A stretch of 64,000 nucleotides of DNA, taken from IMG/VR virus record IMGVR_UViG_3300029859_000151. One strand, 5' to 3'. The position numbers and the translations under genes are program-made. Source of the DNA: a virus. Taxonomy: Duplodnaviria > Heunggongvirae > Uroviricota > Caudoviricetes. Shown piece by piece: positions 1 to 64,000 of the stretch. Under the pieces are notes generated by a model. It was not told the DNA's origin. It saw only the letters and a list, made by a program, of their open reading frames with translations, and did no database searches. The number at the start of each line of letters is the position of its first letter. The first letter of the stretch is position 1.

Positions 1-310
1 TTAAGATAATTTAGCATTTTTTTGGCTCCAACTCGTCCAATCATGTTTCCAGCAAGAATGATTTTTTGTGGAGAAACATTGTGCCGTTTTTGAAAAGAAA
101 GCAATACCTCTAAACTTCCAGATAAATGAGGAATAACATAAAATTCCATAAAATAAATCCTTTCGCTATATTTTCATTAAATTTTCTTTTTTAACATTGT
201 GTTGTTTGATTTTTCATCATTATACAACGAGCAAGAATATTGTGCAAGAATAGAAGTGCTATAAGAGTATTCAAGAAAATATCGTGAATCAGATCCCATA
301 TTTTTCAAGA

Positions 311-322
311 TCTGACATATTA
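311..322 (+). promoter_or_regulatory. phage promoter motif copy (TCTGACATATTA core)
   Basis: exact 12-mer; one of 38 same-strand copies, each 25-60 nt upstream of a + strand start codon. Confidence 0.55.
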
Positions 323-361
323 AAAATATAATGAAAAACATTGAAAAAAGGAGAAAAATAA

Positions 362-544
362 ATGACGAAAAAAGAAATGAGAAAAATGGCTAAAAATAAA
401 TTGTTAGAAAGTATTGCCGTTACATATTATAAGTTAGAAGATGAAAATTTATCAGAAGAGGAGGTTGAACAAATTAGTAAATATATTAATCAGTATGGAG
501 AAGCAATGGCCAAAACAATAGGTGAAAGATATTATACAATGTAA
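362..544 (+). CDS. hypothetical small protein (60 aa)
   Basis: ORF with RBS AAAGGAGAAAAATAA-ATG downstream of promoter motif. Confidence 0.4.
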   Translation: MTKKEMRKMAKNKLLESIAVTYYKLEDENLSEEEVEQISKYINQYGEAMAKTIGERYYTM

Positions 545-562
545 AACTTTATTTTTTGAAAA

Positions 563-574
563 TCTGACATATTA
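563..574 (+). promoter_or_regulatory. phage promoter motif copy
   Basis: TCTGACATATTAAATATAAA; no obvious CDS directly downstream (next gene at 901 has its own copy). Confidence 0.45.
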
Positions 575-740
575 AATATAAATAAAAATAAAAAGGTTTA
601 TGAAAAAAGGAATTGGAAACGTTTTCTCCTAGCTAGGTAAAAATTTATAGTTTAAATTTGACTTTAGGGGATATAACGAAACAAACAAAAACTCAGAAAC
701 TCAGAAAAGTTAAGTAAACTAATCTGAGAAAACAAAAGCT

Positions 741-800
741 AATCTGAGAAAAACAAAAGGCTCCGAGACGAAAGTCCCGGGGCTTTCTTTTTCCTTTTCA
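741..800 (+). terminator. terminator module (copy 1 of duplicated cassette)
   Basis: CTAATCTGAGAAAA(A)CAAAAG x2, then hairpin CCGAGAC-GAAA-GTCCCGG with GAAA tetraloop and U-tract; near-identical copy at 1838-1890. Confidence 0.5.
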
Positions 801-819
801 TTTTTTTATTTTTCAAAGA

Positions 820-831
820 TCTGACATATTA
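820..831 (+). promoter_or_regulatory. phage promoter motif copy + conserved 70-nt leader
   Basis: TCTGACATATTAAATATGAACATTAAAAATGAG..AACTCAAATATTTATGAAAAAAGGAGG; leader cassette also at 1917, 5210, 8540, 11068. Confidence 0.6.
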
Positions 832-900
832 AATATGAACATTAAAAATGAGTTTTTTAAAAACTCAAATATTTATGAAAAAAGGAGGTTACAATATAAA

Positions 901-1575
901 ATGAGTAATATGAAGAACTTGACAGTTGAGTACCAGAGAGGAAATAGAGCGTGCATATTTAATCCTGCAGTAGATGCAATAGTACCATATGCAACAGTGA
1001 ATGGGAAAAAGGCAATGCAGGTATTAGAAGAGCAAAATGCAGTATTGAGACTTGCAGACAATGGAGATACACCATTAGCCGCAGTGTTAACAGCAATAAA
1101 TCGTGGTGGAGTAGAGATAGGCGGGAAAACGTCATGTCGAATAACAAAGGATAGTGGTAGGGTACTATTCTCAAAAAAGAAAGATGGCATACCTATTGTA
1201 GTACAGAACAGTGGAAATAAAAAGATAAAACTCGATAGTGACTTTGTTGAAATGATGAAATATGACACAAGTCATTTTGGATGGGTAATGTACAACATAG
1301 CACAGAATGAAGATGATAAAATACTTCTGATAGAGAAAGACTCATGCAAATATATGGATATGCCTGGGATAGTGCTAAAGCGAAAGAGCATAAAAGAGAG
1401 CAAAGCAATAAAAGAGTCATATAAAATAATGAAAAGCGGAGGGATAGTAACAAAGTATTGTTTAGGCGGCATACAGTATTGCAGTAAGTATGCGCAAGGC
1501 GACGAAATAGAGGCAGCAAAACAGCAAAGAGAACGTACTAGAGCAGGAGTAAGGGCAGCAACAAGACTTGATTAA
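901..1575 (+). CDS. hypothetical protein (224 aa)
   Basis: ATG at 901 follows AAAAAAGGAGG RBS; the track's ATG at 835 lies inside the conserved promoter motif (ATATGAA) and is rejected as a start. Confidence 0.6.
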   Translation: MSNMKNLTVEYQRGNRACIFNPAVDAIVPYATVNGKKAMQVLEEQNAVLRLADNGDTPLAAVLTAINRGGVEIGGKTSCRITKDSGRVLFSKKKDGIPIVVQNSGNKKIKLDSDFVEMMKYDTSHFGWVMYNIAQNEDDKILLIEKDSCKYMDMPGIVLKRKSIKESKAIKESYKIMKSGGIVTKYCLGGIQYCSKYAQGDEIEAAKQQRERTRAGVRAATRLD

Positions 1576-1577
1576 GC

Positions 1578-1763
1578 ATGGAGGAAATAAAAATGTTTGG
1601 AATGATAATGATGTTTATCATCATAGGAGCTGGCGGAGTTGGATTAACATATGTAGGATGTGATACAGATTGTGCAGTTTTAAAATGGATAGGATACGCT
1701 ATAGGAACATTAGCAATTCCAGCAATCATATTGATAGTAAATTTCGCAAGCATAGGCGTTTAG
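1578..1763 (+). CDS. small hydrophobic membrane protein (61 aa)
   Basis: RBS GCATGGAGGAAATAAAA-ATG; almost entirely hydrophobic sequence. Confidence 0.5.
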   Translation: MEEIKMFGMIMMFIIIGAGGVGLTYVGCDTDCAVLKWIGYAIGTLAIPAIILIVNFASIGV

Positions 1764-1837
1764 GAAAAAATGATCACGGTTGAGAAGTTGAGACAATTAT
1801 TTACAATAATGAAGTAAACAAGAGTCCAATAAACTAA

Positions 1838-1890
1838 TCTGAGAAAAACAAAAGGCCCCGAGACGAAAGTTCCGGGTCTTTCTTTTTTGC
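1838..1890 (+). terminator. terminator module (copy 2)
   Basis: AAACTAATCTGAGAAAAACAAAAGGCCCCGAGACGAAAGTTCCGGGTCTTTCTTTTTT; paralogous to 741-800. Confidence 0.5.
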
Positions 1891-1916
1891 TTTTCATTTT
1901 TTTTATTTTTCAAAGA

Positions 1917-1928
1917 TCTGACATATTA
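1917..1928 (+). promoter_or_regulatory. phage promoter motif copy + conserved leader
   Basis: TCTGACATATTAAATATGAACATTAAAAATGAATTC...AAATATTTATGAAAACGGGAGG. Confidence 0.6.
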
Positions 1929-2002
1929 AATATGAACATTAAAAATGAATTCAATGAGAATTCAAATAATTTAAATATTTATGAAAACGGGAGGTTGTTA
2001 TA

Positions 2003-2299
2003 ATGTTACATTTTGAAGCTGGAAATTTATATGAAGTGTGTGAAATAGCAAATCCATTAATTTTAGTTGATAGAGAAAGCAAATCTTTCCGATCAATTAA
2101 CGAGAAGTGCTTGTTCATGGATTCTGTCAGTGGAAAAATTAAAAGTTACGATCCTTTGTTATGGGCGCCGGATGAGTTCACATATGTTAGATGCATTAAT
2201 ACAAATCCATTAACATTTGAGGCATCTAATTGCGATAAGAGTAACACAAATAATGGAAGAAACACAAAGAATTTTATCAAAAAGATTTTGCATTTATAA
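2003..2299 (+). CDS. hypothetical protein (98 aa)
   Basis: ORF after GGGAGG RBS; followed by a strong terminator. Confidence 0.55.
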   Translation: MLHFEAGNLYEVCEIANPLILVDRESKSFRSINEKCLFMDSVSGKIKSYDPLLWAPDEFTYVRCINTNPLTFEASNCDKSNTNNGRNTKNFIKKILHL

Positions 2300-2316
2300 G
2301 TAAAATCAAAAAGGTT

Positions 2317-2346
2317 GAACCCTAAGAGTAATCTTAGGGTTTTTAA
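2317..2346 (+). terminator. rho-independent terminator
   Basis: GAACCCTAAG-AGTAAT-CTTAGGGTT followed by TTTTAATTTTT. Confidence 0.7.
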
Positions 2347-2358
2347 TTTTTGTAAATA

Positions 2359-2370
2359 TCTGACATATTA
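2359..2370 (+). promoter_or_regulatory. phage promoter motif copy
   Basis: ATATCTGACATATTAAAAATAA. Confidence 0.55.
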
Positions 2371-2409
2371 AAAATAACAATAATTCATTGTTTGAGAAAG
2401 GAGAAGGAC

Positions 2410-3351
2410 ATGAAAAAACAACTTCAGAATATTTCTATTGCTGGATGTATTGGAGCAGGAAAAAGCATGATATCTAAAGAACTGGAAAAAGAGGGCTACC
2501 AAATTGTCTCTGCCGGAAGCCTTTTTCGCCAATACGCAAAAGAGCATAATATCTCTATAGAAGAAGCTATTTCCGGCCATACAGAAATTGATACAAAAAT
2601 TGATTCAAATATTGTAAATCTAGGGAAAACAAAATCTGGGATTGTTTTTGACTCTAGAATGGCATGGCATTTTGTGCCAGATAGTTTTAAGGTATTTGTT
2701 TATGCTGATTTGGACGTGGCTGCTGATAGAGTTTTTAAAGCAAATCGTGAAACCGAAAGTTTTCAAACAATTGAAGAATGCAAAAATAATATTTTATCCA
2801 GACAATCAAAAGAACTAGCGAATTATCAAAAAATGTATGGACAAGATTATATGGATAGCAAAAATTATGATTTGATTATTGATTCTACATATGCAACGCC
2901 AGAAGAAGTAGCAAAGAAAATTTTAGAGTGCATTGATCATCCTCATGCAAAATTTCAAATGAATCCCAGGTCTTTATATCCAACTCAGAATATTAGAGAT
3001 TTGTCAGGAGAAATTCTTGATCAATATGTGAAAAAAGAAATTCCTGCTGGCAGTATTAAAATAGGATGTTATGATGGATACTTTGGGGTTACAGATGGGC
3101 ATCACAGATTTTTAGCTGCTGCTATAAATAAAGAGCCTTTTATTTCGGCTGAATTTGATCCTATGCCAGAAAAAACACATATTGTCTCTAAGACCGAAAT
3201 TTATAATTATGAAGACGTTGCTGGATTTTATTATTCAGAATATCCGGAGGATAAAGAAAAATATTGTTTCGTTGAATTTTGTAATGAAAGTCCGGAAATA
3301 ACTGTTGGATTTGAAAAAGAAAAAGAAGATGTATTGGAAGTTGAACCATAG
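2410..3351 (+). CDS. cytidylate-kinase-like P-loop kinase fused to ParB/Srx-like domain (DGHHR motif)
   Basis: N-terminus has Walker A IAGCIGAGKS and SAGSLFRQ, resembling the cytidylate-kinase-like family. C-terminus has GCYDGYFGVTDGHHRFLAA, resembling the ParB/sulfiredoxin (DGQHR-like) fold. ATG at 2410 after GAAAGGAGAAGG RBS. Confidence 0.7.
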   Translation: MKKQLQNISIAGCIGAGKSMISKELEKEGYQIVSAGSLFRQYAKEHNISIEEAISGHTEIDTKIDSNIVNLGKTKSGIVFDSRMAWHFVPDSFKVFVYADLDVAADRVFKANRETESFQTIEECKNNILSRQSKELANYQKMYGQDYMDSKNYDLIIDSTYATPEEVAKKILECIDHPHAKFQMNPRSLYPTQNIRDLSGEILDQYVKKEIPAGSIKIGCYDGYFGVTDGHHRFLAAAINKEPFISAEFDPMPEKTHIVSKTEIYNYEDVAGFYYSEYPEDKEKYCFVEFCNESPEITVGFEKEKEDVLEVEP

Positions 3352-3499
3352 CTTTAACACGCCGTGAGCAAGAAATCCCTCACTTCTATAAGTGGTGGGA
3401 TGAATTGCGATAAACACGGCGTTTACTTAACTTTTATATCTTATAGTATTATAATCTAATTATAAATCAGTCGTATTTGTTAGAAAGGTTGTAAATATA

Positions 3500-3904
3500 A
3501 TGCATTTAGACACAAATAATCATTCGGTGTTCATGTTACATTATCATCTTATCATGTGTGTAAAATATCGTAATAAAGTGATAAATGATGATATCTCTAA
3601 TCGTTTGAAGGAGATATTTATAAAGATGCTCCTACCTATAATATTACGTTAGAAGAATGGAATCACGATATAGACTATGTTCATGTTCTATTTAGAGGGC
3701 AACCAAATACTGAAATCAGTAAATTTATTAATGCTTATAAATCTGCAAGCAGTCGGTTTATCAAAAAAGAATATCCAAAGATTCGCAAATCTCTTTGGAA
3801 AGAGATGTTCTGGTCACAAAGTTTTGCCTACTGACCACAGGTGGAGTTACTACAGATATTATTAAACAATATATTCAATCACAAGGTAAAAAAGATGGCA
3901 AATA
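3500..3904 (+). pseudogene. tnpA: IS200-like Y1 (HUH) transposase TnpA, disrupted by at least two frameshifts
   Basis: translation MHLDTNNHSVFMLHYHLIMCVKYRNKVINDDISNRLKEIF in frame 1 continues as KDAPTYNITLEEWNHDIDYVHVLFRGQPN..SKFINAYKSASSRFIKKEYPKIRKSLWKEMFWSQSF in another frame and ..CLLTTGGVTTDIIKQYIQSQ in a third; total span about 135 codons, equal to full-length TnpA. Confidence 0.65.
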
Positions 3905-5034
3905 AAGCAATTAAATATAGAGTATACCCTACAACTGAACAAAGTATCATGTTTGCAAAAACCTTTGGCTGTTGCCGTAAGGTCTATAATCTTATGCTTT
4001 CTGATAAGATTGAAGGTTATAAAATGACTGGTAAATTTCCAATAGTCACACCTGCTAAATATAAAAATGAATATCCCTATCTTAGAGAAGTAGATAGTCT
4101 TGCTCTTGCCAACAAACAGATGGATTTGCAGGAAGCCTTTCGTAACTGTTTTAGCAGATCTCGTAAAAAGAATAATGGATTTCCTAAATATAAATCTGCA
4201 AAGCATAGCCGTAAAGCATATACTACAAACAATCAGAAAGGTACAATTTCTATTATAGATAACAAATATATCAAACTTCCTAAAATTGGTAAAGTGAAAG
4301 CTGTCATCCATCGTAACCCTGATAGCTATTGGGTTATTAAATCTGCTACTGTATCTCAGGAATCAGATGGAAAATATTATATTTCTATACTTTTTGAATT
4401 TGATAATGTTGTAAATACTTATATAGCCGATAAAGCGAATGCTATCGGATTAGATTATGCTTCTAATGGCTTATATGTGGACAGTAATGGCGATGTAGGC
4501 ACTAACCACAAATACTATCGTGAAAGCCATGATAAACTTGCCAAGGCACAACGGAGATTATCACGCATGCAAGGTTCTAAAAAGGATGAAGAAAAGTCTA
4601 ATAATTACATTAAACAGCTGCGTAAAGTAAACAAAATCCACAGACATATTGCTAATCAGCGTTTAGATAACTTACATAAAATATCTACTGAGATAGCCAA
4701 TCAGTACGATGTTGTTTGCGTGGAAAGTCTAAACATGAAAGCTATGTCCAATAAGGGATTTGGAAACGGTAAGGCTACTCTTGACAATGGATATGGCATG
4801 TTTCTGTCGATGCTTAAATATAAGCTGACTGATAGAAATAAGTATCTTGTAAAAGTAGATAAATGGTTTCCGTCATCACAAATATGTCATTGCTGCGGTG
4901 CATTACATCCCGAAATGAAGAATTTAGCAATCCGTACAATGAAATGTGATTGCGGTCTTACAATCAGTCGTGACCAGAACGCAGCTATCAATATATTACA
5001 GGAAGGATTACAGATTCTGACTGAAGCAGCATAG
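3895..5034 (+). CDS. tnpB: TnpB (RuvC-like RNA-guided nuclease family, OrfB_IS605) with C-terminal zinc finger
   Basis: MANKAIKYRVYPT N-terminus; RuvC-like blocks IGLDYASNG, VVCVESLNMK, RDQNAAINIL; CHCCG..CDCG zinc finger; start overlaps the tnpA end. Confidence 0.85.
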   Translation: MANKAIKYRVYPTTEQSIMFAKTFGCCRKVYNLMLSDKIEGYKMTGKFPIVTPAKYKNEYPYLREVDSLALANKQMDLQEAFRNCFSRSRKKNNGFPKYKSAKHSRKAYTTNNQKGTISIIDNKYIKLPKIGKVKAVIHRNPDSYWVIKSATVSQESDGKYYISILFEFDNVVNTYIADKANAIGLDYASNGLYVDSNGDVGTNHKYYRESHDKLAKAQRRLSRMQGSKKDEEKSNNYIKQLRKVNKIHRHIANQRLDNLHKISTEIANQYDVVCVESLNMKAMSNKGFGNGKATLDNGYGMFLSMLKYKLTDRNKYLVKVDKWFPSSQICHCCGALHPEMKNLAIRTMKCDCGLTISRDQNAAINILQEGLQILTEAA

Positions 5035-5175
5035 CAAAATCAAATATATAGTAGGGATGGAATTGACCCGAACTTATACGCCTGTGGACATTGCGTAAGG
5101 CATGTGGCTGCATAACATTGCAGCCAACGCAGTAGTGGCTGAAGCAGGAAGCCCCGACTTCTATAAGTCGGAGTA
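5035..5175 (+). ncRNA. probable TnpB-associated omega-RNA / right-end structured region
   Basis: immediately 3' of tnpB; multiple hairpins (TGCAGCCAACGCAGTAGTGGCTGAAGCAGG, CCCCGACTTCTATAAGTCGGAG) ending at the IS right end. Confidence 0.4.
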
Positions 5176-5209
5176 GTTCACAATTTTAACTCTTCTTATA
5201 TTTTGAAAA

Positions 5210-5221
5210 TCTGACATATTA
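5210..5221 (+). promoter_or_regulatory. phage promoter motif copy + conserved leader
   Basis: sits immediately outside the IS right end; TCTGACATATTAAATATGAACATTAAAAATGAGTTTTTTTAAAACTCAAATATTTATGAAAAAAGGAG. Confidence 0.6.
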
Positions 5222-5285
5222 AATATGAACATTAAAAATGAGTTTTTTTAAAACTCAAATATTTATGAAAAAAGGAGAAACGGAA

Positions 5286-5480
5286 ATGAAAGAACAACGT
5301 TTATATGTATGTGAAATGCGTGGAACTAAATACAATGAGAAGGAACGTGCATTAGATTGTGAAAAGGCACATATGCGTCCAGTTGGTTTTGCGGGAATGA
5401 AATTTCATGCAAATGCGACTATTCCTGATTGGGTAGAGGTAACTTTTCCAGATGGATCAAACTGTAGATATAAACATTAA
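5286..5480 (+). CDS. hypothetical protein (64 aa)
   Basis: ATG after GGAGAAACGGAA; the track's upstream ATG lies within the leader motif. Confidence 0.5.
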   Translation: MKEQRLYVCEMRGTKYNEKERALDCEKAHMRPVGFAGMKFHANATIPDWVEVTFPDGSNCRYKH

Positions 5481-5566
5481 AGAGAAAAAAGTGCGTAGGA
5501 TAAAAAAAGTATGCAAAAAATTAACTGAGCACTGCATTTATGGAAAGGTATAAAGGAGAGTAAATA

Positions 5567-5881
5567 ATGAAGAAAGAAATTATTGTCAAATTTGAAGATA
5601 AAGATTTTGAATTGCTTAAAGGCGATATTCCTAGTAGCCCTTGCCGAAGATGTACACCGGCCGAAAGAGCAGCTTGTTGTGGATGCCCTAAAGAAAGAGA
5701 ATACAGACAGAAAATGCAACCTTTTATTGATGCTGGTATTGAAGAGTATGCTGATGTATTCTTGGATTTATATGAAGAGTTGGATGATCTTCGCAATATT
5801 AAAAAAGAGATACAGTCCAATATTGAATCTTTGCCTGGGGAACTCAGAAAATTAGCTAAAAGTATTTTCCAAATGGATTAA
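5567..5881 (+). CDS. hypothetical Cys-rich protein (104 aa)
   Basis: RBS AAAGGAGAGTAAATA-ATG; CRRC..CCGC cluster. Confidence 0.5.
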   Translation: MKKEIIVKFEDKDFELLKGDIPSSPCRRCTPAERAACCGCPKEREYRQKMQPFIDAGIEEYADVFLDLYEELDDLRNIKKEIQSNIESLPGELRKLAKSIFQMD

Positions 5882-5998
5882 ATTGTAAATATGAAAGATA
5901 AGGAGAAGAAATTATGCGGAATATGAAAAAAATTGGCAAATAAACAGGATATCGTTCGTTTTTCTATTTTACATCCAATTAAAAAGGAGAAATAGCTT

Positions 5999-6274
5999 AT
6001 GGAAAAAGATTTTATGAATCCCCCAATGAATTTGTCAGAGACGATTACAGAACTTCCAAAACATGCTGTTGTATCTATTTGCGGAAACAGAGTGACGGCA
6101 GCCATTCCATCAGAGAATATGATTCTTATCAATAATCTTCTTAATGCGATTGTGAAATGCACTGATATTCCTAAAGAACAGTATGAAGACTGGTTGAAAC
6201 AGGAAATCGGAATGGATGACCGAAAGATCGCTGAATTGAAAAGATTTCAATGTTTCCCGGAGCCTGCTGCATGA
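5999..6274 (+). CDS. hypothetical protein (91 aa)
   Basis: RBS AAAAAGGAGAAATAGCTT-ATG. Confidence 0.45.
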   Translation: MEKDFMNPPMNLSETITELPKHAVVSICGNRVTAAIPSENMILINNLLNAIVKCTDIPKEQYEDWLKQEIGMDDRKIAELKRFQCFPEPAA

Positions 6275-6395
6275 AAAAAGTTATTAAAATCTTAAAAAAG
6301 ATATTCATAGGGATGTTTGTTCTCTTTGTTGTAGATACCACAAAAGAGACAATTAACGTTCGAAAAGAGCGGATGCGCAAGAGGGAAAAATCATG
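6272..6395 (+). CDS. small membrane peptide (41 aa)
   Basis: ATGA overlap with upstream stop; one predicted TM helix; below the 60-aa track cutoff. Confidence 0.3.
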
Positions 6396-6556
6396 AATGC
6401 TAACAACTTTCTTTTTGTCGCAGAATCCCTTCTAAATGCCATTGTATTTTTATTGGTCTTTGCGCCGGTGGTTATACTTTGGCTAGAAGAGGATCTGCTT
6501 GTTAATAAAAAACGTAAAAAAGATAAAAAGAAACATCATAAAAAAACGTCCGAGTA
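6394..6556 (+). CDS. small membrane peptide (54 aa) with basic tail
   Basis: ATGA overlap; hydrophobic core then KKRKKDKKKHHKK. Confidence 0.35.
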
Positions 6557-6585
6557 GTAATACTGCCCGGGCGTTTTGCATTGTC
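6546..6585. terminator. bidirectional terminator between convergent genes
   Basis: AAAAAAACGTCCGAG..CCCGGGCGTTTTGC hairpin with A-tract on one side and U-tract on the other. Confidence 0.55.
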
Positions 6586-7427
6586 TATTTTTGCAAAGAT
6601 GGATAATCCTCGTATTTATAGTGAAATCCTCTGGGTGTTCCAGCGAAATAAATTGCTGTTTCGCCATAATAAGTAATAAATTTATCAGTGTTGTTGATAG
6701 AAGTAATGGTATCTGGATTTCCAATTCTATCAAATGATCTCCAGAAATCAGCAGGCTCGCCCCAAAAACCATTATTGTATTCCTTGGCCTCATTCAATAA
6801 TGTGTGTAATGGACCACTAAGAGGAGCTTCTTTATTAACATCTTTTCCTAATTGAGCTAATATAAATGTTATTCCAAGTGAAACGATGCCAGCTAATGGA
6901 GTATACATATAAATAACTTTTTGAATATCATCTGATGAGGAACTAAATTCTCCCGTATGTATTTCATAAAAAATAACTAGCCCTAGCCCAGCCATTAAAA
7001 GTAAAAAGAAATAAACAGCCTGAAGAAATCGTTCGCCAAAACTTTGTTTTACAATAAATGACCGGAAAGCAGAACTTATACATTCGAGAATTAGGCAAAA
7101 TAAATAAATAGGTGAATACAAAATAGCCTTAAAGATAATTTTTCGTCTTTTTTTTGCTCTAAATCTAAATTTATGTTTTTCTCCATCGATTGTATCAATA
7201 TTGACTGTATCATAAATAGATAATGGATCATGATTATTCTCATAATAATTAACTAAACAATGGTAAAAAGACCCGCTTCCTTTAGAAATGGGGCAAAGCA
7301 TTTCACAATAGTGTAATTTAAGTTTACCACCATTATCTCTTATTTCTTTTTGCTTCATAGCTTCCATTATCAATTCATCTGTTATATGGTTCGGAGCAAT
7401 ATATGCTCCATTTTTTATCCGTGACAT
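6585..7427 (-). CDS. membrane protein (280 aa), opposite-strand moron-like gene
   Basis: N-terminal soluble part with HYCEMLCPISKGSGSFYHC; 3-4 hydrophobic helices in the middle; C-terminal domain. One of only three substantial minus-strand genes in the window. Confidence 0.6.
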   Translation of the reverse strand: MSRIKNGAYIAPNHITDELIMEAMKQKEIRDNGGKLKLHYCEMLCPISKGSGSFYHCLVNYYENNHDPLSIYDTVNIDTIDGEKHKFRFRAKKRRKIIFKAILYSPIYLFCLILECISSAFRSFIVKQSFGERFLQAVYFFLLLMAGLGLVIFYEIHTGEFSSSSDDIQKVIYMYTPLAGIVSLGITFILAQLGKDVNKEAPLSGPLHTLLNEAKEYNNGFWGEPADFWRSFDRIGNPDTITSINNTDKFITYYGETAIYFAGTPRGFHYKYEDYPSLQK

Positions 7428-7630
7428 AAATTCCCTTCTCTCTATTTTCTTGTTATATACCTTATATTTGTTTTACGTTCTATATTTTGCAATTTATTTC
7501 ACAATCAATATTATATTTATTTTATCTAATATGTCAGAAGAATGCAATGCAGAAAATCGGTACAACAACTTTTGAATTGTTTTAAATCAAATGCATATCT
7601 ATAAGCAAAAGTACGTATTGCTTATTTTGT

Positions 7631-7642
7631 TTTTTTAAAATC
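7631..7642 (+). promoter_or_regulatory. phage promoter motif copy
   Basis: TCTGACATATTAAATATGAATTTTAGATTATGAAAAAAGGAGG; the RBS-like leader is not followed by a start codon. Confidence 0.5.
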
Positions 7643-7687
7643 TGACATATTAAATATGAATTTTAGATTATGAAAAAAGGAGGAAAT

Positions 7688-7754
7688 TTATAATTTAGCT
7701 GGCAAAGCTTCGAAGCTTTAGCTTCGGGGATGCCAGCCAGCCTTTTGCGAAACC
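7688..7754 (+). other. structured leader / candidate RNA element (two strong hairpins)
   Basis: hairpin 7688..7727 (GCTGGCA..AAGCTTCGAAGCTT..TGCCAGC); hairpin 7737..7754 (GCGAAAC-CTAA-GTTTCGC); between a promoter copy and the CDS at 7906. Confidence 0.4.
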
Positions 7755-7905
7755 TAAGTTTCGCTAACTTAAAATTTAGTTTTTACTTGAAAATGCATAT
7801 ATTTTGCTATATAGCATGTATATATTAAATTATCGATGAGATGAAGAATAATGAAAAGATCATATAGTAAATACATGATTCATTAGATTGAAGGGATGTC
7901 TAATT

Positions 7906-8415
7906 ATGACAAATGAACACGACAAACAAATTATCTTAGATTTCTGTACAAAATGTTACGACCACTCACCTTATGGTGATCTATGTCGTAAACCTTGCAG
8001 TAAATTATCGACAGAGGACTGTAAAATGCTACGATTATATATCGCCAATGATCCAGAAAGCTATATGTTTGGTAAAATGTATGGTATTTTTGAATACGAA
8101 GGTGATATCTATAAATTTACATGGCATATCCATGAGCCAAAACAGAAGTTTGCATCGTTATCGAATCGTATGACCAACATTGAACAGCTTATCGTAAAAC
8201 AAAAAGATGAATCCGAATTTGTTTCAACTACTATGACAAAAACTGGTCACATGGCATTCTGGATTAATACACCAGACAATTACTTAGATGGTTTTGATTT
8301 AAGTTTGCGCAAACTTATGAAAAATATCAAAGCTTATGCTGTATCTGAACAACTCTGTAAACAAATCAAAAAATTTGACCATAAACACTTAAAATGGAAG
8401 GAAAATCAGTTGTAA
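7906..8415 (+). CDS. hypothetical protein (169 aa), Cys-rich N-terminus
   Basis: ATG at 7906 preferred over TTG at 7888; CTKCYDHSPYGDLCRKPC. Confidence 0.55.
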   Translation: MTNEHDKQIILDFCTKCYDHSPYGDLCRKPCSKLSTEDCKMLRLYIANDPESYMFGKMYGIFEYEGDIYKFTWHIHEPKQKFASLSNRMTNIEQLIVKQKDESEFVSTTMTKTGHMAFWINTPDNYLDGFDLSLRKLMKNIKAYAVSEQLCKQIKKFDHKHLKWKENQL

Positions 8416-8473
8416 AAACAAATAATCAGAAAGGCTTAGAAGATATATAACAATTAAACAAAACAAAGCATAA

Positions 8474-8512
8474 AGGCAGCGGGGAGATTATTTTCTCGGC
8501 TGCTTTTGCATT
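8474..8512 (+). terminator. terminator-like hairpin
   Basis: GGCAGCGGGGAG..CTCGGCTGCTTTTGCATTTT. Confidence 0.45.
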
Positions 8513-8539
8513 TTAGTATATTCCTTTATTTTTTGAAAA

Positions 8540-8551
8540 TCTGACATATTG
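8540..8551 (+). promoter_or_regulatory. phage promoter motif copy (variant ..ATATTG) + conserved leader
   Basis: TCTGACATATTGAATATGAACATTAAAAATGAATTCAATAGGAATTCAAATATTTATGAAAACAGGAG. Confidence 0.55.
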
Positions 8552-8615
8552 AATATGAACATTAAAAATGAATTCAATAGGAATTCAAATATTTATGAAA
8601 ACAGGAGAAAAATTT

Positions 8616-8804
8616 ATGACAAGAGAAGAACATTTTGAAGACATTAAAGTTGTTAAAGGAAATCACTGGTGTGAAATTTGTGATGCTGAAGCAGATTTTG
8701 TGATTGTGGATACTACTGCATATGGTATTGGAAGAGAATTGCCGTTGTGCAAAAAGTGCGCAGAAATGCTTAAAGGAAAAATTGATATTGGAATGACAAT
8801 GTAA
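8616..8804 (+). CDS. small zinc-ribbon protein (62 aa)
   Basis: CEICDAE...CKKCAEM (two CxxC pairs). Confidence 0.55.
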   Translation: MTREEHFEDIKVVKGNHWCEICDAEADFVIVDTTAYGIGRELPLCKKCAEMLKGKIDIGMTM

Positions 8805-8855
8805 CCGTGAAATGTGTGTTTTCTTCGGATTTTAAGAAAGGTAAAGGTGGTTAAA

Positions 8856-9029
8856 ATGTTAACAAGAGAAGAATTGAATGCAGCCCACAATAACATTATA
8901 ACTATAATGGAAAACAGAGTTATGCAAATGACAGGATGCAATAGGCGAACTGCAAATTTAGTCGCAAACGAAATCTTGGATTTGGATAGAGATGCAGATA
9001 AGTTATTAAATGAAGATGCCGTAGACTAA
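8856..9029 (+). CDS. hypothetical protein (57 aa)
   Basis: ATG after AAAGGTAAAGGTGG RBS. Confidence 0.45.
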   Translation: MLTREELNAAHNNIITIMENRVMQMTGCNRRTANLVANEILDLDRDADKLLNEDAVD

Positions 9030-9061
9030 ACACATGTCTCTTTGGATTGGAGGTAAAGTAA

Positions 9062-9259
9062 ATGAATAGATTTGAAGAAATGGGAAAAGCAAATATAAGA
9101 GCATATGCGGAAACACTCAAAGAAGAAATTCTTAGCCATGCTCCTGATATAGTAACAGAAATAAAATGTCCAGATGGTCAGTATAGAAATAGACCGTTAT
9201 TAGACGCAGCAACAGTTATTGAAATTATTGACGATTTAAAAAAGAAAATGGCAGAGTAA
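9062..9259 (+). CDS. hypothetical protein (65 aa)
   Basis: RBS GGATTGGAGGTAAAGTAA-ATG. Confidence 0.5.
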   Translation: MNRFEEMGKANIRAYAETLKEEILSHAPDIVTEIKCPDGQYRNRPLLDAATVIEIIDDLKKKMAE

Positions 9260-9289
9260 ATGGATATTTCATAAGGAGGTAATGGTTAA

Positions 9290-9748
9290 ATGTATTGTAT
9301 AATTTATTATGGATATGGCGATAAAAGATATCTTGCATTTCAAAATACAGATACTGAAATTGTATATGGGTATTATCTTACTGATAAAGAAACTTTTGTT
9401 ATGAATTTAGGGAACAATAAGAATAATCATCCTACGTTATTTAGATCAGAAGATAAGGCAATGCAATTTATTAAACAATTCGTTTCTAAAAGAACTGGTT
9501 TTTCTACGAGCGAATTTTCATATGAATATATTGATAATTATTATATTCCAAAATGCGACATGGATTGTTGGAAATGCAATAAGAAAAATAAAAGCAAATG
9601 CAAACACTTGAAAAATCCATATCAAAATTATTGTGGTTTTATTATGGCAAAATTTGAAGATGGGTTTAAGCCAGATGAAAAAAGATTGGATGCTCCATGT
9701 GAAAAATGCTTAACAAAAGGGTGTCCATATAATATGAACTACAAATAA
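9290..9748 (+). CDS. hypothetical Cys-rich protein (152 aa)
   Basis: RBS AAGGAGGTAATGG; C-terminal CDMDCWKCNKKNKSKCKH..CEKCLTKGC. Confidence 0.55.
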   Translation: MYCIIYYGYGDKRYLAFQNTDTEIVYGYYLTDKETFVMNLGNNKNNHPTLFRSEDKAMQFIKQFVSKRTGFSTSEFSYEYIDNYYIPKCDMDCWKCNKKNKSKCKHLKNPYQNYCGFIMAKFEDGFKPDEKRLDAPCEKCLTKGCPYNMNYK

Positions 9749-9781
9749 ATGCGTGTTTCTTATGGATTGGAGGTAAGGTAA

Positions 9782-10087
9782 ATGAAAGGTACGATGAAAG
9801 TAAATGAATTAAATAAGTCAGGTCTGTATATTTCTGAAATTGATTGGGATAAGTGTTATAAAAGTGAAAGTAATCCTGATGGAAATTTCGTAATGATAAT
9901 TGAACCATTGGAGGGATGGGATAAAGGAATTATTTATTACGAGAAAGTGGATGATGGTTATCTTATAATGGGAGAAGCTTATATTATTCAAAATAAAATT
10001 GATAGAATTGAAGCGGAAATACAGAAATGGAAAGCAGCATATAAAAGTAGACCGTTTAATTATGTAAAAGAAAAATTACACAACTAA
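9782..10087 (+). CDS. hypothetical protein (101 aa)
   Basis: RBS GGATTGGAGGTAAGGTAA-ATG, identical to the RBS context of 9062. Confidence 0.55.
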   Translation: MKGTMKVNELNKSGLYISEIDWDKCYKSESNPDGNFVMIIEPLEGWDKGIIYYEKVDDGYLIMGEAYIIQNKIDRIEAEIQKWKAAYKSRPFNYVKEKLHN

Positions 10088-10123
10088 GAAATTCGTATTT
10101 ACTAGGGAAATGGAGATAAAAAT

Positions 10124-10360
10124 ATGAATATTAATAGCTTGAGAGAGAAATACATGAATAAAGAATTTGCGATAATTACTAATACTGAACGAATAGTATT
10201 AGTAATTGATATTGATGAATTCTATATGACAGTTAAAGTGACAAAGAATAAATATAGTAGGCAAAATTGTGTCGGAAATTATTTCCCATATGTGGATGAT
10301 ATTGTAAAATATCCTCTCACAGCATTGCCAGTGATGTATGAAGTATCAGAAATAAACTGA
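10124..10360 (+). CDS. hypothetical protein (78 aa)
   Basis: RBS GGGAAATGGAGATAAAAAT-ATG. Confidence 0.5.
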   Translation: MNINSLREKYMNKEFAIITNTERIVLVIDIDEFYMTVKVTKNKYSRQNCVGNYFPYVDDIVKYPLTALPVMYEVSEIN

Positions 10361-10387
10361 AATTTAGAAAAAATTTAGAGGAAATGA

Positions 10388-10708
10388 ATGCTCTCTAGTA
10401 AACAGATGAAGAAAGGAAGGAAATGTATGGATTGGCAAGAGATCAGAGGAAATATTCTTGAAGAAATCAGAGAGATGCAGGAAAAACCTTTGCGACAGTA
10501 TCTCACAGAAAGAAATATTAATGATAATTTTTTTTATGAATATGAACACATTAACAGAGAACTTACTATCTTTACTAACAGACCGGGCATTTGGATTGGA
10601 CGGAGTGGCGAAGGTGTAAACAGATTAAAAGAAATATTGAGTGAACAATTCGATCACGAAGTAGAAGTTTCTTTCGTGGAAATTAAAGGGCACTTTATGA
10701 GTCATTAA
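10388..10708 (+). CDS. hypothetical protein (106 aa; alternative start at 10427)
   Basis: ORF; internal ATG at 10427 has the better RBS GAAAGGAAGGAAATGT. Confidence 0.45.
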   Translation: MLSSKQMKKGRKCMDWQEIRGNILEEIREMQEKPLRQYLTERNINDNFFYEYEHINRELTIFTNRPGIWIGRSGEGVNRLKEILSEQFDHEVEVSFVEIKGHFMSH

Positions 10709-10742
10709 AACTATTACATTTCAAAAGCAGAAAGGGAACAAT

Positions 10743-10970
10743 ATGACAGAAAAGATATATTATGTGATCCAAAATAAAGAAGGAAAATTCTTTAAAATAG
10801 ATAGCTGGTCTGGTGGTTATCCAGAATTTGTTAATAATTTTGAAGTTTGTGAAAAATATAACCATGAAGAGTTTGCAAATAATTTCTTAAAAAGTAGATA
10901 CGTTACTGAAATGTTTACAAAAGAATTTATTGGGGCGAAAGTAAGAAAAGTAGAAATGAAATTAGTGTGA
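10743..10970 (+). CDS. hypothetical protein (75 aa)
   Basis: RBS GAAAGGGAACAAT-ATG. Confidence 0.5.
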   Translation: MTEKIYYVIQNKEGKFFKIDSWSGGYPEFVNNFEVCEKYNHEEFANNFLKSRYVTEMFTKEFIGAKVRKVEMKLV

Positions 10971-10996
10971 ATTAAACAAAATAATGTAAAACACAA

Positions 10997-11040
10997 TAAG
11001 CGGTTAGGAGAATATTTTCCTGACCGCTTATTTATTTTAT
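10997..11040 (+). terminator. rho-independent terminator
   Basis: AAGCGGTTAGG..CCTGACCGCTTATTTATTTTATTTT. Confidence 0.6.
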
Positions 11041-11067
11041 TTTGCCCTTTCTCTAATATTTTTATTT

Positions 11068-11079
11068 TCTGACATATTA
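11068..11079 (+). promoter_or_regulatory. phage promoter motif copy + conserved leader
   Basis: TCTGACATATTAAATATGAATTTAAAACGAGTTCATAAAAACTCAAATATTTATGAAAAATGGAGG. Confidence 0.6.
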
Positions 11080-11142
11080 AATATGAATTTAAAACGAGTT
11101 CATAAAAACTCAAATATTTATGAAAAATGGAGGATAATAAAA

Positions 11143-11847
11143 ATGAGAAAAACTCAGATGGTTAATGCAAAAGTCAATGAGGCAGAAAAAGTATTTTGTA
11201 CTACAAAGGTTAATGTAGGCAATAAGTCAAATGTTGAATTCGATGAGTTAAATGCTGTAAATGAAGCAATGAAACTTGAATACGACGCAATTTCTAAGAG
11301 AAAACAGGAAAAGGCAAAAAAAGGAATGCGTCGAAGAAAAGATCATTTTAAGGCAGTTAGAAAAATGAACATCGATAAGCAGGTTAATGTTGGCGAAAAC
11401 GGTGCGCTGATGTACAACAATCTTCATCAGTACAGCAAAAACAAAATTCATTGTTCTTGTCCGTTATGCGCATTTAATGGAAAACACAATGGTCATCTTG
11501 TGTTTAAAAAGATTTACACAGAATCTGACAGAAGAAAAATGGATTCCATGGATCTTAAAATGAAAGAGTATATGTCTGGAATGGAAGATCTGTGGGCAGA
11601 TGAGGGTGAGCTTGGAAAACCGTGTTGTTATTGTGAAGAATACACTTCCTGCTACGAGTGCAATAGGCATTGTGACGATTATGAAAATCTTATGCCTACC
11701 AATCGAACATATTATAAGCACGATGATTATCCAACTGTTTGGAAGGATGATTCTGAAGATGATTGTTATGATGCTACTAATGATGATTATTGCGATGATT
11801 ATTGGCTTGATGACTGGGATGATGTTTACGATGACTGGGATGACTAA
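11143..11847 (+). CDS. Cys-rich protein with extremely acidic D/W/Y-rich C-terminal tail (234 aa)
   Basis: CSCPLCAF, CCYCEEYTSCYECNRHC; tail DDYCDDYWLDDWDDVYDDWDD. Confidence 0.6.
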   Translation: MRKTQMVNAKVNEAEKVFCTTKVNVGNKSNVEFDELNAVNEAMKLEYDAISKRKQEKAKKGMRRRKDHFKAVRKMNIDKQVNVGENGALMYNNLHQYSKNKIHCSCPLCAFNGKHNGHLVFKKIYTESDRRKMDSMDLKMKEYMSGMEDLWADEGELGKPCCYCEEYTSCYECNRHCDDYENLMPTNRTYYKHDDYPTVWKDDSEDDCYDATNDDYCDDYWLDDWDDVYDDWDD

Positions 11848-11919
11848 AAACGTATCTTAGTTATTCAATAATTGTTATTAAACGAATTATTGGAGATTAT
11901 TTATGAAAAGGAGAAAAAT

Positions 11920-12363
11920 ATGATTGATACAAACATTATGATTAACTTTTTGGGAACATATGCAAACGAGGAAATTTCTAAAGATCGCTACGGAAACAAA
12001 ACAACTGTTTTAGTGGAGTTTTCTGAGATTTGTAAGGATTCTGGCAAGTATATTTGTATGCTCGCCGAGTATTATACTAAGCAGGGCATGGAAAATCATT
12101 CAGATGCTTTTTCATCTGCTGACGACTATGAAAAATTACAGGAAAAAATGGAGCTGAAGCTTTATTATTTGATCAAAAAGGCATTATGGCTTAACAACCG
12201 CTGTAAGACTATGACCGGCCAGCCATTTTTAACAAGACGGTTGGATCAGAATTCAGTAAGAGATTGTGCAAAGTTTGTAAAGGAACTTTATCGATCATTA
12301 AGAAATTATTTAGAGACAGTTGTCGCAGATGAAGAAGAAGAGCCGTCTGAGCGATGCGCGTAA
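11920..12363 (+). CDS. hypothetical protein (147 aa)
   Basis: ATG after AAAAGGAGAAAAAT; the track's TTG start at 11872 is rejected. Confidence 0.55.
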   Translation: MIDTNIMINFLGTYANEEISKDRYGNKTTVLVEFSEICKDSGKYICMLAEYYTKQGMENHSDAFSSADDYEKLQEKMELKLYYLIKKALWLNNRCKTMTGQPFLTRRLDQNSVRDCAKFVKELYRSLRNYLETVVADEEEEPSERCA

Positions 12364-12392
12364 AAAAGAGGGATAACCCCCTCTTTTTTTAT
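12364..12392. terminator. bidirectional terminator
   Basis: AAAAAAGAGGGATAACCCCCTCTTTTTTTAT, between convergent genes. Confidence 0.7.
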
Positions 12393-12685
12393 TATAAAAT
12401 ATTCTGTTTTTCAAGATAAGCTAAAATAGTATCAATATCATCAAATGCTGATTCGACAAAAGAACAATTCTCTATTTTAGAATTTGGGCTAGTATAATTT
12501 GGCACCTCTGTAGATTCTGTAGATTTGGCATTTGCTAATGAAGCTAATCTTTCTTTAAAAAGAGCTTCAAAATCAATGTTATCAATATTGTCTTGAGCCT
12601 TCTTTGATTTTTTATAAAATGCCGTCATATTCTCAGTTTCATTTCTCTTTTTTGTATATTCTGCGAAACAAATGATTTTTTCCAT
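12392..12685 (-). CDS. hypothetical protein (97 aa), minus strand
   Basis: ORF convergent with upstream + genes; its own upstream region 12686-12800 is AT-rich. Confidence 0.45.
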   Translation of the reverse strand: MEKIICFAEYTKKRNETENMTAFYKKSKKAQDNIDNIDFEALFKERLASLANAKSTESTEVPNYTSPNSKIENCSFVESAFDDIDTILAYLEKQNIL

Positions 12686-12871
12686 AGTACTGCCTTCCTA
12701 TATTATTCTTTCTTTATAAATAATATGTCAGCAAAATGAATTCATTTTTTAGGTATAAAATATTTATAAACAATCTGGAGCATTGATTGTGTTTACTTTT
12801 TGCTCGGCGCATATATAATATATAAATTTCAAATAAGACTTCATATTCTCCATGACCTTATTTTTCTCCTA

Positions 12872-12883
12872 TCTGACATATTA
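12872..12883 (+). promoter_or_regulatory. phage promoter motif copy
   Basis: TATCTGACATATTAAATATGAAATTTAAAAAC. Confidence 0.55.
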
Positions 12884-12925
12884 AATATGAAATTTAAAAA
12901 CAAAAGAAAAAAGGAGGATTTTTTT

Positions 12926-14545
12926 ATGAAACAAGTATTACAAAAGAACCATCGATTTTCATTTGGCATTGATTTTGATGACGTTTTGGCTCCATTAAAT
13001 GATGTGGCAGTTGAGCTTGCTAATGAAAAATATGGATTGAATTTAACAATAAATGATATTACTTGCTGGGAGCATACAGAGAAAACAAAAGTTGTTAAAG
13101 AATTTTATGCACTAAAAAGCACATTAGATAAACAGGTTGTGCCTGAAAGTGCTAAAAAATTTATCAAAGAATTACAGAAATTAGGAGATGTGTATATCAT
13201 TACGGCGGTTGTTCCGGAGCTTATGGGGGTTCGGATTCAACAGATCAAAGCTGCCTTTCCGAATATTCCTGATGAAAATATTATTATGGGTTATGCTAAG
13301 AATCTCGTCCATTTTGATGTTACATTAGATGATGGACCTCACAATATTTTAAAAAGTACAGCAACTTATCCGGTTCTATTTCGTAAGCCCTGGAACCGAA
13401 TGTTAAGTGGAGTATTGGCTGTTAATAATTATGATGAATTTTTGACGTTGGTTCATCAGATAAAAAGTGCATTTATGGAAGAAAAAAAGGAAATGACAGA
13501 GCCTACAATTATTGCTTTAGTCGGACCATCAGGAAGTCAAAAGAATAAATTGGCGAAACAATTAGAGAAAATAGGAATGGGAGAAATTGTTTCTAGCTAT
13601 ACAACAAAAGGATCGATATTTAATCGACCCAAAACACATTTAAGTTCTGAAAAATTCCAGACATGGAAAAACGAAGGGAGGCTTTTCTCGACTACAGTAT
13701 ATGCTGGATATGATTATGGGACAAGTAAAGAAAGTATTGATAGCAAATTGTCTCAAGGTAAAAACGTGATTATGCCATTAGATATTTGCGGAGCCATAGG
13801 TTTGCAGAGATTTTATCCAACAATTCTTATTTTTTGCAAACAGAGTCGAGAAAAAATGATTGAAAACATTCTTTTTGATCCGGAATCCGATAATGAAGAA
13901 AAAAAATTCAAATTACTTTCAATGGAAAAAGAAATCGAAAATGCTAGGCTCTGTGATTATAAAGTATGTACAAGTAATATTGAGGATGCTGCTAAGGAAA
14001 TTTTTGAAAAATTGCTAACTAGTATTGAAAACCCTGAAGGTGATGAAATTGCTAAAAATGTAGTATCAGTATATTCGGATGGAAAAAGCGAAAGATCTTG
14101 TGTCGGTGCATTAGAGATTGCGAAATACATTTTGACAGAATGTGAAAGGATGGGAAAGCCGATTACAAATTCTCAATTACAAGTATTATTGTATTTCGTG
14201 CAAAGAGATTTTTTACAGATAAAAAGAAGACCAGCTTTTAATGAAAAGTTTTTGGCGCATCCATTATGGCCAATATGTATGGATGTTTATTATTATTATT
14301 GCGGATATGGTTGTATGCCAATAATACCAATATTTGACCCTTCAGTAGAGAATATCTCTTTGCCAAATCATTATACGGAAATTGTTGATCCGATTATCAA
14401 AATCTTTTTGCAAAGTGGAGATCGGTTTCAGCCAGGAGAAGTGAGTAAAAATATAGGCGCATGGGTTAAGACGAGAGAATATGGAGAACGAGAAAGAATA
14501 GAAAATCCTGAAATACCAATAGACTTGATAAAAGAAGATAAGTGA
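12926..14545 (+). CDS. 5'(3')-deoxyribonucleotidase-like HAD domain fused to guanylate-kinase-like P-loop domain plus C-terminal domain
   Basis: N-terminus FGIDFDDVLAP (HAD motif I DxD), ITAVVPEL, DDGPHN resembles NT5C-type 5'-nucleotidases. Middle has LVGPSGSQKNKLAKQL and SSYTTKG (guanylate kinase GxSGxGK / TTR-like motifs). ATG at 12926 after AAAAGGAGG. Confidence 0.7.
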   Translation: MKQVLQKNHRFSFGIDFDDVLAPLNDVAVELANEKYGLNLTINDITCWEHTEKTKVVKEFYALKSTLDKQVVPESAKKFIKELQKLGDVYIITAVVPELMGVRIQQIKAAFPNIPDENIIMGYAKNLVHFDVTLDDGPHNILKSTATYPVLFRKPWNRMLSGVLAVNNYDEFLTLVHQIKSAFMEEKKEMTEPTIIALVGPSGSQKNKLAKQLEKIGMGEIVSSYTTKGSIFNRPKTHLSSEKFQTWKNEGRLFSTTVYAGYDYGTSKESIDSKLSQGKNVIMPLDICGAIGLQRFYPTILIFCKQSREKMIENILFDPESDNEEKKFKLLSMEKEIENARLCDYKVCTSNIEDAAKEIFEKLLTSIENPEGDEIAKNVVSVYSDGKSERSCVGALEIAKYILTECERMGKPITNSQLQVLLYFVQRDFLQIKRRPAFNEKFLAHPLWPICMDVYYYYCGYGCMPIIPIFDPSVENISLPNHYTEIVDPIIKIFLQSGDRFQPGEVSKNIGAWVKTREYGERERIENPEIPIDLIKEDK

Positions 14546-14555
14546 AAGAATGCAA

Positions 14556-14595
14556 AAAGCAACAAGAAATTAAACCTTGTTGCTTTTTGATTTTT
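14556..14595 (+). terminator. rho-independent terminator
   Basis: AAAGCAACAAG-AAATTAAAC-CTTGTTGCTTTTTGATTTTTG. Confidence 0.6.
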
Positions 14596-14598
14596 GAA

Positions 14599-14610
14599 TC
14601 TGACATATTA
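14599..14610 (+). promoter_or_regulatory. phage promoter motif copy
   Basis: ATCTGACATATTAAATAAAAG, 31 nt before ATG 14642. Confidence 0.55.
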
Positions 14611-14641
14611 AATAAAAGATAAAGAATAAGGAGAAAAAATA

Positions 14642-15358
14642 ATGTTTTATTTAAAAGAAAACTATATGCATTTACTAAAGTTTTGGGTTATAGCGTTTGC
14701 TATTATGTGTACTGTGCTGTCACCGCAAAACATTTTTGCAGCACAAAATGTAGAGCTAAAAGAAACATCAGAATGCATTGAATATGATGATTACAATGTC
14801 GTTGGGACAAATGATCAAATAATAGATGGCTATATTTTTATTGGAGACAGCAGATTTGTAGGAATGGATATGTACGTCGATGTAGAGAGTGTTTCTAATC
14901 AGTTTTTGATTGCAGAATGCGGGAAAGGCTATCAATGGCTGAAGGATGTTGCTGAACCTAAAATCAATGAAGTGAAAAAACAAAACCTGCAAATTAATAC
15001 TTGGCATTTAATTATCAATTTAGGAGTAAATGATCGCTATAATAAAAATGCATATGCTGATGAAATAAATAAGTTAGCCCAGGATAATGATATTCTTTAT
15101 GTATCTGTAAATCCAGCTCAATGCTTATATGCAGAAGATGCCGAAAAAATAAAAGAAATAAATGCGGAAATTGATGATTTTAATGAAATGTTAAAGAATT
15201 CAGAAGCCATTAATTTTTATTTAGACACAAATTCATATTTGCAAAATGATACGGGCTTTCAAACAGCAGATGAGATTCACTACACGAAAGAAACTTACAA
15301 AGATATTTACAATTATATTGAAACGGAACTGAGTATTATAAAAATTTTGCAGGAATAG
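14642..15358 (+). CDS. secreted SGNH/GDSL-family hydrolase (esterase/lipase-like) with signal peptide
   Basis: hydrophobic N-terminal signal ending AAQN; block I FIGDSRF (GDS(x)); block III LGVNDRY (GxND). Confidence 0.65.
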   Translation: MFYLKENYMHLLKFWVIAFAIMCTVLSPQNIFAAQNVELKETSECIEYDDYNVVGTNDQIIDGYIFIGDSRFVGMDMYVDVESVSNQFLIAECGKGYQWLKDVAEPKINEVKKQNLQINTWHLIINLGVNDRYNKNAYADEINKLAQDNDILYVSVNPAQCLYAEDAEKIKEINAEIDDFNEMLKNSEAINFYLDTNSYLQNDTGFQTADEIHYTKETYKDIYNYIETELSIIKILQE

Positions 15359-15390
15359 CATTGTAACTATTCCTGCATTTATTTTTTTAT
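15349..15390 (+). terminator. rho-independent terminator
   Basis: GCAGGAATAG-CATTGTAA-CTATTCCTGC + ATTTATTTTTTTAT. Confidence 0.7.
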
Positions 15391-15396
15391 ATTTTT

Positions 15397-15408
15397 TCTG
15401 ACATATTA
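15397..15408 (+). promoter_or_regulatory. phage promoter motif copy
   Basis: TTTCTGACATATTAAATATGACAGC. Confidence 0.55.
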
Positions 15409-15455
15409 AATATGACAGCACATGTTGAGACAATAAGTAAGGTTGAGGTTATTTT

Positions 15456-15662
15456 ATGAGTAATTTAGATGTTTTTTTAGAGAACAACAAATGGTTAGAA
15501 ACGCTTCCTAATAAAGAATCGAATGAAGTAACAGAGGAGATTAGAAAAAATAATAACATAGTTTGTAATAGAAAAAATGTTTTCGGCGAATATGATCCTT
15601 CTAGTTTCATTCAATATGTTAAAGAAAAATCAAATGTTAAAGAAAAATCAAAGAAAGGATAA
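15456..15662 (+). CDS. hypothetical protein (68 aa)
   Basis: RBS AAGGTTGAGGTTATTTT-ATG. Confidence 0.45.
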   Translation: MSNLDVFLENNKWLETLPNKESNEVTEEIRKNNNIVCNRKNVFGEYDPSSFIQYVKEKSNVKEKSKKG

Positions 15663-15665
15663 TGT

Positions 15666-16379
15666 ATGTTAGATTTTTTTAGAGAAAAGCGGTCAAGCGA
15701 AAATTTTCTGCTTGTAGCAGATACACATAATCAACTGCAAAATAATGATGACTTGGAAAAGTTCGTTAATATAATTGGGATTCCAGGATCAGCTCATCAG
15801 AAATATCAACATATTTTACTTTTAGGAGATATTTCGGTAAATGATATTGAATGTATACGAAAATTATTACCGAAGTTATTTGAGAAAGGAGAAGTATATG
15901 GCATTTATGGAAATCATGATGCAAAGAAAACATTTAATTGGTTTGGAATACATGACTTGCATGGACGGATGGCGAATGTTTCTGGGATCAAGATAGCCGG
16001 TTGGGAAGGGAGTTCAAAATATAAAAATGAAAGATTTCCATCCATGTTGCAAAATGAAAGTATCCAATATGCAAAAAACATATCTATTTGTGGAGAATTT
16101 CCGGATTTGTTAATTTCGCATGATAAGCCAAGAACAGATTGGGTAAAAGAAGAACATGCCTTGGAAATTTTAGAACATCATGTTGGGTTGGCAGGGATTT
16201 ACGAATATATGAAAATAGCAGACATTCCAGTAAACATTCACGGACATTATCATACTAATTATGCGAAACAGCTTCCCAACGGTTCTGAAGAAATCTGCAT
16301 TTTCCCATTTGCTTGCTTAAGGATTTGGAAAGATCGAGCTTTTCGTATATATGATATGAATGGAAAAGAAATTCAGTAA
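15666..16379 (+). CDS. calcineurin-like metallophosphoesterase
   Basis: LVADTHNQ (motif I), LLLGDIS (motif II GDxxD), IYGNHDAKK (GNHD/E), HGHYH. Confidence 0.7.
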   Translation: MLDFFREKRSSENFLLVADTHNQLQNNDDLEKFVNIIGIPGSAHQKYQHILLLGDISVNDIECIRKLLPKLFEKGEVYGIYGNHDAKKTFNWFGIHDLHGRMANVSGIKIAGWEGSSKYKNERFPSMLQNESIQYAKNISICGEFPDLLISHDKPRTDWVKEEHALEILEHHVGLAGIYEYMKIADIPVNIHGHYHTNYAKQLPNGSEEICIFPFACLRIWKDRAFRIYDMNGKEIQ

Positions 16380-16386
16380 AAACGTT

Positions 16387-16399
16387 CTGTACCGAAAAA
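16387..16399 (+). promoter_or_regulatory. upstream element CTGTACCGAAAAA
   Basis: second conserved motif found 20-30 nt 5' of a subset (about 8) of the TCTGACATATTA promoters. Confidence 0.45.
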
Positions 16400-16413
16400 A
16401 GTTTTGAAAAACG

Positions 16414-16425
16414 TCCGACATATTA
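16414..16425 (+). promoter_or_regulatory. phage promoter motif, degenerate variant (TCCGACATATTA)
   Basis: only copy with C at position 3; precedes the candidate ncRNA region rather than a CDS. Confidence 0.4.
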
Positions 16426-16475
16426 TATATGAAAAAGAAACAAGGGAAAGAAGAACAAGTGATATTGTTTATCTC

Positions 16476-16640
16476 TTGACAATGCAATATCAAAATGATA
16501 TTGTATTATTAGCTACAAAAGTGGCAGTTAGTTGCACGAAGCAACCTTTTAAATCTCACGAAGAGACGTTGATCCCGAAAGGGAAAATTTTGACTCACGA
16601 AGAGTCGTTAAGTCGCGGGACATTTGTCTTGCGACTTTTT
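16476..16640 (+). ncRNA. candidate small structured RNA with three CACGAAG-loop hairpins and intrinsic terminator
   Basis: sigma70-like TTGACA-17-TATTGT at 16476-16504. Hairpins GTTGCACGAAGCAAC (16531-16545), TCTCACGAAGAGA (16554-16566) and GACTCACGAAGAGTC (16592-16606), plus TCCCGAAAGGGA. Terminator GTCGCGGGACATTTGTCTTGCGACTTTTT (16612-16640). No RBS for the overlapping 98-aa track ORF. Confidence 0.45.
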
Positions 16641-16682
16641 CAGTTTATAGGAACATGCAAAACAAAACTTATATTTTATTTT

Positions 16683-16694
16683 TCTGACATATTA
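16683..16694 (+). promoter_or_regulatory. phage promoter motif copy
   Basis: TTTCTGACATATTATTTTAAAG. Confidence 0.5.
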
Positions 16695-16746
16695 TTTTAA
16701 AGAATATTAATATATATATTATTTATGAAAACAGGAGGAAATTAAT

Positions 16747-17025
16747 ATGAATAATAGGCGACTGGTTAGTGAAACTTTATTGTCAGCTGTAGAAAATGTG
16801 CTAAAGAGAAGAGCAATTCCATACAAAATAGAAAAGGGGCCTGATGGCAAATTTTATTGTTTATCGGATTTGTCGGCGAATAATTTCCATAAGATTATTG
16901 TTCGGGCAAAGATGGAAAAAGAGACAGAAGAGCAAGGATTAACAATTCCTTATATTTCTAAGATGGAAATGGATGATTATGATGTCATCGAAGAATTAAA
17001 TGGCGTATTTGTCGTTCATGAGTAA
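16747..17025 (+). CDS. hypothetical protein (92 aa)
   Basis: RBS AACAGGAGGAAATTAAT-ATG. Confidence 0.5.
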   Translation: MNNRRLVSETLLSAVENVLKRRAIPYKIEKGPDGKFYCLSDLSANNFHKIIVRAKMEKETEEQGLTIPYISKMEMDDYDVIEELNGVFVVHE

Positions 17026-17072
17026 AAGCAATGAGCAATGAGCAACGAAAAATGAAAATGAATCGATTTCAC

Positions 17073-17103
17073 TAGACAGTCTTTAATGACTGTCTTTTTT
17101 TAT
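17073..17103 (+). terminator. rho-independent terminator
   Basis: TAGACAGTC-TTTAAT-GACTGTCTTTTTTTAT. Confidence 0.7.
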
Positions 17104-17128
17104 ACCCACGATGGGAAGGAGAATAATT

Positions 17129-17620
17129 ATGATTGAAGAAAACAAAAACTTTTGGGAAAATTGTGGACATACATATGAGGAGCATGTTGATGTCGATAAT
17201 CAGGATTTGAAAAACCGTGTTATGTTTGGGACATATGAAAGCGGAAGATTTGATGGACAAGGTAAATCAATTTGTTCGCGTTTTTCATCAGAAAAAATTG
17301 CTAAAATGGCTATCGAAAGAACACTTGAAATAAGATGCTCTGAAATTGAAGAGTGGATGAAATTGGGCTATCAGGAAGAAATTGTTGTAACAGTGAATTT
17401 TAGTAAAGCTATTGGAGTAGGATATGTGAAAGGCACGAACTTACGAAAAGATCCTTATTTGATGTATTCTATTTGCATGGTGTTACGTGCAGATGCTCAT
17501 TTCCGTTCATATTCTATAGTAACAGCTTACCCAATACCGAATAGAAATGTTGGAAAGCAAATTGCTAAAGACAAAAAAGACTTTTATGAAGAGAGAAGAG
17601 CCAGAAGAACTCAGAGATAG
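17129..17620 (+). CDS. hypothetical protein (163 aa)
   Basis: ATG after GGGAAGGAGAATAATT. Confidence 0.5.
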   Translation: MIEENKNFWENCGHTYEEHVDVDNQDLKNRVMFGTYESGRFDGQGKSICSRFSSEKIAKMAIERTLEIRCSEIEEWMKLGYQEEIVVTVNFSKAIGVGYVKGTNLRKDPYLMYSICMVLRADAHFRSYSIVTAYPIPNRNVGKQIAKDKKDFYEERRARRTQR

Positions 17621-17698
17621 TGATTATTTTTGATTTCACAAACATTTAAAAAGTCATGTTCCTTTTACAGGAATATGGCTTTTTGTATTTTCTATATT

Positions 17699-17710
17699 TC
17701 TGACATATTA
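17699..17710 (+). promoter_or_regulatory. phage promoter motif copy
   Basis: TTTCTGACATATTAGTTATGAAATG. Confidence 0.55.
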
Positions 17711-17754
17711 GTTATGAAATGAATATTAAGAAAGAAGGAGACGATAGAGACAAT

Positions 17755-18267
17755 ATGAATGAATATTTGGAACAGGCAAAAAATTTTTTGAATAAGGCAA
17801 ATGCAAAATGTGAAATTGTGTATGGCGGTATTTCGCGGAATGAAAATTGGGAAGAAAAAGAAAAAAGAAAATGGTACGATGTGACAATTACAACGCCAAG
17901 AGGTAAAATGGCATTCACATTTTGGGATAGTATTTACGACACAGAAATTTCTATAATGACATTCGAAAAATATGTAACAAAGAAGCTCGGGTACAATAGA
18001 GTTGAGAACATGTTATATAGCGAAAAGGTAAAGGCTAAAAATGATTTAGCCAGATTAAAGGCAGCGGCTGTACCAGATGAATATGATGTGCTTGCTTGTT
18101 TAGTGAAATATGATGTAGGAACTTTTGAGGATTTTTGTTCAGAGTTCGGGTACGATGAAGATAGCAGATCGGCAGAAAAAATTTACATTGCAGTTATTAA
18201 GGAATACAAAAATTTAACAAGAATTTTTACAGAGGAACAGATGGAAGAATTAAGAGAAATTCAGTAG
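17755..18267 (+). CDS. hypothetical protein (170 aa)
   Basis: ATG after AAGAAAGAAGGAGACG; the track start at 17719 lies inside the promoter motif. Confidence 0.5.
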   Translation: MNEYLEQAKNFLNKANAKCEIVYGGISRNENWEEKEKRKWYDVTITTPRGKMAFTFWDSIYDTEISIMTFEKYVTKKLGYNRVENMLYSEKVKAKNDLARLKAAAVPDEYDVLACLVKYDVGTFEDFCSEFGYDEDSRSAEKIYIAVIKEYKNLTRIFTEEQMEELREIQ

Positions 18268-18278
18268 GAGGAATAATC

Positions 18279-18920
18279 ATGAGTTATCTATTTTTATTTC
18301 GAGAAAAGGATTCTGATGACAGGGATTGTTGTGCATATATTGATTCAAGAAATCCTAGATTTGAGTGCAATCATTATTTTGGAAGCATTAGTTTAAATGG
18401 AGCTTGTTATTGTGGACATGAATTTCCTCCATATGAAAATGTGGAAACGGTATTAACTGAAGCAGAATACAATGAATTGATTCAGTTCAGTAAAGCGATC
18501 TGTGATTTAGGCTCTGGTATCACAAAAGGAGATGAACGTTACAATAAAGGTATTGCTTTAACAAAAGTAGTACAGCATATTTATGATAAACTTGAATCTG
18601 AAGAAGCAAAAGAATTTCAGAAAAAAATCATTGAAAGCGAAATCGAATATATGAAAGACGAATATTCATTGGATGATGCAGATATTGAGAAGATATTTGA
18701 TGAATATTATCTGGATTACAGAGACAGAGGAATTATTGGCAATGTGTTCAAAGACGTTTCAGAGTTAGGATATGAGGAAGCATGGAGTCTTGGATATATC
18801 GAGAAAGGTTCTGTTGCAGAAAGATATTTTGATTATGAAAAGTTTGGAGAGGATTTAGTCAATGAGAATGAAAGTTATCTTGAACTTGATGATGGGCGAG
18901 TTGTATACCTGAATTATTAG
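18279..18920 (+). CDS. hypothetical protein (213 aa), Cys/His-rich N-terminus
   Basis: RBS GTAGGAGGAATAATC-ATG; CCAY..C..H..CYCGHEF. Confidence 0.5.
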   Translation: MSYLFLFREKDSDDRDCCAYIDSRNPRFECNHYFGSISLNGACYCGHEFPPYENVETVLTEAEYNELIQFSKAICDLGSGITKGDERYNKGIALTKVVQHIYDKLESEEAKEFQKKIIESEIEYMKDEYSLDDADIEKIFDEYYLDYRDRGIIGNVFKDVSELGYEEAWSLGYIEKGSVAERYFDYEKFGEDLVNENESYLELDDGRVVYLNY

Positions 18921-18934
18921 AAGCGGGGAATGGT

Positions 18935-19147
18935 ATGGATAATATGAAGATAATTGAAGTAAATAATCAGCGTAAAATTATATTAAAAAACAAACCAGAA
19001 AGTGTGGAGGTCACTGCTTATAACAGTGATAGTCACATTGACTATATTTACGATATTTCAGATGGAGATATTGTGATGCTACTAAATTATTATAGAAATT
19101 GCAAGACAGGCGTAGAAAGTTCTGATTATATATCAAAACAGAATTAA
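18935..19147 (+). CDS. hypothetical protein (70 aa)
   Basis: ORF with GGGGAATGGT RBS-like sequence. Confidence 0.4.
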   Translation: MDNMKIIEVNNQRKIILKNKPESVEVTAYNSDSHIDYIYDISDGDIVMLLNYYRNCKTGVESSDYISKQN

Positions 19148-19232
19148 AACTTAAAATAAAATGTTTGCAGAATATAGTAGTTGTTATATGAATAAACCAC
19201 AATATATAACATAAGAAAAGGAGATCGAAATT

Positions 19233-19718
19233 ATGAAGCGTAACGAACAAAAGATTACAAAAGAAGTGACAGAAACTATTGTAACATTTATTGCAAGTGA
19301 TGGAGAAGTGTTCGAAAATGAGGAAGATTGCGCCACATATGAAAAATCTTATGTATGCACTATCAAGACATGTTTTAAGAAAATTCCACACTTAGAGAAA
19401 GCCGCATCGTTATTGTATATGCAGTATGGAAATGAGGAAGATAAAGCGTATATGTTAATTCCAAGAAATATTGAAGATGTATATGCTGTAAACAGAATTC
19501 TTGATTATTGTGATGGACTTTATGGTTCAGCTTATCTGACGCCGCCAAGACTTACTCAGGACGATATTGACAAAACTATTCTTATTAATTTTGGCAATGA
19601 AGGAACGGAAGGCGGATGGTATATGATGCTAAGAAAAGATGAATACCTTAAGCAAATTTCAGATGAACTTAATAAGTACGAAACTGAAATTAAGAATGAA
19701 ATTGTAACCCAGAAGTAA
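19233..19718 (+). CDS. hypothetical protein (161 aa)
   Basis: RBS AAAAGGAGATCGAAATT-ATG. Confidence 0.5.
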   Translation: MKRNEQKITKEVTETIVTFIASDGEVFENEEDCATYEKSYVCTIKTCFKKIPHLEKAASLLYMQYGNEEDKAYMLIPRNIEDVYAVNRILDYCDGLYGSAYLTPPRLTQDDIDKTILINFGNEGTEGGWYMMLRKDEYLKQISDELNKYETEIKNEIVTQK

Positions 19719-19852
19719 AAATATAGAAAATAATAGGGCAGATACAGTAATGTGTCTGTTCTAATTGTTAGGAAGGACTGATTGTTCAACAGCCAAAAAC
19801 ATAGATCCCATGAACGTTAGCTCTGGAGAATGTCAAAAGGAGAACATAATAG

Positions 19853-20197
19853 ATGACAGAATTAAATACATTTGATTGGAGTGGATTTCAACCAAAAGAT
19901 TTACGAACACTAAATAAAGAAAAGGACCCGGACATATATGGAGCGATTTATATTACTTACAAAAATCAAAAATTTATCGCAGATGTGCAGTGGGAAACAA
20001 AAAAAGCGTATGATCGAAATGGAATTTCAATTAATTTATATTGTTCAAACGATGAAGGATACCATTGCGATTGGATAGAAGATATTCACTCAATCGTAAC
20101 TGCAACAAATTATGAAAGATTCAAAAATCGAGCAGAAAAAGAGATCTTAAGTATTTTAAAAGATTTTTGCGATAGCGACGCAAGGTTATCCAACTAA
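19853..20197 (+). CDS. hypothetical protein (114 aa)
   Basis: RBS AAAAGGAGAACATAATAG-ATG. Confidence 0.5.
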   Translation: MTELNTFDWSGFQPKDLRTLNKEKDPDIYGAIYITYKNQKFIADVQWETKKAYDRNGISINLYCSNDEGYHCDWIEDIHSIVTATNYERFKNRAEKEILSILKDFCDSDARLSN

Positions 20198-20269
20198 TAA
20201 GCAATGGATAAGAAGTCTTTGGCTAATATTAAAAAATGTCAGAGGCTTCTTTTTTGTATTTTCTACATT

Positions 20270-20281
20270 TCTGACATATTA
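20270..20281 (+). promoter_or_regulatory. phage promoter motif copy
   Basis: TTTCTGACATATTAAAATTAAAT. Confidence 0.55.
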
Positions 20282-20323
20282 AAATTAAATATTAGATGCT
20301 AAGAAAACAGGAGGAAAATAGAA

Positions 20324-20755
20324 GTGGAAGTGAAAGAATATAAATTATACAAAACTGCAAAGAAAACTGCTGCCGAAAATCATTTAATTATTGCCAATAA
20401 TCCTTATTTAAAAAATTTACGATTATTATTTGATTTTTCGTTATTAGATGAAATTTCATCAATTTCCGGTACTGAAAAAGATTATATCAAAAGAGAAGCA
20501 TTAAAACATGTTTCTCCTGCGAATCGAGAGCAGTTTTATGGAGTATTCGAAGAAAACACGGGGTTTAATGGAGAGGCGTTATATTACAAACATAGAGTTT
20601 ACTCTGATAATGGATGTAAGTATCTTTATGATATTATACAGCTCGCTAAAATACATCATATAAGCTATGAAAAAGATGGTTTTCAAAATCATATAGTTTC
20701 CCAATGCGATACACTTTGCGGATACGCAGAACCAATTAGTGATATCGAAATTTGA
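20324..20755 (+). CDS. hypothetical protein (143 aa), GTG start
   Basis: AAACAGGAGGAAAATAGAA-GTG. Confidence 0.45.
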   Translation: MEVKEYKLYKTAKKTAAENHLIIANNPYLKNLRLLFDFSLLDEISSISGTEKDYIKREALKHVSPANREQFYGVFEENTGFNGEALYYKHRVYSDNGCKYLYDIIQLAKIHHISYEKDGFQNHIVSQCDTLCGYAEPISDIEI

Positions 20756-20843
20756 AAAAATATATTGAAAAATGTTTATAATTTAGCCGGCAAAACCTCG
20801 AACCTTTAGGTCCAAGGAGCGTCAAAAGAAAGGAAAGAGAAGT

Positions 20844-21470
20844 ATGGTAGAAATTAGAATTAACAATACTGGAGATGGGTTGGGTTGGTTATATAATAAC
20901 AATCAAGATTGGAAAGACTATTGCGGTTGTGAAAATTTCGATGAACAGGTTGTTCTTACAGGTAATAGAGATTTTACAGGCTGTACTGAAGCAGAATGGT
21001 ATCAGAAAGCAAAAGAGGTTTTAGACAATATTGATTGTTATGACGAATACCCAACGGATGTATCTGATGAAGTGAATACAAAATTAAAGGAAATGTACGA
21101 TAAATGCAGATGCACAGCAGATATCCTCGTTGATGTAATCAGACTTCTTTATCCCCAAAATACCTTTAAAACTGGAACAATCAGAGGATATTGTCAGGGA
21201 GATTGGCAAGATTATATTGTTAAGGGAGATGATGTGGATACAGATTTACTTGAAGCAATGTATTTTGGGAAAGTTTCTGATATTACCGTTACAATGGACG
21301 AAGAAGAATTTGGAGATGTAATCACTCATGATGAATTATGGAAAGCAGAAAGAGAAGAGGGGTTAAAAGAATTCTTTAGAAAAAGATATGGAATTGATGA
21401 AAATAACGAAATTCATATTTGGCAGGCTGAGGGCTATGTAAAAATACTCGATTGGAAAGAGGTTGCGTAA
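20844..21470 (+). CDS. hypothetical protein (208 aa)
   Basis: RBS GAAAGGAAAGAGAAGT-ATG; upstream leader 20766-20822 shares TATAATTTAGC(C/T)GGCAAA with the 7680 element. Confidence 0.5.
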   Translation: MVEIRINNTGDGLGWLYNNNQDWKDYCGCENFDEQVVLTGNRDFTGCTEAEWYQKAKEVLDNIDCYDEYPTDVSDEVNTKLKEMYDKCRCTADILVDVIRLLYPQNTFKTGTIRGYCQGDWQDYIVKGDDVDTDLLEAMYFGKVSDITVTMDEEEFGDVITHDELWKAEREEGLKEFFRKRYGIDENNEIHIWQAEGYVKILDWKEVA

Positions 21471-21508
21471 ATCGGGTAAAAGATAAAGAAATAAAAAATG
21501 CAAAAATG

Positions 21509-21550
21509 GAGAAGTTCCTTATTAATAGGAATTTCTCTATTTTTTATTTG
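21509..21550 (+). terminator. rho-independent terminator
   Basis: GAGAAGTTCCT-TATTAAT-AGGAATTTCTCTATTTTTTATTTG. Confidence 0.6.
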
Positions 21551-21570
21551 ATCTTTTTATATTTTCAAGA

Positions 21571-21582
21571 TCTGACATATTA
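21571..21582 (+). promoter_or_regulatory. phage promoter motif copy
   Basis: CAAGATCTGACATATTAAAAAAGAG. Confidence 0.55.
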
Positions 21583-21624
21583 AAAAAGAGAATAAAATTA
21601 TTGAAAAATGGAGGATACACATAT

Positions 21625-24453
21625 ATGAATACGAATGATTTGAAATGTAATTGCAGCTTAAGAAAAAGTAGAAATATTCAAACAGATTCGGAAACGGGAA
21701 TGGAATATGCTAAATCTGTTGCTGTCAAAAAGGTGTTACGAGAAGCATTAGAAAACAGTTATACCAAAAAAGATATTATGGATAGATTGGAGGAAGAATT
21801 TAAATATGTAGATTTCCCTACCGAAAAAACAGGTGATATTATCTCAAAAGACATGGCAGCTTGTTTATGGAGATATATCGTCGAAGAAAGAGCTTTAGGC
21901 CGTACAATTAAATTTGTTGAACCTATAAAGTTAAATATCTTTGATACAGAAATTACTGTTAGACCAGATTTTATTGTGTGCGGAGCAAATTCCTTTGAAG
22001 TTGTAAAAATCAGAGCATCTAAGAATTATATGACTAAAACTGAGGAAATGGAAGACAAGGAATTATACGCATTGTTGCAGTATGGAAAAGCTTTGATTCC
22101 AGTAAATACCGTAGGGACTGTAACGGCATCGTATTATTTTTTACGAAAGAAAACAGATTCTGTAAAAGACAATATTTTTGATCCAGGATTTTTTGATGAT
22201 GATTCTGTAAAAAATGGACACACGATTATCTCTTATGCAGATTATATTGTGGATAAAACTTACAATCCGGAAGGAGAGAAGAATCCACTGGATTATAAAT
22301 TTGAGAAAATTTACAATGATTTTTTTGTTGGCATTTCAGAAGAAGACGTTGATACAGAAGAATGTGAGAAATGCGATTTTAAGAATATTTGTGGTTATAA
22401 AAATGCTCCACAGTATATTGTGAAAGAACATAAAGTGAAATCTATTAGTGATTTATCTCTTACAAGTATGCAGGAAAAAGCCATTTCAGCTAAAGCAGGA
22501 TTATATAGAATTAACGCCGGTGCAGGAGCAGGAAAGACATTGGTTGTCGCTCTTCGAGTAGTTAATCTTTTGTTAAGTGGAGTTAACCCAAAAGAAATTT
22601 GTCTGTTGACATTTACAAATGCCGGGGCAAGTGAAATGAGTGAAAGAATTCAGCTCTATAATGCTGATTTTGGAACAGGAATGGATACTTCTAAAATTGT
22701 TTCATGCACCTTTAATAGCTTTGCGAATATGGTAATCAAAAAGCATTGGAAAGATCTCGGTTTTACAGAAAAACCATTGCTAATTGATGATGTAGAAAGG
22801 CTGAGTATTATCGATGATATTCTGGGAAAAACATATATTCCTGGTCTTGATTATAGAAACTATGATGAGGATCGCGTAAGTTTGAAAGGAGCGTTAGCTG
22901 TTACAGCAAAAGCGTTTTCTATTATTAAAACATATCAGTTAAATAGAGGGGATGAAGATATCTTACAGGAAAAAATGAGAGATATTTCTCGCTTTATTTC
23001 TGATCCAATTGCATATACCCAGCTGTTAGAAGCATATGACGATTATGATCAAATTTTGTTGAACAACAATTTGATTGAATATGCAGATCAAGAAATTTTG
23101 ATGTTTAAAATGCTTGAGCTAGATCCATATTATTTTGAAAAAATGGGGTTTAAGCATATTATCGTTGATGAATTCCAGGATAGTAATGAACAGCAAATTC
23201 GATTAATTAAAGAATTGAGGAGCTGTCCAAGCTATGAATCTTTAATGGTTGTAGGAGATGACTCTCAGTCGATTTTCTCATTTCGGGATACAACGCCAGA
23301 ATACATTGTTCATTTCTTTGAGCTTATGGGCGAAGACGGAGAAGATTTCTTCCTTTTGGAAAATCATAGGTCAACGCCAGAGATAATTGATTTAGCAAAT
23401 AAAATCAATGCCTTAAACAAAGAAAAAGTGGACAAAAATTTAATTGCCACTAGAGACCATGGCAAAAAACCGGTTGCAAAAGGATATTTCTCTAAAGAGG
23501 ATGAATTAGAAGAAGTCTCCAACAAAATCAAACAGAAAATCATTGGAGAGGGGGCAAAGGCAGAAGATATTGCATATATCGCATCCGACAAATTTCAGTT
23601 ACTGGAAATGGGAGATATCTTGACTGAAAAGGGAATCCCGTGGGTTATGTTAAATCCGGAACCTGTATTAGAGGATGCTAAAGTTGTGGCAACAATCGCT
23701 TTAGCCAAGGCAATTGAAAATTATGATAACACAGAAGCTATTTTAACTTATCTGAATGTTTTATATAGCAATAAGCTTTTGGTAAAAACAGATGAGGAAA
23801 TCAATACTTTGATTGTTGGGATGCAGGAGCAGATTAAAAAATTCTTGATGTTGACAGACAGAGACAAACAGCTTGGATTTTTTGAAATGACAGATCTCTT
23901 AAATGATGACGAGGATGAACTGTTTGAAAATTTTATAGAAAAGTTAAAACATAAAAAGACTTTTGAACAGGTCGCAGAGTATCTTCGTAAATTCGAACGA
24001 TTTGGGAAAAATGTGACATACAAAAGAACAAAAGATTATCCAGGAGTCGTTTTAACAACAGCTCATTCATCCAAAGGATTGGAATGGCCAATAGTTTTTG
24101 CGGAAATCACTAAGTTCCATAAAAAATCTTTCGGAGGAAATGGAGCGTCAGGAAAAACAAGAGATCAGGCAATTGAAGAAATGAGAAGACTTCTTTTCGT
24201 TACCATCACAAGAGCAAGAGATGAATTATATGTAGTTGGACAATATAAAGCTTTCGGCTCGAAAAAAGACAGGGTTTACAATATGTTTCTTAAAGAAGTG
24301 TATGATGCCCTTGATTTAGCCTATGGTCCTATTGATCCGATGGAAGAAGAAAGAGAAAGAGCGGCAAAAGAGAGAATCAATGCTCGATCAAGAGAACGAA
24401 GAGCAAAGAAAAAAGCAGAACTTATAGGATTAGCAAATGCAAAAGCTGTGTAA
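21625..24453 (+). CDS. UvrD/PcrA-like SF1 DNA helicase with about 290-aa N-terminal Cys-cluster nuclease-like domain
   Basis: helicase motif I GAGAGKTLVVALRV, Ia LLTFTNAGASEMSERI, II IVDEFQDSNEQQ, VI TTAHSSKGLEWPIVF. N-terminal part has LKCNCS plus CEKCDFKNIC (4 Cys, Cas4/AddB-like Fe-S arrangement) and FEVVKIRASK (E-x-K). Confidence 0.8.
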   Translation: MNTNDLKCNCSLRKSRNIQTDSETGMEYAKSVAVKKVLREALENSYTKKDIMDRLEEEFKYVDFPTEKTGDIISKDMAACLWRYIVEERALGRTIKFVEPIKLNIFDTEITVRPDFIVCGANSFEVVKIRASKNYMTKTEEMEDKELYALLQYGKALIPVNTVGTVTASYYFLRKKTDSVKDNIFDPGFFDDDSVKNGHTIISYADYIVDKTYNPEGEKNPLDYKFEKIYNDFFVGISEEDVDTEECEKCDFKNICGYKNAPQYIVKEHKVKSISDLSLTSMQEKAISAKAGLYRINAGAGAGKTLVVALRVVNLLLSGVNPKEICLLTFTNAGASEMSERIQLYNADFGTGMDTSKIVSCTFNSFANMVIKKHWKDLGFTEKPLLIDDVERLSIIDDILGKTYIPGLDYRNYDEDRVSLKGALAVTAKAFSIIKTYQLNRGDEDILQEKMRDISRFISDPIAYTQLLEAYDDYDQILLNNNLIEYADQEILMFKMLELDPYYFEKMGFKHIIVDEFQDSNEQQIRLIKELRSCPSYESLMVVGDDSQSIFSFRDTTPEYIVHFFELMGEDGEDFFLLENHRSTPEIIDLANKINALNKEKVDKNLIATRDHGKKPVAKGYFSKEDELEEVSNKIKQKIIGEGAKAEDIAYIASDKFQLLEMGDILTEKGIPWVMLNPEPVLEDAKVVATIALAKAIENYDNTEAILTYLNVLYSNKLLVKTDEEINTLIVGMQEQIKKFLMLTDRDKQLGFFEMTDLLNDDEDELFENFIEKLKHKKTFEQVAEYLRKFERFGKNVTYKRTKDYPGVVLTTAHSSKGLEWPIVFAEITKFHKKSFGGNGASGKTRDQAIEEMRRLLFVTITRARDELYVVGQYKAFGSKKDRVYNMFLKEVYDALDLAYGPIDPMEEERERAAKERINARSRERRAKKKAELIGLANAKAV

Positions 24454-24460
24454 AATTATA

Positions 24461-24490
24461 AGAGGCGTGAGAAATCACGCCTTTTTCATG
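24461..24490 (+). terminator. rho-independent terminator
   Basis: GGCGTGA-GAAA-TCACGCCTTTTTCATGCC. Confidence 0.65.
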
Positions 24491-24496
24491 CCTTTT

Positions 24497-24508
24497 TCTG
24501 ACATATTA
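24497..24508 (+). promoter_or_regulatory. phage promoter motif copy
   Basis: TTTTCTGACATATTAAAAGAAAAATT. Confidence 0.55.
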
Positions 24509-24540
24509 AAAGAAAAATTAAAAGAAAAAGGAGATTTTCA

Positions 24541-26811
24541 ATGTTACAGATTTCTACATTTTTTATACAGAATAGTGATGAAGCAACTTCATTAGAAAAG
24601 AAAAATCATGAAAATGCTTTTGAATATTTGCCGGAAGCGAAAGCTAAAACATATAGTGAACTTTTGGATAATAAAACTGGCGTAGGATGCACAATTCAAT
24701 TAGTCCCTTCAGAAAAGGAAGGGGCTAAAGAAAATGCGTTAATTGAAAATGGAATGAATTTATATTTGTTATCTACAGCCAGAAGAGCCTTCTTGGAAAA
24801 AGATTGCGATTGTTTGGTTAGCTTATCGTTTAATGAAGATAGTCCGGAAAACAAAAATCGAAATGGGATGATTGTTTATGCCATTTTAAAAACTGATAAT
24901 CGTAAATATATAGATGATATGTTGCCGGATATTTCAAAATATATTTGTGAAAAATTAGGTATTGAAGAAAGTAATACTGAAGAAATAGATAATAACAGAA
25001 TGAGTTCTGAACAAAGAAACGAAAGTAATAAAAGTAATGATGACAATGAAAGTAAGAAAAGCACAAATGAATCAAATGAAATTAGCAATGAGAAAATAAC
25101 GAAAACTTCTGATGCTTTAGATATAATGCCAACAACCGTTTTAAGCCAAAAACAGGCTATAGATAATTACTCCTTGAATAATAAAGAAAGAAATGTGTCT
25201 AAAAAAACAGAAAAGGTTTCAGAAAATTTAAAATCAAAAAAAGTAACAGAAGAAGATATAGAAGATATTTTTTCTATTGCTCAAAAACAAGAAAAAACAT
25301 CTAACATAGAAGAATTTGAAAAGTTTGAATTAGAAAATAATGAAGAGAATCAAAAAAATGAAAAGATGGATTCTTTTTTTATAGAAGAATCTGATAAAAA
25401 TGAAGAAAAGCTATTTTTGGATGAACCACACGAGATAGAGGATGAAAATGAAACAAAATTTCAAAAAAAAGAAAATAAGGAAGAGCAACTAAAAAGACAA
25501 AAAGAAACACAAAAGGAATTGTTAAAAAAATCATCGAAGAAAGCCCCTTTTTTAAATGTAATTGATAATTATATTCCTGATAGCAACTTGGAAAATAAAG
25601 AACTTTTCAAAACATATCACGATGTTGATTACAACATAAAAACAACTGCTTCTAAAGATAAAATAGATAAACTTTTTAATCAGGCACTTAGTTATTGCTA
25701 TCAGAATAAAAGAAGTGAACTTTCTCATGCACAGGAAGGATCTGGAGATATCAAAGCTTTTTTGAATACAATTGCTATTTATGTAAAAGATAGCTTAGAT
25801 CTTCCAGTTGAAGACCGCGATTATTTTATGGATAAAATAAAAAGAGCTTTATTCTCTTATTATATTTTAATCCCATTGATTAACGATCCTCAAGTTTCTG
25901 ATATAAAGGTACTTGCCCCAGATAAAATAAATGTAAAAATAGATGGTATTCATTATAGTGTAGATGGATTAAAATTTGTTGATGCAGACGATTTCCTTAC
26001 CTTTACACTTGGATTAATGCGCCGAAATGGAGCTAAACCGATCAACGGTATTTCAAAATTTACAGATACTAAATTCTGTGATAATTATATTCTCCGATTT
26101 GATGTAACGTTCCCTCAAATAAATGTAAGCGGGTTCCCTGTTGTTCATATTAGAAAAATGGAAAAGAACAAAATGATGATTTCTGATTTAATTAAAGCGG
26201 GAATGTTGGATGAAAAAATGGCAGCTTATTTTAAAGATAAGTTGCGGACAAGTAAAGGTATCGTTATTGCTGGACCATCTGCATGTGGAAAATCAAAGTT
26301 CTTAAATGCGTTAGTAGAAGAAATTCCTTTTACTGAAGCGGGATTAGCAATCCAGGAAGCGGATGAAATTTTTGCTAAAAATCATCCCAATATTATGTGC
26401 CAGCATATGTATTTTGGCGCTAATGGGAATGTTTTGGCTGGAATGGACAAACTTGGAGAAAATGGACTTGTATGCGATGTTAAATATTTTATTATTGGAG
26501 AAATCAAGGGCGCTGAGGCAAGAGACTTTTTGCGAGCAGCTAATACTGGACATATATGTCTATGCACAGTACATACGCCGTCAGCAGAAGAAACAATTCC
26601 TCGATTAGCTGATTATGTGATGCGCGGAACAAGATATAGTATGGAAGAGGCAGAACGACTTTTAAAGGATTTGGAAATAATTGTATATGTTGATAGATTT
26701 AAAATCCGGGAAATAACAGAAGTCCTCGGGTATGATGAAGAACATAAAAAATTAATCTATCGAACAGTATATCTAAGAGATTACCAAAATGAAAACGGAA
26801 AGAGTGCTTAA
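24541..26811 (+). CDS. CpaF/TadA/VirB11-type secretion-family ATPase with long low-complexity (K/E/N/S-rich) N-terminal half
   Basis: VSDIKVLAPDKINVKIDGIHY (TadA/CpaF N-domain motif), Walker A VIAGPSACGKSKFLNAL, Walker B and His-box FIIGEIKGAEARDFLRAANTGHICLCTVHTPSAEE. Residues about 140-330 are a repetitive E/K/N-rich region. Confidence 0.75.
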   Translation: MLQISTFFIQNSDEATSLEKKNHENAFEYLPEAKAKTYSELLDNKTGVGCTIQLVPSEKEGAKENALIENGMNLYLLSTARRAFLEKDCDCLVSLSFNEDSPENKNRNGMIVYAILKTDNRKYIDDMLPDISKYICEKLGIEESNTEEIDNNRMSSEQRNESNKSNDDNESKKSTNESNEISNEKITKTSDALDIMPTTVLSQKQAIDNYSLNNKERNVSKKTEKVSENLKSKKVTEEDIEDIFSIAQKQEKTSNIEEFEKFELENNEENQKNEKMDSFFIEESDKNEEKLFLDEPHEIEDENETKFQKKENKEEQLKRQKETQKELLKKSSKKAPFLNVIDNYIPDSNLENKELFKTYHDVDYNIKTTASKDKIDKLFNQALSYCYQNKRSELSHAQEGSGDIKAFLNTIAIYVKDSLDLPVEDRDYFMDKIKRALFSYYILIPLINDPQVSDIKVLAPDKINVKIDGIHYSVDGLKFVDADDFLTFTLGLMRRNGAKPINGISKFTDTKFCDNYILRFDVTFPQINVSGFPVVHIRKMEKNKMMISDLIKAGMLDEKMAAYFKDKLRTSKGIVIAGPSACGKSKFLNALVEEIPFTEAGLAIQEADEIFAKNHPNIMCQHMYFGANGNVLAGMDKLGENGLVCDVKYFIIGEIKGAEARDFLRAANTGHICLCTVHTPSAEETIPRLADYVMRGTRYSMEEAERLLKDLEIIVYVDRFKIREITEVLGYDEEHKKLIYRTVYLRDYQNENGKSA

Positions 26812-26887
26812 AAATATAGATTTTGAGTATAGAAATGAGTGGAAAATATGCATCCACTCATTTCTTCATTATAAAATATTTTATTTT

Positions 26888-26899
26888 TCTGACATATTA
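26888..26899 (+). promoter_or_regulatory. phage promoter motif copy
   Basis: TTTTTCTGACATATTAGTAATATAAAC. Confidence 0.55.
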
Positions 26900-26933
26900 G
26901 TAATATAAACAAAAAGAAAGGATTTTTTGTACT

Positions 26934-27914
26934 ATGAAATATATATTAAAATATCAGCGATATCCAGTAATGGAAATCGATCTTACTCTGACTCCACATG
27001 GAATAAATTTCAATCGAATTATCAAGATAATTGATCGCCCATTATTGCCATTCGCATTGCAGAATGTGCAAATTTCTGATATGTTGCAGGAATTTAAAAG
27101 ATGGTACATGCAAAGATTAATGCCATCTAATCGAATTGGTATTGAACCGGCGATTAAAAGCATGAGTATGACCAAGGAAAATAATATTAAAGATTTAGAT
27201 TGGAAAGGGACAATAATGCTAATGTCTCTTTTAGCATATGGCCGAAATATGACAGATAAATACTGGTTGTCTCCAACAAGAGATATTGTAATAAACACTG
27301 GAATGCCGACACATGGGCTAAATGGAATAATGCTGAAATCAAAATTAACTTATAAAGGATTAGATTTTCATAAAAACGGAATTGCAGAAGACTATGGATA
27401 TGCGATTTTAAAAAATGATGGAATGCCTAAGAATTCTATGGATTTTAATTGTCCAGATTTTTGCACAAACGGCAAAGAAAAGAAACGATTTGTTAAAGAT
27501 CCGGCAGGTTTTTTCTGGTTAGAAAAATACGTATCAACTAATTTAGAAGAATTTAAAAATAAGGCTAGAAAAATGACGCTGGCATATAATGAACAACCAG
27601 ATATTTTTCAAGGATTTCAATTTGTTTTTGATGAAAATACAATTCCAATAGGCTATAAAACAAGATGTTTAACATCAAAAGATGTTGAATTGGTTACGTT
27701 GAAAGATATTTGCTTAAATGTCGATTATAAAGACAAAACCATCACAAAAGATCGTATGATCGAAAATTTGCAATCATACATTTCAGAAAAGTCAGCAAAA
27801 GATTTTATTGAAATTATTTCTGAATATATCGAACCAGAGAAAATTCCTGATAATTCAGGTGTCCTTATTAACACAACATCAAAGAGCATTATTCAAAAAG
27901 TTGCATGGATGTAA
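26934..27914 (+). CDS. hypothetical protein (326 aa)
   Basis: RBS AAAGAAAGGATTTTTTGTACT-ATG; no recognisable motifs. Confidence 0.55.
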   Translation: MKYILKYQRYPVMEIDLTLTPHGINFNRIIKIIDRPLLPFALQNVQISDMLQEFKRWYMQRLMPSNRIGIEPAIKSMSMTKENNIKDLDWKGTIMLMSLLAYGRNMTDKYWLSPTRDIVINTGMPTHGLNGIMLKSKLTYKGLDFHKNGIAEDYGYAILKNDGMPKNSMDFNCPDFCTNGKEKKRFVKDPAGFFWLEKYVSTNLEEFKNKARKMTLAYNEQPDIFQGFQFVFDENTIPIGYKTRCLTSKDVELVTLKDICLNVDYKDKTITKDRMIENLQSYISEKSAKDFIEIISEYIEPEKIPDNSGVLINTTSKSIIQKVAWM

Positions 27915-27944
27915 CAATTGTAAGAAAAAATTAGGGAGAGTATT

Positions 27945-28190
27945 ATGGGAAATTTTAATGATAAATTAGATGCTATTTTTGAAGTTATTGAAAACATTCC
28001 GGCGGACGCATCATATATTCCGACCGTTGAAGAATTAAGAAAAAACAAAGTAGAAAAAGATATTGAAAAATATTTACCATATCTTTTGTGGGTATCAGAA
28101 ATGCTTGTAGGGACAAAAAATAAAAAAGAAAAAGAAACTAATCGTTATATCAATTATTTAGTAAGTCAATTAGAAGCAGCAGAGGGGTGA
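27945..28190 (+). CDS. hypothetical protein (81 aa)
   Basis: RBS TTAGGGAGAGTATT-ATG. Confidence 0.45.
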   Translation: MGNFNDKLDAIFEVIENIPADASYIPTVEELRKNKVEKDIEKYLPYLLWVSEMLVGTKNKKEKETNRYINYLVSQLEAAEG

Positions 28191-28209
28191 TTTTCCCAAA
28201 GGAGGAATT

Positions 28210-30531
28210 ATGGCCAAAAACGAACTGGAAATGATCACAAAATCAACCAATATTGTGGCGTCAGCGATCACCGATATGCTTACGTCTCTTAGTTATATGA
28301 GGCTTAATGAAAGCCTTAGAGAAACTGAAAGATTAAAAGCAGAAATGCTTTATAAATTAACAAATGGTGGAAAAACAGCTCCGTATTTGCAGGAATACGG
28401 GGCGGAAAATGTCAAGTTTTCTTTATTAATGAGAAAAAAAATTGAAGAATATAACTTGACTGCTGATCCAGAGGATAAAATTAACTTTTTTTTCAGTGAG
28501 ACATTGGATGGGCATAAAGTATTATGGACCGATGAGCAAGGTGCTGCCAAAATCAATAATCTTCGAAAAGAATTACTAATTGCTTTTGGAGATTTTTATT
28601 CTGAAATTAGTCCAAGTGAATTATACAGAGCTAATATGGGAAATGAAGTCGTGACATTCAATGGCGTCACAGAAAAAGAACTCAGTATATTAAAAAGCAA
28701 TATGGGACCGGGCGGAGCGGCATTTTCTTTTGCTACTATTCCTAATGGAGACGGAACATATAATGTTGAAGTAAACAAAAAAGATTTTATTGCAGGTGAA
28801 AATAGAGAAGATTTTTTAGTCAATCTTATTCGTGCAAATACAATAGAGAATAGTGCAAGGAATAGCTATCTTTGCAATGAGTTAGCTTATGAAAAAGATT
28901 TAAAAGAACGCATGATAAATTATGATTCCGAATCGCCAACATATGTTACGTCAGCAACAGACGGTGGCAGATATATCAAGATTACGAAAAATGAATTTTC
29001 TGTTTATAATGTTGGTTTGGATGCAAATGATGTTCGGCAGCAAATAGAACAGCAAGTAAAACTAAAGGATTCATCACCAGAAAAATATAAAGATGAACTA
29101 TACAAAGCAATCATTTCTTTTAACCGACCAGTAGAAATTAACGATGATATATGGAAAGAGAATGAAAAGCAATTTGAAAACTTGTATGGAAAAGAAGGAG
29201 ATCTTTATGCAAGAGAAACCAAAATACAAGCAGCCATAATGAGAGATCTTGAAAAAACTAGGATGAGCTTCCCATCGGTTCGGAGCAAAAAAGCCCCAGA
29301 TTTATTGAAACAGTTAGAAAGACAGGCTAACCGATCATTGGCAGCAAGTATAGCTGCAAAAATTGTTTATGATAAATTAAATAAAGGAGAAGTTATTGAT
29401 ACCGCTCAGATTCCCGAAATGCTCAATCGAAAAGAGGTTGATCGAATTATTAGAGCTGCTTTTTTTAAAGAACACTTACTTCATATGCAGCCGGATATTC
29501 ATAAAGAATTTATAGAACAAATAAAAAATACCGATTTGTTTAAACAATTTGAAGTGGCATTAGTTAATCCAGATCTAAAAGACGAAATGACAAAATTGAT
29601 AGAAAATTCCTATGAAGATTTTTATTTTGAACTAAATAAACCTCTGCAAGAAAAAATAAAAAATGAATATCGTAAATTTGAAAATGAAATAAAAACAAAT
29701 TGTGAAGCTGCGATAAATAAAGGAGTTTCAAAAAGCACCGAACAAACTATTGAACGAATAAAAAATGAAGAAACTGACAAGACTCTTCAGATCATTTTAG
29801 CAAAATGTATTACCGGAAAAACTTTGGAAGGAATCCGACCATTGCAAACCGATATCCAGGTACTCCGTAATGCTGAATTTGATGATGAATTAACAAGATT
29901 ATTTGCTCAAAAGTTAGAAAAGAAATTAGAAGAAATTACAGGAGAAAAAGATTTATCGCCAGATATTTTAAAAACAGAAGCTTATGAAGAAGCTGTTAAA
30001 GCAACATCAGAAGAAATTTTGAGGGGAATTAAAGAAAACACATTAAAGAATGAATCCCCTAAATGGATGTCAGTTATCAAACATGCTGATTATATCGGTG
30101 GAATTGATGAAGAAAAACTAAAGGAAATTGCTGATGCGGCAATTTCTATAGGAGATTATGATTCTAAGTGCCGAGAAATTCAACCACAAGATTTGAGTTG
30201 GGCTACAGATTTAGAACAAGAACAACCAGAAAAATGGGAAATGCTTCAATACGAACATAATGAAGAAAAAATAGGGCAAATATTAAAAGAATCGATTATG
30301 ATTGAAGACGTTGATCTAAATGGTTCTATTGAAAAAATGCAAGGGGTTTTCCACAAAAATTTAGAACAATATAATATCGACGATTCTGAAAGAGATGTAA
30401 ATGGAGAAGTTGATATGGACATGGATTTTGTTAGTCGAAATGTTGATGGTGAAGCATTTGATGAAGAAAAAGAAACCATGGATGAAAGATTCGATAGAAC
30501 GGAAGATGAAGAAATTCCTATAGATGTATGA
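28210..30531 (+). CDS. large hypothetical protein (773 aa), predicted alpha-helical with acidic C-terminus
   Basis: RBS AAAGGAGGAATT-ATG; no recognisable catalytic motifs; DE-rich last 120 aa. Confidence 0.6.
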   Translation: MAKNELEMITKSTNIVASAITDMLTSLSYMRLNESLRETERLKAEMLYKLTNGGKTAPYLQEYGAENVKFSLLMRKKIEEYNLTADPEDKINFFFSETLDGHKVLWTDEQGAAKINNLRKELLIAFGDFYSEISPSELYRANMGNEVVTFNGVTEKELSILKSNMGPGGAAFSFATIPNGDGTYNVEVNKKDFIAGENREDFLVNLIRANTIENSARNSYLCNELAYEKDLKERMINYDSESPTYVTSATDGGRYIKITKNEFSVYNVGLDANDVRQQIEQQVKLKDSSPEKYKDELYKAIISFNRPVEINDDIWKENEKQFENLYGKEGDLYARETKIQAAIMRDLEKTRMSFPSVRSKKAPDLLKQLERQANRSLAASIAAKIVYDKLNKGEVIDTAQIPEMLNRKEVDRIIRAAFFKEHLLHMQPDIHKEFIEQIKNTDLFKQFEVALVNPDLKDEMTKLIENSYEDFYFELNKPLQEKIKNEYRKFENEIKTNCEAAINKGVSKSTEQTIERIKNEETDKTLQIILAKCITGKTLEGIRPLQTDIQVLRNAEFDDELTRLFAQKLEKKLEEITGEKDLSPDILKTEAYEEAVKATSEEILRGIKENTLKNESPKWMSVIKHADYIGGIDEEKLKEIADAAISIGDYDSKCREIQPQDLSWATDLEQEQPEKWEMLQYEHNEEKIGQILKESIMIEDVDLNGSIEKMQGVFHKNLEQYNIDDSERDVNGEVDMDMDFVSRNVDGEAFDEEKETMDERFDRTEDEEIPIDV

Positions 30532-30540
30532 CGAATAAAA

Positions 30541-30580
30541 AGCAACCGCCTTCTCTTTTTGAGAAGGCGGATTTTCTTTA
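30541..30580 (+). terminator. rho-independent terminator
   Basis: AACCGCCTTCTC-TTTTT-GAGAAGGCGGATTTTCTTT. Confidence 0.7.
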
Positions 30581-30617
30581 ACTTAAAATAATCTTATTTC
30601 TATGACTTCTCAAAATA

Positions 30618-30629
30618 TCTGACATATTA
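30618..30629 (+). promoter_or_regulatory. phage promoter motif copy
   Basis: AATATCTGACATATTAAATTAGAA. Confidence 0.55.
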
Positions 30630-30665
30630 AATTAGAATTGAAGAAAGAACAAAGGAGTCCCAAAT

Positions 30666-30908
30666 ATGAAAAAAAGTACATGGAATATATATCCCGATAT
30701 AAAACCTGCAGATATACCAGAAACAGAAGATTTTGGTATTGAATATGAAGTGAAATATAAAACGCCAAATGGTGAAATCAAGACAATGATAACGGAATGG
30801 TTATGGGAAAGGGAATGGAATTGCATCTATCCTGTCATAGCGTGGAAACAGCATAATTCAATTATTTCTTTTGCAGAATACAAATCAAGATGCAAAAATT
30901 ATAAATAA
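30666..30908 (+). CDS. hypothetical protein (80 aa)
   Basis: RBS AAAGGAGTCCCAAAT-ATG. Confidence 0.45.
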   Translation: MKKSTWNIYPDIKPADIPETEDFGIEYEVKYKTPNGEIKTMITEWLWEREWNCIYPVIAWKQHNSIISFAEYKSRCKNYK

Positions 30909-30915
30909 TTATTTT

Positions 30916-30928
30916 CTGTACCGAAAAA
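30916..30928 (+). promoter_or_regulatory. upstream element CTGTACCGAAAAA
   Basis: 17 nt 5' of the promoter core at 30945. Confidence 0.45.
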
Positions 30929-30944
30929 TAAATTTTTAGAAACA

Positions 30945-30956
30945 TCTGACATATTG
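30945..30956 (+). promoter_or_regulatory. phage promoter motif copy (variant ..ATATTG)
   Basis: ACATCTGACATATTGAATATGTAACC. Confidence 0.5.
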
Positions 30957-31007
30957 AATATGTAACCAAAAAACATGGCACACAGGAGGAATTGAATATG
31001 AGTGAGA

Positions 31008-31144
31008 ATATTACTTCACCAGAAAAGAACACTGTAGAAACTACAGAAAAAAAGCCGGCAATGTTTTCTAAGATGACCAGAAATCTTATGATTGCCACGG
31101 GCGTCTTGGTTATTGCAGCTATTGTTGTTGTGAATTTCCTGTAA
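31008..31144 (+). CDS. small membrane protein (45 aa), probable partner of the flotillin gene
   Basis: RBS CACAGGAGGAATTGAAT-ATG; single C-terminal TM helix; perfect palindrome GTGAATTTCCTG-TAA-TCAGGAAATTCAC spans its stop codon. Confidence 0.4.
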
Positions 31145-31237
31145 TCAGGAAATTCACAATATTCTAAGATTTGTAGTTCACAATGCACAGACAAAAATGT
31201 GTAAAAAACAAAACTAAGAAGAAAGAGGAATTAAATT

Positions 31238-32770
31238 ATGTCATTATTAAATTTATCACTTATACCAATTATTGTTGCAGTATTAGTAATTGCATTACTT
31301 TGCATGGGATACGTGAAAGCGCCGCCGGATATGGCATATATTATTTCCGGTGTCAAGAAGAAGTCCAAAGTAGTCATCGGAAAAGCGAGTATTCGTATTC
31401 CATTTTTTGAGCGACTGGATAAGCTGAATCTACGGTTAATTCCAATTGACGTTAAGACAAGCAATGCTGTACCGACAGCAGACTACATCAATATCAATGT
31501 TGATGCAACTGTTAACATTAAGATCAGCAACGATCCAGAGAAGCTGCGGCTTGCGGCAGAGAATTTTTTAAATAAAAACACTGAGTATATTGCCGGGGTG
31601 GCAAGAGAGGTTCTTGAGGGTAATGTGCGTGAGATCGTCGGCAAGATGAAGCTCGAAGAGATGGTGTCTGACCGTCAGAAGTTTGCTAATCTGGTTAAGG
31701 AAAATGCAGAGCCGGATCTTGCAGCGATGGGACTCGATATTATTAGCTTCAATGTCCAGAATTTCGTGGATGGCAATGAGGTTATTGAAAATCTGGGTAT
31801 TGATAATATCGTAAAAATCAAGAAGAGTGCAGCGATTGCCCGTGCCGAGAGTGAGCGAGATATTAAAGTTGCTCAGGCAAATGCGGACAAGGAATCTAAT
31901 GATGCTGCCGTAGCCGCACAGACCGAAATCGCAAAGAAGCAGAATGAGCTTGCCATTAAGAAATCTGAACTTCAGATGGAAGCAGATACGAAAAAGGCTA
32001 TGGCTGATGCTGCTTATGAAATTCAGAAAGAGGAACAGCGTAAAACAATTGAGATCGCTACCGCAAATGCAGATATTGCAAAACAGGAGCGGGAAATTGA
32101 GTTGAAACAGAAGGAGGTTGCGGTCAAGGAGCAGTCTCTAGAGGCAGAGATTAAGAAACAGGCAGAGGCTGATAAGTATGCGGCACAGCAGAAAGCCGAT
32201 GCGGAGTTATATAAACGACAGAAAGAAGCAGAAGCAAAGAAATATGAAATGCAGCAGGAAGCAGAAGCTATGAAAGCGAAAGCAGAAGCAGAAAAATACG
32301 CTAAAGCACAGAATGCAGAGGGTATTCGCGCTATTGGACTTGCAGAAGCGGAAACTATTAAGGCGAAGTCGGTTGCAGAAGCTGAAGGTATCGAAAGAAA
32401 GGCAGAAGCACAGGCAAAGATGGGACAGGCGTCTGTAATTGACATGTTGACAGCTGTTATCCCGGAAGTGGCAAAGAGTGTAGCTGAGCCGTTAGCAAAA
32501 GTTGACAAGATCACAATGTATGGAGATGGTAATTCTACTAAATTAATTGGAGACATTACAAACTCTGTGACAAAAGTAATTGCTGGAGTAGGAGAATCAA
32601 CAGGAGTTGATATTTCCAAAATGGTAAAAGATTTTGCTGAAAAAACTAATGACAAGAAAGATGGTGATGTCATTGTAGACCTTGAGGCAAATGCGAACAC
32701 CAATGATAAAGCAATTGACACAAAGGATGATGACGATTCAGAGGATGTAGATTACAGAGAAGAGAAGTGA
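31238..32770 (+). CDS. SPFH/band-7 flotillin-like protein (YqiK/FloT-like)
   Basis: N-terminal TM helix, SPFH core (IPIDVKTSNAVPTADYININVDATV.., DRQKFANLVKE..) and a long Ala/Glu/Lys-rich coiled-coil (AEAEKYAKAQ..). Local GC is markedly higher than the rest of the window. Confidence 0.8.
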   Translation: MSLLNLSLIPIIVAVLVIALLCMGYVKAPPDMAYIISGVKKKSKVVIGKASIRIPFFERLDKLNLRLIPIDVKTSNAVPTADYININVDATVNIKISNDPEKLRLAAENFLNKNTEYIAGVAREVLEGNVREIVGKMKLEEMVSDRQKFANLVKENAEPDLAAMGLDIISFNVQNFVDGNEVIENLGIDNIVKIKKSAAIARAESERDIKVAQANADKESNDAAVAAQTEIAKKQNELAIKKSELQMEADTKKAMADAAYEIQKEEQRKTIEIATANADIAKQEREIELKQKEVAVKEQSLEAEIKKQAEADKYAAQQKADAELYKRQKEAEAKKYEMQQEAEAMKAKAEAEKYAKAQNAEGIRAIGLAEAETIKAKSVAEAEGIERKAEAQAKMGQASVIDMLTAVIPEVAKSVAEPLAKVDKITMYGDGNSTKLIGDITNSVTKVIAGVGESTGVDISKMVKDFAEKTNDKKDGDVIVDLEANANTNDKAIDTKDDDDSEDVDYREEK

Positions 32771-32849
32771 TGATATCATAATACATACAAAGGAGAGGGA
32801 AACTTCTCCTTTTGTGATATATTAAATTATTTTTTAAAACAAAAAACTT

Positions 32850-32862
32850 CTGTACCGAAAAA
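32850..32862 (+). promoter_or_regulatory. upstream element CTGTACCGAAAAA
   Basis: 14 nt 5' of the promoter core at 32877. Confidence 0.45.
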
Positions 32863-32876
32863 TTTTTAAAAAATTT

Positions 32877-32888
32877 TCTGACATATTA
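32877..32888 (+). promoter_or_regulatory. phage promoter motif copy driving the tRNA cluster
   Basis: TTTTCTGACATATTATATATGGATC, about 105 nt upstream of tRNA-Met. Confidence 0.5.
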
Positions 32889-32993
32889 TATATGGATCTT
32901 TTAAAACAATTAGAACCTGCAAAGTCTGCTGGCATACCAGAAAAGTATAGGTTCACAAATTCCATTATTATTTTAGGGCAGTATGCCAAATAC

Positions 32994-33066
32994 GGACCAT
33001 TAGTTCAGCTGGTAGAACGCTCGGCTCATAACCGGGAAGTCGTAGGTTCGAGTCCTACATGCTCCA
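32994..33066 (+). tRNA. tRNA-Met (anticodon CAT; elongator or Ile2-lysidine type)
   Basis: manual cloverleaf: acceptor GGACCAT/ATGCTCC (one mismatch), D-arm GTTC-AGCTGGTA-GAAC, anticodon loop CTCATAA, T-arm GTAGG-TTCGAGT-CCTAC, discriminator A. Confidence 0.75.
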
Positions 33067-33105
33067 TTTATATAATAGTTAAAAATTTATTTTTAAATAA
33101 AAACT

Positions 33106-33129
33106 TCTGTACCACTGCTGTACCGAAAA
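33106..33129 (+). promoter_or_regulatory. upstream element, tandem half-duplication (CTGTACCACTGCTGTACCGAAAAG)
   Basis: two CTGTACC copies 12 nt apart, 15 nt 5' of the promoter core at 33145. Confidence 0.4.
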
Positions 33130-33144
33130 GTTTTTAAAAATATT

Positions 33145-33156
33145 TCTGACATATTA
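33145..33156 (+). promoter_or_regulatory. phage promoter motif copy (in front of tRNA-Glu)
   Basis: TATTTCTGACATATTATATATGAAATC. Confidence 0.5.
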
Positions 33157-33172
33157 TATATGAAATCAAAAA

Positions 33173-33246
33173 GGCGCCTTGATCTAATGGTTAGTGATAT
33201 CGCTCTTTCACAGCGAAAATGCAGGGTTCGAGTCCCGCAGGCGTCA
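33173..33246 (+). tRNA. tRNA-Glu (anticodon TTC)
   Basis: acceptor GGCGCCT/AGGCGTC, anticodon stem TCGCT/AGCGA with loop CTTTCAC, T-loop TTCGAGT; the T-stem needs a bulged A (GC[A]GGG/CCCGC). Confidence 0.65.
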
Positions 33247-33370
33247 TTCTCTTCTTAAAAGAAGAGACGTTATGTAATAAAAAGTCGTACTATGTAATGG
33301 CCTCCTTTCTGGGATAGACATATTGGCCGGATGTATCTGTCCTCATCACAACCTAAACATAGGCGGCTAC

Positions 33371-33442
33371 GGGATATTAGCTCAGCGGAAGAGCAATCGA
33401 CTTTTAATCGATAGGTCTCGGGTTCGAATCCCGGATGTCCCA
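33371..33442 (+). tRNA. tRNA-Lys (anticodon TTT)
   Basis: acceptor GGGATAT/ATGTCCC, D-arm GCTC-AGCGGAA-GAGC, anticodon stem ATCGA/TCGAT with loop CTTTTAA, T-arm TCGGG-TTCGAAT-CCCGG. Confidence 0.8.
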
Positions 33443-33680
33443 TGATAGGTCTTTTGCCTTTAAAGGTTTTTTCCTTTATCGCAAAAGTGGCAACTTGTTT
33501 TAGGTGTTTTGATTCATCTAAGCAAGAAAAAAATCAGAAAAAAAAGATGTTGCGAAAGCGCGCGCAAGTAACGGCATCAGTTCACATCATTAATCGCCGA
33601 CTGATTTGGAATACCTTTGTTGGGTGTGAACAAATAACTTTGAAAAATAAGTAATTTGGAAAATAAGCAAAAACATATAT

Positions 33681-33771
33681 GATGCAGTACCGAAATGGTT
33701 ATAACGGCAATCCCTGCTAAGGATTTGTGCTGAATTGAGTAAGCATGGAGGTTCGAATCCTCTCTGCATCG
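33681..33771 (+). tRNA. tRNA-Ser (anticodon GCT), long variable arm
   Basis: acceptor GATGCAG/CTGCATC (perfect), anticodon stem ATCC/GGAT with loop CTGCTAA, variable arm TGTGCTGAATTGAGTAAGCAT, T-arm GGAGG-TTCGAAT-CCTCT, discriminator G. Confidence 0.75.
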
Positions 33772-33790
33772 TTATAACAATTTAATATAT

Positions 33791-33873
33791 GCCATATGTC
33801 CGGGTGGTTGAGGGAGCGGTCTTGAAAATCGTTGGCCTATAAAGGCTTGCAGGTTCGAATCCTGTGTATGGCG
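33791..33873 (+). tRNA. tRNA-Ser (anticodon TGA), long variable arm
   Basis: acceptor GCCATAT/GTATGGC, anticodon loop CTTGAAA, variable hairpin GCCT-ATAA-AGGC, T-arm GCAGG-TTCGAAT-CCTGT; D-arm non-canonical. Confidence 0.6.
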
Positions 33874-33909
33874 TTAAAAGAAAAAATATAAATATATTTT
33901 CTCTTTTTA

Positions 33910-33981
33910 TAATAAAGTAATGGGCATTCGCCAAGCGGTAAGGCACTGGATTTTGATTCCAGCATCCGTAGGTTCGAATCC
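33910..33981 (+). tRNA. tRNA-Gln (anticodon TTG)
   Basis: U1:A72 acceptor TGGGCAT/ATGCCCA typical of bacterial tRNA-Gln; anticodon stem CTGGA/TCCAG with loop TTTTGAT; T-arm GTAGG-TTCGAAT-CCTAC. Confidence 0.8.
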
Positions 33982-33988
33982 TACATGC

Positions 33989-34061
33989 CCAGTTAATATT
34001 CTCCTATAGCTCAGTTGGTAGAGCACACGACTGTTAATCGTGTTGTCGTAGGTTCGAGTCC
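33989..34061 (+). tRNA. tRNA-Asn (anticodon GTT)
   Basis: acceptor TCTCCTA/TGGGAGA, D-arm GCTC-AGTTGGTA-GAGC, anticodon stem CACGA/TCGTG with loop CTGTTAA, T-arm GTAGG-TTCGAGT-CCTAC. Confidence 0.8.
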
Positions 34062-34158
34062 TACTGGGAGAGTTAGCAATGTGAACGAGAGCACGGGATA
34101 GTTCTTAAAGCTGCAAATTTACGGGTTCGTAAAGCGAAAAAGCGCATTGCTTAAATAT

Positions 34159-34230
34159 TGCGGAGTAGAGCAGTGGCAGCTCGCAGGGTTCATAACCCTG
34201 AGGTCGCAGGTTCAAATCCTGCCTCCGCCA
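34159..34230 (+). tRNA. tRNA-Met (anticodon CAT), initiator-type
   Basis: 1:72 mismatch (U1 x C72), A11:U24 in the D-stem and three consecutive G:C pairs (GGG/CCC) closing the anticodon stem are the bacterial initiator signatures; anticodon loop TTCATAA; T-arm GCAGG-TTCAAAT-CCTGC. Confidence 0.7.
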
Positions 34231-34248
34231 TTTCAATTAATATAATTT

Positions 34249-34321
34249 ACGCCCAAGGTGATGTGGTTCGTTGCAACTGGCTTATATCCAGCGATTTTGG
34301 GTTCGATTCCTAATGGGCGCA
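34249..34321 (+). tRNA. tRNA-like sequence, possibly tRNA-Ile (TAT) or a degenerate tRNA
   Basis: good acceptor (CGCCCA/TGGGCG, 6/7), T-arm TTGGG-TTCGATT-CCTAA, anticodon stem CTGG/CCAG with loop CTTATAT; the D-arm pairs only via G-U and is non-canonical. Confidence 0.3.
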
Positions 34322-34628
34322 TTAAATTTCTTGGCATTTATCGTTTAGCGATATTGTAAGCCCTGTTACCGCATTTTGGTAGAGCCGACTATATAACGAC
34401 TCTAGTGCGCACGAAACTTAAATGCGGTATATCTATTAAACTCTGTTCCGGATTTCATATGATTTTCGGGACGAAATCCCAATCAAGAGTTTTGAACTGC
34501 AAACAGACGCAAATCAGTTTGGGTTTTAGGAGATATGGGTTTTTCTTATATAAATTATACCAACGCATTCAGTATCCATTATTTTGATGGATATTTTTTA
34601 TTTTTCATTTTTTTCTATTTTTTAAGTA

Positions 34629-34640
34629 TCTGACATATTA
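34629..34640 (+). promoter_or_regulatory. phage promoter motif copy
   Basis: GTATCTGACATATTAAATATGAAATG. Confidence 0.55.
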
Positions 34641-34678
34641 AATATGAAATGTTGATTAAGAAAAAAGGAGATGAAAAA

Positions 34679-36328
34679 ATGGAATGGAGAAAAAATAAAA
34701 ATTTATTAGGAAGTAATGATTTTCTAGCATATGAACAAAATCTTTTTGGGTGTAAAAATCCGGAAGAAAAAGAAACAAAAGAATATAAAATTCCTAATTT
34801 AAAAAAAGTTATAGATCGTATTTTGGAAGCAAAGAAAAATAATGAATTGATTTACACAGTGGGAGATTACGATGCTGATGGAGTGTTTTCTTTAGCAGAA
34901 CTTGATCTGTTGTATAAAGAATTAGGTATTAAAAATTATATTTTGAGAACACCTCGAAGAATATCCGAAGGATATGGATTATCATTTCATATTGTAAAGG
35001 AAATTATTCAGTATGAACCAGGGCTGTGTATTTTAGTTGATAATGGAATTGCCGCTTATGAACAAGTTGAGGAGCTTATTAATTATGGATGGGACATCAT
35101 TATAATGGATCATCATCAGCGTCCAGAAAATAAAGAACTTCCGCCTGCGGATATTATTATTGATCCAGAAGCAATTCCTGGCCAAGCAGATTTTATTCAT
35201 TATTGTGGAGCTGGATTAGTGTATAAGCTTGCAGAAAACATGTCAATTAAAGAAGAAACAAAAAAACAGATTTTATCCTATGCAGCGATTGCGACATGTG
35301 CAGACTGTGTGCCGCTTGTCGATATCGAAATGCATACATATGATAATTGGCTGATTGTTCGTAATGGTTTAAAAAACATAGTAACTCCATCTGGCCGAAC
35401 AAAATCTTTATATGTTTTGCTAAGAAGTATTGGAATTGATTCATATGTTACAGAAAGTGATTTTGGCTTTCGAATTGGACCAATCGTAAATGCTTCCGGT
35501 AGATTGTTTGATGACGGAGCACAAAGAGTACTAGAGTATTTCACAAATAATGATGCAAGTTTTCAAAATATGGAAGAGGTGGCGGCAGAATTAATTGCTA
35601 CAAATAACAAAAGAAAAGATGTTCAGAAAAGTGTACTTGAAAAAGTGAAAGAAAACATCAAAACGCCATCAGCAGGAATTCTTGTTATTTATGAGCCAGA
35701 TATTCCGGAGGGAATTGTTGGATTGGTTGCAGGAGATTTAACCAACAATTACAAAATTCCATCTATTGTCCTTACAAAGGATAGTAATGGAGAATTAAAG
35801 GGATCTTCCAGATCAACAGATAATGTAAATATTATTGAACTTTTATTTAAGTGCCAAAAATATTTGTTAAGATGCGGCGGACATAAAAAAGCAGCAGGAC
35901 TAGGGTTAAGCTTAGAGAATCTGGAGGCATTCAAAAAAGAAATTGAGGTATTGGCTGGGCCTTATGAAAAACCAAGTGATATTGCTTATTATGATTATTC
36001 TATTATGGTAAATGAAGCAAAAGGTTTATGGGAACAAATTGAAAAATATGCTCCTTATGGAGAAGGAAACTCTTATCCATATTTAGAAGTTAAAGATTTC
36101 GATATTTCTGATGCTAAAATTATCGGAGCAACACATAATACGCTTAAGTTGACTGGAAAGAAAGGACTAGGCTTATTTGCCGTTAATTTTACTGGTGTTG
36201 GGAAAGAGGAGTATACAGAATTAGGATTGCCAGAAAAAGTTAATTTATATGGTCAACTATCTGTTAATATGTGGAATGGAAGAACAGAACTACAAATCCG
36301 ATTTGATGAAATGAAAAAGAAAGATTAG
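34679..36328 (+). CDS. RecJ-like DHH/DHHA1 phosphoesterase (ssDNA exonuclease RecJ-like or nanoRNase-like)
   Basis: DHH motifs VGDYDADGV, LVDNG, MDHHQ; DHHA1 GGHKKAAG; ATG at 34679 after AAAAAAGGAGATGAAAAA. Confidence 0.75.
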   Translation: MEWRKNKNLLGSNDFLAYEQNLFGCKNPEEKETKEYKIPNLKKVIDRILEAKKNNELIYTVGDYDADGVFSLAELDLLYKELGIKNYILRTPRRISEGYGLSFHIVKEIIQYEPGLCILVDNGIAAYEQVEELINYGWDIIIMDHHQRPENKELPPADIIIDPEAIPGQADFIHYCGAGLVYKLAENMSIKEETKKQILSYAAIATCADCVPLVDIEMHTYDNWLIVRNGLKNIVTPSGRTKSLYVLLRSIGIDSYVTESDFGFRIGPIVNASGRLFDDGAQRVLEYFTNNDASFQNMEEVAAELIATNNKRKDVQKSVLEKVKENIKTPSAGILVIYEPDIPEGIVGLVAGDLTNNYKIPSIVLTKDSNGELKGSSRSTDNVNIIELLFKCQKYLLRCGGHKKAAGLGLSLENLEAFKKEIEVLAGPYEKPSDIAYYDYSIMVNEAKGLWEQIEKYAPYGEGNSYPYLEVKDFDISDAKIIGATHNTLKLTGKKGLGLFAVNFTGVGKEEYTELGLPEKVNLYGQLSVNMWNGRTELQIRFDEMKKKD

Positions 36329-36349
36329 AAATAGGAAGGAGATTTTTTT

Positions 36350-37012
36350 ATGAAGACAAATACGAAATTAAAAAACATAAAGAGGAAAGAGTCCTTTTGG
36401 GAATTATTTTACGACACATTTAAAGAACAGATTGAATTCGCAATAGGGTGTATAATACTGATTTGTTCGTTTGGTGGAAATTTTTATGCTCTTCGCAAGA
36501 TATATTGTAAAGAAGATATTTTTGCATTAAGTACGTTTGCTATTCTTGCAATGATAGTTGAAATCGTTGGCATCCTATTGATATGGACTGTAATAGAATT
36601 ATTGCATATATGCTATCGATCATTATCATTAATTAACCGCCTCACATATATTCCATTAACATTTGAGGAAATGAAAGCTGTTGGAATTGGCGTAGACTCA
36701 AATAAAGGAATTGAGAAAATGGTCGCTGAAATTATATATTTTTTAGCCGAAAATATTTTATGCGAAAAAACAATTGAGGAAGCTTATGAAGGACGATGTT
36801 TTTTTTCTAATGTGAAATTTGCATTTTATAACAAATGCGAAGAAATTAAAAGCCTTATTCCGTATATGGAAATTATTAAAAATTTAGCGAATTATGATGA
36901 ATTGCAGGAAATTGTTTCATTGCCAATAAATGATGAAAATAAGGAGACGATTATTAAAAAGATAGCAAAATTTCTTCATAATGAAAATAAAAACGACCAT
37001 TCGATAGGTTAA
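36350..37012 (+). CDS. membrane protein (220 aa)
   Basis: RBS GGAAGGAGATTTTTTT-ATG; 2-3 TM helices in the N-terminal half. Confidence 0.5.
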   Translation: MKTNTKLKNIKRKESFWELFYDTFKEQIEFAIGCIILICSFGGNFYALRKIYCKEDIFALSTFAILAMIVEIVGILLIWTVIELLHICYRSLSLINRLTYIPLTFEEMKAVGIGVDSNKGIEKMVAEIIYFLAENILCEKTIEEAYEGRCFFSNVKFAFYNKCEEIKSLIPYMEIIKNLANYDELQEIVSLPINDENKETIIKKIAKFLHNENKNDHSIG

Positions 37013-37020
37013 AAAATCAA

Positions 37021-37060
37021 GAAAGAGAGGAGCGTACTGACATCCTCTCTTTTTTATGGC
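37021..37060 (+). terminator. rho-independent terminator
   Basis: AGAGAGGA-GCGTACTGACAT-CCTCTCTTTTTTATGG. Confidence 0.6.
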
Positions 37061-37087
37061 TATTTTTATAATTAAAATCTGACATAT

Positions 37088-37099
37088 TGTTTTTAAGGA
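37088..37099 (+). promoter_or_regulatory. phage promoter motif copy (variant ..ATATTG)
   Basis: AAATCTGACATATTGTTTTTAAGG. Confidence 0.5.
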
Positions 37100-37172
37100 G
37101 TAGACCGGGAAGGTTCGGTTACTTATATCCGAATAGTTCACGAAGATAAGGAGAAGGAAAAGAGGTGTTTTT

Positions 37173-37508
37173 ATGGTAAAAAACAATTCCATTATTATAA
37201 ATAGTAAAGAATATATTGTAGGACAAAAATATAGAATATTTTCACCTTTAAATGCTCCGTATCTATATGTAAATCCAACTAATTTTGAAAATCAACAGAG
37301 ATTAAAAAATACATTAAAAAACAATAATAATGCTATTAATTATTATGTTGGCCGTTTGGTTCAAATTCCAAGAATGAAAGAGAACGGATATATTGGAAAT
37401 CTTATGTTTTTTGCAATGGATGATGTTATTTATGGAAATGGAGCATATTTACAGGCTGAACCAATCGATATGATTCGAGCCAATATAACAAAAATTAAAA
37501 AATACTAA
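37173..37508 (+). CDS. hypothetical protein (111 aa)
   Basis: RBS GATAAGGAGAAGGAAAAGAGG..ATG. Confidence 0.5.
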   Translation: MVKNNSIIINSKEYIVGQKYRIFSPLNAPYLYVNPTNFENQQRLKNTLKNNNNAINYYVGRLVQIPRMKENGYIGNLMFFAMDDVIYGNGAYLQAEPIDMIRANITKIKKY

Positions 37509-37639
37509 ACAAATTGCATCTGATTTGCAAAATGAAGCAAAAATCGCATATGCATGAATATTAGAAGATGGCGATGAAGTAAGAAGCCACGAAGTCTTTA
37601 TTTTCATGGTAGTTCACAAGAAAGGAACTTTAATACTTT

Positions 37640-38914
37640 ATGGGACAAATTACATATAATACTATTTTTTCTGAAATCCAAAAATATATGCTTATGATGC
37701 AATGGGCCGAAACATTGATTCGATATTTGAAGGATAAGGGATACGCAGAAAATGATGAAAAAATTCTTTCGGCTAATTTTATTAGAAATACCGCATTTAC
37801 GGGATTACTAAGATGTAAATTGGATTATACATACAATGATACAAAAAACGAAATAAAGCTGATGTTAGACAATGTGATTTACTCTTGTCCAACAATTGAA
37901 ATTGTTAAAATTCTGGGAAAGGACGTTTATCAAATTTTAGAAAACGTTAATCCTGAAATCGTGAAACAGGCAGAAATAGAGTTGCAAGAAAAAACATCAT
38001 TATTAGAACGAGTAGAAAAAATAACAAAAACAGCAGAATTAAAAGATATTGAAGAAAACAAAAATAAGAAAGATGAGAATATCAAAGATACTAAACAATA
38101 TGAAAAAGCACCAGATGAAAAATCGAAAAAGAAAAATGGTTTAGCTGCTGATACCATAGTAGAAAACATAGAATTTCCTGCTAAAGAGAGTGACCCTAAA
38201 TCAAAAGAAGAAGAAACAACAAAAAAGCCAGAGAGGGTTAATGCTATCTATAATGACAATATCAAAGAAAATAATCAAAAACGTGAACAAAATGTATCGA
38301 ATAAACCAATTATTCGTGAATTAAGTTTTATGAATGTAGAACAAAAGACAAAGCACTTAAATTCATTTGTATATGAAAAATTTTTAATAAAAACTAAAAA
38401 TGTTGAAAGAACATATATTGCTTTCCCAATTAAGATTTATGAAAATGAAAATAATGCACCTTTTGTTTTGCTAGATATTTCTGATCCTAATAATTATAAG
38501 ACGGTTCCTCTTAACGATAATAAAATGGCTTATTTTACAATAGAAGAAATTGAGTTTTTGGCAAAAATTATATTTGTAAACGGTAAATTCAAAAGTATTG
38601 TCACAGAAAAAAATGGAGAAACACGGGCTTTTTCAATCTCAACAATTGATCATTCTTATTGCCATTCTCAAGAAGTAGGATATGGGCATATATGTTTTAA
38701 GTATCAAAAAGAATATATTCATATTTTCCCATTGGCTTCTCAAAATGATAAGACGGGAAATGCTCCTTTCATATATTTTATTACAGATGAAATGGGGAAG
38801 GTTATTGCAGATCCTCAAAAATATAATATTTCTGAAAAAGTTTTAATTAATGGTAAAGAACTAGAATTACTATGTTATTGGAAAGACCAATTATTGATAA
38901 GCGAATGTTTATAA
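37640..38914 (+). CDS. hypothetical protein (424 aa); paralog A of the 42644 protein
   Basis: N-terminus AFTGLLRCKLDYTYNDTKNEIKLMLDNVIYSCP aligns with IFAGLIREKLNYQYIQNSDDPQKDEIRLVIDGINYDCE of 42644; C-terminus HIFPLASQNDKTGNAP..PQKYNISEKVLINGKELELLCYWKDQLLISE aligns with HVFPLESFNEVGGNGNAK..PYNTKVVFGNGKYSMYNYWDGEYLVSE; K/E-rich low-complexity middle. Confidence 0.55.
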   Translation: MGQITYNTIFSEIQKYMLMMQWAETLIRYLKDKGYAENDEKILSANFIRNTAFTGLLRCKLDYTYNDTKNEIKLMLDNVIYSCPTIEIVKILGKDVYQILENVNPEIVKQAEIELQEKTSLLERVEKITKTAELKDIEENKNKKDENIKDTKQYEKAPDEKSKKKNGLAADTIVENIEFPAKESDPKSKEEETTKKPERVNAIYNDNIKENNQKREQNVSNKPIIRELSFMNVEQKTKHLNSFVYEKFLIKTKNVERTYIAFPIKIYENENNAPFVLLDISDPNNYKTVPLNDNKMAYFTIEEIEFLAKIIFVNGKFKSIVTEKNGETRAFSISTIDHSYCHSQEVGYGHICFKYQKEYIHIFPLASQNDKTGNAPFIYFITDEMGKVIADPQKYNISEKVLINGKELELLCYWKDQLLISECL

Positions 38915-38980
38915 TAAGCAAGAAAATAAGTAAGAAAAGAAGAAATTTAAAGGGGCGCTTTATTTTTTTTCTTTTCTTAT

Positions 38981-38992
38981 ATTTTTTCTATC
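38981..38992 (+). promoter_or_regulatory. phage promoter motif copy
   Basis: CTATCTGACATATTAAATATGAGG. Confidence 0.55.
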
Positions 38993-39043
38993 TGACATAT
39001 TAAATATGAGGCTTAGAAATAAAAGAAAATGGGAGGATTTTTT

Positions 39044-39265
39044 ATGACTATTCCAGTAGCTTTAAGTAAAAGTGAAATTAAGAATTTTGCAAAAAAGTTT
39101 TCATACTATATTGGATTTGTGAATCGAGAAGGCAAAGATGACGAAACAGAACTTGACGCTCTTAGTAAAAAGGATCTCAATGAATTATGGAAATCTTTGC
39201 ATGAAGAATTGAACTGTGAAGTAGATTCTATTACATACATTGAGAGAGTTTCATATGAAGCATAA
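39044..39265 (+). CDS. hypothetical protein (73 aa)
   Basis: ATG after AAAATGGGAGGATTTTTT. Confidence 0.45.
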   Translation: MTIPVALSKSEIKNFAKKFSYYIGFVNREGKDDETELDALSKKDLNELWKSLHEELNCEVDSITYIERVSYEA

Positions 39266-39384
39266 TTAAAAATAAAACAAGGCAGCAAGGCAGGAGAGAA
39301 ATGTTCTTCTGCCTTGTTATTTTTATGTGTTTTTTACGAACGATGCAAATGACTGCAAAGAATCGACAATTTATCGCCGCGCGC

Positions 39385-39497
39385 TCGTGACTTTAGTCAT
39401 GTGAGGCTTCACATTCTACACGGTTAAAACCGTGGAATTTCTCGCCCTAGAAAGATTGTAAAGACGAGTTGATGAAAACAGCTCGTCTTTATTTTAC
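39385..39497 (+). ncRNA. candidate small RNA (three hairpins + intrinsic terminator) in a locally GC-richer non-coding island
   Basis: hairpins TGAC-TTTA-GTCA, ATGTGA-GGCT-TCACAT, ACGG-TTAAAA-CCGT, then terminator AAAGACGAG-TTGATGAAAACAG-CTCGTCTTTATTTT; no ORF. Confidence 0.3.
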
Positions 39498-39502
39498 TTA
39501 AA

Positions 39503-39514
39503 ATCTGACATATT
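39503..39514 (+). promoter_or_regulatory. phage promoter motif copy (variant ..ATATTG)
   Basis: AAATCTGACATATTGATAATAAAT. Confidence 0.5.
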
Positions 39515-39562
39515 GATAATAAATAAAATTATTAAATTGTAAATGAAGATTGGAGAATAATT

Positions 39563-40375
39563 ATGAATAAAAACACATGTTATAAAATTTTAAATGAAAC
39601 ATTGATTGATAAGAAAGAAAAAGACACACCATTTTTACCAGGAATATTATATCGAACAGGATATGAACTAACCAGTACCTTAAATGGATTCCATTATGTT
39701 AAAAAGTTAGAAGATCTTGAACCGTATTTGTCTTGTGAAAATCCATACAAAAATATTGTTTTTGAATGTGAACATGGAGATGAATTTACCAATGATGGCG
39801 TTCTCTTTGCAAGCGACTCTATTCAAATTATCCGAGAAGTACCATTTAATGAAATCATTAAATATGTAAAAATCAATCAGGCAAGATTGAAAACCGAAAA
39901 TCCTAAATTTTTAATCAAACTTGGCTTTTTCCATAAAGAATTCGCAAAAAGCCGAGACGTATCTATTAGGGGATTAGTTGGGAGATGTGGAGATTCTGAA
40001 ATTCGGAAAGAATTGCGTAAGGATTTTAATCCCATAGTTCGGGAACAGGTTGCATTAGCGGGACATTATGAAGATTTGATGATCTTACGAAAGGACCGAA
40101 AAAAAATGGTTCGCGTTGCTGTTGCAAAAGCTGGAAACAGCAGAGTTAATGCATCTATGATCCATGACCCGGCATATGAAGTACGGATAGCTATTTTAGA
40201 TACTGCGGAACCTAAAATCATTAGCTTAATGCGAAAAGACGAAAACTGGCAAGTGCGAATGGCAGTTGTAAATGTTTGCGATATGGAAGGTCTTGAAGAA
40301 CTATGCATGGACAAAAATTATTTAGTAAGAAAAAATGCATGGATGAAAAAAGAAGCATTAAAAGAGAAGGAATAA
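39563..40375 (+). CDS. HEAT-repeat (PBS-lyase HEAT-like) protein
   Basis: C-terminal half contains 5-6 tandem about 30-aa repeats of the form ..VR.AVA.AG/..VR.AIL..../..VRMAVV../..VRKNAW.. Confidence 0.6.
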   Translation: MNKNTCYKILNETLIDKKEKDTPFLPGILYRTGYELTSTLNGFHYVKKLEDLEPYLSCENPYKNIVFECEHGDEFTNDGVLFASDSIQIIREVPFNEIIKYVKINQARLKTENPKFLIKLGFFHKEFAKSRDVSIRGLVGRCGDSEIRKELRKDFNPIVREQVALAGHYEDLMILRKDRKKMVRVAVAKAGNSRVNASMIHDPAYEVRIAILDTAEPKIISLMRKDENWQVRMAVVNVCDMEGLEELCMDKNYLVRKNAWMKKEALKEKE

Positions 40376-40389
40376 ATCCTTCTCTTTTT

Positions 40390-40404
40390 TGTATACCGAA
40401 AAAA
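40390..40404 (+). promoter_or_regulatory. upstream element variant (GTATACCGAAAAAA)
   Basis: 11 nt 5' of the promoter core at 40416. Confidence 0.4.
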
Positions 40405-40415
40405 GAAAAAGGATA

Positions 40416-40427
40416 TCTGACATATTA
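40416..40427 (+). promoter_or_regulatory. phage promoter motif copy
   Basis: GGATATCTGACATATTAAAAATAGG. Confidence 0.55.
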
Positions 40428-40455
40428 AAAATAGGCAAAAAAGAGGAGAAGCAAG

Positions 40456-42573
40456 ATGCAGATAAAAGGTTTTTTAACAAAAGAAATTTTTAGAAATTAT
40501 CAAAACGGATATTCTATTTTTTCATTAAAAACAGATGATAAGACAATAACGTGTGCTGGCATAATACAAAAATTCCCATATTATACACCTTTATGTTTAG
40601 AAGGTGAATATGGACGAAATTCTAAATATCCAGAAACATTCATAATTGATTCTTTTATGGGATGGAATACAACAGAACAAAATGACATTTTATATTTAGC
40701 GAATGGTTTAGATATTAGTGGACTAACAATAAAAAAAGCAGAAAAAATCATAAAAACCTTAAATATGCCTGTGTTTGAAGCTGTCAAAAAAGCTAATTCT
40801 GAAAAAGAATTTGCAACGAAAATACCTAACATTGATCAAAAAATCAGTCATCAAATTTACACAAAAATCAAGCAAACAATAGATTTCCGAACACTTTTCG
40901 ATGAAATTGTTCATGCTGGAGGTAATTATTCTGATGCTATAAAAGTATTTGAAATATATGCAGAAAAAAGTCAAGAAATGTTATTGAAGCATCCATATAT
41001 TGTTGGAACACTTTTGGAATGGAAATTTGATATGTGTGATCAGATAGCAAAAGAACATTCTATCAAAAGTCTATCATTAGAAAGAGCAAAAGGAATTTGC
41101 AAATATATTATGACACAATCTTTAAATGACGGAAATACATATGTGACACTTGAAGAATTTTCATATAGAGCAAATCATCTTTTAGCAAACAGCCCATTAG
41201 GAACAGTCCCAATTTCATTTTTGCTATCATTTTTACTTACTGAAAAACAATATGTGCATCATGTGAGAAAGGGAGAAATGCGATTTGCATTAAAAACTGT
41301 TCACGATAATGAAAATATTCTTGTGAAAAACATTTCAAGATTATCACAAACCTCAAAAACATATAATTTTGATGAAAAAGCAATCGAAAGCATTGAAAAG
41401 GAAACTAACATTAATTTTTCAAATGAGCAAAAGAAATCTTTTGATTCTTTAAAAACATCAGGAATCAAAATTATTACAGGGGGTCCTGGATGTGGAAAGA
41501 CGACAACGATTGATGGCTTAATTCACTACATTAAAGAAGTATACAAAGAAGATGTTTGTTTATGTGCTCCAACAGGATGTGCAGCACAGCATATGGCAGA
41601 AAAATCGGGAATGCAAGCAAGTACATTTCATTATTTATTAGGTATCAGACCGTTTGACACAGGTTGTATTCCTGATTTTAATAGTCAGGCTCAACTTCCT
41701 TATCATTTTTTTATCATTGACGAATTCTCTATTGCAGATATTGAGATGACAGCATTGTTATTTGATGCGATTCCTAATGATTCTTGCATAATTATTGTTG
41801 GAGATCCAGATCAGTTAGAAAGTGTTGGACCAGGAAATGTTTTAGAAGATTTTATTACTTCTGGGCTTTTTGAAGTATATCATTTGAATACAATCTTTAG
41901 GCAAAAGAAAGGTTCAAACATTATTCTAAATGCCAAAAAAGCAGCGGTAGGAAATTCAGAATTTACCGAAGGAGAAGACTTTGCCTTAAAACATTTTGAT
42001 AATGAAATGGATGCTGTAAATGCCTGTATTTCGTATTCACTGCAAAAAGAAGAAGGGGAATGCCAGGTGCTTTCTCCCATGAAAAAAGAAAAAGCCGGGA
42101 CAAAATATTTAAATAAAGCAATTCAATCGATTCGACATAAAGGCGAAATGGGAGCGAAAGTATACGGAGACAATGAGTTTTATGTTAATGATCGAATCAT
42201 AACTATAAAAAATAATCGAAAAGATAATTATTTTAATGGAGAACCAGGAATTGTGAAATTTATTGATGATGAAGGAATGTTGCTTCGCTTTGATAATGGA
42301 GATGAAATTTATTTAAAAAATTCAGCATTAGATGAAGTAATCCCGTCCCACGCATTAACAATTCATAAATCTCAGGGAAGCGAATATCCCGAAGTTGCAA
42401 TTCTATTGACAGAAAATGCCAAAAGAATGATTAATCGTAAGATTTTATATACCGCGATCACAAGAGCAAAAGAAAAGGTTAGCATTTTTTATCAAGATGG
42501 CGTTTTGGGACAAATTCCTGCATCAAAGAAGAGGCATACAGAATTATCGGACGAACTGATACTGCTGTATTAA
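40456..42573 (+). CDS. RecD2-like SF1B DNA helicase
   Basis: motif I ITGGPGCGKTTTI, Ia LCAPTGCAAQHM, II FFIIDEFSIAD, III IIIVGDPDQLESVGPG, V/VI ALTIHKSQGSEYPEVAI .. YTAITRAKEKV; N-terminal OB/HhH-like region. Confidence 0.8.
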   Translation: MQIKGFLTKEIFRNYQNGYSIFSLKTDDKTITCAGIIQKFPYYTPLCLEGEYGRNSKYPETFIIDSFMGWNTTEQNDILYLANGLDISGLTIKKAEKIIKTLNMPVFEAVKKANSEKEFATKIPNIDQKISHQIYTKIKQTIDFRTLFDEIVHAGGNYSDAIKVFEIYAEKSQEMLLKHPYIVGTLLEWKFDMCDQIAKEHSIKSLSLERAKGICKYIMTQSLNDGNTYVTLEEFSYRANHLLANSPLGTVPISFLLSFLLTEKQYVHHVRKGEMRFALKTVHDNENILVKNISRLSQTSKTYNFDEKAIESIEKETNINFSNEQKKSFDSLKTSGIKIITGGPGCGKTTTIDGLIHYIKEVYKEDVCLCAPTGCAAQHMAEKSGMQASTFHYLLGIRPFDTGCIPDFNSQAQLPYHFFIIDEFSIADIEMTALLFDAIPNDSCIIIVGDPDQLESVGPGNVLEDFITSGLFEVYHLNTIFRQKKGSNIILNAKKAAVGNSEFTEGEDFALKHFDNEMDAVNACISYSLQKEEGECQVLSPMKKEKAGTKYLNKAIQSIRHKGEMGAKVYGDNEFYVNDRIITIKNNRKDNYFNGEPGIVKFIDDEGMLLRFDNGDEIYLKNSALDEVIPSHALTIHKSQGSEYPEVAILLTENAKRMINRKILYTAITRAKEKVSIFYQDGVLGQIPASKKRHTELSDELILLY

Positions 42574-42592
42574 AATAATTTTAGTAAAGATA

Positions 42593-42604
42593 TCTGACAT
42601 ATTA
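42593..42604 (+). promoter_or_regulatory. phage promoter motif copy
   Basis: GATATCTGACATATTAAATTATAG. Confidence 0.55.
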
Positions 42605-42643
42605 AATTATAGAATATACAATGTATAGAAAGGAGATTGCATT

Positions 42644-44224
42644 GTGGCAGAAACAAAAACCATTGTTAATCACACGATATTTGAAAAAAAACATCATTAC
42701 ATGAGCGCAATGAAAGAAATTGAAATATTGAAACGCCAGGCGGAATATGAAATACTTCAAGGTGGATTTTCAAAAGAAAGATTAAATGAAATATACAAAA
42801 CACGCTCTTTAATTTTTGCTGGATTGATACGTGAAAAATTAAATTATCAATATATCCAAAATTCAGACGATCCACAAAAAGATGAAATTCGATTAGTTAT
42901 TGATGGTATAAATTATGATTGTGAAGCAAAATCTTTATTAAATGTAATGAAGAATGATTTTGCGGTCATGATTCCAGAAAGTGTTGGCCGGTTAAAATTT
43001 GAAAAAGAGACCACCGACAAAGAACAAGCGCCAAATAAATTAAAAAAAAGAAATGAGGCAACAGATAATGACAAGATCTTAGATTTGAAAAAAGATAATA
43101 CTGAAACCAAAATAAAAACAGAATCAATAGAGCCTGAAGCTGACAACGAAACAATAACAGACATTTCTGGAGCTGCAACATCTGAAAAAATTTCTAATGA
43201 ATCAATTGTTGCAGCTGTTATGCCGGAAGCAGCAAGCATTGATGAAAATAAAGCGAAATCTTCAGATTTTATTGAGGAAGACCATTTAGAAGAAAAGAAC
43301 AGAATTAAGAATGATAAATTTGTATATGATATATGCAATGTGTCGGCAATAATGGATGGGGGAAGAAGAGGAGAGGACTTTACATTTATTATTGCTCCAT
43401 TATATCTATATGAAGATAACACAAAACCAGATATTGTCGTGTATGCAAAAAAAGAAAGTTCTTATGTTTACGAGGTTACTCAAACAGAAAAAAAGGTTCT
43501 TGAGATTAACATTGAGGGCCATACTTTCTTAGTACATGGAAGCTTTCATTCTGGAGAATTCAAATCTTTCATTCATGCGGCAGGAGTGACATTAAGCACA
43601 GGATACAATCTTAAAATTGATACTGAAAAGCATAGGAATGCTTTAAAGCAATACACCCCGAATAATAAAAATGGTCATATTTGTTATGAAGCTGAGAATA
43701 TTAAATTTCATGTATTCCCATTAGAATCTTTTAATGAAGTTGGTGGAAACGGAAACGCGAAATGCTTGGTTGTTTCAGAATACAACACTGGAAGAGAAGT
43801 ACAAATATTGCCTGATCCGTATAATACAAAAGTTGTTTTTGGAAATGGAAAATATTCAATGTATAATTATTGGGATGGAGAATACCTTGTTTCTGAAATC
43901 ATAAAAAATGTTCAAGAAACTGAAGAAGAAAATGAAAAAAGAAAGGGTATGGATTTCCTGGCATTAGCTGACAAGAGCTTAAGAAAATTAATAAAATTCG
44001 TAATCTTAATTTTAATTGGAGTGGGATTATTTATTGGAGTACATAAAGTTAATTCCGATCCTGTATTAAAAGAAAAGGTGATTAGTCAAATAGAAAAAAT
44101 TGTTGATAGCAATAAAGAGAAAAAAAATAAGGAACACGAATCTATTTTTTCTAATATTGATGGAATGAGTACAGAAACATTGATTCCTGAAGATACAGGA
44201 GTGCAGGAGATGCAAGAAGAATAG
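42644..44224 (+). CDS. hypothetical protein (526 aa); paralog B of the 37640 protein, with C-terminal TM helix
   Basis: GTG start after GAAAGGAGATTGCATT; shares N- and C-terminal conserved blocks with the 37640 protein; acidic/Ser-rich middle; hydrophobic FVILILIGVGLFIGV near the C-terminus. Confidence 0.55.
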   Translation: MAETKTIVNHTIFEKKHHYMSAMKEIEILKRQAEYEILQGGFSKERLNEIYKTRSLIFAGLIREKLNYQYIQNSDDPQKDEIRLVIDGINYDCEAKSLLNVMKNDFAVMIPESVGRLKFEKETTDKEQAPNKLKKRNEATDNDKILDLKKDNTETKIKTESIEPEADNETITDISGAATSEKISNESIVAAVMPEAASIDENKAKSSDFIEEDHLEEKNRIKNDKFVYDICNVSAIMDGGRRGEDFTFIIAPLYLYEDNTKPDIVVYAKKESSYVYEVTQTEKKVLEINIEGHTFLVHGSFHSGEFKSFIHAAGVTLSTGYNLKIDTEKHRNALKQYTPNNKNGHICYEAENIKFHVFPLESFNEVGGNGNAKCLVVSEYNTGREVQILPDPYNTKVVFGNGKYSMYNYWDGEYLVSEIIKNVQETEEENEKRKGMDFLALADKSLRKLIKFVILILIGVGLFIGVHKVNSDPVLKEKVISQIEKIVDSNKEKKNKEHESIFSNIDGMSTETLIPEDTGVQEMQEE

Positions 44225-44334
44225 CAGCACATGAATTGAACACATGCTTCGAAAGCCTTTTCAATTTTTGATAAATATGGAACAAAAACTGTAAAAACTA
44301 TTGAAGATGTTGTTGGTTTGATTGGAGGTTAAAT

Positions 44335-44940
44335 ATGAATATTTTGGTTAACAGCAGATTAAAGAGAAAGATTCAAATAGAGAATCGTAAGCAAAGACGA
44401 GGCATTTATTATTTGTGGCTTTTTGAAAAAATTTCTTTTGCATTGATTATTGCTTATATAGTATTATTTCCAATCTACTGTACAGTAACAGGATATTTAG
44501 TTTCGACAAATATGAGAACTGGAGAACTTAGCTACTTTTTAGTGGCAAGTGAAACAACTATTTATGGAGCGATGGGTTTGGCTACTGTATTATTTATCTA
44601 TGTACTTAGGGTAAGGCTAGAGCACGTTTTCATAGGTGGTCGTGTTGATGAGAAGATAGAGATTGCTGACGATAAGTTGGTTTATGCATTTAGAATAAAA
44701 TATCAGACACCAGAAAATGAGAGAAATATCGTTGTGATTGATTTGAGCAGAATAAACAAATTAAGCTATAACGAGAAATTATCAGAAATAAGCATTGATG
44801 GAATGATGATTGAAAGAACAGTTAAGGCGTCTACCAATGTTCAAAGAATAAACATATCAAATATGGTGGATAGCAACATAAAGATAAATGATTACTTTAC
44901 ACCTTCATTGTATGAAGTATTAAAATCAAAGATCAACTAG
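44335..44940 (+). CDS. membrane protein (201 aa)
   Basis: RBS GATTGGAGGTTAAAT-ATG; two N-terminal TM helices then a soluble beta-rich C-terminal domain. Confidence 0.5.
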   Translation: MNILVNSRLKRKIQIENRKQRRGIYYLWLFEKISFALIIAYIVLFPIYCTVTGYLVSTNMRTGELSYFLVASETTIYGAMGLATVLFIYVLRVRLEHVFIGGRVDEKIEIADDKLVYAFRIKYQTPENERNIVVIDLSRINKLSYNEKLSEISIDGMMIERTVKASTNVQRINISNMVDSNIKINDYFTPSLYEVLKSKIN

Positions 44941-45121
44941 GAGAGGTTTTTATGGATACTGAAATGATAAATGATAAAGTGAGTCAAGAAATTCTGTTTA
45001 TTTCTACTGAAAAATATGATGCCACCCAAGTTACCTATATTTATCTGAATATGTCAGGAAAACCCTGTCTTTAGTTATGAGGAGCACCAAGCATAGATAA
45101 CAATTCATAAGGAGAAAAGAT

Positions 45122-45817
45122 ATGCTATATATTACAGGAGATACTCATGGAATGATCGATATACAAAAAATAAAAGATATGGCAGGAACACTTCATAAAG
45201 AAGACTATTTGCTGATCACAGGAGATTTTGGAGTTATTTGGCGTAATGAATCTGATGATTTAGAAGAATCTTTAATTTCCATTTATGAAAATCTTGGTTG
45301 CACAGTGTTGTGGATTGACGGCAATCATGAGAATCATGTTAGAATAAACAACTTGCCTGTTGAAGAATGGCATGGAGGAAAAACTCACAGAATTTCCGAA
45401 AACATTATTCATCTTATGCGTGGAGAGATTTTTGAAATAGCCGGTTATAAAATTTTTACTATGGGAGGCGCCGCTTCTACAGATAAAGAATGGCGTATAC
45501 CTGATGTTAGCTGGTGGAAAGAAGAAATCCCTTGTGAAGAAGAGAAAAAGAATGCGTTGAATAATTTAAAGAAAGCAGAATATAATATTGATTTCGTAAT
45601 CACACATACTGCTCCATCTCATATTATAAAAGAAATGAATGCATTTTATCGTATAGATGAGTATACTGATTGGCTAGAAGGTTTGTCTAAAAAGATGAAT
45701 TTTTTTCAATGGTATTTTGGACATTTCCATATTGATCGAACATTTGAAAATGGAAAATACATTGCTTGCTTTGATGAAATCGCTATGCTGCCAGAGAAAA
45801 TAAATAACAATAAATAG
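45122..45817 (+). CDS. calcineurin-like metallophosphoesterase (second copy)
   Basis: YITGDTHG, LLITGDFG, IDGNHENH, VITHTAP, FGHFH. Confidence 0.7.
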   Translation: MLYITGDTHGMIDIQKIKDMAGTLHKEDYLLITGDFGVIWRNESDDLEESLISIYENLGCTVLWIDGNHENHVRINNLPVEEWHGGKTHRISENIIHLMRGEIFEIAGYKIFTMGGAASTDKEWRIPDVSWWKEEIPCEEEKKNALNNLKKAEYNIDFVITHTAPSHIIKEMNAFYRIDEYTDWLEGLSKKMNFFQWYFGHFHIDRTFENGKYIACFDEIAMLPEKINNNK

Positions 45818-45820
45818 TGG

Positions 45821-45861
45821 AAAGCTGTTTCTTATTTTTATGAATAAGAAGCAGCTTTTTC
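45821..45861 (+). terminator. rho-independent terminator
   Basis: AAGCTGTTTCTTATT-TTTATG-AATAAGAAGCAGCTTTTTCTG. Confidence 0.65.
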
Positions 45862-45874
45862 TGTACCGAAAAAA
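45861..45874 (+). promoter_or_regulatory. upstream element CTGTACCGAAAAAA
   Basis: 11 nt 5' of the promoter core at 45886. Confidence 0.45.
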
Positions 45875-45885
45875 CCTCAAAAAGA

Positions 45886-45897
45886 TCTGACATATTA
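45886..45897 (+). promoter_or_regulatory. phage promoter motif copy
   Basis: AAAGATCTGACATATTAAAAATATAG. Confidence 0.55.
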
Positions 45898-45939
45898 AAA
45901 ATATAGTTTTTGAATTTTTAATTTTGTGAGGTTTTTATT

Positions 45940-47730
45940 ATGGATTTTCAAGTTCCAACATTTATTCAGGAAATAGAAGAAATGCCGTCACGTCAGGCAA
46001 TTGATGTCAAGGAATTAGAGCGAAAAAGAAAGACAGAAAGAGAAGACCGTGCATTAATAAAGCTTCTTGCCGCTGACTGTGTTTATAACAAAGGAATGTT
46101 TGATGTCATGTATTGTGAAAATACATCTGAACAGAGGAAAAGTTCCGTTTCTTATTCTATTCAAAAATTTCATCCACAAAAAGAGTCTACTCTTACGCCA
46201 ATGGGGGAGATTCACAAATTAGAAGCTGATGGAAAAATCGGCTTTTTTGTATATCCAATAGTGAAATTTTTTACAAAAGGAACGATTAAAAACACTGAAT
46301 CTCACACAATTACGTTTAAACTTACTGGAGATCTAGCAGAAAGAATCAATGCAGGAGAGGATCTGCTCCAGGATGAAGTATATTATTTGTTGAAAAAAGA
46401 ATATCCGTTTTTAAACACTTTTTCTCCATATGCTGTGATTGCAGATGGTGATAGGGCATTGTATTTAATGTATACTTTTGCAGACAATATTATAAACAGA
46501 AAGAAAAATGTTAAGGATCTTTACCTGCTACTTTCAGATTTTACTGGTATGCCAATGGCAAACGAAACAGATTTTTATAACATTCCGTTCCCTTGCCCTA
46601 ATACAAAAAACAAAAATACGGGCAAAAATTGCAGATTTTACTGGGATCAGAGATATAAGATCCGCACCTTAACGGGTTTTGTTTCTTTAAACGTAGGGAT
46701 CTTTTCAAGTTCTGCCGTGAAGAAGGTTGTTTATTATGAAGACGGCAGCATAAAAGAAAATGCAGACATTACAGATTTTCATGCATATTGGATCAATAAG
46801 TATGGTTCGGAATTTCTGGCAGATAATCCAGAATATTCGGAGCCTATGTCTGTTTATAAAAATAAAGGAAACAAAAAGAAAAAAGATGATTTTATTGGTT
46901 TTGCTAATAGCATAAACACAGATATTTCAAAAATGAATTTCTGGACTTTTTGCACTATAATCAATCATTCCGGTAAATATGAGCACAAAAGCATACATAC
47001 AGTAAATGATGTTGATTACAGCAAAACACCGGGAAAATTTCTTAGAGATCTTCGTACCATATTTGAAGAGCGAAATGGCAATATGAAAGGAATGGAAAAA
47101 GCTTTCATTTATCATATGACGCTTACATTAATTTGGTGCAAAGCGAACAATGCTGAAATACGTACTATTATCAAAGAATATAACAAGAAGATGAAACATC
47201 CTTTAACAGATGAGACGGTAAGGCAAATTGTGGATGCAAGAATTAAAAATAGAGGAAAGGAGCATGTTTCGGCAAAAAAAATTACGGCTGAGTTAAACCT
47301 TTCAGATGCCTTCATCCTTAATCGGGCAAAGATTTGCTATAATAAAGAAAGAATTCTTGCCAGAAAAAGAAAAGCAAGTCAGAAAGCTAACGAATATCGA
47401 AAGAAGCAAGTTGCTCTTAAAAGAAAGGCTAAATATGATGCCTTAAAAAAGGCCTATTTAGCAGGCGGTAATTACAAAGATATGGAAATGGCAAGTGGCT
47501 GGAGCCGAAATACTGTGAAAAAATATTTAAAAATGGTCTTAATGGATCAAAAGAAAAAATACGAGCAGTGGAAACTCCGCCAGGAAATAAAAGCGGTAGA
47601 AACAGGCAAGACTAAAAAGGTAGGCATTCCACAGTCATATAAACGGATCGCTGCTATTTTAGATAGAACAGAAAGCAACATCTGGATTTCAAGATTGGCA
47701 GAGCAGACAGAACAAGTCGCATTAATATAA
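45940..47730 (+). CDS. hypothetical protein (596 aa) with two C-terminal helix-turn-helix-like segments
   Basis: C-terminus: ITAELNLSDAFILNRAKI and GGNYKDMEMASGWSRNTVKKYLKMV (sigma region 4 / resolvase-like HTH pattern) separated by a Lys/Arg-rich linker; last gene before the AT-rich non-coding region. Confidence 0.55.
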   Translation: MDFQVPTFIQEIEEMPSRQAIDVKELERKRKTEREDRALIKLLAADCVYNKGMFDVMYCENTSEQRKSSVSYSIQKFHPQKESTLTPMGEIHKLEADGKIGFFVYPIVKFFTKGTIKNTESHTITFKLTGDLAERINAGEDLLQDEVYYLLKKEYPFLNTFSPYAVIADGDRALYLMYTFADNIINRKKNVKDLYLLLSDFTGMPMANETDFYNIPFPCPNTKNKNTGKNCRFYWDQRYKIRTLTGFVSLNVGIFSSSAVKKVVYYEDGSIKENADITDFHAYWINKYGSEFLADNPEYSEPMSVYKNKGNKKKKDDFIGFANSINTDISKMNFWTFCTIINHSGKYEHKSIHTVNDVDYSKTPGKFLRDLRTIFEERNGNMKGMEKAFIYHMTLTLIWCKANNAEIRTIIKEYNKKMKHPLTDETVRQIVDARIKNRGKEHVSAKKITAELNLSDAFILNRAKICYNKERILARKRKASQKANEYRKKQVALKRKAKYDALKKAYLAGGNYKDMEMASGWSRNTVKKYLKMVLMDQKKKYEQWKLRQEIKAVETGKTKKVGIPQSYKRIAAILDRTESNIWISRLAEQTEQVALI

Positions 47731-47746
47731 TTTTTCAAAAATGAAA

Positions 47747-47793
47747 TATGACTTAAAGGCTTATGAAAGTTGTTGAAAAAATAAGCCTTTTTG
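47747..47793 (+). terminator. terminator-like hairpin
   Basis: AAAGGCTTAT-GAAAGTTGTTGAAAAAAT-AAGCCTTTTTGTTG. Confidence 0.5.
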
Positions 47794-47849
47794 TTGTACC
47801 TAAAATTAGAAAAAATGAGTGGAAACCGCAAGAAATCTTTAAGTTTTCT

Positions 47850-47945
47850 GTCAAAAAATAAAATCCGCATATATAAAAACTTGTGTAGAACAAAAAAATA
47901 TAGTGGTTTGTCGTAAGTGTCAAAAAATAAAATCCGCATATATAA
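47850..47945 (+). repeat. 27-bp direct repeat x2 (GTCAAAAAATAAAATCCGCATATATAA), 69-bp spacing
   Basis: exact copies at 47850-47876 and 47919-47945 within a 750-bp non-coding AT-rich region. Confidence 0.7.
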
Positions 47946-48162
47946 TAATTTAAGGCTCATATCGGGGCAAAAAATGCTCCGAATTAAATAATTGCTGAAA
48001 CAAAATTGGAATAAAAATTTTTACATATTAAAAGAATCGTTAATACAATCTCATAGCTTCATTTGCGTCGGAATAAATCCGCCGCTCATTCCGCGTTTTT
48101 AAAAGGAAAGTTTTCCACCTAATCGTTAATAACTGGCTGACAGCCTCATTGTAATTAAAATT

Positions 48163-48208
48163 TTTATACACAGATTTAAACTGGATTTATACACAGATTT
48201 AAACTGGA
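48163..48208 (+). repeat. 23-bp tandem direct repeat x2 (TTTATACACAGATTTAAACTGGA), iteron-like
   Basis: exact tandem copies at 48163-48185 and 48186-48208. Confidence 0.7.
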
Positions 48209-48413
48209 ACGTCGATATTTTTAAATTTAACAAAAAAATTTTATATTCAGTATTTTTCATTATATAAAAGTTGGTAAAAGTCATAAAAAACAATGTTTCA
48301 ATATAGTGAAATCGCCGGAAAATAAGGAAAGACAGGAGCCTAAGAAGCGAAAATTATCAAGACTATGAAAATATATAGATAAATTGTAATATACAAGATA
48401 AAGTATATATACA

Positions 48414-48441
48414 TTGCGAACGTTACAAAATATGGTATAAT
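48414..48441 (+). promoter_or_regulatory. host-type sigma70/sigmaA promoter with extended -10 (TTGCGA-16-TGgTATAAT)
   Basis: only strong canonical promoter noted in the window; lies where the phage-specific motif is absent, 35 nt upstream of the CDS at 48477. Confidence 0.55.
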
Positions 48442-48476
48442 AAATTTAAAATATTAGAAAGGAGCTTAAGTATAAT

Positions 48477-48821
48477 ATGATATTTAAGTGTGGTATGGTA
48501 AATCCCATAATTAGAAAAATTGTTATTGATGAAAAATTGTTGCTAAAGGCAAAAGGACTTTTAAGAAATTTCCCTCAAATTTCTGGAAAATACGAAGAAG
48601 ATATTCGGCAATACAGAAAAAATAAAGAGATAATAAATGAATTGTCATATGAATATAATTTGCCAAATGATTCAACAGGTATTGATAAAAGCAAATATAA
48701 ACCTGGAGAAATTTTCTTAATCATACTTCCTAATCCAGAAGTAAAAAGAGTTTTAGATGAACTTATTAGATTGCAAACAGTTTATTCAAAACAAATACAA
48801 AATCGACTATATACTAAATAA
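48477..48821 (+). CDS. hypothetical protein (114 aa), putative early gene
   Basis: RBS AGAAAGGAGCTTAAGTATAAT-ATG; expressed from the host-type promoter. Confidence 0.5.
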   Translation: MIFKCGMVNPIIRKIVIDEKLLLKAKGLLRNFPQISGKYEEDIRQYRKNKEIINELSYEYNLPNDSTGIDKSKYKPGEIFLIILPNPEVKRVLDELIRLQTVYSKQIQNRLYTK

Positions 48822-48970
48822 TTTCTTGTTACTTATCTTAATTTTTTACCTTAAATTCTTTATTTATATTAGGTTCTTTATACGTTTATTCTTTTATACG
48901 TTTATATATCTTTTAAATTTCCTTTTTTGCTATCAGAAGTTATAAAAAAAATAATTATATAGAAAGGAGG

Positions 48971-49306
48971 CTAGAGAAGAAGAGAAAAATAAACAAAACA
49001 AATACAAGCTATTAAGCCTATGATCATTTCAATGAAACTAAGTATTTTTAAAACAACTTTACTATTATAAAAGAAAAAATATTCGAGAATTTTTAAAATA
49101 GGAAAAGTTAAAAGGATACAAATGAAATCTATTGTTAAAACTGCAAAACATATTTTTAAAGCAAACATTGGAGAAGGTAAATTTGCGTTTGTCAAAAGAA
49201 CTGTTTTTATCAAATTTACTGGGTGAAAATTTAGATTCATTGGTTTATCCCCTTTGTATACTTTGTATAATAGGGAAATTATACCAAAAGAATGTATTTT
49301 ATGCAA
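48971..49306 (-). CDS. small membrane protein (111 aa), minus strand
   Basis: three hydrophobic segments; opposite orientation to all its neighbours. Confidence 0.45.
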   Translation of the reverse strand: MHKIHSFGIISLLYKVYKGDKPMNLNFHPVNLIKTVLLTNANLPSPMFALKICFAVLTIDFICILLTFPILKILEYFFFYNSKVVLKILSFIEMIIGLIACICFVYFSLLL

Positions 49307-49390
49307 ATTGACCGGTAAAACACCTTATTTTAGTTGTGGAAAACATTAAATAATGATAAGAGAAAAAAATAAGAAAGAAAAGTGAAGAGA

Positions 49391-49425
49391 AGAGAGAACT
49401 CTACTAGGAGTTCTCTTTTTTCAGT
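49391..49425 (+). terminator. rho-independent terminator
   Basis: AGAGAACTC-TACTAG-GAGTTCTCTTTTTTCAG. Confidence 0.65.
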
Positions 49426-49444
49426 TACTTTATTTCCTATAAAA

Positions 49445-49456
49445 TCTGACATATTG
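49445..49456 (+). promoter_or_regulatory. phage promoter motif copy (variant ..ATATTG)
   Basis: AAAATCTGACATATTGAACTTG. Confidence 0.5.
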
Positions 49457-49503
49457 AACTTGTAACTAGATTAACTTGTTTTTGAAAATGGGAGGGTAAT
49501 CAA

Positions 49504-50166
49504 ATGAAGATTATTAAAAGAAATGGAGAAGAAAAGCCATTTCAAGCTGAAAAAATTGCAAAAGCGATTAGCAAGGCAAATGAAAGTGTGATCGATTATG
49601 AACGATTGAGCGAATCTCAAATTGCCGAAATTGTCTCAAATGTGACAAAAGCCTGTGAGAACATGAGCCATAGCCCTAATGTGGAAGAAATTCAGGATAT
49701 GGTTGAAAATCAGATTATGCAGCAAGGGGCATTTTCTGTAGCAAGAAATTATATTACTTATCGTTATAAACGAGAAATCGTTCGGAAATCAAATACTACT
49801 GATCAACAGATTCTTAGTTTAATTGAGTGTGATAATGAGGAAATTAAACAGGAGAATTCTAATAAGAACCCAACAGTGGTCAGCGTGCAAAGAGATTATA
49901 TGGCCGGGGAAGTCAGTAAGGATCTAACAAAAAGATTTTTTTTACCACCAGATATTGTCGAAGCGCATGAAAATGGACTTATACATTTTCATGATGCTGA
50001 TTATTTCTGCCAGAGAATGAACAATTGTGGACTGGTTAATTTGGAGGATATGCTTCAGAACGGAACTGTTATTAGTGGAACAATGATTGAGAAACCTCAT
50101 AGTTTTTCGACAGCCTGCAATATCGCAACACAAGTAATTGCTCAAGTAGCGAGCAGTCAGTACGGT
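49504..50166 (+). CDS. nrdD: anaerobic ribonucleoside-triphosphate reductase NrdD, exon 1 (ATP-cone + N-terminal part)
   Basis: MKIIKRNGEEKPFQAEKIAKAISKA is an ATP-cone start typical of NrdD. The ORF runs to ..VASSQYG, then the frame hits a stop 8 codons later inside the intron. Predicted exon end at T50166. Confidence 0.75.
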
Positions 50167-51402
50167 TTAAAGAGATCTGCCGTACTTTAAAAACAATATT
50201 AACCATCAGAGATGGGGTTATGCCTTAAATGGCATGGCTAACGAGGTAGGTTGGAAAAGCTGATCTCGTGATCATTTTGATAATTAACGATTTTTAAAAA
50301 TAAAGAGGTGGAATGCCTATGGCAAAAACAACAAGTGCAACAAGTGCAACAAATGCAGAAAAATCTGAGCTTATGAAATCTGCGATTTTTCAATTATATA
50401 GTAAAGAGGGAAGATCAATTTGTTATATTAGTCGGTTATTGGAAATCAACAGGAAGACGCTTTCAGAAAAAATAGAAGAATGGGATTTTCCAAAACCAAA
50501 ACCGACAAAATATGTAAAACCGTCAACCCAAAAATTTATTAATAAAAATAGAGCTTTGATAAAATCTCGTTTGGATAATGATATTTCCATAACAAAAATT
50601 GCGGAGGAATTGCAAGTTGAGCGAAGTTTTCTTCAAAAAACAATTATTCCAAATGACGAAATTTTGTATAAGGCAAAATGTGATTATATAAAAAGAAAAC
50701 AATCAAATGCAGAAGAGCGCAGAAATGAAATATTGAAAAATTCAAGGCAGGAATATATTTTTAGTGATTTGCCCGGGGAGATTTGGAGACCTATTTTAGG
50801 GTACGAAGGATATATGGTATCCAACAAAGGACGAATTAAAAAATATGCAAAAAGATATAAGGCATATTATTTAATTGCCCAAACTCCAAACAAAAATAAT
50901 GGGCGCTTATACGTTTGTTTGTTTAAGGGGAATAAAAGAAAAAATATGCAAGTTGCAAGAATTGTCGCACATGCATTTGTGGATGGATTTGATGGCACAC
51001 ACAATACTGTAAATCACGAAGATGGGAATGTCCAAAACAATGAAGCCACAAATCTTACTTGGACAAGCCAATCAGAAAATAATAAACATTCGTATACAAA
51101 ACTAAATCGGCAAAAAGTGAATTTTAAGAAATATAAGTTTAAAAAAATTATCTATAAAGAAAAGTATGAGTTTAAAACGGTTGCTGCATTGGCGCGTTTT
51201 TTAGGAAAATCTGAAACACAGACTAGACGTTATTTAGATTATCCGGAAAAACATAATTTGCAATTATGTAATTAACAAAATGATTGTAACGACTACCGTA
51301 AGCTATCAGCGATGATAGTTGAAACATATTGGCGGATATAATAACAATATCTGCAAGAAATAGTCTAAGCTATGTGTAGAATACGAACTTACATAGTATT
51401 TG
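50167..51402 (+). other. group I intron (predicted) interrupting nrdD, carrying an HNH endonuclease ORF
   Basis: 5' exon ends in U and the intron ends in G (G51402). Joining 50166 to 51403 restores a continuous frame ..IAQVASSQYG|GQSISLAHLAPF.. Structured GC-richer segments lie at 50190-50310 and 51276-51400. Confidence 0.6.
50313..51275 (+). CDS. HNH homing endonuclease (intron-encoded), with NUMOD/AP2-like DNA-binding region
   Basis: IWRPILGYEGYMVSNKGRIKKY; HNH motif VNHEDGNVQNNEATNLTWTSQSENNKHS; N-terminal HTH-like segments. Confidence 0.75.
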   Translation: MPMAKTTSATSATNAEKSELMKSAIFQLYSKEGRSICYISRLLEINRKTLSEKIEEWDFPKPKPTKYVKPSTQKFINKNRALIKSRLDNDISITKIAEELQVERSFLQKTIIPNDEILYKAKCDYIKRKQSNAEERRNEILKNSRQEYIFSDLPGEIWRPILGYEGYMVSNKGRIKKYAKRYKAYYLIAQTPNKNNGRLYVCLFKGNKRKNMQVARIVAHAFVDGFDGTHNTVNHEDGNVQNNEATNLTWTSQSENNKHSYTKLNRQKVNFKKYKFKKIIYKEKYEFKTVAALARFLGKSETQTRRYLDYPEKHNLQLCN

Positions 51403-52944
51403 GGACAGAGCATATCTTTAGCACATCTTGCTCCTTTTGTACAGATAAGCCGAGAGAAGTTTCGTAAGCAGATACAAAAAGAAGCCATAGATACAAAGAT
51501 TGCTCTTGACAAAGAACAGCTTGAAAGAATTGTGGAATCTCGTGTAAGAGAAGAAATTAACAAAGGAGTTCAAATGATTCAGTATCAGATCATTACGCTT
51601 ATGACGACTAATGGCCAGGCTCCATTTGTTACAGTTTTTATGTATTTACACGAAGTTCCGGAAGGACAAACAAGAGATGATCTTGCGATGATCATTGAGG
51701 AGGTGCTTAAACAGAGAATAACAGGTGTTAAAAATGAGCAAGGAGTATATATTACTCCGGCGTTTCCAAAGTTAATTTATGTATTGGAAGAAGATAATAT
51801 TAAAAAAGATTCAAAGTATTGGTATTTAACAGAACTTGCTGCAAAATGTACAGCAAAAAGAATGGTCCCGGATTACATTTCTGAAAAAGTCATGAAGTCA
51901 GTTAAAGAAGGCGAAACTTTCCCTTCAATGGGGTGTAGAAGTTTTCTTACTATAGACCGTTTTTCGGAAACAAAAGGCAATATCTCTAAAGCAAAGAATT
52001 TTGAGGAGCATAAAGGACATGTATATTACTCAAGATTTAATCAGGGTGTGGTGACAATCAACCTGGTTGATGCAGCTTGTACTTCAGGTGGAGACGAGGA
52101 AAAATTTTGGAAAATTTTAGATGAACGTTTGGAATTGTGCCATCGTGCATTACGTATTCGTCATGAGCATTTGTTAGGAACAAAATCAGATGTAGCACCA
52201 ATTCTTTGGCAGCATGGAACATACGCCCGATTAGAGAAAGGGGAAACAATAGACCAACTTTTGGTTGGTGGTTTCTCAACAATATCATTGGGATATGCCG
52301 GATTATATGAATGTACTATGCGAATGAAAGGTGTGTCACATACTGATCCAAAGGGAACGCCATTTGCGATTGCTGTTATGCAGAAATTAAATGATGCATG
52401 CAATAAATGGAAGGCAGAAGAAAATATTGATTATTCTGTATATGGGACACCTTTGGAATCGACAACTTATAAGTTTGCAAAATGTCTTCAGAAAAGATGG
52501 GGAATTATTAAAGATGTAACGGACCATAATTATATTACAAATTCATATCATGTATGCGTAAGAGAACATATGGACGCTTTTACAAAATTGAAATTTGAAT
52601 CACAGTTTCAAAAACTATCCCCGGGCGGAGCAATCAGTTATGTAGAAGTTCCTAATATGCAGAACAATATTCCTGCAGTACTTTCTGTAATGCAATTTAT
52701 TTATGAAAATATCATGTATGCAGAGCTAAATACAAAGAGTGATTATTGCATGCAATGTGGATATGATGGAGAAATCCAGATTGTTCCAGATGAAGATGGA
52801 AAGCTTATATGGGAATGTCCAAAATGCAAAAACCGTGATCAAAGCAAAATGAGTGTGGCACGAAGAACTTGTGGTTACATTGGGACGCAGTTCTGGAATC
52901 AGGGCAGAACACAGGAGATCAAGGAACGCGTTCTGCATTTATAA
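51403..52944 (+). CDS. nrdD: NrdD, exon 2 (glycyl-radical C-terminal part)
   Basis: C-terminus CMQCGY..CPKCKNRD zinc ribbon followed by the glycyl-radical motif RRTCGYIGT; the track ORF begins at TTG 51400, but the reading frame is open across the 3' splice site. Confidence 0.75.
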   Translation, partial: GQSISLAHLAPFVQISREKFRKQIQKEAIDTKIALDKEQLERIVESRVREEINKGVQMIQYQIITLMTTNGQAPFVTVFMYLHEVPEGQTRDDLAMIIEEVLKQRITGVKNEQGVYITPAFPKLIYVLEEDNIKKDSKYWYLTELAAKCTAKRMVPDYISEKVMKSVKEGETFPSMGCRSFLTIDRFSETKGNISKAKNFEEHKGHVYYSRFNQGVVTINLVDAACTSGGDEEKFWKILDERLELCHRALRIRHEHLLGTKSDVAPILWQHGTYARLEKGETIDQLLVGGFSTISLGYAGLYECTMRMKGVSHTDPKGTPFAIAVMQKLNDACNKWKAEENIDYSVYGTPLESTTYKFAKCLQKRWGIIKDVTDHNYITNSYHVCVREHMDAFTKLKFESQFQKLSPGGAISYVEVPNMQNNIPAVLSVMQFIYENIMYAELNTKSDYCMQCGYDGEIQIVPDEDGKLIWECPKCKNRDQSKMSVARRTCGYIGTQFWNQGRTQEIKERVLHL

Positions 52945-52977
52945 TTCCTAAGATAAAAAATAAAAACTAAACATTAA

Positions 52978-53012
52978 AGAGACAGCTCTTAACGACTGTC
53001 TCTTTGTTTTTT
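52978..53012 (+). terminator. rho-independent terminator
   Basis: GAGACAGCTCTT-AAC-GACTGTCTCTTTGTTTTTTG. Confidence 0.65.
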
Positions 53013-53024
53013 GTACCGAAAAAA
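53012..53024 (+). promoter_or_regulatory. upstream element (TGTACCGAAAAAA)
   Basis: 15 nt 5' of the promoter core at 53040. Confidence 0.45.
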
Positions 53025-53039
53025 TAAAAATAGAATATA

Positions 53040-53051
53040 TCTGACATATTA
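53040..53051 (+). promoter_or_regulatory. phage promoter motif copy
   Basis: ATATCTGACATATTAAAAATAAAAAG. Confidence 0.55.
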
Positions 53052-53078
53052 AAAATAAAAAGAAAGGAAAACCTGTTT

Positions 53079-54143
53079 ATGACAAAGAAGGATATTAATT
53101 ATATTAAAAAGCATTTAAAACTAGAAAATTGTACGGTTTCAAAAATTTGTGGCTGTTTAGTTAATACAGAAAGAGAAAAAGTCTGTGTTTTTAAAGAAAA
53201 CTTTTTAGCTCAATCAGATGATGATATGGAAAAATATTTGAAATTAGAGAAAAAGATTTTTTCAAATAAGCTTCGGGACAATTCGATTATTTCAACATTT
53301 TCGACTCAGGAAGAAACTTCAGGAGAGTCATATAAGTTATTAAGAAAATTAGCTAATGGAAGTCTTTCAGAAGAAGTATTGATGTCTTTTTATGATAAAG
53401 TTATTGAAACATATTCTATTGCATCAAATTATTTGATCTTATTGTTTTTTGATTCAATGGATTTGCCCGGAGATGAAAATTCTTTGGATGTTTATCAGTA
53501 TGTTACTTGTTTAATTTGCCCGATGAAATTATCTGCGGATACACTTGGTTATGACAGTAAAGATAATTTGATCGCAAAAATGCCAAGATCAAATATTGTT
53601 TCTGCACCAGAATGTGGCTTTGCTTTTCCTGTATTACATAATATGCAGACAGATTTGCACTCTATTATGCTGTATTCAAAAAAGGCAAAAGAGCCAAAAA
53701 CAGAAATATTAGTAGATCTAACAGGCTGTAAATATATAAGAACTGCAACGCAAAAGAAAGAATTGCTTTTAAATGGCATTGCAGCAGCATATGGAGAAAA
53801 TGGAACTGATTTTTTGGCAGAATATATGAAAGAAATTTCGCCAGAAGATAACGAAGAAATTTACAATGAGGTTTCTCTTGATACTATGAAAAAATCATTT
53901 GAAAATATTTCAAACGATCCAGAAGCTACAAATACATTTATTACTGGTCTTGAAAAAGCTTTGGGAAATGAAGAAATTTTGATGATGGATATTTTTATGG
54001 AGAATATGCTGGAGAGAGCAAATGTCCTAGAGCGAAGAAAACGTATGAGACTATTATTAACAGAGTGTATTAATAAAATTGAACAGAATGAAGGAAAAAC
54101 AGATTTAACAGAGGAGATCCGAAGCACATTTTTGGCAAGTTAG
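53079..54143 (+). CDS. hypothetical protein (354 aa); not an NrdG activase
   Basis: good RBS AAAGAAAGGAAAACCTGTTT-ATG; no CxxxCxxC radical-SAM motif. Confidence 0.55.
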   Translation: MTKKDINYIKKHLKLENCTVSKICGCLVNTEREKVCVFKENFLAQSDDDMEKYLKLEKKIFSNKLRDNSIISTFSTQEETSGESYKLLRKLANGSLSEEVLMSFYDKVIETYSIASNYLILLFFDSMDLPGDENSLDVYQYVTCLICPMKLSADTLGYDSKDNLIAKMPRSNIVSAPECGFAFPVLHNMQTDLHSIMLYSKKAKEPKTEILVDLTGCKYIRTATQKKELLLNGIAAAYGENGTDFLAEYMKEISPEDNEEIYNEVSLDTMKKSFENISNDPEATNTFITGLEKALGNEEILMMDIFMENMLERANVLERRKRMRLLLTECINKIEQNEGKTDLTEEIRSTFLAS

Positions 54144-54248
54144 CGAATTCGTTTACTAATGCTCATAGGCAAGCCTATAGGGTTTCGCCACAAATTTATC
54201 CTCTTTCAGCAAGAAGACTCTGGCCTCTAAGATGGAAGAGGAGAAAAT

Positions 54249-54288
54249 AGGTTAAAGCAATTGTGCTGCTTTGACCTATTTTTTTAAT
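54249..54288 (+). terminator. terminator-like hairpin
   Basis: AAAGCA-ATTGTGC-TGCTTTGACCTATTTTTTTAATT. Confidence 0.5.
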
Positions 54289-54291
54289 TAT

Positions 54292-54303
54292 CTGACATAT
54301 TAA
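54292..54303 (+). promoter_or_regulatory. phage promoter motif copy
   Basis: TATCTGACATATTAAAAATGAAATT. Confidence 0.55.
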
Positions 54304-54333
54304 AAATGAAATTTGTAATAGAGAATAGGAGGA

Positions 54334-56943
54334 ATGCAAAAAGAAATGGATAGTTTAAAAGGCATAATAGAGAAAGTCATATATACAGGAGATAATAATT
54401 ATGCAATTATTTCTGTAAAACTTCCGGGAATTGGAAAACCTGTTACAGCTTGTGGAAATATCGAAAGTCCCATTAAGAAAACAGAAATTAGTATGGAAGG
54501 AACATGGCATTTTAACGAGCAATATAAGGAAAAACAATTTATTGTTGAAAGGGCAGAGTGCAAAATTGATAAAAAAAATAGAGCTGCGATTCAGTTTTTA
54601 TCAAGCGGATTGATTAAGTATGTCGGGGAAGTGACAGCAAGAAGCATTGTTGAGGAATTTGGAACAAATTTTGATAAAATTATATCTAATCCATATTTAT
54701 TGATTAAAATTAAGGGATTAACAGAAGCGCGTCTTCCAGAAATTGCAAAATCAATAAAAGAACACAAGGGAATTTTTGATATTTATAATGCAGTAAATGG
54801 GGAAATCACAAAAAATCAGGCAGAACTGATTTATAAAAAATATGGAGATGATAGTGCAAGAAAAATTAGTGAAAATCCTTATGTTCTGATTTATGACATT
54901 AAGGGTTTTGGTTTTAAGAAAGCGGATGCATTGGCAAGAAATATTGGATTTGAATTAGAGTCATCTGAAAGATGCAAAGCAGGATTATTGCACTGCTTTA
55001 GAGAAGCTGCCGACGAAAAAGGGCATTGCTTTCTATATTATCAGGATGCTTTGCAAAGAGCTGGAAATTTGCTTATTACATCAGATGATGTAAAGGAAAT
55101 ATATTATAAGCGAATTTTAAAAACAAGCGTTCCGGATTTAATGAGTGGATTTTTAGAATTGCCATTGGGCGATTTAATAGTAAAACACAAAATAAAATTT
55201 AATAATTTGATTGATAATCTGGAAGAGGCTATTTTTGACGAAGAGGATATTACGCAATATTATGATCGTTTTAATTTTAGCGCAGATGAAATTGAATGTA
55301 TTGAAATGTTTTTACATTTAAAGGCAAAAATATGTGAAGAGATTAACCATATTTTGACGTTAGAGTCTTATAAAATTGACCAGTTGTCAATATCTGAGTC
55401 TTTGGAAAAAGCAAAACAAAATCTGGAAATGGAAAACCCATATCGTTTTTTTGCAGATAAAGATAAAAAAGGTAATTGGAGATATTTTGAAGCAAAAACA
55501 TATCTTTTGGAGTTACAAGTAAGCCATGCATTGGTAGCAATGGCTAAAAAAGAAAGTACCTTATCTTATACAGATAAAGAGTGTGATGACCTTATTAAAG
55601 ATTATGAGAACGATAATGAAATCGAATTGGGAGAGGAACAAAAAGAAGCAGTTAAAAAGACTTTGAAAAATCGGGTGTCTATTATTACTGGAGGACCAGG
55701 AAGAGGAAAGACAACGATTGAGGATATCATTATTAAAGGATGGAAAGCTAAAGGAGGAAAAACAATTTTATTGGCCCCAACAGGTCGAGCCGCGCAAAGG
55801 ATGACTCAGGCGACAGAAGAAGAAGCGAAAACGATTCAACGAAAATTATTAGCTTATGAAACTGGATGTGATGAAGAGAGTTATTTCCTTCCGACATTAG
55901 TCCTTGTCGATGAAATGTCTATGTGTACGCTGCAGCTATTAGCACGATTAATTAATTTTTCAAAAGCAGGCGACATTCATTTTACTTTTATTGGAGATGC
56001 CAATCAGTTACCGTGTATTGGATTGGGAGATGTTTTTAAAGATATGATTAAAAGTGGTTTGATCCCATGCACCAAGTTGTTGAAATGTTATCGAAACGCA
56101 GGAGCAATTAGCTATAATTCTGATATTATCAACAATGGCGGAATGATGAGGGATTTCAAGAAAGACAATACATTTAAATTAGTTACCATGGAATCTGTCG
56201 AAAGTGTTCAGGAAACAATAATTAATTTATATGGAAAAATGAAAGAACGATTTAAACCAGATGAAATTGGAATTATTGTTCCGTGTCGTAAATCCGGGAA
56301 AACGTGTGCAAATGAATTAAATCGTTTAATTCAAGAAAAATACAATTTATTTACCGGGAAAAAGAATGAGATCCATTATAAAGATAAGCTTTTCAGAGTT
56401 AATGATCGCATCATTCACACAAGGAATTGCTATAACATGCAATATGAAGATAGATATGGTATTGGATTAGGTGTTTTTAATGGAGAAACAGGAACTATTA
56501 CTAAAATTGATCCATATGCCAAAATAATTTATGTCCAGTTTGATGGAGATGATGAAAAACAAGTAATATATGATTTTGAGCATATGAAGTTTTTGGAATT
56601 AGCATATGCAATAACAGTACATAAAGCACAAGGGTCTGAATATAAGTGTGTTATTTCAGCATTTGTAAATGGTGACTATAATTTATTATGCCGGAACATG
56701 ATTTACACCGCAGAGACTAGAGCAAAGGAGCTGATGATTCTTTTAGGGTCGAATAAAGCTATTGCTATGGCAATTTCTAATGCTTATGTTGAAATGAGAA
56801 ATACAACTGTTTATGAAAGAATCAAAGAATTCTGGGATACAGATTCTGAAGAAAATGATGTTATAGACAGAAACGAATTGTATGAGAATACTGAAGATTT
56901 TGATGTATTGGATATTGTAACTGATAAGAAAGGAGCTGCTTAA
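54334..56943 (+). CDS. RecD-like SF1B DNA helicase (second copy, 869 aa)
   Basis: motif I ITGGPGRGKTTIE, Ia LLAPTGRAAQRM, II LVLVDEMSMC, III FIGDANQLPCIGLG, V/VI AITVHKAQGSEYKCVI .. YTAETRAKELM; N-terminal OB-like region paralogous to that of the 40456 helicase. Confidence 0.8.
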   Translation: MQKEMDSLKGIIEKVIYTGDNNYAIISVKLPGIGKPVTACGNIESPIKKTEISMEGTWHFNEQYKEKQFIVERAECKIDKKNRAAIQFLSSGLIKYVGEVTARSIVEEFGTNFDKIISNPYLLIKIKGLTEARLPEIAKSIKEHKGIFDIYNAVNGEITKNQAELIYKKYGDDSARKISENPYVLIYDIKGFGFKKADALARNIGFELESSERCKAGLLHCFREAADEKGHCFLYYQDALQRAGNLLITSDDVKEIYYKRILKTSVPDLMSGFLELPLGDLIVKHKIKFNNLIDNLEEAIFDEEDITQYYDRFNFSADEIECIEMFLHLKAKICEEINHILTLESYKIDQLSISESLEKAKQNLEMENPYRFFADKDKKGNWRYFEAKTYLLELQVSHALVAMAKKESTLSYTDKECDDLIKDYENDNEIELGEEQKEAVKKTLKNRVSIITGGPGRGKTTIEDIIIKGWKAKGGKTILLAPTGRAAQRMTQATEEEAKTIQRKLLAYETGCDEESYFLPTLVLVDEMSMCTLQLLARLINFSKAGDIHFTFIGDANQLPCIGLGDVFKDMIKSGLIPCTKLLKCYRNAGAISYNSDIINNGGMMRDFKKDNTFKLVTMESVESVQETIINLYGKMKERFKPDEIGIIVPCRKSGKTCANELNRLIQEKYNLFTGKKNEIHYKDKLFRVNDRIIHTRNCYNMQYEDRYGIGLGVFNGETGTITKIDPYAKIIYVQFDGDDEKQVIYDFEHMKFLELAYAITVHKAQGSEYKCVISAFVNGDYNLLCRNMIYTAETRAKELMILLGSNKAIAMAISNAYVEMRNTTVYERIKEFWDTDSEENDVIDRNELYENTEDFDVLDIVTDKKGAA

Positions 56944-57118
56944 GAAATGACGCATCCATATATTGTAGATACTACTCCAGATGAAAATGGAGTAGTATAT
57001 TCAAACGTTCAGAATAAAAAAGATAAACAGAATGATTATTGTGATGATGAGATTGTTCCGCATACAGAGATTTTTGATTTAAATGTTGGCACAATCTTCA
57101 AAACAGCGTAAAAAACTA

Positions 57119-57155
57119 AAAGGCACAGGAGTTGTATTTCTCCTGTGCTTTTTTG
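57119..57155 (+). terminator. rho-independent terminator
   Basis: GGCACAGGAG-TTGTATT-TCTCCTGTGCTTTTTTGGC. Confidence 0.7.
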
Positions 57156-57183
57156 GCTGCATAGTAAAAAATAACTTATTTTT

Positions 57184-57195
57184 TCTGACATATTA
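57184..57195 (+). promoter_or_regulatory. phage promoter motif copy
   Basis: TTTTCTGACATATTAAAAGAAAAC. Confidence 0.55.
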
Positions 57196-57241
57196 AAAGA
57201 AAACAATACACATTGTAAACAAAATGTAGAAAGGATCTTTT

Positions 57242-58033
57242 ATGGAACAAAATAAAGTTATTTTATGTGGCATGGCTGCCACTGCTCCAAAAATCTTCAA
57301 AGAAGAAGAAACCGGAGAGTACAAATTAGGGGTACTTACATTAAATGTTGTAAGAAACAATCGAGCAACAGGAGATACAGACCGACAGTTAAGACAATAT
57401 ACAATATTTGTAAAAAGCGATAAACCGGAAATAATTGAAAAATTTGATAAAATCAACCAATTTGATCAGGTTTTTGTAAAAGGAGTTCTTGTTACTAAAG
57501 CAAAGGATAAAGTTTCTATTTGCCCAGAATGCCAGACGGAACAAATTCAGCAAGGAATGATCGTTTATATTTATCCAATTTATGTAGATATCTTGAATCA
57601 AAATTTAACACGAAAAGAAAGTGCTGATTTACTTTATGAAAGAAAAGAAATATCTAATGATATAGAAATTATGGGGCATTTATGCAATGATCCTATTAAA
57701 GTTGAAGCATTGAAAAAGACACCTATTGTTCAGTATCAATTAGGTGTTGGAAGAAAATATCGAATTGATGAAGAAAAAACAGATTTTCCATGGGTAAAAT
57801 CATATGGCAAAAATGCAAAAGATGATTTATTGCGCTTAAGAACTGGATCAGGAGTTTTTATTGAAGGGTTTCTGCAAACAAGAGCTGTTGAAAGAAAGTG
57901 TAGATGCTCCACTTGCGGAAGTATGTATACATGGAATGATTACGCAATGGAAATTGTACCATATGAGACAGAATATCTTAAAGATTATGTTACTGATGAA
58001 GAATTAAGTATCATGAAAAATTCGCTCAATTAA
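57242..58033 (+). CDS. OB-fold ssDNA-binding-like protein with zinc-ribbon motifs (tentative SSB)
   Basis: N-terminus NKVILCGMAATAPKI..TGEYKLGVLTLNVVRN..QFDQVFVKGVLV resembles the SSB OB-fold pattern; CPECQ and CRCSTCG pairs. Confidence 0.4.
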   Translation: MEQNKVILCGMAATAPKIFKEEETGEYKLGVLTLNVVRNNRATGDTDRQLRQYTIFVKSDKPEIIEKFDKINQFDQVFVKGVLVTKAKDKVSICPECQTEQIQQGMIVYIYPIYVDILNQNLTRKESADLLYERKEISNDIEIMGHLCNDPIKVEALKKTPIVQYQLGVGRKYRIDEEKTDFPWVKSYGKNAKDDLLRLRTGSGVFIEGFLQTRAVERKCRCSTCGSMYTWNDYAMEIVPYETEYLKDYVTDEELSIMKNSLN

Positions 58034-58068
58034 TAAAAAAAATATTTCCTTTTTTTATTTTTAGAAAT

Positions 58069-58080
58069 TCTGACATATTA
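58069..58080 (+). promoter_or_regulatory. phage promoter motif copy
   Basis: AATTCTGACATATTATATTTGAATT. Confidence 0.55.
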
Positions 58081-58117
58081 TATTTGAATTAGAAAAAATT
58101 GAAGAAAGGAGATAATA

Positions 58118-59209
58118 ATGAAAGCAATTTTGAGTTCATCTTTTGAAAAAAATGGTTCTTCATTTGAAGAATTTTGTGAAGATAGAAAACGATTCGAAGA
58201 AAGCACATTCCGGTGGCAAAATAATTTCCGAGATGTTGATTTTGCATTATGGATATTTAGATCTGTTACAAACGACAATAAAATCCAAGTATTAAAGGTT
58301 GCTGAAGATATTGTAGAAGCAATTGGCACATGGACATTTGATTCAAATAAAAAGATTGTTAATCAAGCAATTATGGATGGGAACAAACTCCCAGATGAAA
58401 TCTTAGACGATATTAAAGAAAAGTCGATTCCAATGGCAATAGAATATGGAAAACATTTTTTCTTTGTAGATTCAAATTGTCTTAGTAGATTTTGTGCTAA
58501 ACTAGGCGTTTCGACAAAGCTTATTTATCAAAATAATTATATTGGTGGATTGGTTTTATGGCATGCCTTAAAGAATTATCATAAGGATTTAACATTGAAT
58601 GTAAGATGTGACAAGGGATATAGAAAAGTTGTTAACGTTATTTCAGAAAAGACAATTTATTCATCTGCAATTGATGTTGTTAAAAATATTCATAGTGTTA
58701 CTAATTATGTTTTTTCATATTATGCCATGACACAATATACAACATCCTGTTTTTTGGATGGACCTGTAATTGATGGCGCATACATTCCTTCTATTCGAAT
58801 GGAGTTTTCCGATACAGGACATGGTGATGAAAATTTTTATTTTTGCTTACGTCCAGTCGAAATGCGAGGAAGTCCATCTTTTGGCATTATTATTAAAAAG
58901 CTAAAAAAAGCAGATGTAAACGAAATTTCAAATATCGAAAAAATGGTCACTGAAAGAATTCGAAAAATTCGATTGGAATATACAGCAGTTGTTTTTGATA
59001 AAGAAAAGTTTTTGGAAAATCAAGATATTCTTAAAGCAATTGGGCAAAAACGTATGCGAAATATATCTATGAGGTTTGACGGACAGAATTGCTGTGAAGC
59101 AATGAAAATTATTTCGATGATTCCGGTTTTAATTGGGAAAATAAATGACACATCTGATTATGCTTTGATGATTTCAGCAGGAAATTTTTTCATGCATTTT
59201 GAAATATAG
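58118..59209 (+). CDS. hypothetical protein (363 aa)
   Basis: RBS GAAGAAAGGAGATAATA-ATG. Confidence 0.5.
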   Translation: MKAILSSSFEKNGSSFEEFCEDRKRFEESTFRWQNNFRDVDFALWIFRSVTNDNKIQVLKVAEDIVEAIGTWTFDSNKKIVNQAIMDGNKLPDEILDDIKEKSIPMAIEYGKHFFFVDSNCLSRFCAKLGVSTKLIYQNNYIGGLVLWHALKNYHKDLTLNVRCDKGYRKVVNVISEKTIYSSAIDVVKNIHSVTNYVFSYYAMTQYTTSCFLDGPVIDGAYIPSIRMEFSDTGHGDENFYFCLRPVEMRGSPSFGIIIKKLKKADVNEISNIEKMVTERIRKIRLEYTAVVFDKEKFLENQDILKAIGQKRMRNISMRFDGQNCCEAMKIISMIPVLIGKINDTSDYALMISAGNFFMHFEI

Positions 59210-59261
59210 TAGAAGCGTTGAAACATAAAATAAAAAACATATCTTAAAGGAGAGAAATATT

Positions 59262-59909
59262 ATGGCAACAGTAGAAGTTTTTAGACGAGGAAATAAGGTT
59301 GTATTAGTGGGAAAGGTCAGTGAAGTTTTTGAAGGAACATCTCAGAAGGGAACTAATTATGTACGATTAGTCCTTGGCCAGCGGCATTGGGACCCAGATA
59401 TGGAAATGGACATTGAGGAATCTGTAACCGTTATTTTTACAGATAATGAAAATGGAAAATTCGGACCAGCAATGAATGCAACAAACGTCAGTAAGTTAAA
59501 GATTCGAACAGGGGCAACAATTGCTATTAAAGCTACTGTATCAGAGAATGATGACGGAACGGTATCTTATTTTGGTATCCGGGCACAGTATTGTGGTTGC
59601 ATTTATAAATTTAAGCCAACAGACGATTTTCCGTCAACGAATGTGATTGTCGGTGTTGCGGTAGTTAAGGCTAATAATAATGTTAGCGTTCCAGTCAATG
59701 CATATGACAATAAAACTCACGAAAGTAAAACTATTTGGCTCAATACAAAAGCGGCAGAGCAGGCAGAAGTTGTTAACGGAACTTTTGATCTAACAGATAA
59801 TAAGAAAAATCCTATTGTCGCATTTGTTGTACCTAAAATTACTGAAACAGAAAAAGATGGAATGACAAACTGGGCAGGAGATTTTATTGATTGCCGAAGA
59901 ATTTCATAG
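59262..59909 (+). CDS. hypothetical protein (215 aa), possible OB-fold
   Basis: RBS AAAGGAGAGAAATATT-ATG; beta-rich, VVLVGKV..TNYVRLVLG pattern. Confidence 0.5.
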   Translation: MATVEVFRRGNKVVLVGKVSEVFEGTSQKGTNYVRLVLGQRHWDPDMEMDIEESVTVIFTDNENGKFGPAMNATNVSKLKIRTGATIAIKATVSENDDGTVSYFGIRAQYCGCIYKFKPTDDFPSTNVIVGVAVVKANNNVSVPVNAYDNKTHESKTIWLNTKAAEQAEVVNGTFDLTDNKKNPIVAFVVPKITETEKDGMTNWAGDFIDCRRIS

Positions 59910-59925
59910 AATGAAAAAATTTAGG

Positions 59926-59960
59926 ATCTCTGCATTTTGCAGAGATCTTATTTTTTGAAG
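59926..59960 (+). terminator. rho-independent terminator
   Basis: AGATCTCTGCA-TTTT-GCAGAGATCTTATTTTTTG. Confidence 0.7.
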
Positions 59961-59962
59961 TA

Positions 59963-59974
59963 TCTGACATATTA
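59963..59974 (+). promoter_or_regulatory. phage promoter motif copy
   Basis: GTATCTGACATATTATTATTGATTG. Confidence 0.55.
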
Positions 59975-60015
59975 TTATTGATTGTAAATATATAAGAAAA
60001 AAGGAGAGTTAAATT

Positions 60016-61086
60016 ATGTTAAGTAATGAAATTGTTTATGAGAAAGCAACAATCTTTTCTCCGAGATTAGGAAAAGATATTGAAGTTGAAACATATGCAG
60101 GAGATAATGGAAGTATTGTTATTTCTGCTATTAGTTTAAGAGATGCAGCAAAGAAAGCATGTGAGAGTTTGAAAACATCTATTGGAACAACATTGGTTCA
60201 GATGTTCCCAAATGAAAATGGTGAAGTTGGATATTGTTTAGTAAAAACGACTTTACGAATTCAGAATAATGAGAATGAGGAAATTATTCAAGGGTATGGA
60301 GAATTTTGCGCATCTGGAGCAAAAAATGAGATTGCATTGACGAATCCTTTTGCGGTTGCTCAGAATAGAGCTGAGTCAAAATGTTTTATTAAATTTTTAG
60401 GACTTTCTGGAAGAGTATATTCATCTGATGAAATGGATTCAGTTAATCGTTCTAATTTTCAGCAGATTTTAGAGCAGGCTGGAAAAAATGCTAAAAATGA
60501 AAATCAGCAGAATGGATTTGTTACAGCAAAAGTAGAGTCTTCTATTGCAGCGCCTGAAAAAGTAGGAGAGGCCGAAAAGAAGGAGATTACTAATACGGTA
60601 AATGAAACAACAGAAAAGACAGGAAAAGTAGAAAAGACAGAAAGTCCTGTTAAAAATGTTGCAGATAATACAAACACAGATAAAAAGAAGGCGACTGATA
60701 CAGACACAAAGACAAAGAATGAGGAAAACATTCAGCCTGTTAAGACTGAAATTACTGATCCTAATGTAGAAGAAATTAAGTCAGATGATGAAGACGATAC
60801 AAAAAAATCAGCTGATAAAATGCCGGTTTCAGATGAAGCGTCTTCAATGGCGGACAAGGCAGGCGAATCTTCGGCAAACGAAACTTCTGAAACAAAAACA
60901 ACAGACAATGGATTAAATTTAATTGTAACATTTGGACCAGCAAAAGGAAAGAATTTGACGGTTAAGGATGTTTTAGCTGATCCGATTTATGCAAAGTTTG
61001 TTGAGAATATTAAAAGTGGAAGAGCTGTTGCCCCATATAATAATGAGGAAAGATTGGCTATTTTTGAAGCAATTAAGAATAACTAA
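60016..61086 (+). CDS. hypothetical protein (356 aa) with central low-complexity T/K/E-rich linker
   Basis: RBS AAAAAAGGAGAGTTAAATT-ATG; structured N- and C-terminal domains. Confidence 0.5.
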   Translation: MLSNEIVYEKATIFSPRLGKDIEVETYAGDNGSIVISAISLRDAAKKACESLKTSIGTTLVQMFPNENGEVGYCLVKTTLRIQNNENEEIIQGYGEFCASGAKNEIALTNPFAVAQNRAESKCFIKFLGLSGRVYSSDEMDSVNRSNFQQILEQAGKNAKNENQQNGFVTAKVESSIAAPEKVGEAEKKEITNTVNETTEKTGKVEKTESPVKNVADNTNTDKKKATDTDTKTKNEENIQPVKTEITDPNVEEIKSDDEDDTKKSADKMPVSDEASSMADKAGESSANETSETKTTDNGLNLIVTFGPAKGKNLTVKDVLADPIYAKFVENIKSGRAVAPYNNEERLAIFEAIKNN

Positions 61087-61106
61087 AAACATAAGCGTTT
61101 CAAATG

Positions 61107-61143
61107 AATTAAAGAGAGAGAAGAAATTCTCTCTCTTTTTTGT
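61107..61143 (+). terminator. rho-independent terminator
   Basis: AGAGAGAG-AAGAAATT-CTCTCTCTTTTTTGTG. Confidence 0.7.
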
Positions 61144-61161
61144 GCAAAACAGCAGAAAAAA

Positions 61162-61173
61162 TCTGACATATTA
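61162..61173 (+). promoter_or_regulatory. phage promoter motif copy
   Basis: AAATCTGACATATTAAATAAAAAAC. Confidence 0.55.
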
Positions 61174-61201
61174 AATAAAAAACAGAAAGGAGCGGCGATT
61201 T

Positions 61202-63601
61202 TTGAATTTTCCGCCGAAGGTATTGTTTATGAAAAAAGCTTTGCTGATTGCAGAAAAACCAAATTATATGCGAGATATAAAAGCTGTTTATGAAAAGCAT
61301 AAATCTGAAATTCCTTTTAATATTGATTTTATTGCGCAAAGAGGGCATTTAGTTCAGTTGTTAGATCCAGCAGAAATGAATGAAATTTATAAAAGCTGGG
61401 ACATCAATTATTTGCCAATTGTTCCAGAGGATGAAGGTGGTTGGAAATATAAGATTATTCCGGGTGCAGAAAATTTAATGAAGGAAATTAAAAAGAAGCT
61501 TCATTCTGGAGAATATGACCTTATTATCCATGCTGGCGATTCAGATCAGGAGGGAGAGCTTTTGGTTCGCCTGGTTTTAGACGAATTAAAAAATACATTG
61601 CCGGTTATCCGGTTATGGGTAAATGCGACCACGGAATCAGAAATTTTAGCAGGTCTTAAAAACATGAAAAGTGATGATGAGGCAATGTATGAGAATTTAT
61701 ATTATTCTGCGCTTGTCAGACAACATTCTGATTGGCGTTTTGGTATGAACGGATCGCGGGCAGTTGCAAATAAGATCGTCACGTCAAAAGATAACAAAAT
61801 TGCAGTTGGAAGAGTAATGACGGCAATTTTGTCTATTGTTGTTAAAAGAGAAGATGATATTAAAAACTTTAAACCACAAACAACTTATGGAATAGTTTTA
61901 AATCATTCAAATGGATTGGAAACGCAGCTATTTCAAGAAGAAGTGACAACTGATGAAAAAGGAAAAAAGAACATTTCTCAAAATCTCGTGTATTTTGATA
62001 CGGAAAAAGAAGCAGAGGATTTTATTGATAAATTAGATGAGAAAAGTATCGTCCTTTCTGTGGAAGAAAAAAATGAAAAAGTATATGCGCCAAAGTTATA
62101 TAATTTGTCGGATTTGCAGTATGATGCTTCAAAATTAAATTTCTCTCCAGATGAAACACTTGAGATTGTGCAAGGATTATATGAAAAACATTTTTTGACA
62201 TATCCGAGAACAGATTGCAATTATTTAAATAGTACAGATAAATTTGAAGAAATGATTCATGCAGCGGCATCTGTACCAGGGTATGAAATAATTGCTAAGG
62301 AAGTAATAGGAAATATTGAAAGTGTTAAGAAAAACAAAAAGTTTGTAAATAACGAAGAGTTAAAAAAGCATGGGCATTCCGCTTTATGCCCGACAGATGT
62401 ACCGGCTGATTTTGAAAGGTTGTCAGCAGATGAACAATTAATATATAAATTGGTTTGTCGGAGATATTTGTCTATTTTCTTGCCGCCTATGATTCAGAAA
62501 AAGACAATAGTTGTTGTTGAAAATAACGACAATTTGTTCCGAACGATAGGAAAAAGAATAATTGATAAAGGATATACTACATTTCTTAATGCAGAAATAA
62601 AAAACACAGATCTTCCGGAAGTGAAAAAGGGAGAAATGTTAGAGGTTGATAAAAAAAATATTGTTGAAAAAACGTCCACTTGTCCAAAGCGGTTTACATC
62701 AGGAGATCTCGCTAGAGCATTAGAGAATCCGGCAAAATTTTTACAAGATAAAAATATTGTTAATAAGGATTTTAAAATAGGAACGTCTTCAACAAGAGCA
62801 GAAATTATTAAAAAGTTAATCAAAGACAAATATTTGTCAAGCAATTCAAAACAAGTGTTATCGCCAACGGAATGGGGAAGTTTTTTGGCTCACGCATTAA
62901 AAGATCTTGATATTTCAAAAGCGGATATGACTGCGAAATGGGAAGACCTGCTACAGAGAATTAAAAAAGGAGAATTACCCGTAGAACAGGCGGAAGACAT
63001 GATGCGCAGGGAAGTAAAAAAGCTTATATATGATATTAGCAATATGCAGGAATACACATTTGGGGATGTGAATGCCAATACTAGAATTGTTGGGAAATGT
63101 CCATATTGCGGGAAAGATATTATAAATTCTGGGAAAAATTATTTTTGTTCTGGTTATAAAGAGGGGTGTAACACTTCAATACCACTAGAGTTTTTGGGGG
63201 CTAAATTTTCATCAGATGATGCAATGGCACTATTTAAAGGAGCTGTTATTACTAAAAAATTAAAGAAAGATAAGAGTACTTGGCAACAAGATTTGAGATT
63301 TAATAAAGGAACTGGCCGAATAGAATTTGTAAAAAATGATGCAGAAACAGACATTTCTTGTCCTAAATGCGGAAGAAAATTGAAACATGATGGCGCTATT
63401 TTAAAGTGTGAATGTGGATATAGCTTATGGACAAAGGTAGCTGGATATGAGTTGTCAGATGATGAATTGGGCTATATATTTGAACATGGATCTACACATA
63501 AGCCTATTAAAAAATTTAAAAGCAGTAAAGGAAAAGCATTTTCTGCTAATCTAAAATTAAAAAAGGACTATAGTGGATTTGAGTTTGTCTTTGAAAAATA
63601 A
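61202..63601 (+). CDS. type IA DNA topoisomerase (topoisomerase III-like) with C-terminal zinc ribbons
   Basis: Toprim N-terminus KKALLIAEKPNY and HAGDSDQEGELL (DxDxEGE); active-site Tyr motif LTYPRTDCNYL; C-terminal CPYCG..C..C and CPKCG..CECG. TTG at 61202 has the better RBS; alternative ATG at 61229. Confidence 0.8.
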   Translation: MNFPPKVLFMKKALLIAEKPNYMRDIKAVYEKHKSEIPFNIDFIAQRGHLVQLLDPAEMNEIYKSWDINYLPIVPEDEGGWKYKIIPGAENLMKEIKKKLHSGEYDLIIHAGDSDQEGELLVRLVLDELKNTLPVIRLWVNATTESEILAGLKNMKSDDEAMYENLYYSALVRQHSDWRFGMNGSRAVANKIVTSKDNKIAVGRVMTAILSIVVKREDDIKNFKPQTTYGIVLNHSNGLETQLFQEEVTTDEKGKKNISQNLVYFDTEKEAEDFIDKLDEKSIVLSVEEKNEKVYAPKLYNLSDLQYDASKLNFSPDETLEIVQGLYEKHFLTYPRTDCNYLNSTDKFEEMIHAAASVPGYEIIAKEVIGNIESVKKNKKFVNNEELKKHGHSALCPTDVPADFERLSADEQLIYKLVCRRYLSIFLPPMIQKKTIVVVENNDNLFRTIGKRIIDKGYTTFLNAEIKNTDLPEVKKGEMLEVDKKNIVEKTSTCPKRFTSGDLARALENPAKFLQDKNIVNKDFKIGTSSTRAEIIKKLIKDKYLSSNSKQVLSPTEWGSFLAHALKDLDISKADMTAKWEDLLQRIKKGELPVEQAEDMMRREVKKLIYDISNMQEYTFGDVNANTRIVGKCPYCGKDIINSGKNYFCSGYKEGCNTSIPLEFLGAKFSSDDAMALFKGAVITKKLKKDKSTWQQDLRFNKGTGRIEFVKNDAETDISCPKCGRKLKHDGAILKCECGYSLWTKVAGYELSDDELGYIFEHGSTHKPIKKFKSSKGKAFSANLKLKKDYSGFEFVFEK

Positions 63602-63606
63602 AAATA

Positions 63607-63640
63607 AGTCGCATAGTTAATTCTATGCGGCTTGTTTTTT
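63607..63640 (+). terminator. rho-independent terminator
   Basis: AGTCGCATAG-TTAATT-CTATGCGGCTTGTTTTTTGC. Confidence 0.7.
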
Positions 63641-63646
63641 GCAATG

Positions 63647-63655
63647 CTGTACCGA
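63647..63655 (+). promoter_or_regulatory. upstream element (CTGTACCGA, truncated A-run)
   Basis: 17 nt 5' of the promoter core at 63673. Confidence 0.35.
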
Positions 63656-63672
63656 TTTTTTAATGCAAAAAA

Positions 63673-63684
63673 TCTGACATATTA
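63673..63684 (+). promoter_or_regulatory. phage promoter motif copy
   Basis: AAATCTGACATATTAGAAGAAG. Confidence 0.55.
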
Positions 63685-63713
63685 GAAGAAGAAAAATATT
63701 AGGAGGGAATTAT

Positions 63714-64000
63714 ATGTTTTTTGTAAGAATCAATGATAAGAATTTTATCAAAGCGAAACTTATCACAAGCATAGAAGTGATTGAAACAGATGAAAAAATT
63801 GAAACCGTTATTTATAACAAGAATGGTGAAAAAATCATTACTTTTGAAGCAACTTTAAGTCCATCAAAATTAAGGGAATGCATGACAAAGAATATTCTAA
63901 ACAAAATCAAAGCTTTTTGTTATCGAGAAATTATTGCTTATGAGTGCAATTTAAAAGATAACATTTTTGGAACTTTCGAAGATTGGGTTACAGGATATTG
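63714..64000 (+). CDS. hypothetical protein, 3'-truncated by the window end
   Basis: RBS ATTAGGAGGGAATTAT-ATG; ORF still open at position 64000. Confidence 0.45.
   Translation, partial: MFFVRINDKNFIKAKLITSIEVIETDEKIETVIYNKNGEKIITFEATLSPSKLRECMTKNILNKIKAFCYREIIAYECNLKDNIFGTFEDWVTGY

What the first reader, a model, noticed from the sequence alone, without database searches (positions are those of the whole stretch)
24497..30580. Phage-encoded CpaF/TadA/VirB11-type ATPase with a 300-aa disordered N-terminus, co-transcribed with three unknown proteins
The His-box (NTGH..TVHT), Walker A/B and TadA-type N-domain motif place this protein in the secretion/pilus ATPase family. That family is not a normal constituent of phage replication or packaging modules. 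No TadB/C-like platform protein follows. Instead there are 326-aa, 81-aa and 773-aa proteins without recognisable motifs, and immediately after them the small membrane protein plus flotillin pair. This operon-like group (24541-32770) could form a membrane-associated machine for DNA transfer or injection, receptor or pilus interference, or a compartment. The function is unknown.
Basis: partly seen in the sequence, partly recalled or inferred. Interest (0 to 1): 0.7.

Follow-up and report, generated by a model that had tools for sequence, protein, structure and literature searches.

The report
Orphan secretion ATPase module on conjugative megaplasmid
The secretion-type ATPase and its unknown neighbours are real and travel together across related elements, but they sit on what looks like a large conjugative plasmid of gut Clostridia rather than a phage, where the ATPase may be a third motor for a Gram-positive DNA-transfer machine that textbooks say has none.

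Summary
The four ORFs exist as described: ATPase 24541-26811, then 326-, 81- and 773-aa proteins. The ATPase belongs to the T2SSE secretion-ATPase superfamily and is closest to the Tad-pilus motor CpaF. It is not FtsK/HerA-like. No TadB/C platform follows, and none of the four proteins has a membrane segment.

- The N-terminus is a conserved ~145-aa domain plus a ~195-aa acidic low-complexity linker, not 300 aa of disorder.
- A repeated promoter-like motif precedes both the ATPase and the 326-aa gene. A strong terminator follows the 773-aa gene. The flotillin pair is therefore a separate unit, and it is absent from relatives.
- The element is probably not a phage. About 94 kb of it was visible and shows no virion genes. 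It does show a complete Gram-positive T4SS (VirB6-like, PrgI, VirB4, cell-wall hydrolase, VirD4) and ParM.

Relatives of the ATPase lie on Butyrivibrio megaplasmids and next to Rep_3, ParA and Mob genes. In one collinear relative the ATPase directly follows VirB4.

The ATPase, 81-aa and 773-aa families stay together in rearranged order in distant elements, usually beside a UvrD-like helicase. The 326-aa protein has a HipA-like kinase fold.

Best reading (about 45%): a CpaF-derived, VirB11-like T4SS ATPase with dedicated adaptor proteins.

The parts
21601..24453 (+). UvrD-like helicase fused to an N-terminal PD-(D/E)XK nuclease (950 aa). It is a recurrent neighbour of the module with its own promoter motif at 21572.
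   Evidence: Pfam UvrD-helicase 5.5e-46, UvrD_C and PDDEXK_1. A UvrD-like gene is adjacent to, or near, the ATPase in L001-4, L019, L105 and L106/107, and in 7 Tad-type loci.
24463..24482 (+). Terminator-like hairpin followed by a T-run, after the helicase gene.
   Evidence: Listed by the scan on the minus strand. Reading the + strand myself, the sequence is AGGCGTGAGAAATCACGCCT followed by TTTTTCAT.
24498..24508 (+). Promoter-like motif CTGACATATTA, 43 nt upstream of the ATPase start codon.
   Evidence: 41 copies in the window against 1.7 expected, and 38 of them on the + strand upstream of genes. The motif sits in the same place in L001-4 and L009.
24541..24975 (+). ATPase residues 1-145: a conserved N-terminal domain of unknown fold (MLQI...H..AFEYLPEAK...).
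   Evidence: Alignment A1. jackhmmer finds it only at the N-terminus of long ATPases in L001, L005, L009, L106 and L108. No relative in PDB by sequence.
24976..25560 (+). ATPase residues ~146-340: an acidic, lysine-rich, low-complexity linker of variable length.
   Evidence: Composition. Length and sequence are not conserved in A1.
25561..26811 (+). ATPase residues ~341-756: a CpaF/TadA-like N-domain plus RecA-type ATPase domain with Walker A, Asp box, Walker B and His box.
   Evidence: Pfam T2SSE. NCBIfam FlaI, TadA and VirB11 models at 1e-24 to 1e-20, all far below their curated cut-offs. Best PDB match is CpaF 8rkd at 1.3e-17 over residues 379-733.
26838..26860 (+). Weak 7-bp hairpin after the ATPase stop codon; a possible partial terminator.
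   Evidence: Read directly from the sequence. The terminator scan did not call it.
26889..26899 (+). Second promoter-like motif CTGACATATTA, 45 nt upstream of the 326-aa gene.
   Evidence: The same position holds before the orthologous gene in L001 (12364) and L009 (4995).
26934..27914 (+). 326-aa protein with a HipA/CtkA-like kinase fold. Catalytic competence is unresolved.
27945..28190 (+). 81-aa protein with no membrane segment. It is a conserved partner of the long ATPase.
   Evidence: Family members lie directly after, or near, long ATPases in L001-4, L009, L010-12, L019, L106/107 and L108. No known family.
28210..30531 (+). 773-aa soluble protein: a conserved N-terminal alpha/beta domain (~35-320), a helical remainder and an acidic C-terminal tail. 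It is a conserved partner of the long ATPase.
   Evidence: Only 40 representative clusters among 1.84 billion proteins. Distant members lie directly upstream of long T2SSE ATPases in L106/107 and L108, and near one in L105. The AF2 model is unusable at pLDDT 47. No Pfam or PDB relative. No match in the plasmid or phage collections.
30546..30570 (+). Strong intrinsic-terminator hairpin (10 bp, 7 GC) followed by a T-run; the end of the unit.

Best explanation
The region is a conserved, entirely cytoplasmic module of a ~260-290 kb conjugative megaplasmid-like element of gut Clostridia. It is not a phage operon.

Components:
- A 756-aa hexameric-type secretion ATPase that descends from the Lachnospiraceae Tad-pilus motor CpaF. 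It has lost its TadB/C platform and gained a 145-aa N-terminal domain plus a ~195-aa acidic disordered linker.
- A second transcription unit encoding a HipA-fold (pseudo)kinase (326 aa), a small 81-aa protein and a 773-aa protein.

Proposed mechanism:
- The ATPase serves as the third, VirB11-like ATPase of the element's Gram-positive-type T4SS (VirB6-like, PrgI/VirB3, VirB4, cell-wall hydrolase, VirD4). It would dock at the cytoplasmic face of the VirB4/VirB3/VirB6 complex.
- Its N-domain and linker, together with the 81-aa and 773-aa partners, act as adaptors. They would link the motor to the DNA-processing enzymes encoded alongside (UvrD-like helicase-nuclease, SSB, RecD2, RecJ, topoisomerase) or to transferred substrates.
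- The HipA-fold protein is a lineage-specific regulatory add-on.

Shown: family membership of the ATPase; absence of a platform and of TM segments; co-conservation of the ATPase, 81-aa and 773-aa families with rearrangement; T4SS and plasmid context; the transcription signals.

Inferred: docking to the T4SS, the adaptor roles, and any kinase activity.
For: ATPase family:
- Pfam T2SSE. PDB best match is CpaF, then archaeal GspE, VirB11 and FlaI.
- The nearest genomic relatives (34-37% identity) are Lachnospiraceae ATPases followed by T2SSF (TadC-type) genes and other genes conserved across these loci. I read these as Tad pilus loci.

A distinct long class:
- Long, platform-less ATPases group apart from the Tad-locus forms in an NJ tree.
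- Their neighbours are ParA (5), Rep_3 (3), Mob_Pre (3), SSB, RecJ, topoisomerase and VirD4. No phage structural family appears among the 25 most frequent Pfam families, which is all the output lists.

Element context:
- Downstream of the window: Peptidase_S26, ALP_N/ParM, a lipoprotein, a 6-TM TrbL_2/VirB6-like protein, PrgI, VirB4, a 985-aa protein with a lysozyme domain, VirD4 and NERD.
- Upstream, one variant contig carries a VirD4-like gene.
- The VirB4 is of the CD1110 family, found on 869 plasmid records.

T4SS linkage:
- In L005, which is collinear with this element's T4SS block, the 52%-identical ATPase starts 152 bp after VirB4.
- L054 reads ATPase-110aa-VirB6-like-PrgI-VirB4. L059 reads VirD4-VirB4-NlpC/P60-ATPase-TadB-like-TadC-like.
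- The cluster-13 lipoprotein of the T4SS block sits immediately upstream of long ATPases in 8 other loci.
- pCY360 carries both the ATPase and a CD1110 VirB4 about 30 kb apart.

Module conservation:
- ATPase-326-81-773 in L001-4 and L009.
- 773-like, then ATPase, then 81-like in L106/107 and L108. ATPase then 81-like in L019.
Against: - In this element the ATPase lies about 45 kb from the T4SS genes, inside a DNA-metabolism block. Direct adjacency to T4SS core genes is seen in only 3 of about 25 long or related loci, and large plasmids carry everything somewhere.
- The ATPase is CpaF-derived, not a VirB11 orthologue. It scores far below the NCBIfam VirB11 and TadA cut-offs.
- No interaction evidence exists.
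- The 773-aa and 81-aa proteins have no recognisable fold, so 'adaptor' is a guess.
- Only about 94 kb of the 260-290 kb was visible. No relaxase or Rep was seen, and virion genes elsewhere on the element cannot be excluded.
- The tRNA array, NrdD, the homing endonuclease and a single shared promoter motif are phage-like traits.
Confidence: 0.45

Rival explanations
1. The module is a DNA-processing, replication or segregation ATPase complex that works independently of the T4SS. The ATPase and its 81-aa and 773-aa partners would act with the UvrD-like helicase-nuclease, SSB, RecD2, RecJ and topoisomerase, or with ParM/ParA, in maintaining or establishing the megaplasmid.
For: The immediate neighbours are DNA-metabolism genes: UvrD, RecJ, RecD2 x2, SSB and topoisomerase. 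UvrD is adjacent in several rearranged relatives. ParM directly follows the ATPase in pCY360 and L018, and ParA and Rep_3 are common neighbours. All four proteins are soluble.
Against: From general knowledge of the family, every characterised T2SSE-superfamily ATPase works on a membrane platform, and none is known as a soluble DNA-metabolism motor. The neighbourhood may only reflect a conserved plasmid backbone.
Confidence: 0.2
2. The protein is an orphan CpaF paralogue that engages the host's chromosomal Tad pilus platform (TadB/C). It could drive, redirect or block host Tad pili, for mating-pair adhesion, surface exclusion or interference.
For: The nearest relatives are Lachnospiraceae Tad-locus ATPases at 34-37% identity. 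Their downstream cluster-2 gene carries Pfam T2SSF. No platform is encoded nearby. L059 shows a T4SS operon fused to an ATPase-TadB-like-TadC-like operon, so Tad machinery is used by conjugative elements in this group.
Against: The long class has diverged and carries its own N-domain and dedicated soluble partners, which a simple motor swap would not need. The host is unknown. TadB/C could still be encoded in the unseen ~170 kb.
Confidence: 0.15
3. One reading: a jumbo-phage-encoded secretion ATPase machine, together with flotillin, for DNA injection, pilus or receptor interference, or compartment formation.
For: A 9-tRNA array, NrdD, an HNH endonuclease, uniform gene orientation and a single conserved promoter motif upstream of most genes. 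Two related long-ATPase contigs (L013, L014) are filed in IMG/VR, and some in GenBank as 'Bacteriophage sp.'.
Against: No virion or packaging gene in about 94 kb, but a complete conjugative T4SS plus ParM. The 'Bacteriophage sp.' records are UNVERIFIED faecal scaffolds that also carry CD1110 VirB4 genes. The exact peptide scan found this ATPase absent from IMG/VR. Gut conjugative megaplasmids are documented as mis-filed among huge phages (PMC12934698). Flotillin is not conserved with the module and is transcriptionally separate.
Confidence: 0.07
4. The module is an addiction, defence or anti-defence system. The HipA-fold protein would act as a toxin kinase, the 81-aa protein as its antitoxin, and the ATPase and UvrD-like helicase would form part of an Abi-type or Gabija-like system.
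For: HipA-like fold. A small gene lies immediately downstream with a 30-bp gap. The UvrD-like protein matches GajB models, as UvrD-type helicases generally do. Megaplasmids commonly carry toxin-antitoxin and defence genes.
Against: No PADLOC model matches the ATPase, 326-, 81- or 773-aa proteins at a meaningful E-value. The 81-aa family tracks the ATPase, not the HipA-fold protein: L019, L106 and L108 have the former without the latter. No HTH antitoxin is present, no HipA Pfam hit is found, and the protein appears to end before HipA's Mg-binding Asp (an inference from the model's secondary structure).
Confidence: 0.1

Closest known systems
CpaF/TadA, the motor ATPase of Tad (type IVc) pili (PDB 8rkd, 9e24)
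   Same: It is the best solved-structure match (E 1.3e-17), and the alignment spans both the N-domain and the ATPase domain (residues 379-733). Walker A, Asp box, Walker B and His box are retained. The closest genomic relatives are Lachnospiraceae Tad-locus ATPases.
   Different: No TadB/TadC (T2SSF) homologue is adjacent or anywhere in the ~94 kb seen; pilin and prepilin peptidase genes were not searched for. An extra 145-aa N-domain and a ~195-aa disordered linker have been added. It has dedicated soluble partners (81-aa and 773-aa families). It is plasmid-borne.
VirB11 / TrbB / DotB, the T4SS-associated secretion ATPases of Gram-negative systems
   Same: Same superfamily (NCBIfam VirB11 E 1.6e-20; PDB 2gza, 1g6o). 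It is encoded on an element with VirB4 and VirD4. In relatives it lies directly beside VirB4/PrgI/VirB6-like genes.
   Different: It is not an orthologue: 73 bits against a cut-off of 250. It descends from the CpaF branch. It sits in a Gram-positive-type T4SS, and these are stated to 'universally lack VirB11 homologs' (PMC12857230). In this window it is ~45 kb from the T4SS genes.
TIGR03819 'TadA family conjugal transfer-associated ATPase' (helicase/secretion-neighbourhood ATPase)
   Same: It is a TadA-like ATPase. From my own recollection of the model's description, that family is linked to conjugal transfer by helicase neighbourhood, and here a UvrD-like helicase-nuclease lies directly upstream.
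   Different: The score is 73.6 against a cut-off of 373, so it is not a member. That family is associated with a membrane complex, and none is adjacent here.
Butyrivibrio proteoclasticus B316 megaplasmid pCY360 (and B. hungatei pNP144)
   Same: It carries the closest cultured homologue of the ATPase (38% identity, 620 aa, long type) and a homologue of the HipA-fold 326-aa protein four genes downstream. RecJ-like, topoisomerase and metallophosphoesterase genes lie nearby. A CD1110 VirB4 lies ~30 kb away.
   Different: ParM lies between the ATPase and the HipA-fold gene. No 81-aa or 773-aa family member was detected there; a 1828-aa protein follows instead. The CTGACATATTA motif is absent.
'Hodor' conjugative megaplasmids of the human gut (PMC12934698)
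   Same: Very large (>200 kb) gut Bacillota elements with VirB4, VirD4 and VirB6, ParM, Phage_lysozyme2 domains and TnpB. They were previously filed among huge phages and lack TerL.
   Different: Hodors are 44-47% GC against 32% here. They are defined by a Sec/sortase/giant surface-protein module. A search of that paper's main text found no mention of VirB11, T2SSE, CpaF or TadA. Membership was not tested by sequence.
HipA / CtkA kinases (PDB 5k98, 4pu3, 3akj), compared with the 326-aa protein
   Different: No sequence-level HipA_N or HipA_C hit. It is about 110 aa shorter than HipA. No HipB-like HTH partner is present. The catalytic residues were not verified.

Membership tests
T2SSE secretion-ATPase superfamily (PF00437) | Profile match above the curated threshold | tested here: met
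   65.2 bits against a gathering score of 24.9, E 5.6e-18.
T2SSE secretion-ATPase superfamily (PF00437) | Walker A, Asp box, Walker B and His box motifs | tested here: met
   GPSACGKS, IQEADEIF, IIGEIKGAEA and NTGH..TVHT align to CpaF. G578, G583, K584, E606, E609, G653, E654, K656, G657, E659 and H678 are invariant in A1.
CpaF/TadA Tad-pilus motor | Adjacent TadB/TadC (T2SSF) platform genes | tested here: not met
   No T2SSF hit and no TM segment in the downstream proteins. jackhmmer with TadB/C-like proteins finds nothing in the window or in L098-L102. The unseen ~170 kb was not testable.
CpaF/TadA Tad-pilus motor | Score above a curated TadA-family model cut-off | tested here: not met
   TIGR03819 scores 73.6 against a cut-off of 373.
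VirB11 (T4SS ATPase) | Score above the curated VirB11/TrbB model cut-offs | tested here: not met
   TIGR02788 scores 73.4 against 249.95, and TrbB 57.3 against 304.55.
VirB11 (T4SS ATPase) | Encoded within or beside the T4SS gene cluster | tested here: inconclusive
   It is on the same element but ~45 kb away. It is directly adjacent to VirB4 in L005, and heads the T4SS core genes in L054.
VirB11 (T4SS ATPase) | Physical docking under the VirB4 hexamer | not testable with these tools
   No multimer prediction or experiment was available.
FtsK/HerA packaging or translocase ATPases | FtsK_SpoIIIE/HerA profile match | tested here: not met
   Pfam lists only T2SSE and a sub-threshold adhesin-domain hit for the ATPase, and no FtsK or HerA family. 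The only hint is EccCb at E 0.055.
Tailed phage genome | Terminase, portal, major capsid and tail genes | tested here: not met
   None among the ORFs scanned (all but a few of those of 150 aa or more) with PHROGs or Pfam, nor in the flanks L098-L102. Only about 94 kb of 260-290 kb was visible.
Conjugative element with a Gram-positive (CD1110/PrgJ-type) T4SS | VirB4, VirD4, VirB6-like, VirB3/PrgI and a cell-wall hydrolase | tested here: met
   PrgI, TrbL_2 (6 TM), VirB4 (P-loop_TraG/AAA_10/DUF87), a 985-aa protein with Phage_lysozyme2, and a 988-aa VirD4. The VirB4 matches 869 plasmid records.
Conjugative element with a Gram-positive (CD1110/PrgJ-type) T4SS | Relaxase, oriT and a replication initiator | not tested
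   None seen in the visible part. Rep_3 and Mob_Pre occur next to related long ATPases in other loci.
HipA toxin kinase (326-aa protein) | HipA-type fold | tested here: met
HipA toxin kinase (326-aa protein) | HipA_N/HipA_C sequence profiles, catalytic Asp/Asn/Asp residues and a HipB partner | tested here: inconclusive
   No Pfam or PDB sequence hit. The residues could not be superposed. No HTH partner is present.
Flotillin/NfeD pair as part of the module | Co-conservation and co-transcription with the ATPase group | tested here: not met
   No homologue in any related locus. It is separated by the terminator at 30546-30570 and has its own promoter motifs at 30619 and 30946.

The most novel reading that the evidence does not exclude
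A previously undescribed three-component cytoplasmic system gives the Gram-positive-type T4SSs of gut Clostridia megaplasmids a VirB11-like third ATPase. Its parts are a CpaF-derived long ATPase with a novel N-domain, an ~85-aa protein and a ~650-800-aa protein, plus in some lineages a HipA-fold (pseudo)kinase. It would couple UvrD-type DNA processing to the channel. This runs against the current statement that monoderm T4SSs universally lack such an ATPase.
Probability: 0.3. Interest if true: 0.75.

Novelty: new variant of a known kind. Interest (0 to 1): 0.58.

Why it matters
Current reviews state that Gram-positive conjugation machines run on VirB4 and VirD4 alone. Finding a secretion-superfamily ATPase repeatedly on Clostridia conjugative elements would give T4SS researchers a concrete, testable exception. 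Three times it lies inside the T4SS operon itself, and it comes with two conserved partner families of unknown fold. A cultured relative exists for testing, pCY360 of B. proteoclasticus B316.

The result also adds a low-GC (~32%), tRNA-bearing, single-promoter-motif class of ~260-290 kb gut elements to the growing list of megaplasmids that can be mistaken for huge phages. That matters for virome and host-range statistics.

Tried and rejected
- Pfam, PHROGs, NCBIfam and PADLOC gave no meaningful match for the 326-, 81- and 773-aa proteins.
- The word-indexed homologue searches found only narrow families of 19, 7 and 5 proteins.
- The first viral-contig scan with the single ATPase found nothing.
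- The AF2 model of the 773-aa protein from a 6-sequence alignment was unusable at pLDDT 47.
- Profile and sequence searches of PDB gave nothing for the 326-aa family, the 773-aa family, the ATPase N-domain and the 81-aa protein.
- P0057, a 1820-aa hit to the 773-aa profile, is a cadherin/PKD surface-repeat protein that matches a short GDGTY-like stretch 16 times. I rejected it as spurious.
- The afdb50 fold library was unavailable.
- Rfam found only tRNAs. No group I intron was called at the NrdD insertion.
- The megablast search of 24 kb (window 20000-44000) against phages matched only tRNA-like snippets.
- The sigma-70 promoter scan was no better than shuffled sequence. The element-specific motif was found by eye instead.
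- The flotillin link and the defence-system reading were considered and set aside, for the reasons given under the rival explanations.


Full report
**1. Observation**

The four ORFs are present on the + strand at 24541-26811 (756 aa), 26934-27914 (326 aa), 27945-28190 (81 aa) and 28210-30531 (773 aa).

The 756-aa protein matches Pfam T2SSE at E 5.6e-18, above the gathering score. Among NCBIfam models its best hits are FlaI, TadA-family and VirB11 (E 1e-24 to 1.6e-20), all far below their curated cut-offs. Among solved structures the best match is the Tad pilus motor CpaF (8rkd, 9e24; E 1.3e-17), aligned over residues 379-733. Archaeal GspE, VirB11 and FlaI follow. Walker A, the Asp box, Walker B and the His box are intact and invariant across eight homologues.

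The three downstream proteins have no meaningful Pfam, PHROG, NCBIfam or PADLOC match. None of the four proteins has a hydrophobic segment long enough to span a membrane.

**2. Corrections to the description**

- *The N-terminus is two things.* Residues 1-145 are a conserved domain. jackhmmer finds it only at the N-terminus of long ATPases in L001, L005, L009, L106 and L108. Residues ~146-340 are an acidic, lysine-rich, low-complexity linker of variable length.
- *The group is probably two transcription units.*
  - The 11-mer CTGACATATTA occurs 41 times in the window (1 mismatch allowed) against 1.7 expected. Thirty-eight copies are on the + strand, typically about 30-47 nt before start codons.
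  - One copy precedes the ATPase (24498) and one precedes the 326-aa gene (26889). None precedes the 81- or 773-aa genes.
  - A terminator-like hairpin follows the upstream helicase gene (24463-24482), and a weak hairpin follows the ATPase gene.
  - A strong 10-bp GC-rich hairpin with a T-run follows the 773-aa gene at 30546-30570.
  - The same motif positions hold in L001-4 and L009.
- *The flotillin pair is a separate unit.* The 80-aa gene and the 50-aa/flotillin pair have their own motif copies (30619, 30946). They have no homologue in any related locus.

**3. What kind of element this is**

PHROG and Pfam scans of most of the window's larger ORFs give DNA-metabolism and mobile-element genes:
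- a UvrD-like helicase-nuclease, RecJ, two RecD2-like helicases, SSB and a type IA topoisomerase;
- NrdD, nucleotide kinases, DUF4317, an HNH endonuclease and TnpB.

No virion or packaging gene appears.

Contigs carrying the window's end genes extend the view.
- Just past the topoisomerase lie a signal peptidase, an ALP_N/ParM actin-like protein, a lipoprotein, a six-TM TrbL_2/VirB6-like protein, PrgI (VirB3-like) and VirB4.
- After VirB4 come a 985-aa protein ending in a lysozyme domain, a 988-aa VirD4 coupling protein and a NERD protein.
- About 8.5 kb upstream of the window, one variant contig carries another VirD4-like gene.

The VirB4 is of the 'CD1110 family'. It matches 869 plasmid records, 531 of them typed conjugative. 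Its 'phage' matches are almost all UNVERIFIED 'Bacteriophage sp.' faecal scaffolds. The same series produced 9 of the ATPase's 10 phage-database hits; the tenth is Microcystis phage MaAM05.

The best cultured homologues of the ATPase are on the Butyrivibrio megaplasmids pCY360 (38% identity) and pNP144.

A recent preprint documents that >200-kb gut conjugative megaplasmids have been filed among huge phages (PMC12934698). Those 'Hodors' are 44-47% GC, whereas this element is about 32%, so I do not claim membership.

I conclude, at about 80%, that this is a conjugative megaplasmid-like element. The phage-like traits are the 9-tRNA array, NrdD with a homing-endonuclease insertion, and one promoter motif for nearly all genes. 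Together with the ~170 kb that was not visible, they keep a phage or hybrid reading alive at low probability.

**4. Relatives of the ATPase**

A scan of one genome per species found 182 relatives, almost all from Lachnospiraceae and other Clostridia. Clustering the neighbours separates two classes.

- *Short ATPases (340-480 aa).* These are followed by a conserved set of genes that includes a T2SSF/TadC protein (Pfam) and a ~75-aa protein that I take to be a pilin. I read these as ordinary Tad pilus loci.
- *Long ATPases (570-900 aa).* These have N-terminal extensions and no TadB/C. They group apart from the short forms in a neighbour-joining tree of the core (no bootstrap, so this is indicative only).

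A Pfam census of 135 neighbours of the long class gives ParA (5), Rep_3 (3), Mob_Pre (3), SSB (3), RecJ-type DHH (4), topoisomerase, sortase and VirD4. No phage structural family appears among the 25 most frequent families, which is all the output lists.

**5. Link to the T4SS**

- L005 carries the 52%-identical long ATPase. It is collinear, gene for gene, with this element's block from the topoisomerase through ParM, the lipoprotein, VirB6-like and PrgI to VirB4. There the ATPase begins 152 bp after VirB4.
- L054 reads ATPase-110 aa-VirB6-like-PrgI-VirB4.
- L059 reads DUF3801-VirD4-VirB4-NlpC/P60-ATPase-TadB-like-TadC-like.
- The lipoprotein of the T4SS block (my cluster 13) lies directly upstream of long ATPases in eight further loci.
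- pCY360 has both genes about 30 kb apart, much as here (about 45 kb).

A 2025 review states that Gram-positive T4SSs 'universally lack VirB11 homologs' (PMC12857230). These arrangements are at least a gene-neighbourhood exception, involving a CpaF-derived ATPase rather than a VirB11-orthologous one.

**6. The neighbours are partners, not passengers**

| Locus | Gene order |
|---|---|
| Window, L001-4 (71% core identity) | ATPase-326-81-773 |
| L009 (50% core identity) | ATPase-115 aa-SleB-type hydrolase-329-81-749; NlpC/P60 and DUF932 downstream |
| L010-12 | 326-88-736 (contig starts at the 326-aa gene) |
| L106/107 | UvrD-773-like(818)-ATPase(901)-81-like(87) |
| L108 | RecD2-metallophosphatase-SSB-...-773-like(631)-ATPase(796)-81-like |
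| L105 | 773-like(660), with UvrD upstream and two T2SSE genes downstream |
| L019 | ATPase(623)-81-like(85) |

A full HMMER search of 1.84 billion representative proteins with the 773-aa profile found only 40 clusters. Its N-terminal domain (~35-320) is shared with 450-820-aa proteins.

Conservation of the trio through rearrangement argues for a functional unit. The 326-aa protein is restricted to the window lineage and pCY360.

The 773-aa family is absent from both the sequenced-plasmid and phage collections.

**7. The 326-aa protein**

Foldseek agrees only weakly. There is no sequence-level HipA signal. The protein is about 110 aa shorter than HipA, and no HTH antitoxin is present. From the secondary-structure register, it appears to end about where HipA's Mg-binding Asp would lie. 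That is an inference, not a superposition, so kinase activity is open.

**8. Mechanism and rivals**

Every characterised member of this ATPase superfamily acts at the cytoplasmic face of a membrane platform (established knowledge of PilB, PilT, GspE, CpaF, FlaI and VirB11). The only such machine seen on this element is the T4SS.

My best explanation (0.45) is a VirB11-like role, with the N-domain and linker and the 81-aa and 773-aa proteins acting as adaptors to DNA-processing enzymes or substrates.

Rivals:
- a T4SS-independent DNA-processing or maintenance complex (0.20);
- an orphan CpaF that engages the host's Tad platform (0.15);
- a toxin-antitoxin or defence module (0.10);

**9. Novelty and score**

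The ATPase family is known. What appears undescribed is the long, platform-less, plasmid-borne class with its N-domain and two dedicated partner families, and its recurrent placement in Gram-positive T4SS clusters. My literature searches found nothing on it.

I rate it a new variant of a known kind, with interest 0.58. The structure of the finding is solid, but the mechanism is inferred from neighbourhood alone.

Noticed in passing
window, 41 sites, e.g. 312, 21572, 24498, 26889, 30619, 34630, 61163; also L001-4, L009 and L098-L101: The 11-mer CTGACATATTA occurs 41 times against 1.7 expected, almost always on the coding strand and typically about 30-47 nt before start codons. It is conserved exactly in relatives whose proteins are only 40-70% identical, and absent from L005, L006 and pCY360. 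It looks like an element-specific promoter (extended -10-like), which implies a dedicated sigma factor or other transcription factor.
   Followed up: partly
just beyond the window's 3' end: L098 12513-22400 and L102 10001-21403 (about window-equivalent 63.7-83.5 kb): A complete Gram-positive conjugative T4SS block: Peptidase_S26, ALP_N/ParM, a lipoprotein, 6-TM TrbL_2/VirB6-like, PrgI, CD1110-type VirB4, a 985-aa protein with Phage_lysozyme2, a 988-aa VirD4 and NERD.
   Followed up: yes
window 49504-52944: The anaerobic ribonucleotide reductase gene nrdD is interrupted by a ~1.25-kb insertion (about 50146-51397) carrying an HNH/NUMOD4 homing endonuclease ORF (50313-51275). In contig L099 the gene is continuous. 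Rfam calls no group I intron here.
   Followed up: partly
window 32994-34322: An array of nine tRNA genes: Met x2, Glu, Lys, Ser x2, Gln, Asn and an Ile with anticodon TAT. It lies between the flotillin gene and recJ. This is unusual for a plasmid and one reason the element looks phage-like.
   Followed up: no
window 30992-32770: A 50-aa single-TM protein plus a FloT-like flotillin (SPFH/Band_7) form their own unit. They are absent from every related element fetched, so they are lineage-specific cargo rather than part of the ATPase module.
   Followed up: yes
L059 1050-12812 (Lachnospiraceae MAG, CAAEYS010000033.1): A T4SS operon (DUF3801, VirD4, VirB4, NlpC/P60 hydrolase) runs straight into a Tad-type operon (ATPase, TadB-like, TadC-like). 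This suggests some Clostridia conjugative elements pair a T4SS with a Tad pilus.
   Followed up: partly
window 3841-5034; L100 versus L101: TnpB/IS605-family insertions differ between otherwise near-identical contigs of this element. The related lineage L001/L004 carries a group II intron reverse transcriptase upstream of the helicase gene.
   Followed up: no
phage collection records MT835xxx-MT838xxx ('UNVERIFIED: Bacteriophage sp.', human faecal samples): Many of these scaffolds carry CD1110-type VirB4 genes, long T2SSE ATPases or plasmid-type topoisomerases. Part of that record series is likely plasmid or ICE DNA rather than phage.
   Followed up: partly
L025, L026, L028, L029, L033, L035, L042 (Lachnospiraceae genomes): A UvrD-like helicase (755-789 aa) is encoded divergently, directly upstream of ordinary Tad-type ATPase-TadB/C loci. 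The helicase-secretion ATPase pairing therefore extends beyond the plasmid-borne long class.
   Followed up: no

What the first reader, a model, noticed from the sequence alone, without database searches (positions are those of the whole stretch)
37640..44224. Cassette: paralog A - small ORF - HEAT-repeat protein - RecD2-like helicase - paralog B
Two proteins (424 and 526 aa) share conserved N-terminal blocks (..GLLR.KL.Y.Y...NEI.L..D...Y.C..) and C-terminal blocks (H.FPL.S......GNA....PD.Y......NGK......YW....L.SE), separated by divergent K/E- or D/S-rich linkers. They bracket a HEAT-repeat protein and a RecD2-type 5'-3' helicase. Paralog B ends in a TM helix. Gene-pair duplication around a helicase plus a HEAT scaffold suggests a dedicated DNA-processing complex, for example helicase loading/anchoring at the membrane or a replication-initiation module. 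The paralog family has no motif I can assign.
Basis: seen in the sequence. Interest (0 to 1): 0.6.

Follow-up and report, generated by a model that had tools for sequence, protein, structure and literature searches.

The report
Orphan paralog pair flanking RecD2 helicase
Two genes flanking a RecD2 helicase are real, ancient paralogs of an undescribed, apparently non-enzymatic protein family found in large mobile elements of gut bacteria, but the five-gene "cassette" around them is a strain-specific arrangement rather than a dedicated helicase machine.

Summary
A (37640-38914, 424 aa) and B (42644-44224, 526 aa) are paralogs. The N domains match at 29% identity (E 5e-11) and the C domains at 26% (E 1e-11). 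The charged linkers do not match.

The "cassette" is not a unit. Each gene has its own copy of an element-wide promoter-like 11-mer (38 copies in the window), often with terminators. Strains 98% identical carry an AAA_5/VWA gene pair between A and the HEAT gene. A 47-66%-identical lineage lacks the HEAT and small ORFs. More distant elements have a single family member with no helicase beside it.

Conserved links are 111-aa gene→A and RecD2→B→metallophosphoesterase. Elsewhere members follow SSB or RecG genes.

Most likely these are non-catalytic adaptors or tethers acting on ssDNA-processing machinery, with B at the membrane. That mechanism is inferred, not shown.

The parts
37078..37088 (+). 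Promoter-like motif TCTGACATATT upstream of the 111-aa gene. There is no copy before A, so this is the likely start of a 111aa-A transcription unit.
   Evidence: 38 exact copies in the window, 0.06 expected; longer consensus TCTGACATATTAAATAT
37173..37508 (+). 111-aa protein, the conserved upstream partner of A-type members
   Evidence: Homologs lie directly upstream of A in three lineages (42-50% identity; 7-17 nt gap in L025 and L002). No family hit apart from a weak Gar1-like barrel match.
37640..38914 (+). Paralog A (424 aa): N domain aa 1-105 (37640-37954), charged disordered linker aa 106-230, tandem beta-sandwich C domain aa 231-424 (38330-38911)
38991..39001 (+). Promoter-like motif before the small ORF. 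It is also the left breakpoint against strains that carry the AAA_5 gene.
39029..39265 (+). Small ORF (78 aa, or 73 aa from the internal start). It is 86-88% identical in L007/L008, where it follows an AAA_5 gene, and is absent from L009.
39284..39318 (+). Intrinsic-terminator-like hairpin after the small ORF (15 bp stem plus T run)
39458..39492 (+). Terminator-like hairpin. It is also the right breakpoint: sequence to its right aligns at 98.5-99.8% with L005/L007, where a VWA gene lies to the left.
39504..39514 (+). Promoter-like motif before the HEAT gene
39563..40375 (+). HEAT-repeat protein (270 aa) with a sub-threshold DUF7666-like N-terminus. It is variable: absent in the L009 lineage.
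40360..40388 (.). Hairpin AAAAGAGAAGGA-loop-TCCTTCTCTTTT overlapping the end of the HEAT gene, terminator-like on both strands
40416..40426 (+). Promoter-like motif before RecD2
40456..42573 (+). RecD2/YrrC-type SF1B helicase (705 aa). Helicase motifs are intact on reading the sequence (GGPGCGKTT, IIDEFS, GDPDQL, HKSQGSE, TAITRAK).
   Evidence: 64% identical ortholog in the same position in L009.
42593..42603 (+). Promoter-like motif before B
42644..44224 (+). Paralog B (526 aa): N domain aa 1-115, acidic linker aa 116-221, C domain aa 222-420 (43307-43903), TM helix about aa 446-466 (43979-44041), conserved ~60-aa tail
44335..44940 (+). 201-aa hydrophobic ORF, strain-variable. It is absent from L005 and L008 and interrupts the B-phosphoesterase pair.
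45122..45817 (+). Calcineurin-like metallophosphoesterase (231 aa) with no promoter motif of its own. It follows B in every relative (12-nt gap in L009), so it is the likely co-transcribed partner of B.

Best explanation
Shown. A and B are two old paralogs of an undescribed modular protein family.
- Each has a conserved ~105-aa alpha/beta N-terminal head, a variable acidic disordered spacer, and a ~195-aa C-terminal domain made of two tandem beta-sandwich repeats.
- No catalytic-looking residues are conserved across the family.
- The family is confined, as far as these searches show, to a supergroup of low-GC (about 28-36%) large extrachromosomal elements from gut and rumen metagenomes. A remote N-domain-only relative lies on Butyrivibrio megaplasmid pCY360.
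- In these elements the family sits in the DNA replication and recombination backbone.
- The five genes are not an operon or a fixed module. They form separately promoted units: [111aa-A], [small ORF], [HEAT], [RecD2], [B-(201aa)-phosphoesterase].
- The stretch between A and RecD2 is a gain/loss hot spot (AAA_5, VWA, HEAT, small ORF).

Inferred. The family acts as a non-enzymatic adaptor or tether. The conserved head would bind a conserved partner in the SSB-centred ssDNA-processing machinery; its gene neighbours are SSB, RecJ, RecG and RecD2. The long spacer would act as a leash. The C domain and/or a C-terminal membrane anchor would fix the other end. On this reading B, which is tail-anchored, holds its partner near the membrane, and A is the soluble counterpart working with the 111-aa protein. 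Functionally this resembles membrane-bound organisers of replication such as phage phi29 p16.7, without any homology to them.
For: - Paralogy and domain limits.
- Family size and lack of annotation: 263 representatives at E<=1e-3 and 47 at E<=1e-30. No Pfam, PHROG, PADLOC or NCBIfam model matches A or B, and Pfam finds only GGDEF inserts among 86 members. No PDB sequence hit for the C-domain profile; best hit for the N-domain profile E 0.33.
- Only P, F, P and W are invariant or nearly so across 86 members, and all domains are acidic.
- Modularity among 155 members: N+C 90, N+C+TM 7, N+TM without C 10, N-GGDEF-C 9.
- Neighbourhoods: RecD2->B->MPE in the window and L009; RecJ-111aa->A in three lineages; SSB->member (L015, L018, L021); RecG->member (L019/L020 and pCY360); NfeD directly downstream.
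- RecJ, RecG and YrrC/RecD2 are documented partners of the SSB C-terminus in B. subtilis (PMC3000357).
- Transcription units and variability.
Against: - No direct evidence for any binding partner.
- The neighbourhoods are heterogeneous. In L001, L012 and L024 the member lies between a zinc-ribbon protein and a HipA_C-like kinase, downstream of a T2SSE/VirB11-like ATPase. That points as much to signalling or secretion as to DNA processing.
- Most members (90 of 155) have no membrane anchor.
- The window's own SSB (57242-58033) lacks the usual acidic C-terminal tip.
- Adjacency inside a replication module of a same-strand, gene-dense element is weak functional evidence.
Confidence: 0.4

Rival explanations
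1. One reading: A, small ORF, HEAT, RecD2 and B form one dedicated complex that loads or anchors the RecD2 helicase, or a replication-initiation module.
For: RecD2->B adjacency and the A...RecD2-B order are conserved at 47-66% protein identity. Other members follow RecG-type helicases. B has a membrane anchor.
Against: HEAT and the small ORF are absent in L009. AAA_5 and VWA genes are present or absent between near-identical strains. Each gene has its own promoter-like motif and several have terminators. Single-copy members in L001, L012, L015, L018, L021 and L024 have no adjacent helicase. The proteins are acidic and match no loader or initiator family.
Confidence: 0.1
2. Signalling scaffold. 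The N and C domains are sensor or dimerisation modules of a c-di-GMP-type signalling protein. A and B are derivatives in which the catalytic GGDEF insert has been replaced by a disordered spacer.
For: 11 of 155 members carry a GGDEF domain with an intact GGDEF motif exactly in the spacer position. HipA_C-like kinase genes follow the member in three elements.
Against: About 90% of members, including A and B, lack GGDEF. No c-di-GMP receptor or phosphodiesterase (PilZ, EAL, HD-GYP) was seen in the neighbourhoods examined. GGDEF forms are confined to one subgroup of B-like sequences, so the insert looks derived rather than ancestral.
Confidence: 0.15
3. Anti-defence or host-takeover decoy. These would be acidic, fast-evolving early proteins, possibly DNA or protein mimics, encoded beside SSB as in the leading regions of conjugative plasmids.
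For: Strongly acidic spacers and domains. Very variable spacer length of 29-517 aa. SSB directly upstream in three contexts. The family is restricted to mobile elements. There is a chance-level match of the N-domain profile to T7 Ocr (E 0.33).
Against: The Ocr match is not significant. The N domain is well conserved across very divergent elements, which is unusual for arms-race proteins. Membrane anchors and a large folded beta domain are not typical of known mimics. No PADLOC or anti-defence family hit.
Confidence: 0.12
4. Envelope, secretion or partition accessory. The family would be part of the T2SSE/VirB11-like ATPase apparatus (conjugation or pilus) or of ParM-type segregation.
For: In L001, L012 and L024 the member lies a few kb downstream of the ATPase. 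Signal peptidase, ALP_N/ParM, a weak T4SS-pilin-like ORF and NfeD occur nearby in L021, L015 and pCY360. The window has a flotillin gene at 31238-32770.
Against: A and B have no signal peptide on reading their N-termini. In the window they lie 11 and 16 kb from the ATPase, among DNA-metabolism genes. No secretion or partition family hit.
Confidence: 0.1

Closest known systems
Phage phi29 p16.7, a membrane-anchored organiser of phage DNA replication in Bacillus (from my own knowledge; not checked in the paper library)
   Same: A small non-enzymatic protein, encoded with replication genes of a Firmicute mobile element, that tethers replication components to the membrane through one TM helix and a coiled or extended region. 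This is the functional analogy proposed for B and for the N+TM members.
   Different: No sequence or fold relationship was detected. The p16.7 anchor is N-terminal and its soluble domain binds DNA. B's anchor is C-terminal and its domains are acidic. The analogy is an inference, not a membership claim.
RecD2/YrrC SF1B helicases (TIGR01448; Pfam OB_YrrC, HHH_RecD2, AAA_30, SH3_13, UvrD_C_2)
   Same: The 705-aa protein at 40456-42573 has the complete domain order and intact motifs. YrrC is a known partner of the SSB C-terminus (PMC3000357).
   Different: It scores 490 bits against the curated cutoff of 500. It is one of two divergent RecD2 paralogs in the window; the other, at 54334-56943, is 30% identical.
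FAIM (Fas apoptosis inhibitory molecule) tandem beta-sandwich domains, PDB 2kw1 and 3mx7
   Same: Best structural neighbours of the C domain. Each FAIM domain matches about one repeat, and FAIM is also a tandem of two similar beta-sandwiches. The C domain is an internal duplication.
Butyrivibrio megaplasmids (pCY360, NC_014389) and 'Hodor' gut megaplasmids (PMC12934698)
   Same: pCY360 shares RecJ-like (31%), topoisomerase (26%), T2SSE ATPase (38%) and the 326-aa protein (28%) with the window. It also encodes an N-domain-only relative directly after RecG + a 128-aa ORF. L019/L020, which carry a distant family member, have 44% GC, Rep_3 and a sortase-like gene, as reported for Hodors.
   Different: The window is 32% GC and showed no Rep_3, ParA/B, VirB4 or sortase in its 64 kb. 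Hodor G1/G2 are 44-47% GC. The pCY360 match covers only the N domain and its E-value is inflated by compositional bias.

Membership tests
RecD2/YrrC SF1B helicase | Domain order OB_YrrC - HHH_RecD2 - AAA_30/AAA_19 (Walker A/B) - SH3_13 - UvrD_C_2 | tested here: met
   (every domain above its Pfam cutoff except SH3_13, 38.3 against 41); motifs read from the translation
RecD2/YrrC SF1B helicase | Score at or above the NCBIfam TIGR01448 equivalog cutoff (500 bits) | tested here: not met
   490.1 bits, near full-length match (6-689 of the protein against 2-698 of 713). Narrowly below the cutoff, so this is a divergent RecD2.
HEAT-repeat proteins | Pfam HEAT (PF02985) above the gathering score | tested here: met
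   35.2 bits against a cutoff of 23.5. HEAT_2 and DUF7666 are below their cutoffs.
Any curated protein family, for A and B | Significant match in Pfam-A, PHROGs, PADLOC, NCBIfam or PDB sequences | tested here: not met
   Pfam scan of 86 family members finds only GGDEF inserts.
GGDEF diguanylate cyclases | GGDEF domain with a GG[DE]EF motif | tested here: not met
   A and B have none. 11 of 155 relatives have an intact one in the spacer.
Helicase loaders and replication initiators (DnaC/DnaI, DnaB/DnaD, gp59, Rep families) | Profile match to a loader or initiator domain, and a basic or DNA-binding character | tested here: not met
   No such Pfam, NCBIfam or PHROG hit for A, B, HEAT or the small ORF. 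pI is 4.7-6.0 for all parts of A and B.
phi29 p16.7-like membrane replication organisers | Single TM anchor plus a soluble domain that binds DNA or terminal protein and localises replication at the membrane | not testable with these tools
   A C-terminal TM helix is present in B and in 17 of 155 relatives. Binding and localisation need experiments. No homology is claimed.
   PHROG scan of 55 window ORFs returns only DNA-metabolism, transposase and HNH families. This covers only the 64-kb window, so the whole element remains open.
Hodor conjugative megaplasmids (PMC12934698) | GC 44-47%, Rep_3, ParA/ParB/ParM, VirB4/VirD4, multiple sortases | tested here: not met
   Window GC is 32% and none of these genes was detected in the window. 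The rest of the element was not available.

The most novel reading that the evidence does not exclude
The A/B family is a new class of modular leash proteins: a conserved head, an acidic spacer, and a beta-sandwich and/or membrane anchor. It would organise SSB-linked DNA processing (RecD2, RecJ, RecG) at the membrane in a so far undescribed clade of low-GC gut megaplasmid-like elements that run on their own promoter code (TCTGACATATTAAATAT). In the GGDEF-bearing variants the same head and tail would couple that DNA-processing state to c-di-GMP synthesis.
Probability: 0.12. Interest if true: 0.7.

Novelty: new variant of a known kind. Interest (0 to 1): 0.4.

Why it matters
If the tether idea is right, these proteins would show how very large plasmid-like elements of gut Clostridia position their replication or ssDNA-processing enzymes, which is almost unstudied for these elements.

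Three results stand whatever the mechanism turns out to be:
- A sizeable orphan family (263 representatives) now has defined domain limits, a confident C-domain model without a structural neighbour, and a catalogue of architectures.
- The region is a clear case of gene turnover between near-identical strains, with one breakpoint just after a repeated promoter-like motif and the other at a terminator-like hairpin.
- The 11-mer gives a testable promoter code shared across a diverse clade of elements.

The helicase, HEAT and phosphoesterase genes themselves are ordinary.

Tried and rejected
- Word-indexed homology searches with alignments A1 and A3 returned only 5 proteins each, probably swamped by low-complexity words. 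The exhaustive profile search was what revealed the family.
- The N-domain profile against PDB gave T7 Ocr at E 0.33 over 30 residues. I treat this as chance.
- Pattern scans for relatives found none in IMG/VR viral contigs or in GTDB genomes. tblastn of B against the phage and plasmid collections found no match, and blastn of the region against phages found no match.
- The GC-richer 128 nt between the two terminators (39330-39457) was tested as a possible RNA. Its fold z-score is -0.02, it has no Rfam hit and no plasmid match, so I dropped it.
- Identification with the Hodor megaplasmids was considered and rejected for the window on GC content and the lack of marker genes.
- The small upstream partners of A (111 aa) and of B-like singletons (about 130-aa zinc-ribbon proteins) were compared and are unrelated.
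Full report
**1. What is at the coordinates**

The window is about 32% GC and nearly all genes are on the + strand.
- A, 37640-38914, 424 aa.
- A small ORF, 39029-39265, 78 aa.
- A 270-aa HEAT-repeat protein, 39563-40375.
- A 705-aa helicase, 40456-42573.
- B, 42644-44224, 526 aa, GTG start.

Pfam gives HEAT (35.2 bits against a cutoff of 23.5) plus a sub-threshold DUF7666 N-terminus for the 270-aa protein. It gives the full RecD2/YrrC architecture for the helicase. NCBIfam TIGR01448 (RecD2) scores 490 bits against a cutoff of 500.

**2. Is the paralogy real?**

Yes. BLASTP of A against B gives E 1e-16 over about 420 residues. Split into parts, the N domains give 29% identity (E 5e-11) and the C domains 26% identity (E 1e-11). 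The charged linkers are not significantly similar (E 0.49).

A six-frame HMM search shows that A and B are the only carriers of these domains in the window.

One correction: B's hydrophobic helix is about aa 446-466 and is followed by a ~60-aa tail that is conserved in B-like relatives.

**3. The family**

Two word-indexed searches found only five proteins each. An exhaustive HMMER profile search of 1.84 billion representatives found 263 at E<=1e-3, 106 at E<=1e-10 and 47 at E<=1e-30.

No curated library recognises A or B or their two domains: Pfam, PHROGs, PADLOC and NCBIfam scans of A and B give no family, a Pfam scan of 86 members finds only GGDEF inserts, and profile searches of PDB sequences give nothing significant.

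There are A-like and B-like subfamilies. A is 35-44% identical to P0003, P0004 and P0009 but about 23% identical to B. B is 47-48% identical to P0006 and P0007. The duplication is therefore old.

**4. Structure**

The full-length AF2 model of A is mediocre (pLDDT 63). It does show a folded N domain (two helices, a three-stranded sheet, a helix, then a long helix), a disordered stretch at 119-232, and a beta-rich C domain.

The C domain predicted alone with 39 homologs is confident (pLDDT 92.8, pTM 0.88). It is an internal duplication of a ~95-aa beta-sandwich (hhalign 96.9%, E 2e-10).

Across 86 members only P, F, P and W are invariant or nearly invariant. All three regions are acidic, with median pI 5.1 (N domain), 5.35 (C domain) and 4.45 (spacer). 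This looks like a binding or structural protein, not an enzyme or a DNA binder.

**5. Modularity**

Among the 155 retrieved members the architectures are:
- N+C: 90
- N+C+C-terminal TM: 7 (B's type)
- N+TM with no C domain: 10
- N only: 7
- C only: 30
- With a GGDEF domain and an intact GGDEF motif in the spacer: 11

Spacer length ranges from 29 to 517 aa. The constant element is the N-terminal head on a flexible leash. The far end varies between a beta-sandwich domain, a membrane anchor, or both.

**6. The 'cassette' is not a unit**

(a) Transcription signals. The 11-mer TCTGACATATT occurs 38 times in the window against 0.06 expected. Copies are oriented like the downstream gene and nearly all lie in intergenic DNA upstream of a start codon. 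The longer consensus is TCTGACATATTAAATAT. The motif recurs in divergent relatives: 9 copies in L009, 5 in L001, 2 in L021.

In the region it precedes the 111-aa gene (37078), the small ORF (38991), HEAT (39504), RecD2 (40416) and B (42593). It does not precede A, the 201-aa ORF or the phosphoesterase. Terminator-like hairpins lie at 39284-39318, 39458-39492 and 40360-40388.

The inferred units are [111aa-A], [small ORF], [HEAT], [RecD2] and [B-(201aa)-phosphoesterase].

(b) Strain variation. Strains about 98% identical (L007, L008) carry an AAA_5 MoxR/CobS-like gene (487 aa), the small ORF (86-88% identical) and a CobT-like VWA gene (722 aa) between A and HEAT. L005 shows VWA-HEAT-RecD2-B. 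The window and L006 lack both genes. The left breakpoint is just after the promoter motif at 38991, at window 39010. The right breakpoint is at the hairpin at 39458. The 201-aa ORF is also strain-variable.

(c) A divergent lineage. L009/L010 (47-66% protein identity) has RecJ - 133aa - A - VWA - RecD2 - B - phosphoesterase. It has no HEAT and no small ORF.

(d) More distant elements carry one family member in other settings:
- SseB-like -> zinc-ribbon -> member -> HipA_C-like kinase, downstream of a T2SSE ATPase (L001, L012, L024).
- SSB -> member -> NfeD (L015-L018).
- SSB -> N+TM member (L021).
- RecG-like helicase -> member, with Rep_3 nearby (L019/L020).

What is conserved is 111aa->A (three lineages, 42-50% identity, 7-17 nt gaps in L025 and L002) and RecD2->B->phosphoesterase (12-nt B-phosphoesterase gap in L009).

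**7. What kind of element?**

The window encodes:
- RecJ, two RecD2 paralogs, a UvrD/PD-(D/E)XK protein, an atypical SSB, a topoisomerase and a split NrdD.
- dNMP kinases, a flotillin, a T2SSE/VirB11-like ATPase and a TnpB.
- Nine tRNAs.

No phage structural family was found among 55 ORFs. The family was not found in IMG/VR, GTDB genomes or the phage and plasmid collections.

The best named relatives of backbone genes are on Butyrivibrio proteoclasticus megaplasmid pCY360: ATPase 38%, RecJ-like 31%, topoisomerase 26%, the 326-aa protein 28%. pCY360 also encodes an N-domain-only relative just after RecG.

A recent preprint describes 'Hodor' gut megaplasmids that had been mistaken for huge phages (PMC12934698). 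L019/L020 (44% GC, Rep_3, sortase-like gene) resemble them. The window (32% GC) does not.

I therefore regard the element as a large plasmid-like extrachromosomal element of gut Clostridia. Phage or phage-plasmid status is not excluded, because only 64 kb was examined.

**8. Mechanism**

Shown: a non-catalytic-looking, acidic, modular protein pair. One member is tail-anchored. Both are embedded among genes whose products in B. subtilis are partners of the SSB C-terminus (RecJ, RecG, YrrC/RecD2; PMC3000357), or next to SSB itself.

Inferred: the head binds a conserved component of that machinery, the spacer is a leash, and the C domain and/or TM fixes the location. On this reading B would hold its partner, most plausibly RecD2 and/or the co-transcribed phosphoesterase, at the membrane, and A would work with the 111-aa protein near RecJ. 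This is functionally like phi29 p16.7 (my own knowledge) but unrelated to it.

I put about 0.4 on this overall account and only about 0.25-0.3 on the tether mechanism itself. None is excluded. The last is the least compatible with the variability data.

**9. Novelty and verdict**

The helicase, HEAT protein and phosphoesterase are ordinary. The paralog family is new in that no library or solved structure covers it, and it now has defined domains, a good C-domain model and a map of architectures and neighbourhoods. Its function is unproven.

I rate it a new variant of a known kind, meaning accessory adaptor proteins in the replication modules of mobile elements, rather than categorically new, because nothing here demonstrates a new mechanism. 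Interest is 0.4. The element-wide promoter code and the element clade itself may be the more rewarding leads.

Noticed in passing
window, 38 sites (e.g. 311, 7641, 24497, 34629, 40416, 61162); also L009, L001, L021: The exact 11-mer TCTGACATATT (longer consensus TCTGACATATTAAATAT) occurs 38 times against 0.06 expected. It is oriented like the downstream gene and nearly always lies upstream of a start codon. It is shared by relatives whose proteins are only 25-65% identical. It is probably an element-specific promoter, perhaps read by the sigma-70-like factors seen in related loci.
   Followed up: partly
window 32994-34322: An array of nine tRNA genes (Met, Glu, Lys, Ser x2, Gln, Asn, Met, Ile-UAU) between the flotillin gene and recJ.
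   Followed up: no
window 49504-52944 (insertion about 50146-51397): nrdD is split into 228-aa and 514-aa ORFs by a 1.25-kb insertion carrying a NUMOD4/HNH homing-endonuclease ORF (50313-51275). The gene is intact in L007 (98% identical strain) and in L009. No Rfam intron family matches, so whether this is an intron or a plain split gene is unresolved.
   Followed up: partly
L007 2841-6802; L008; L005 3-2165; L009 5574-7700: An AAA_5 (MoxR/CobS-like) plus CobT-like VWA gene pair is present between A and the HEAT gene in near-identical strains and absent from the window. In the window the left breakpoint falls just after the promoter-like motif at 38991 and the right one at the terminator-like hairpin at 39458.
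   Followed up: yes
window 54334-56943: A second, larger RecD2-type helicase (869 aa, about 30% identical to the one in the finding), 12 kb downstream and next to DUF4317 and SSB genes.
   Followed up: no
window 57242-58033: An atypical 263-aa SSB-family protein with cysteine pairs (possible zinc ribbons) and no acidic C-terminal tip.
   Followed up: no
window 31238-32770; L015 4272-4733; L018 3416-3883: The window has a flotillin/SPFH gene. In other elements an NfeD gene (the usual SPFH partner) lies directly downstream of the family member. This may link the family to membrane microdomains.
   Followed up: no
window 3841-5034 and 17111-17620: A TnpB/IS605 OrfB-type gene, and a protein with a CdiA-CT RNase A-like toxin domain.
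   Followed up: no
L019/L020 (ERR10101468, ERR13266396): A distant family member (818 aa) lies after a RecG-like helicase on 44%-GC contigs with Rep_3, SSB, a sortase-like gene, PhoH/PIN and a sigma factor. These features are similar to the 'Hodor' gut megaplasmids of PMC12934698. The identity was not tested.
   Followed up: partly
L013 4785-5720 (Butyrivibrio proteoclasticus pCY360, WP_013282897.1): The only relative found in a cultured organism: a 312-aa hypothetical protein that matches the N domain only. It lies after RecG and a 128-aa ORF and before signal peptidase I.
   Followed up: partly

What the first reader, a model, noticed from the sequence alone, without database searches (positions are those of the whole stretch)
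49504..52944. nrdD interrupted by a group I intron with an HNH homing endonuclease; precise splice junction predicted
Exon 1 (ATP-cone, ..IAQVASSQYG) and exon 2 (GQSISLAHLAPF.. to glycyl-radical RRTCGYIGT) join in frame if the intron is 50167-51402. Under this model the 5' exon ends in U, the intron ends in G, and a QYGGQS motif plausible for NrdD is reconstituted. The intron carries a free-standing HNH endonuclease (50313..51275). Introns in phage RNR genes are a known phenomenon (established knowledge), but this one is worth recording because automated callers will report two truncated nrdD fragments. No nrdG activase follows, and the downstream 354-aa protein lacks a radical-SAM motif, so the activase must be elsewhere or host-supplied.
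Basis: partly seen in the sequence, partly recalled or inferred. Interest (0 to 1): 0.55.

Follow-up and report, generated by a model that had tools for sequence, protein, structure and literature searches.

The report
Self-splicing intron inside phage nrdD gene

Summary
Joining 49504-50166 to 51403-52944 gives a complete 734-aa NrdD (ATP-cone, full NRDD domain, glycyl-radical site). It aligns without a gap through the junction SSQYG|GQS to solved NrdD structures. Intron-less relatives (72-78% identical) show the empty site.

The 1236-nt insert (50167-51402) is a group I intron. P1 has a U·G pair at the 5' splice site and the last base is G. 23 homologous introns sit at the same NrdD codon boundary, in NrdDs 26-79% identical. 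They support P1, P3, P6, P8, P9 and three further hairpins by compensatory changes (91% of cells paired against 33-46% in slid controls).

A model built from the 3' half finds all three T4 introns and nothing spurious. The ORF in the P6 loop is an intact I-HmuI-like HNH/NUMOD4 endonuclease.

Rfam's Intron_gpI does not detect this intron, nor ORF-less members of the class. The core has no P2 and carries two extra hairpins between P3 and P4.

No nrdG is in the window. The downstream gene is DUF4317.

Splicing itself is inferred. For the Jug-phage homologue, a published study reported no splicing evidence. Verdict: a real, ordinary kind of element; a new member of a poorly annotated family.

The parts
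49504..50166 (+). nrdD exon 1 (221 codons: ATP-cone and N-terminal part of the NRDD domain; ends ..SSQYG)
   Evidence: homology to intron-less relatives stops at 50166
50167..51402 (+). group I intron, 1236 nt (IA2-like core with the endonuclease ORF in the P6 loop)
50159..50186 (+). P1: exon AGUACGGU (50159-50166) pairs with internal guide GCCGUACU (50179-50186); U50166·G50179 wobble at the 5' splice site
   Evidence: read. In the alignment, U·G occurs in 22/23 homologues and three P1 pairs change on both sides, exon against guide sequence
50194..50199 (+). P3 5' strand CAAUAU (pairs with 51326-51331)
   Evidence: 6/6 pairs covary, 98.6% of cells paired; found de novo by RNAalifold
50203..50236 (+). 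two extra hairpins between P3 and P4: A (CCAUC/GAUGG, 50203-50215) and B (UAUGCC/GGCAUG, 50219-50236)
   Evidence: both covary. P3 ends 30-75 nt before GCUAACGAGG in 45/59 class members and is never adjacent to it
50241..50269 (+). P4 (ACGAGG/UCUCGU) and P5 (GGU/GCU) with A-rich J4/5 and J5/4
   Evidence: P4 is invariant in 23 sequences; P5 covaries at 2 pairs
50271..50279 (+). P6 5' strand AUCAUUUUG (pairs with 51276-51284); the ORF lies in its loop
   Evidence: 9/9 pairs covary, 97.6% paired
50313..51275 (+). intron-encoded HNH/NUMOD4 homing endonuclease gene (I-HmuI-like; own Shine-Dalgarno GAGGUGG at 50305-50311; start 50313 or 50319)
   Evidence: Full-length homologues (46-64% identity) lie in 143 loci, most inside the same intron
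51276..51284 (+). P6 3' strand CAAAAUGAU
51285..51295 (+). J6/7 plus P7 5' strand (UGUAAC-GACUA), identical to the T4 intron element AACGACUA
51303..51318 (+). P7.2 hairpin (CUAUCA/UGAUAG), preceded by GUAAG and followed by GAAAC as in T4 nrdD; P7.1 is reduced here but present in relatives
51326..51331 (+). P3 3' strand AUAUUG, directly after GAAAC
51332..51354 (+). P8 hairpin (GCGGAUAU/AUAUCUGC)
   Evidence: 8/8 pairs covary, 93% paired
51355..51365 (+). J8/7 AAGAAA plus P7 3' strand UAGUC (guanosine-binding helix)
   Evidence: invariant in 23 sequences; matches T4 introns
51370..51402 (+). P9 hairpin (CUAUGU/ACAUAG), the tail UAUUU and the terminal G (51402)
   Evidence: P9 covaries at 6/6 pairs; the GGG column (terminal G plus first two exon bases) is nearly invariant
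51403..52944 (+). nrdD exon 2 (513 codons plus stop; GQSISLAH.. through the CxxC..CxxC zinc site and glycyl-radical motif RRTCGYIG)

Best explanation
The window carries one anaerobic ribonucleotide reductase gene, nrdD, interrupted after codon 221 (..QYG|G..) by a mobile group I intron of 1236 nt. The gene is transcribed as one precursor. The intron RNA folds into a group I ribozyme core: P1, P3, two extra hairpins, P4-P5, P6, P7, P7.2, P8 and P9. A free guanosine bound in P7 attacks the phosphate after U50166, which is held in a U·G pair by the internal guide sequence. The freed exon 1 then attacks after the terminal G51402, joining GGU to GGA and restoring an mRNA for a 734-aa NrdD. The loop of P6 holds a separately translated gene for an I-HmuI-like HNH endonuclease. 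By analogy with its relatives, this enzyme cuts or nicks the intron-less QYGG-coding site of related phage genomes during co-infection, so that repair copies the intron in (homing). Shown here: exon colinearity, the empty site in relatives, the conserved covarying RNA structure, and the endonuclease family. Inferred: catalysis, splicing in vivo, and endonuclease specificity.
For: The spliced product is a complete NrdD, colinear with solved structures through the junction. Intron-less relatives define the insertion point to the base. Homologous introns lie at the same codon boundary in NrdDs of 26-79% identity, including cultured Lactococcus phage P1048. On 23 ORF-deleted introns, 91.2% of cells pair against 33-46% for slid controls. 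50 of 68 pairs change on both sides. The covariation score is 0.508 against at most 0.108, and 0/500 shuffles reach it. RNAalifold recovers P1, P3, hairpin A, P4, P5, P6, P7.2 and P8 de novo. The exon and guide-sequence sides of P1 covary, and U·G is kept in 22/23. The elements AACGACUA, GAAAC-P3' and AAGAAAUAGUCU match T4 nrdD. A covariance model of the 3' half was searched over 117.6 kb. It hit only this intron, three other phage introns, and all three T4 introns (td E 0.01, nrdD 0.065, nrdB 0.11). The endonuclease is intact and belongs to a conserved family: I-HmuI E 2.4e-13, with full-length homologues in 143 loci. Close NrdD relatives occur with (L245, 77-79% over the two exon matches) and without (L006, 78%) the intron, as expected for a mobile element.
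Against: Rfam RF00028 gives no hit even at E <= 10, although it finds the T4 nrdD intron at 105 bits. The order of helices departs from the canonical one: no P2, and two hairpins between P3 and P4. No transcript data exist for this window. [quoted passage not shown] P4 and P7 never vary in the alignment, so they are supported by identity with known introns only, not by covariation.
Confidence: 0.9

Rival explanations
1. Split gene without splicing. A free-standing HNH endonuclease gene has cut nrdD into two separately translated ORFs, whose products assemble into an active enzyme. This is the situation described for nrdA of Aeromonas phage Aeh1 (PMC3653736).
For: Gene callers see three ORFs. 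The exon 2 frame can open at TTG 51400. The Jug-phage homologue showed no splice reads. In L023 the second fragment has an in-frame ATG.
Against: This reading does not explain about 270 nt of non-coding flanks whose helices covary, including pairing between the last exon bases and an intron guide sequence. There is no Shine-Dalgarno sequence before 51400. The break falls inside the invariant SSQYGG motif.
Confidence: 0.05
2. Decayed intron. The element was a group I intron but no longer splices in this phage, so nrdD is a pseudogene or is rescued by the host enzyme.
For: P7.1 is reduced to two bases in the window, while many relatives have a full hairpin. No nrdG is present nearby.
Against: Every covarying helix is intact in the window sequence itself. 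The window scores 115 bits against the family model of the 3' half, though it was one of the 22 sequences that model was built from. Both exons and the endonuclease are free of stops or frameshifts. Several relatives share the reduced P7.1.
Confidence: 0.04
3. Another kind of intervening element: an intein or a group II intron.
For: Related nrdD genes carry many kinds of insertions (PMC12880540).
Against: The exon 1 frame stops 8 codons into the insert, and the ORF is in another frame with its own ribosome-binding site. No intein, reverse-transcriptase or maturase domain is found. The boundaries are U|UUAAAG and UUUG|, not GUGYG..AY.
Confidence: 0.01

Closest known systems
Phage T4 nrdD (sunY) group I intron with I-TevII
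   Same: The host gene is the same (class III ribonucleotide reductase large subunit), and it is also a phage. The 3' core has the same order and near-identical elements (AACGACUA, P7.1/P7.2, GAAAC-P3', P8, AAGAxAUAGUCU, P9). It is a mobile intron with a homing endonuclease.
   Different: The T4 intron sits about 60 codons downstream (..QAYE|YEVNTLF, our residue ~281-283). Its endonuclease is GIY-YIG and lies 3' of the core, not in P6. Its 5' half is canonical (P2, then P3-UAAA-P4), and Rfam finds it at 105 bits.
T4 td and nrdB introns; SPO1 DNA-polymerase intron with I-HmuI
   Same: In td and nrdB the ORF lies within the core (in P6a, from my own knowledge of the literature; the records show only that the I-TevI and I-TevIII ORFs lie inside the introns). 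The nrdB/RB3 I-TevIII and SPO1 I-HmuI enzymes are HNH enzymes. The window's enzyme aligns to the I-HmuI catalytic domain. The 3'-half model hits td and nrdB.
   Different: The host genes and insertion sites differ. The window's enzyme has about 150 extra N-terminal residues with helix-turn-helix matches. The core has the two extra hairpins.
Unannotated homologues: Lactococcus phage P1048 (949 group) and Jug phages
   Same: The same intron family, with a homologous endonuclease (48-50% identity), lies at the same NrdD codon boundary.
   Different: The host NrdDs are only 26% (P1048) and about 45-60% (Jug) identical to the window's. In the P1048 record, exon 1 and the endonuclease are labelled 'hypothetical protein'. 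In Jug phages the region is published as a gene split without splicing evidence. Phage 949's nrdD is described as split by an intron in PMC3653736.

Membership tests
Group I intron | The last exon base is U, paired with G in a P1 helix formed with an internal guide sequence | tested here: met
   U50166·G50179 closes an 8-bp P1. U·G occurs in 22/23 homologues, and three P1 pairs covary between exon and intron.
Group I intron | The intron ends in G (omega-G) | tested here: met
   G51402. The GGG column is nearly invariant. It is the only in-frame junction that ends in G.
Group I intron | A conserved core of P3-P8 and P4-P6 domains, with a P3/P7 pseudoknot | tested here: met
   P3, P6 and P8 covary at every pair. 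P4 and P7 are invariant. The topology is P3 5' .. P4-P6 .. P7 5' .. P3 3' .. P8 .. P7 3'.
Group I intron | A guanosine-binding P7 and J8/7 resembling those of proven introns | tested here: met
   AACGACUA and AAGAAAUAGUCU are as in T4 nrdD. Model R1 hits td, nrdD and nrdB of T4 and nothing else in T4 DNA (E 0.01-0.11, each marginal on its own).
Group I intron | A match to Rfam RF00028 Intron_gpI at the gathering score | tested here: not met
   No hit at gathering or at E <= 10. ORF-less class members L288 and L172 are also missed. The T4 positive control scores 105 bits.
Group I intron | Canonical helix order P1-P2-P3-J3/4-P4 | tested here: not met
   There is no P2 (7 nt between P1 and P3). 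Two covarying hairpins lie between P3 and GCUAA-P4, and this is class-wide.
Group I intron | Guanosine-dependent self-splicing, or spliced mRNA in vivo | not testable with these tools
   No RNA data exist for this window. The Jug-phage homologue is reported without splice reads (PMC12880540).
Subgroup IA2 (T4-like phage introns) | Extra helices P7.1/P7.2 between P7 and P3' | tested here: inconclusive
   The window has GUAAG plus one hairpin (P7.2) and only 2 nt in place of P7.1. Many family members have both, e.g. GUCGAAAGAC-GUA-GGCUGC..GCAGUC-GAAAC. Subtype covariance models were not available.
HNH homing endonuclease (I-HmuI-like) | HNH/HNN catalytic motif with a NUMOD4 module | tested here: met
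   1U3E E 2.4e-13, with ..VNHEDGNVQNNEATNLTW.. aligned to ..VDHKDGNKDNNLSTNLRW... NUMOD4 E 8e-13. phrog_59 E 2.4e-33. Pfam HNH_3 itself is only weak (E 0.038, below the cut-off).
HNH homing endonuclease (I-HmuI-like) | Site-specific cleavage of the intron-less allele | not testable with these tools
   Only indirect evidence: the same site is occupied in highly divergent NrdDs, and close relatives occur with and without the intron.
Class III ribonucleotide reductase NrdD | Full NRDD domain, C-terminal glycyl-radical motif and a four-Cys zinc site | tested here: met
   NRDD 1-562/562; Gly_radical; RRTCGYIG; CMQC..CPKC.
Class III ribonucleotide reductase NrdD | A partner radical-SAM activase NrdG encoded nearby | tested here: not met
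   tblastn with PMBT24 NrdG finds nrdG in about 72 related loci, immediately downstream of nrdD where positions were compared. It finds nothing in the window (best E 1.0). No CxxxCxxC ORF of NrdG type. No radical-SAM Pfam or PHROG hit in 33 further window ORFs. The rest of the genome was not available.

The most novel reading that the evidence does not exclude
This intron may represent a structurally distinct, so far undescribed subclass of IA2-like phage group I introns. Its marks are two covarying hairpins inserted between P3 and J3/4-P4, often no P2, the P4 signature GCUAACGAGG..AUCUCGUG, and A-rich AACACAAA-type loops on P8 and P9. The subclass is invisible to Rfam's Intron_gpI, so it is systematically left unannotated. 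Examples include cultured Lactococcus phage P1048 and the abundant Jug phages of the human gut, where its copy in nrdD is published as an unexplained gene split.
Probability: 0.3. Interest if true: 0.55.

Novelty: new member of a known kind. Interest (0 to 1): 0.4.

Why it matters
For annotation, the three called ORFs are one functional nrdD plus an intron-borne endonuclease. The same mis-annotation exists in a GenBank phage record (P1048).

For the field, the comparative data gathered here give base-resolved, covariation-backed evidence on one nrdD split in Jug phages. That split had no splicing evidence, and it is a homologous group I intron. The data also show that a common class of phage introns escapes the standard Rfam model.

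The QYG|G site of NrdD emerges as a recurrent target. This family occupies it in NrdDs only 26% identical, and a different ORF-less intron sits 5 nt upstream in other Jug phages. This fits the rule that homing elements settle in the most conserved coding DNA. None of this changes what is known about how such elements work.

Tried and rejected
- Rfam at gathering and at E <= 10 on the window, on L002, and on ORF-less relatives plus L041: no Intron_gpI hit. I first blamed the 1-kb ORF in P6, but ORF-less class members are missed too, so the cause is the divergent 5' half. The mir-7371 (E 0.0066) and rox2 hits are chance matches inside coding sequence.
- The search for related loci with the endonuclease protein in viral contigs: nothing. 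Relatives were reached through DNA motifs instead.
- A first motif that was too strict returned only Jug-phage copies.
- blastn of the 5' core against cultured phages: no match.
- megablast of 24 kb of the window against phages: no match.
- Exact look-up of the endonuclease: not on record. The source genome could therefore not be identified, and the rest of the genome could not be searched for nrdG.
- My first manual attempt put P3 next to P4 (GGCUA with UAGUU). It was rejected when the long-range helix CAAUAU/AUAUUG proved to covary in all homologues.
- Shifting the junction by one base (..GG|..U|GGGA) also restores QYGG. It was rejected because the intron would then end in U and the U·G pair would be lost.
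- Literature searches for a described 'P3.1/P3.2' or an insertion between P3 and P4 found nothing usable. Landthaler 2002 is not held.
- The genome-contig scan returned almost only MAG contigs (two named isolate records among 27) and gave no host assignment.
Full report
**1. The observation**

The + strand holds three ORFs at 49504-50190, 50313-51275 and 51400-52944. Joining 49504-50166 to 51403-52944 is in frame and gives 734 aa.

This product matches Pfam NRDD over the entire model (1-562/562, E 1.7e-188), an N-terminal ATP-cone and the glycyl-radical domain. It aligns end to end with solved NrdD structures. The junction ..VASSQYG|GQS.. lies on ..VASSQYGG.. of 9D3X and ..VASHQYGG.. of T4 NrdD 1H78, with no gap.

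Four intron-less relatives from human-gut phage contigs and IMG/VR (L001, L003, L004, L006; 72-78% aa identity) have uninterrupted genes. At DNA level they read ..CAGTATGGn|GGACAGAG... The window's homology stops at GGT (50166) and resumes at GGACAGAGC (51403).

A one-base shift would also restore QYGG. It would make the insert end in U and would lose the U·G pair, so it is rejected.

**2. What the insert is**

Reading one search gives the following features:
- The last eight exon bases AGUACGGU (50159-50166) pair with GCCGUACU (50179-50186), ending in a U·G wobble at the splice site.
- AUCAUUUUG (50271-50279) pairs with CAAAAUGAU (51276-51284), enclosing the whole ORF.
- The 3' part carries UGUAACGACUA .. 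GAAAC .. AAGAAAUAGUCU and ends in G (51402).

Rfam's Intron_gpI nevertheless gives no hit, at gathering score or at E <= 10. As a control, the same search finds the T4 nrdD intron at 105 bits.

**3. Homologues and covariation**

A tblastn map of NrdD over IMG/VR loci showed many interrupted genes. The 355-401 kb contigs of the L023 type carry a homologous intron with a homologous ORF at the same codon boundary.

Motif scans of viral, metagenome and genome collections brought more than 300 loci. Of 59 distinct introns with the P4 signature GCUAACGAGG..AUCUCGUG, 38 have about 0.9-1.0 kb between P4 and P7.

I removed the ORF from 23 non-redundant introns lying at this NrdD site and aligned them. 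Their host NrdDs are 26-79% identical to the window's. I then counted pairs for the structure read from the window:

| Measure | Proposed structure | Controls |
|---|---|---|
| Cells forming standard pairs | 91.2% | 32.5-45.7% with the 3' partner slid by 1-3 columns |
| Pairs changed on both sides | 50 of 68 | 24-36 in slid versions |
| Covariation score | 0.508 | at most 0.108 |
| Shuffles reaching the observed values | 0 of 500 | n/a |

Per helix:

| Helix | Cells paired | Pairs that covary |
|---|---|---|
| P3 | 98.6% | 6/6 |
| P6 | 97.6% | 9/9 |
| P8 | 93% | 8/8 |
| P9 | 83% | 6/6 |
| P7.2 | 83% | 6/6 |

In P1 the exon side and the guide side change together: A-U, G-C and C-G at one pair, A-U and U-A at another, C-G and U-A at a third. 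The U·G is kept in 22 of 23.

P4 and P7 never vary, so they say nothing by covariation. RNAalifold, run blind on the same alignment, recovers P1, the long-range P3, hairpin A, P4, P5, P6, P7.2 and P8.

**4. Link to proven group I introns**

The 3' half has the order and joiner sequences of the T4 nrdD intron: AACGACUA, P7.1/P7.2, GAAAC followed directly by P3', P8, AAGAxAUAGUCU, then P9.

I built a covariance model from 22 3' halves and searched 117.6 kb: the window, two T4 regions and four phage loci. It returned seven hits and no others:
- the window intron (115 bits);
- three other phage introns (L288, L041, L172);
- all three T4 introns at their known places and strands: td E 0.01, nrdD E 0.065, nrdB E 0.11.

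Each T4 score is marginal alone. Three of three with no false hit is persuasive.

**5. How the core departs from the textbook**

There is no P2: seven bases separate P1 from P3. The 5' strand of P3 is not followed by J3/4-P4, unlike T4 nrdD, which reads UCUGCC-UAAA-ACGGG. It is followed instead by two covarying hairpins (50203-50215 and 50219-50236), then GCUAA, then P4.

In 45 of 59 distinct introns with this P4 signature, a perfect 6-bp complement to P3' ends 30-75 nt before GCUAACGAGG. It is never adjacent. ORF-less members from other genes (L288, L172) share the arrangement and are also missed by RF00028.

The Rfam failure is therefore a property of the class, not of the ORF insertion alone. 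I could not establish whether this arrangement has been described. Subtype models were not available to me.

**6. The ORF**

The 320-aa protein matches NUMOD4 (E 8e-13), weak helix-turn-helix models at both ends, PHROG HNH families (E 2.4e-33) and the catalytic domain of I-HmuI (1U3E, E 2.4e-13). The motif ..NHEDGN..NN..NL.W.. is conserved.

It is in a different frame from exon 1 and has its own GAGGUGG. By comparison with relatives, the second ATG (50319) may be the true start.

Full-length homologues of 46-64% identity occur in 143 fetched loci; in those I examined they lie inside the same intron. The nearest is 64% (L245), whose NrdD is 77-79% identical over the two exon matches.

In cultured phages the best match is Lactococcus phage P1048 (49.5%). 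There the record labels exon 1 and the endonuclease 'hypothetical protein', followed by NrdD and NrdG.

**7. Mechanism**

The best-supported reading is a mobile, self-splicing group I intron. Guanosine attacks after U50166, and exon ligation follows after G51402. The P6-loop endonuclease spreads the element to intron-less nrdD alleles. Supporting mobility:
- close NrdD relatives exist with (L245) and without (L006) the intron;
- the same site is occupied in NrdDs as distant as 26% identity.

Catalysis and homing are inferences.

**8. Counter-evidence**

The L023-type contigs match the Jug phages of PMC12880540 in three ways:
- genome size;
- nrdD split into four pieces;
- fragments of 229 and 90 aa here against the paper's 230 and 91.

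[quoted passage not shown] This region is the homologue of the window's intron.

This is absence of evidence from short-read mapping in three samples. It is still the only transcript-level information on this family, and it keeps the split-gene rival alive at a low level. That rival cannot explain why about 270 nt of non-coding flanks, including the exon-intron pairing, covary.

**9. nrdG**

With PMBT24 NrdG as query, tblastn finds nrdG in 72 related loci, down to about 30% identity. Where I compared positions, it lies directly after nrdD. In the window the best hit is E 1.0.

No NrdG-type CxxxCxxC ORF exists. PHROG and Pfam scans of 33 further window ORFs show no radical-SAM protein. The gene after nrdD is DUF4317.

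The closest NrdD relatives (L001, L006) also lack an adjacent nrdG. Whether the activase is elsewhere in the genome or host-supplied cannot be decided from 64 kb.

**10. Comparison and verdict**

Group I introns with homing endonucleases in phage ribonucleotide reductase genes are textbook (T4 nrdD, T4 nrdB, Twort nrdE). nrdD is the most frequently split RNR gene in phages (PMC3653736).

This intron differs from T4's in three ways:
- insertion site, about 60 codons upstream;
- endonuclease family and position;
- the 5' core architecture.

It is a new member of a widespread, poorly annotated family, not a new kind of element. Interest is moderate (0.4): solid and useful for annotation, with a modest structural twist. 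It also gives a directly testable answer to an open point in a recent paper.

Noticed in passing
window 53079-54143 (+): The gene directly after nrdD is a DUF4317 protein (Pfam E 4e-57). In the related phage loci whose positions I compared, nrdG follows nrdD directly. No DUF4317 homologue was found in any fetched locus.
   Followed up: partly
window 32994-34321 (+): A cluster of 8 tRNA genes (Rfam tRNA, 31-71 bits). Together with all-plus-strand coding, this is consistent with a large virulent phage genome.
   Followed up: no
window 3841-5034 (+): A 397-aa ORF with HTH_OrfB_IS605, OrfB_IS605 and Cas12f1-like TNB domains: a TnpB/IS605-family element inside the phage genome.
   Followed up: no
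window 17111-17620 (+): A 169-aa ORF matching the bacterial CdiA-CT RNase A-like toxin domain (PF18431, E 1.2e-14).
   Followed up: no
L041/L042 3822-4011 (Jug-type contigs): A different, ORF-less insert of about 190 nt, with AACGACUA..AUAGUCU, sits 5 nt upstream of the window's site (..CAAU|..CUAG|ACGGAGGA..). Two unrelated introns therefore target the same QYGG-coding stretch.
   Followed up: partly
loci L002, L013, L017-L045: nrdD of related gut phages is interrupted at many further positions, around residues 164, 175, 293, 397-399, 404/434, 604, 630 and 712 of the window protein. Up to three or four inserts occur per gene.
   Followed up: no
alignment A2/A3, loops of P8 and P9 (window 51340-51346 and 51376-51390): Both loops carry a recurring A-rich motif (AACACAAA / AAUACxAA) across the family. 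This suggests conserved tertiary contacts; no partner was identified.
   Followed up: no
L366 (Lactococcus phage P1048, MN552145.1 54248-58971): In the GenBank record, nrdD exon 1 and the intron endonuclease are annotated as 'hypothetical protein' and no intron is annotated. The 'NrdD' CDS of 919 aa is long enough to hold a further insertion.
   Followed up: partly
L288, L172 (ORF-less introns in other genes): These are complete small introns of the same class (P3, two hairpins, GCUAACGAGG P4). Rfam RF00028 does not detect them even at E <= 0.1.
   Followed up: partly
window 54334-56943 (+): An 869-aa RecD/exonuclease V-like helicase (phrog_4412, E 5e-128), followed by an SSB-like protein (57242-58033). 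nrdD therefore lies in a replication and nucleotide-metabolism module.
   Followed up: no
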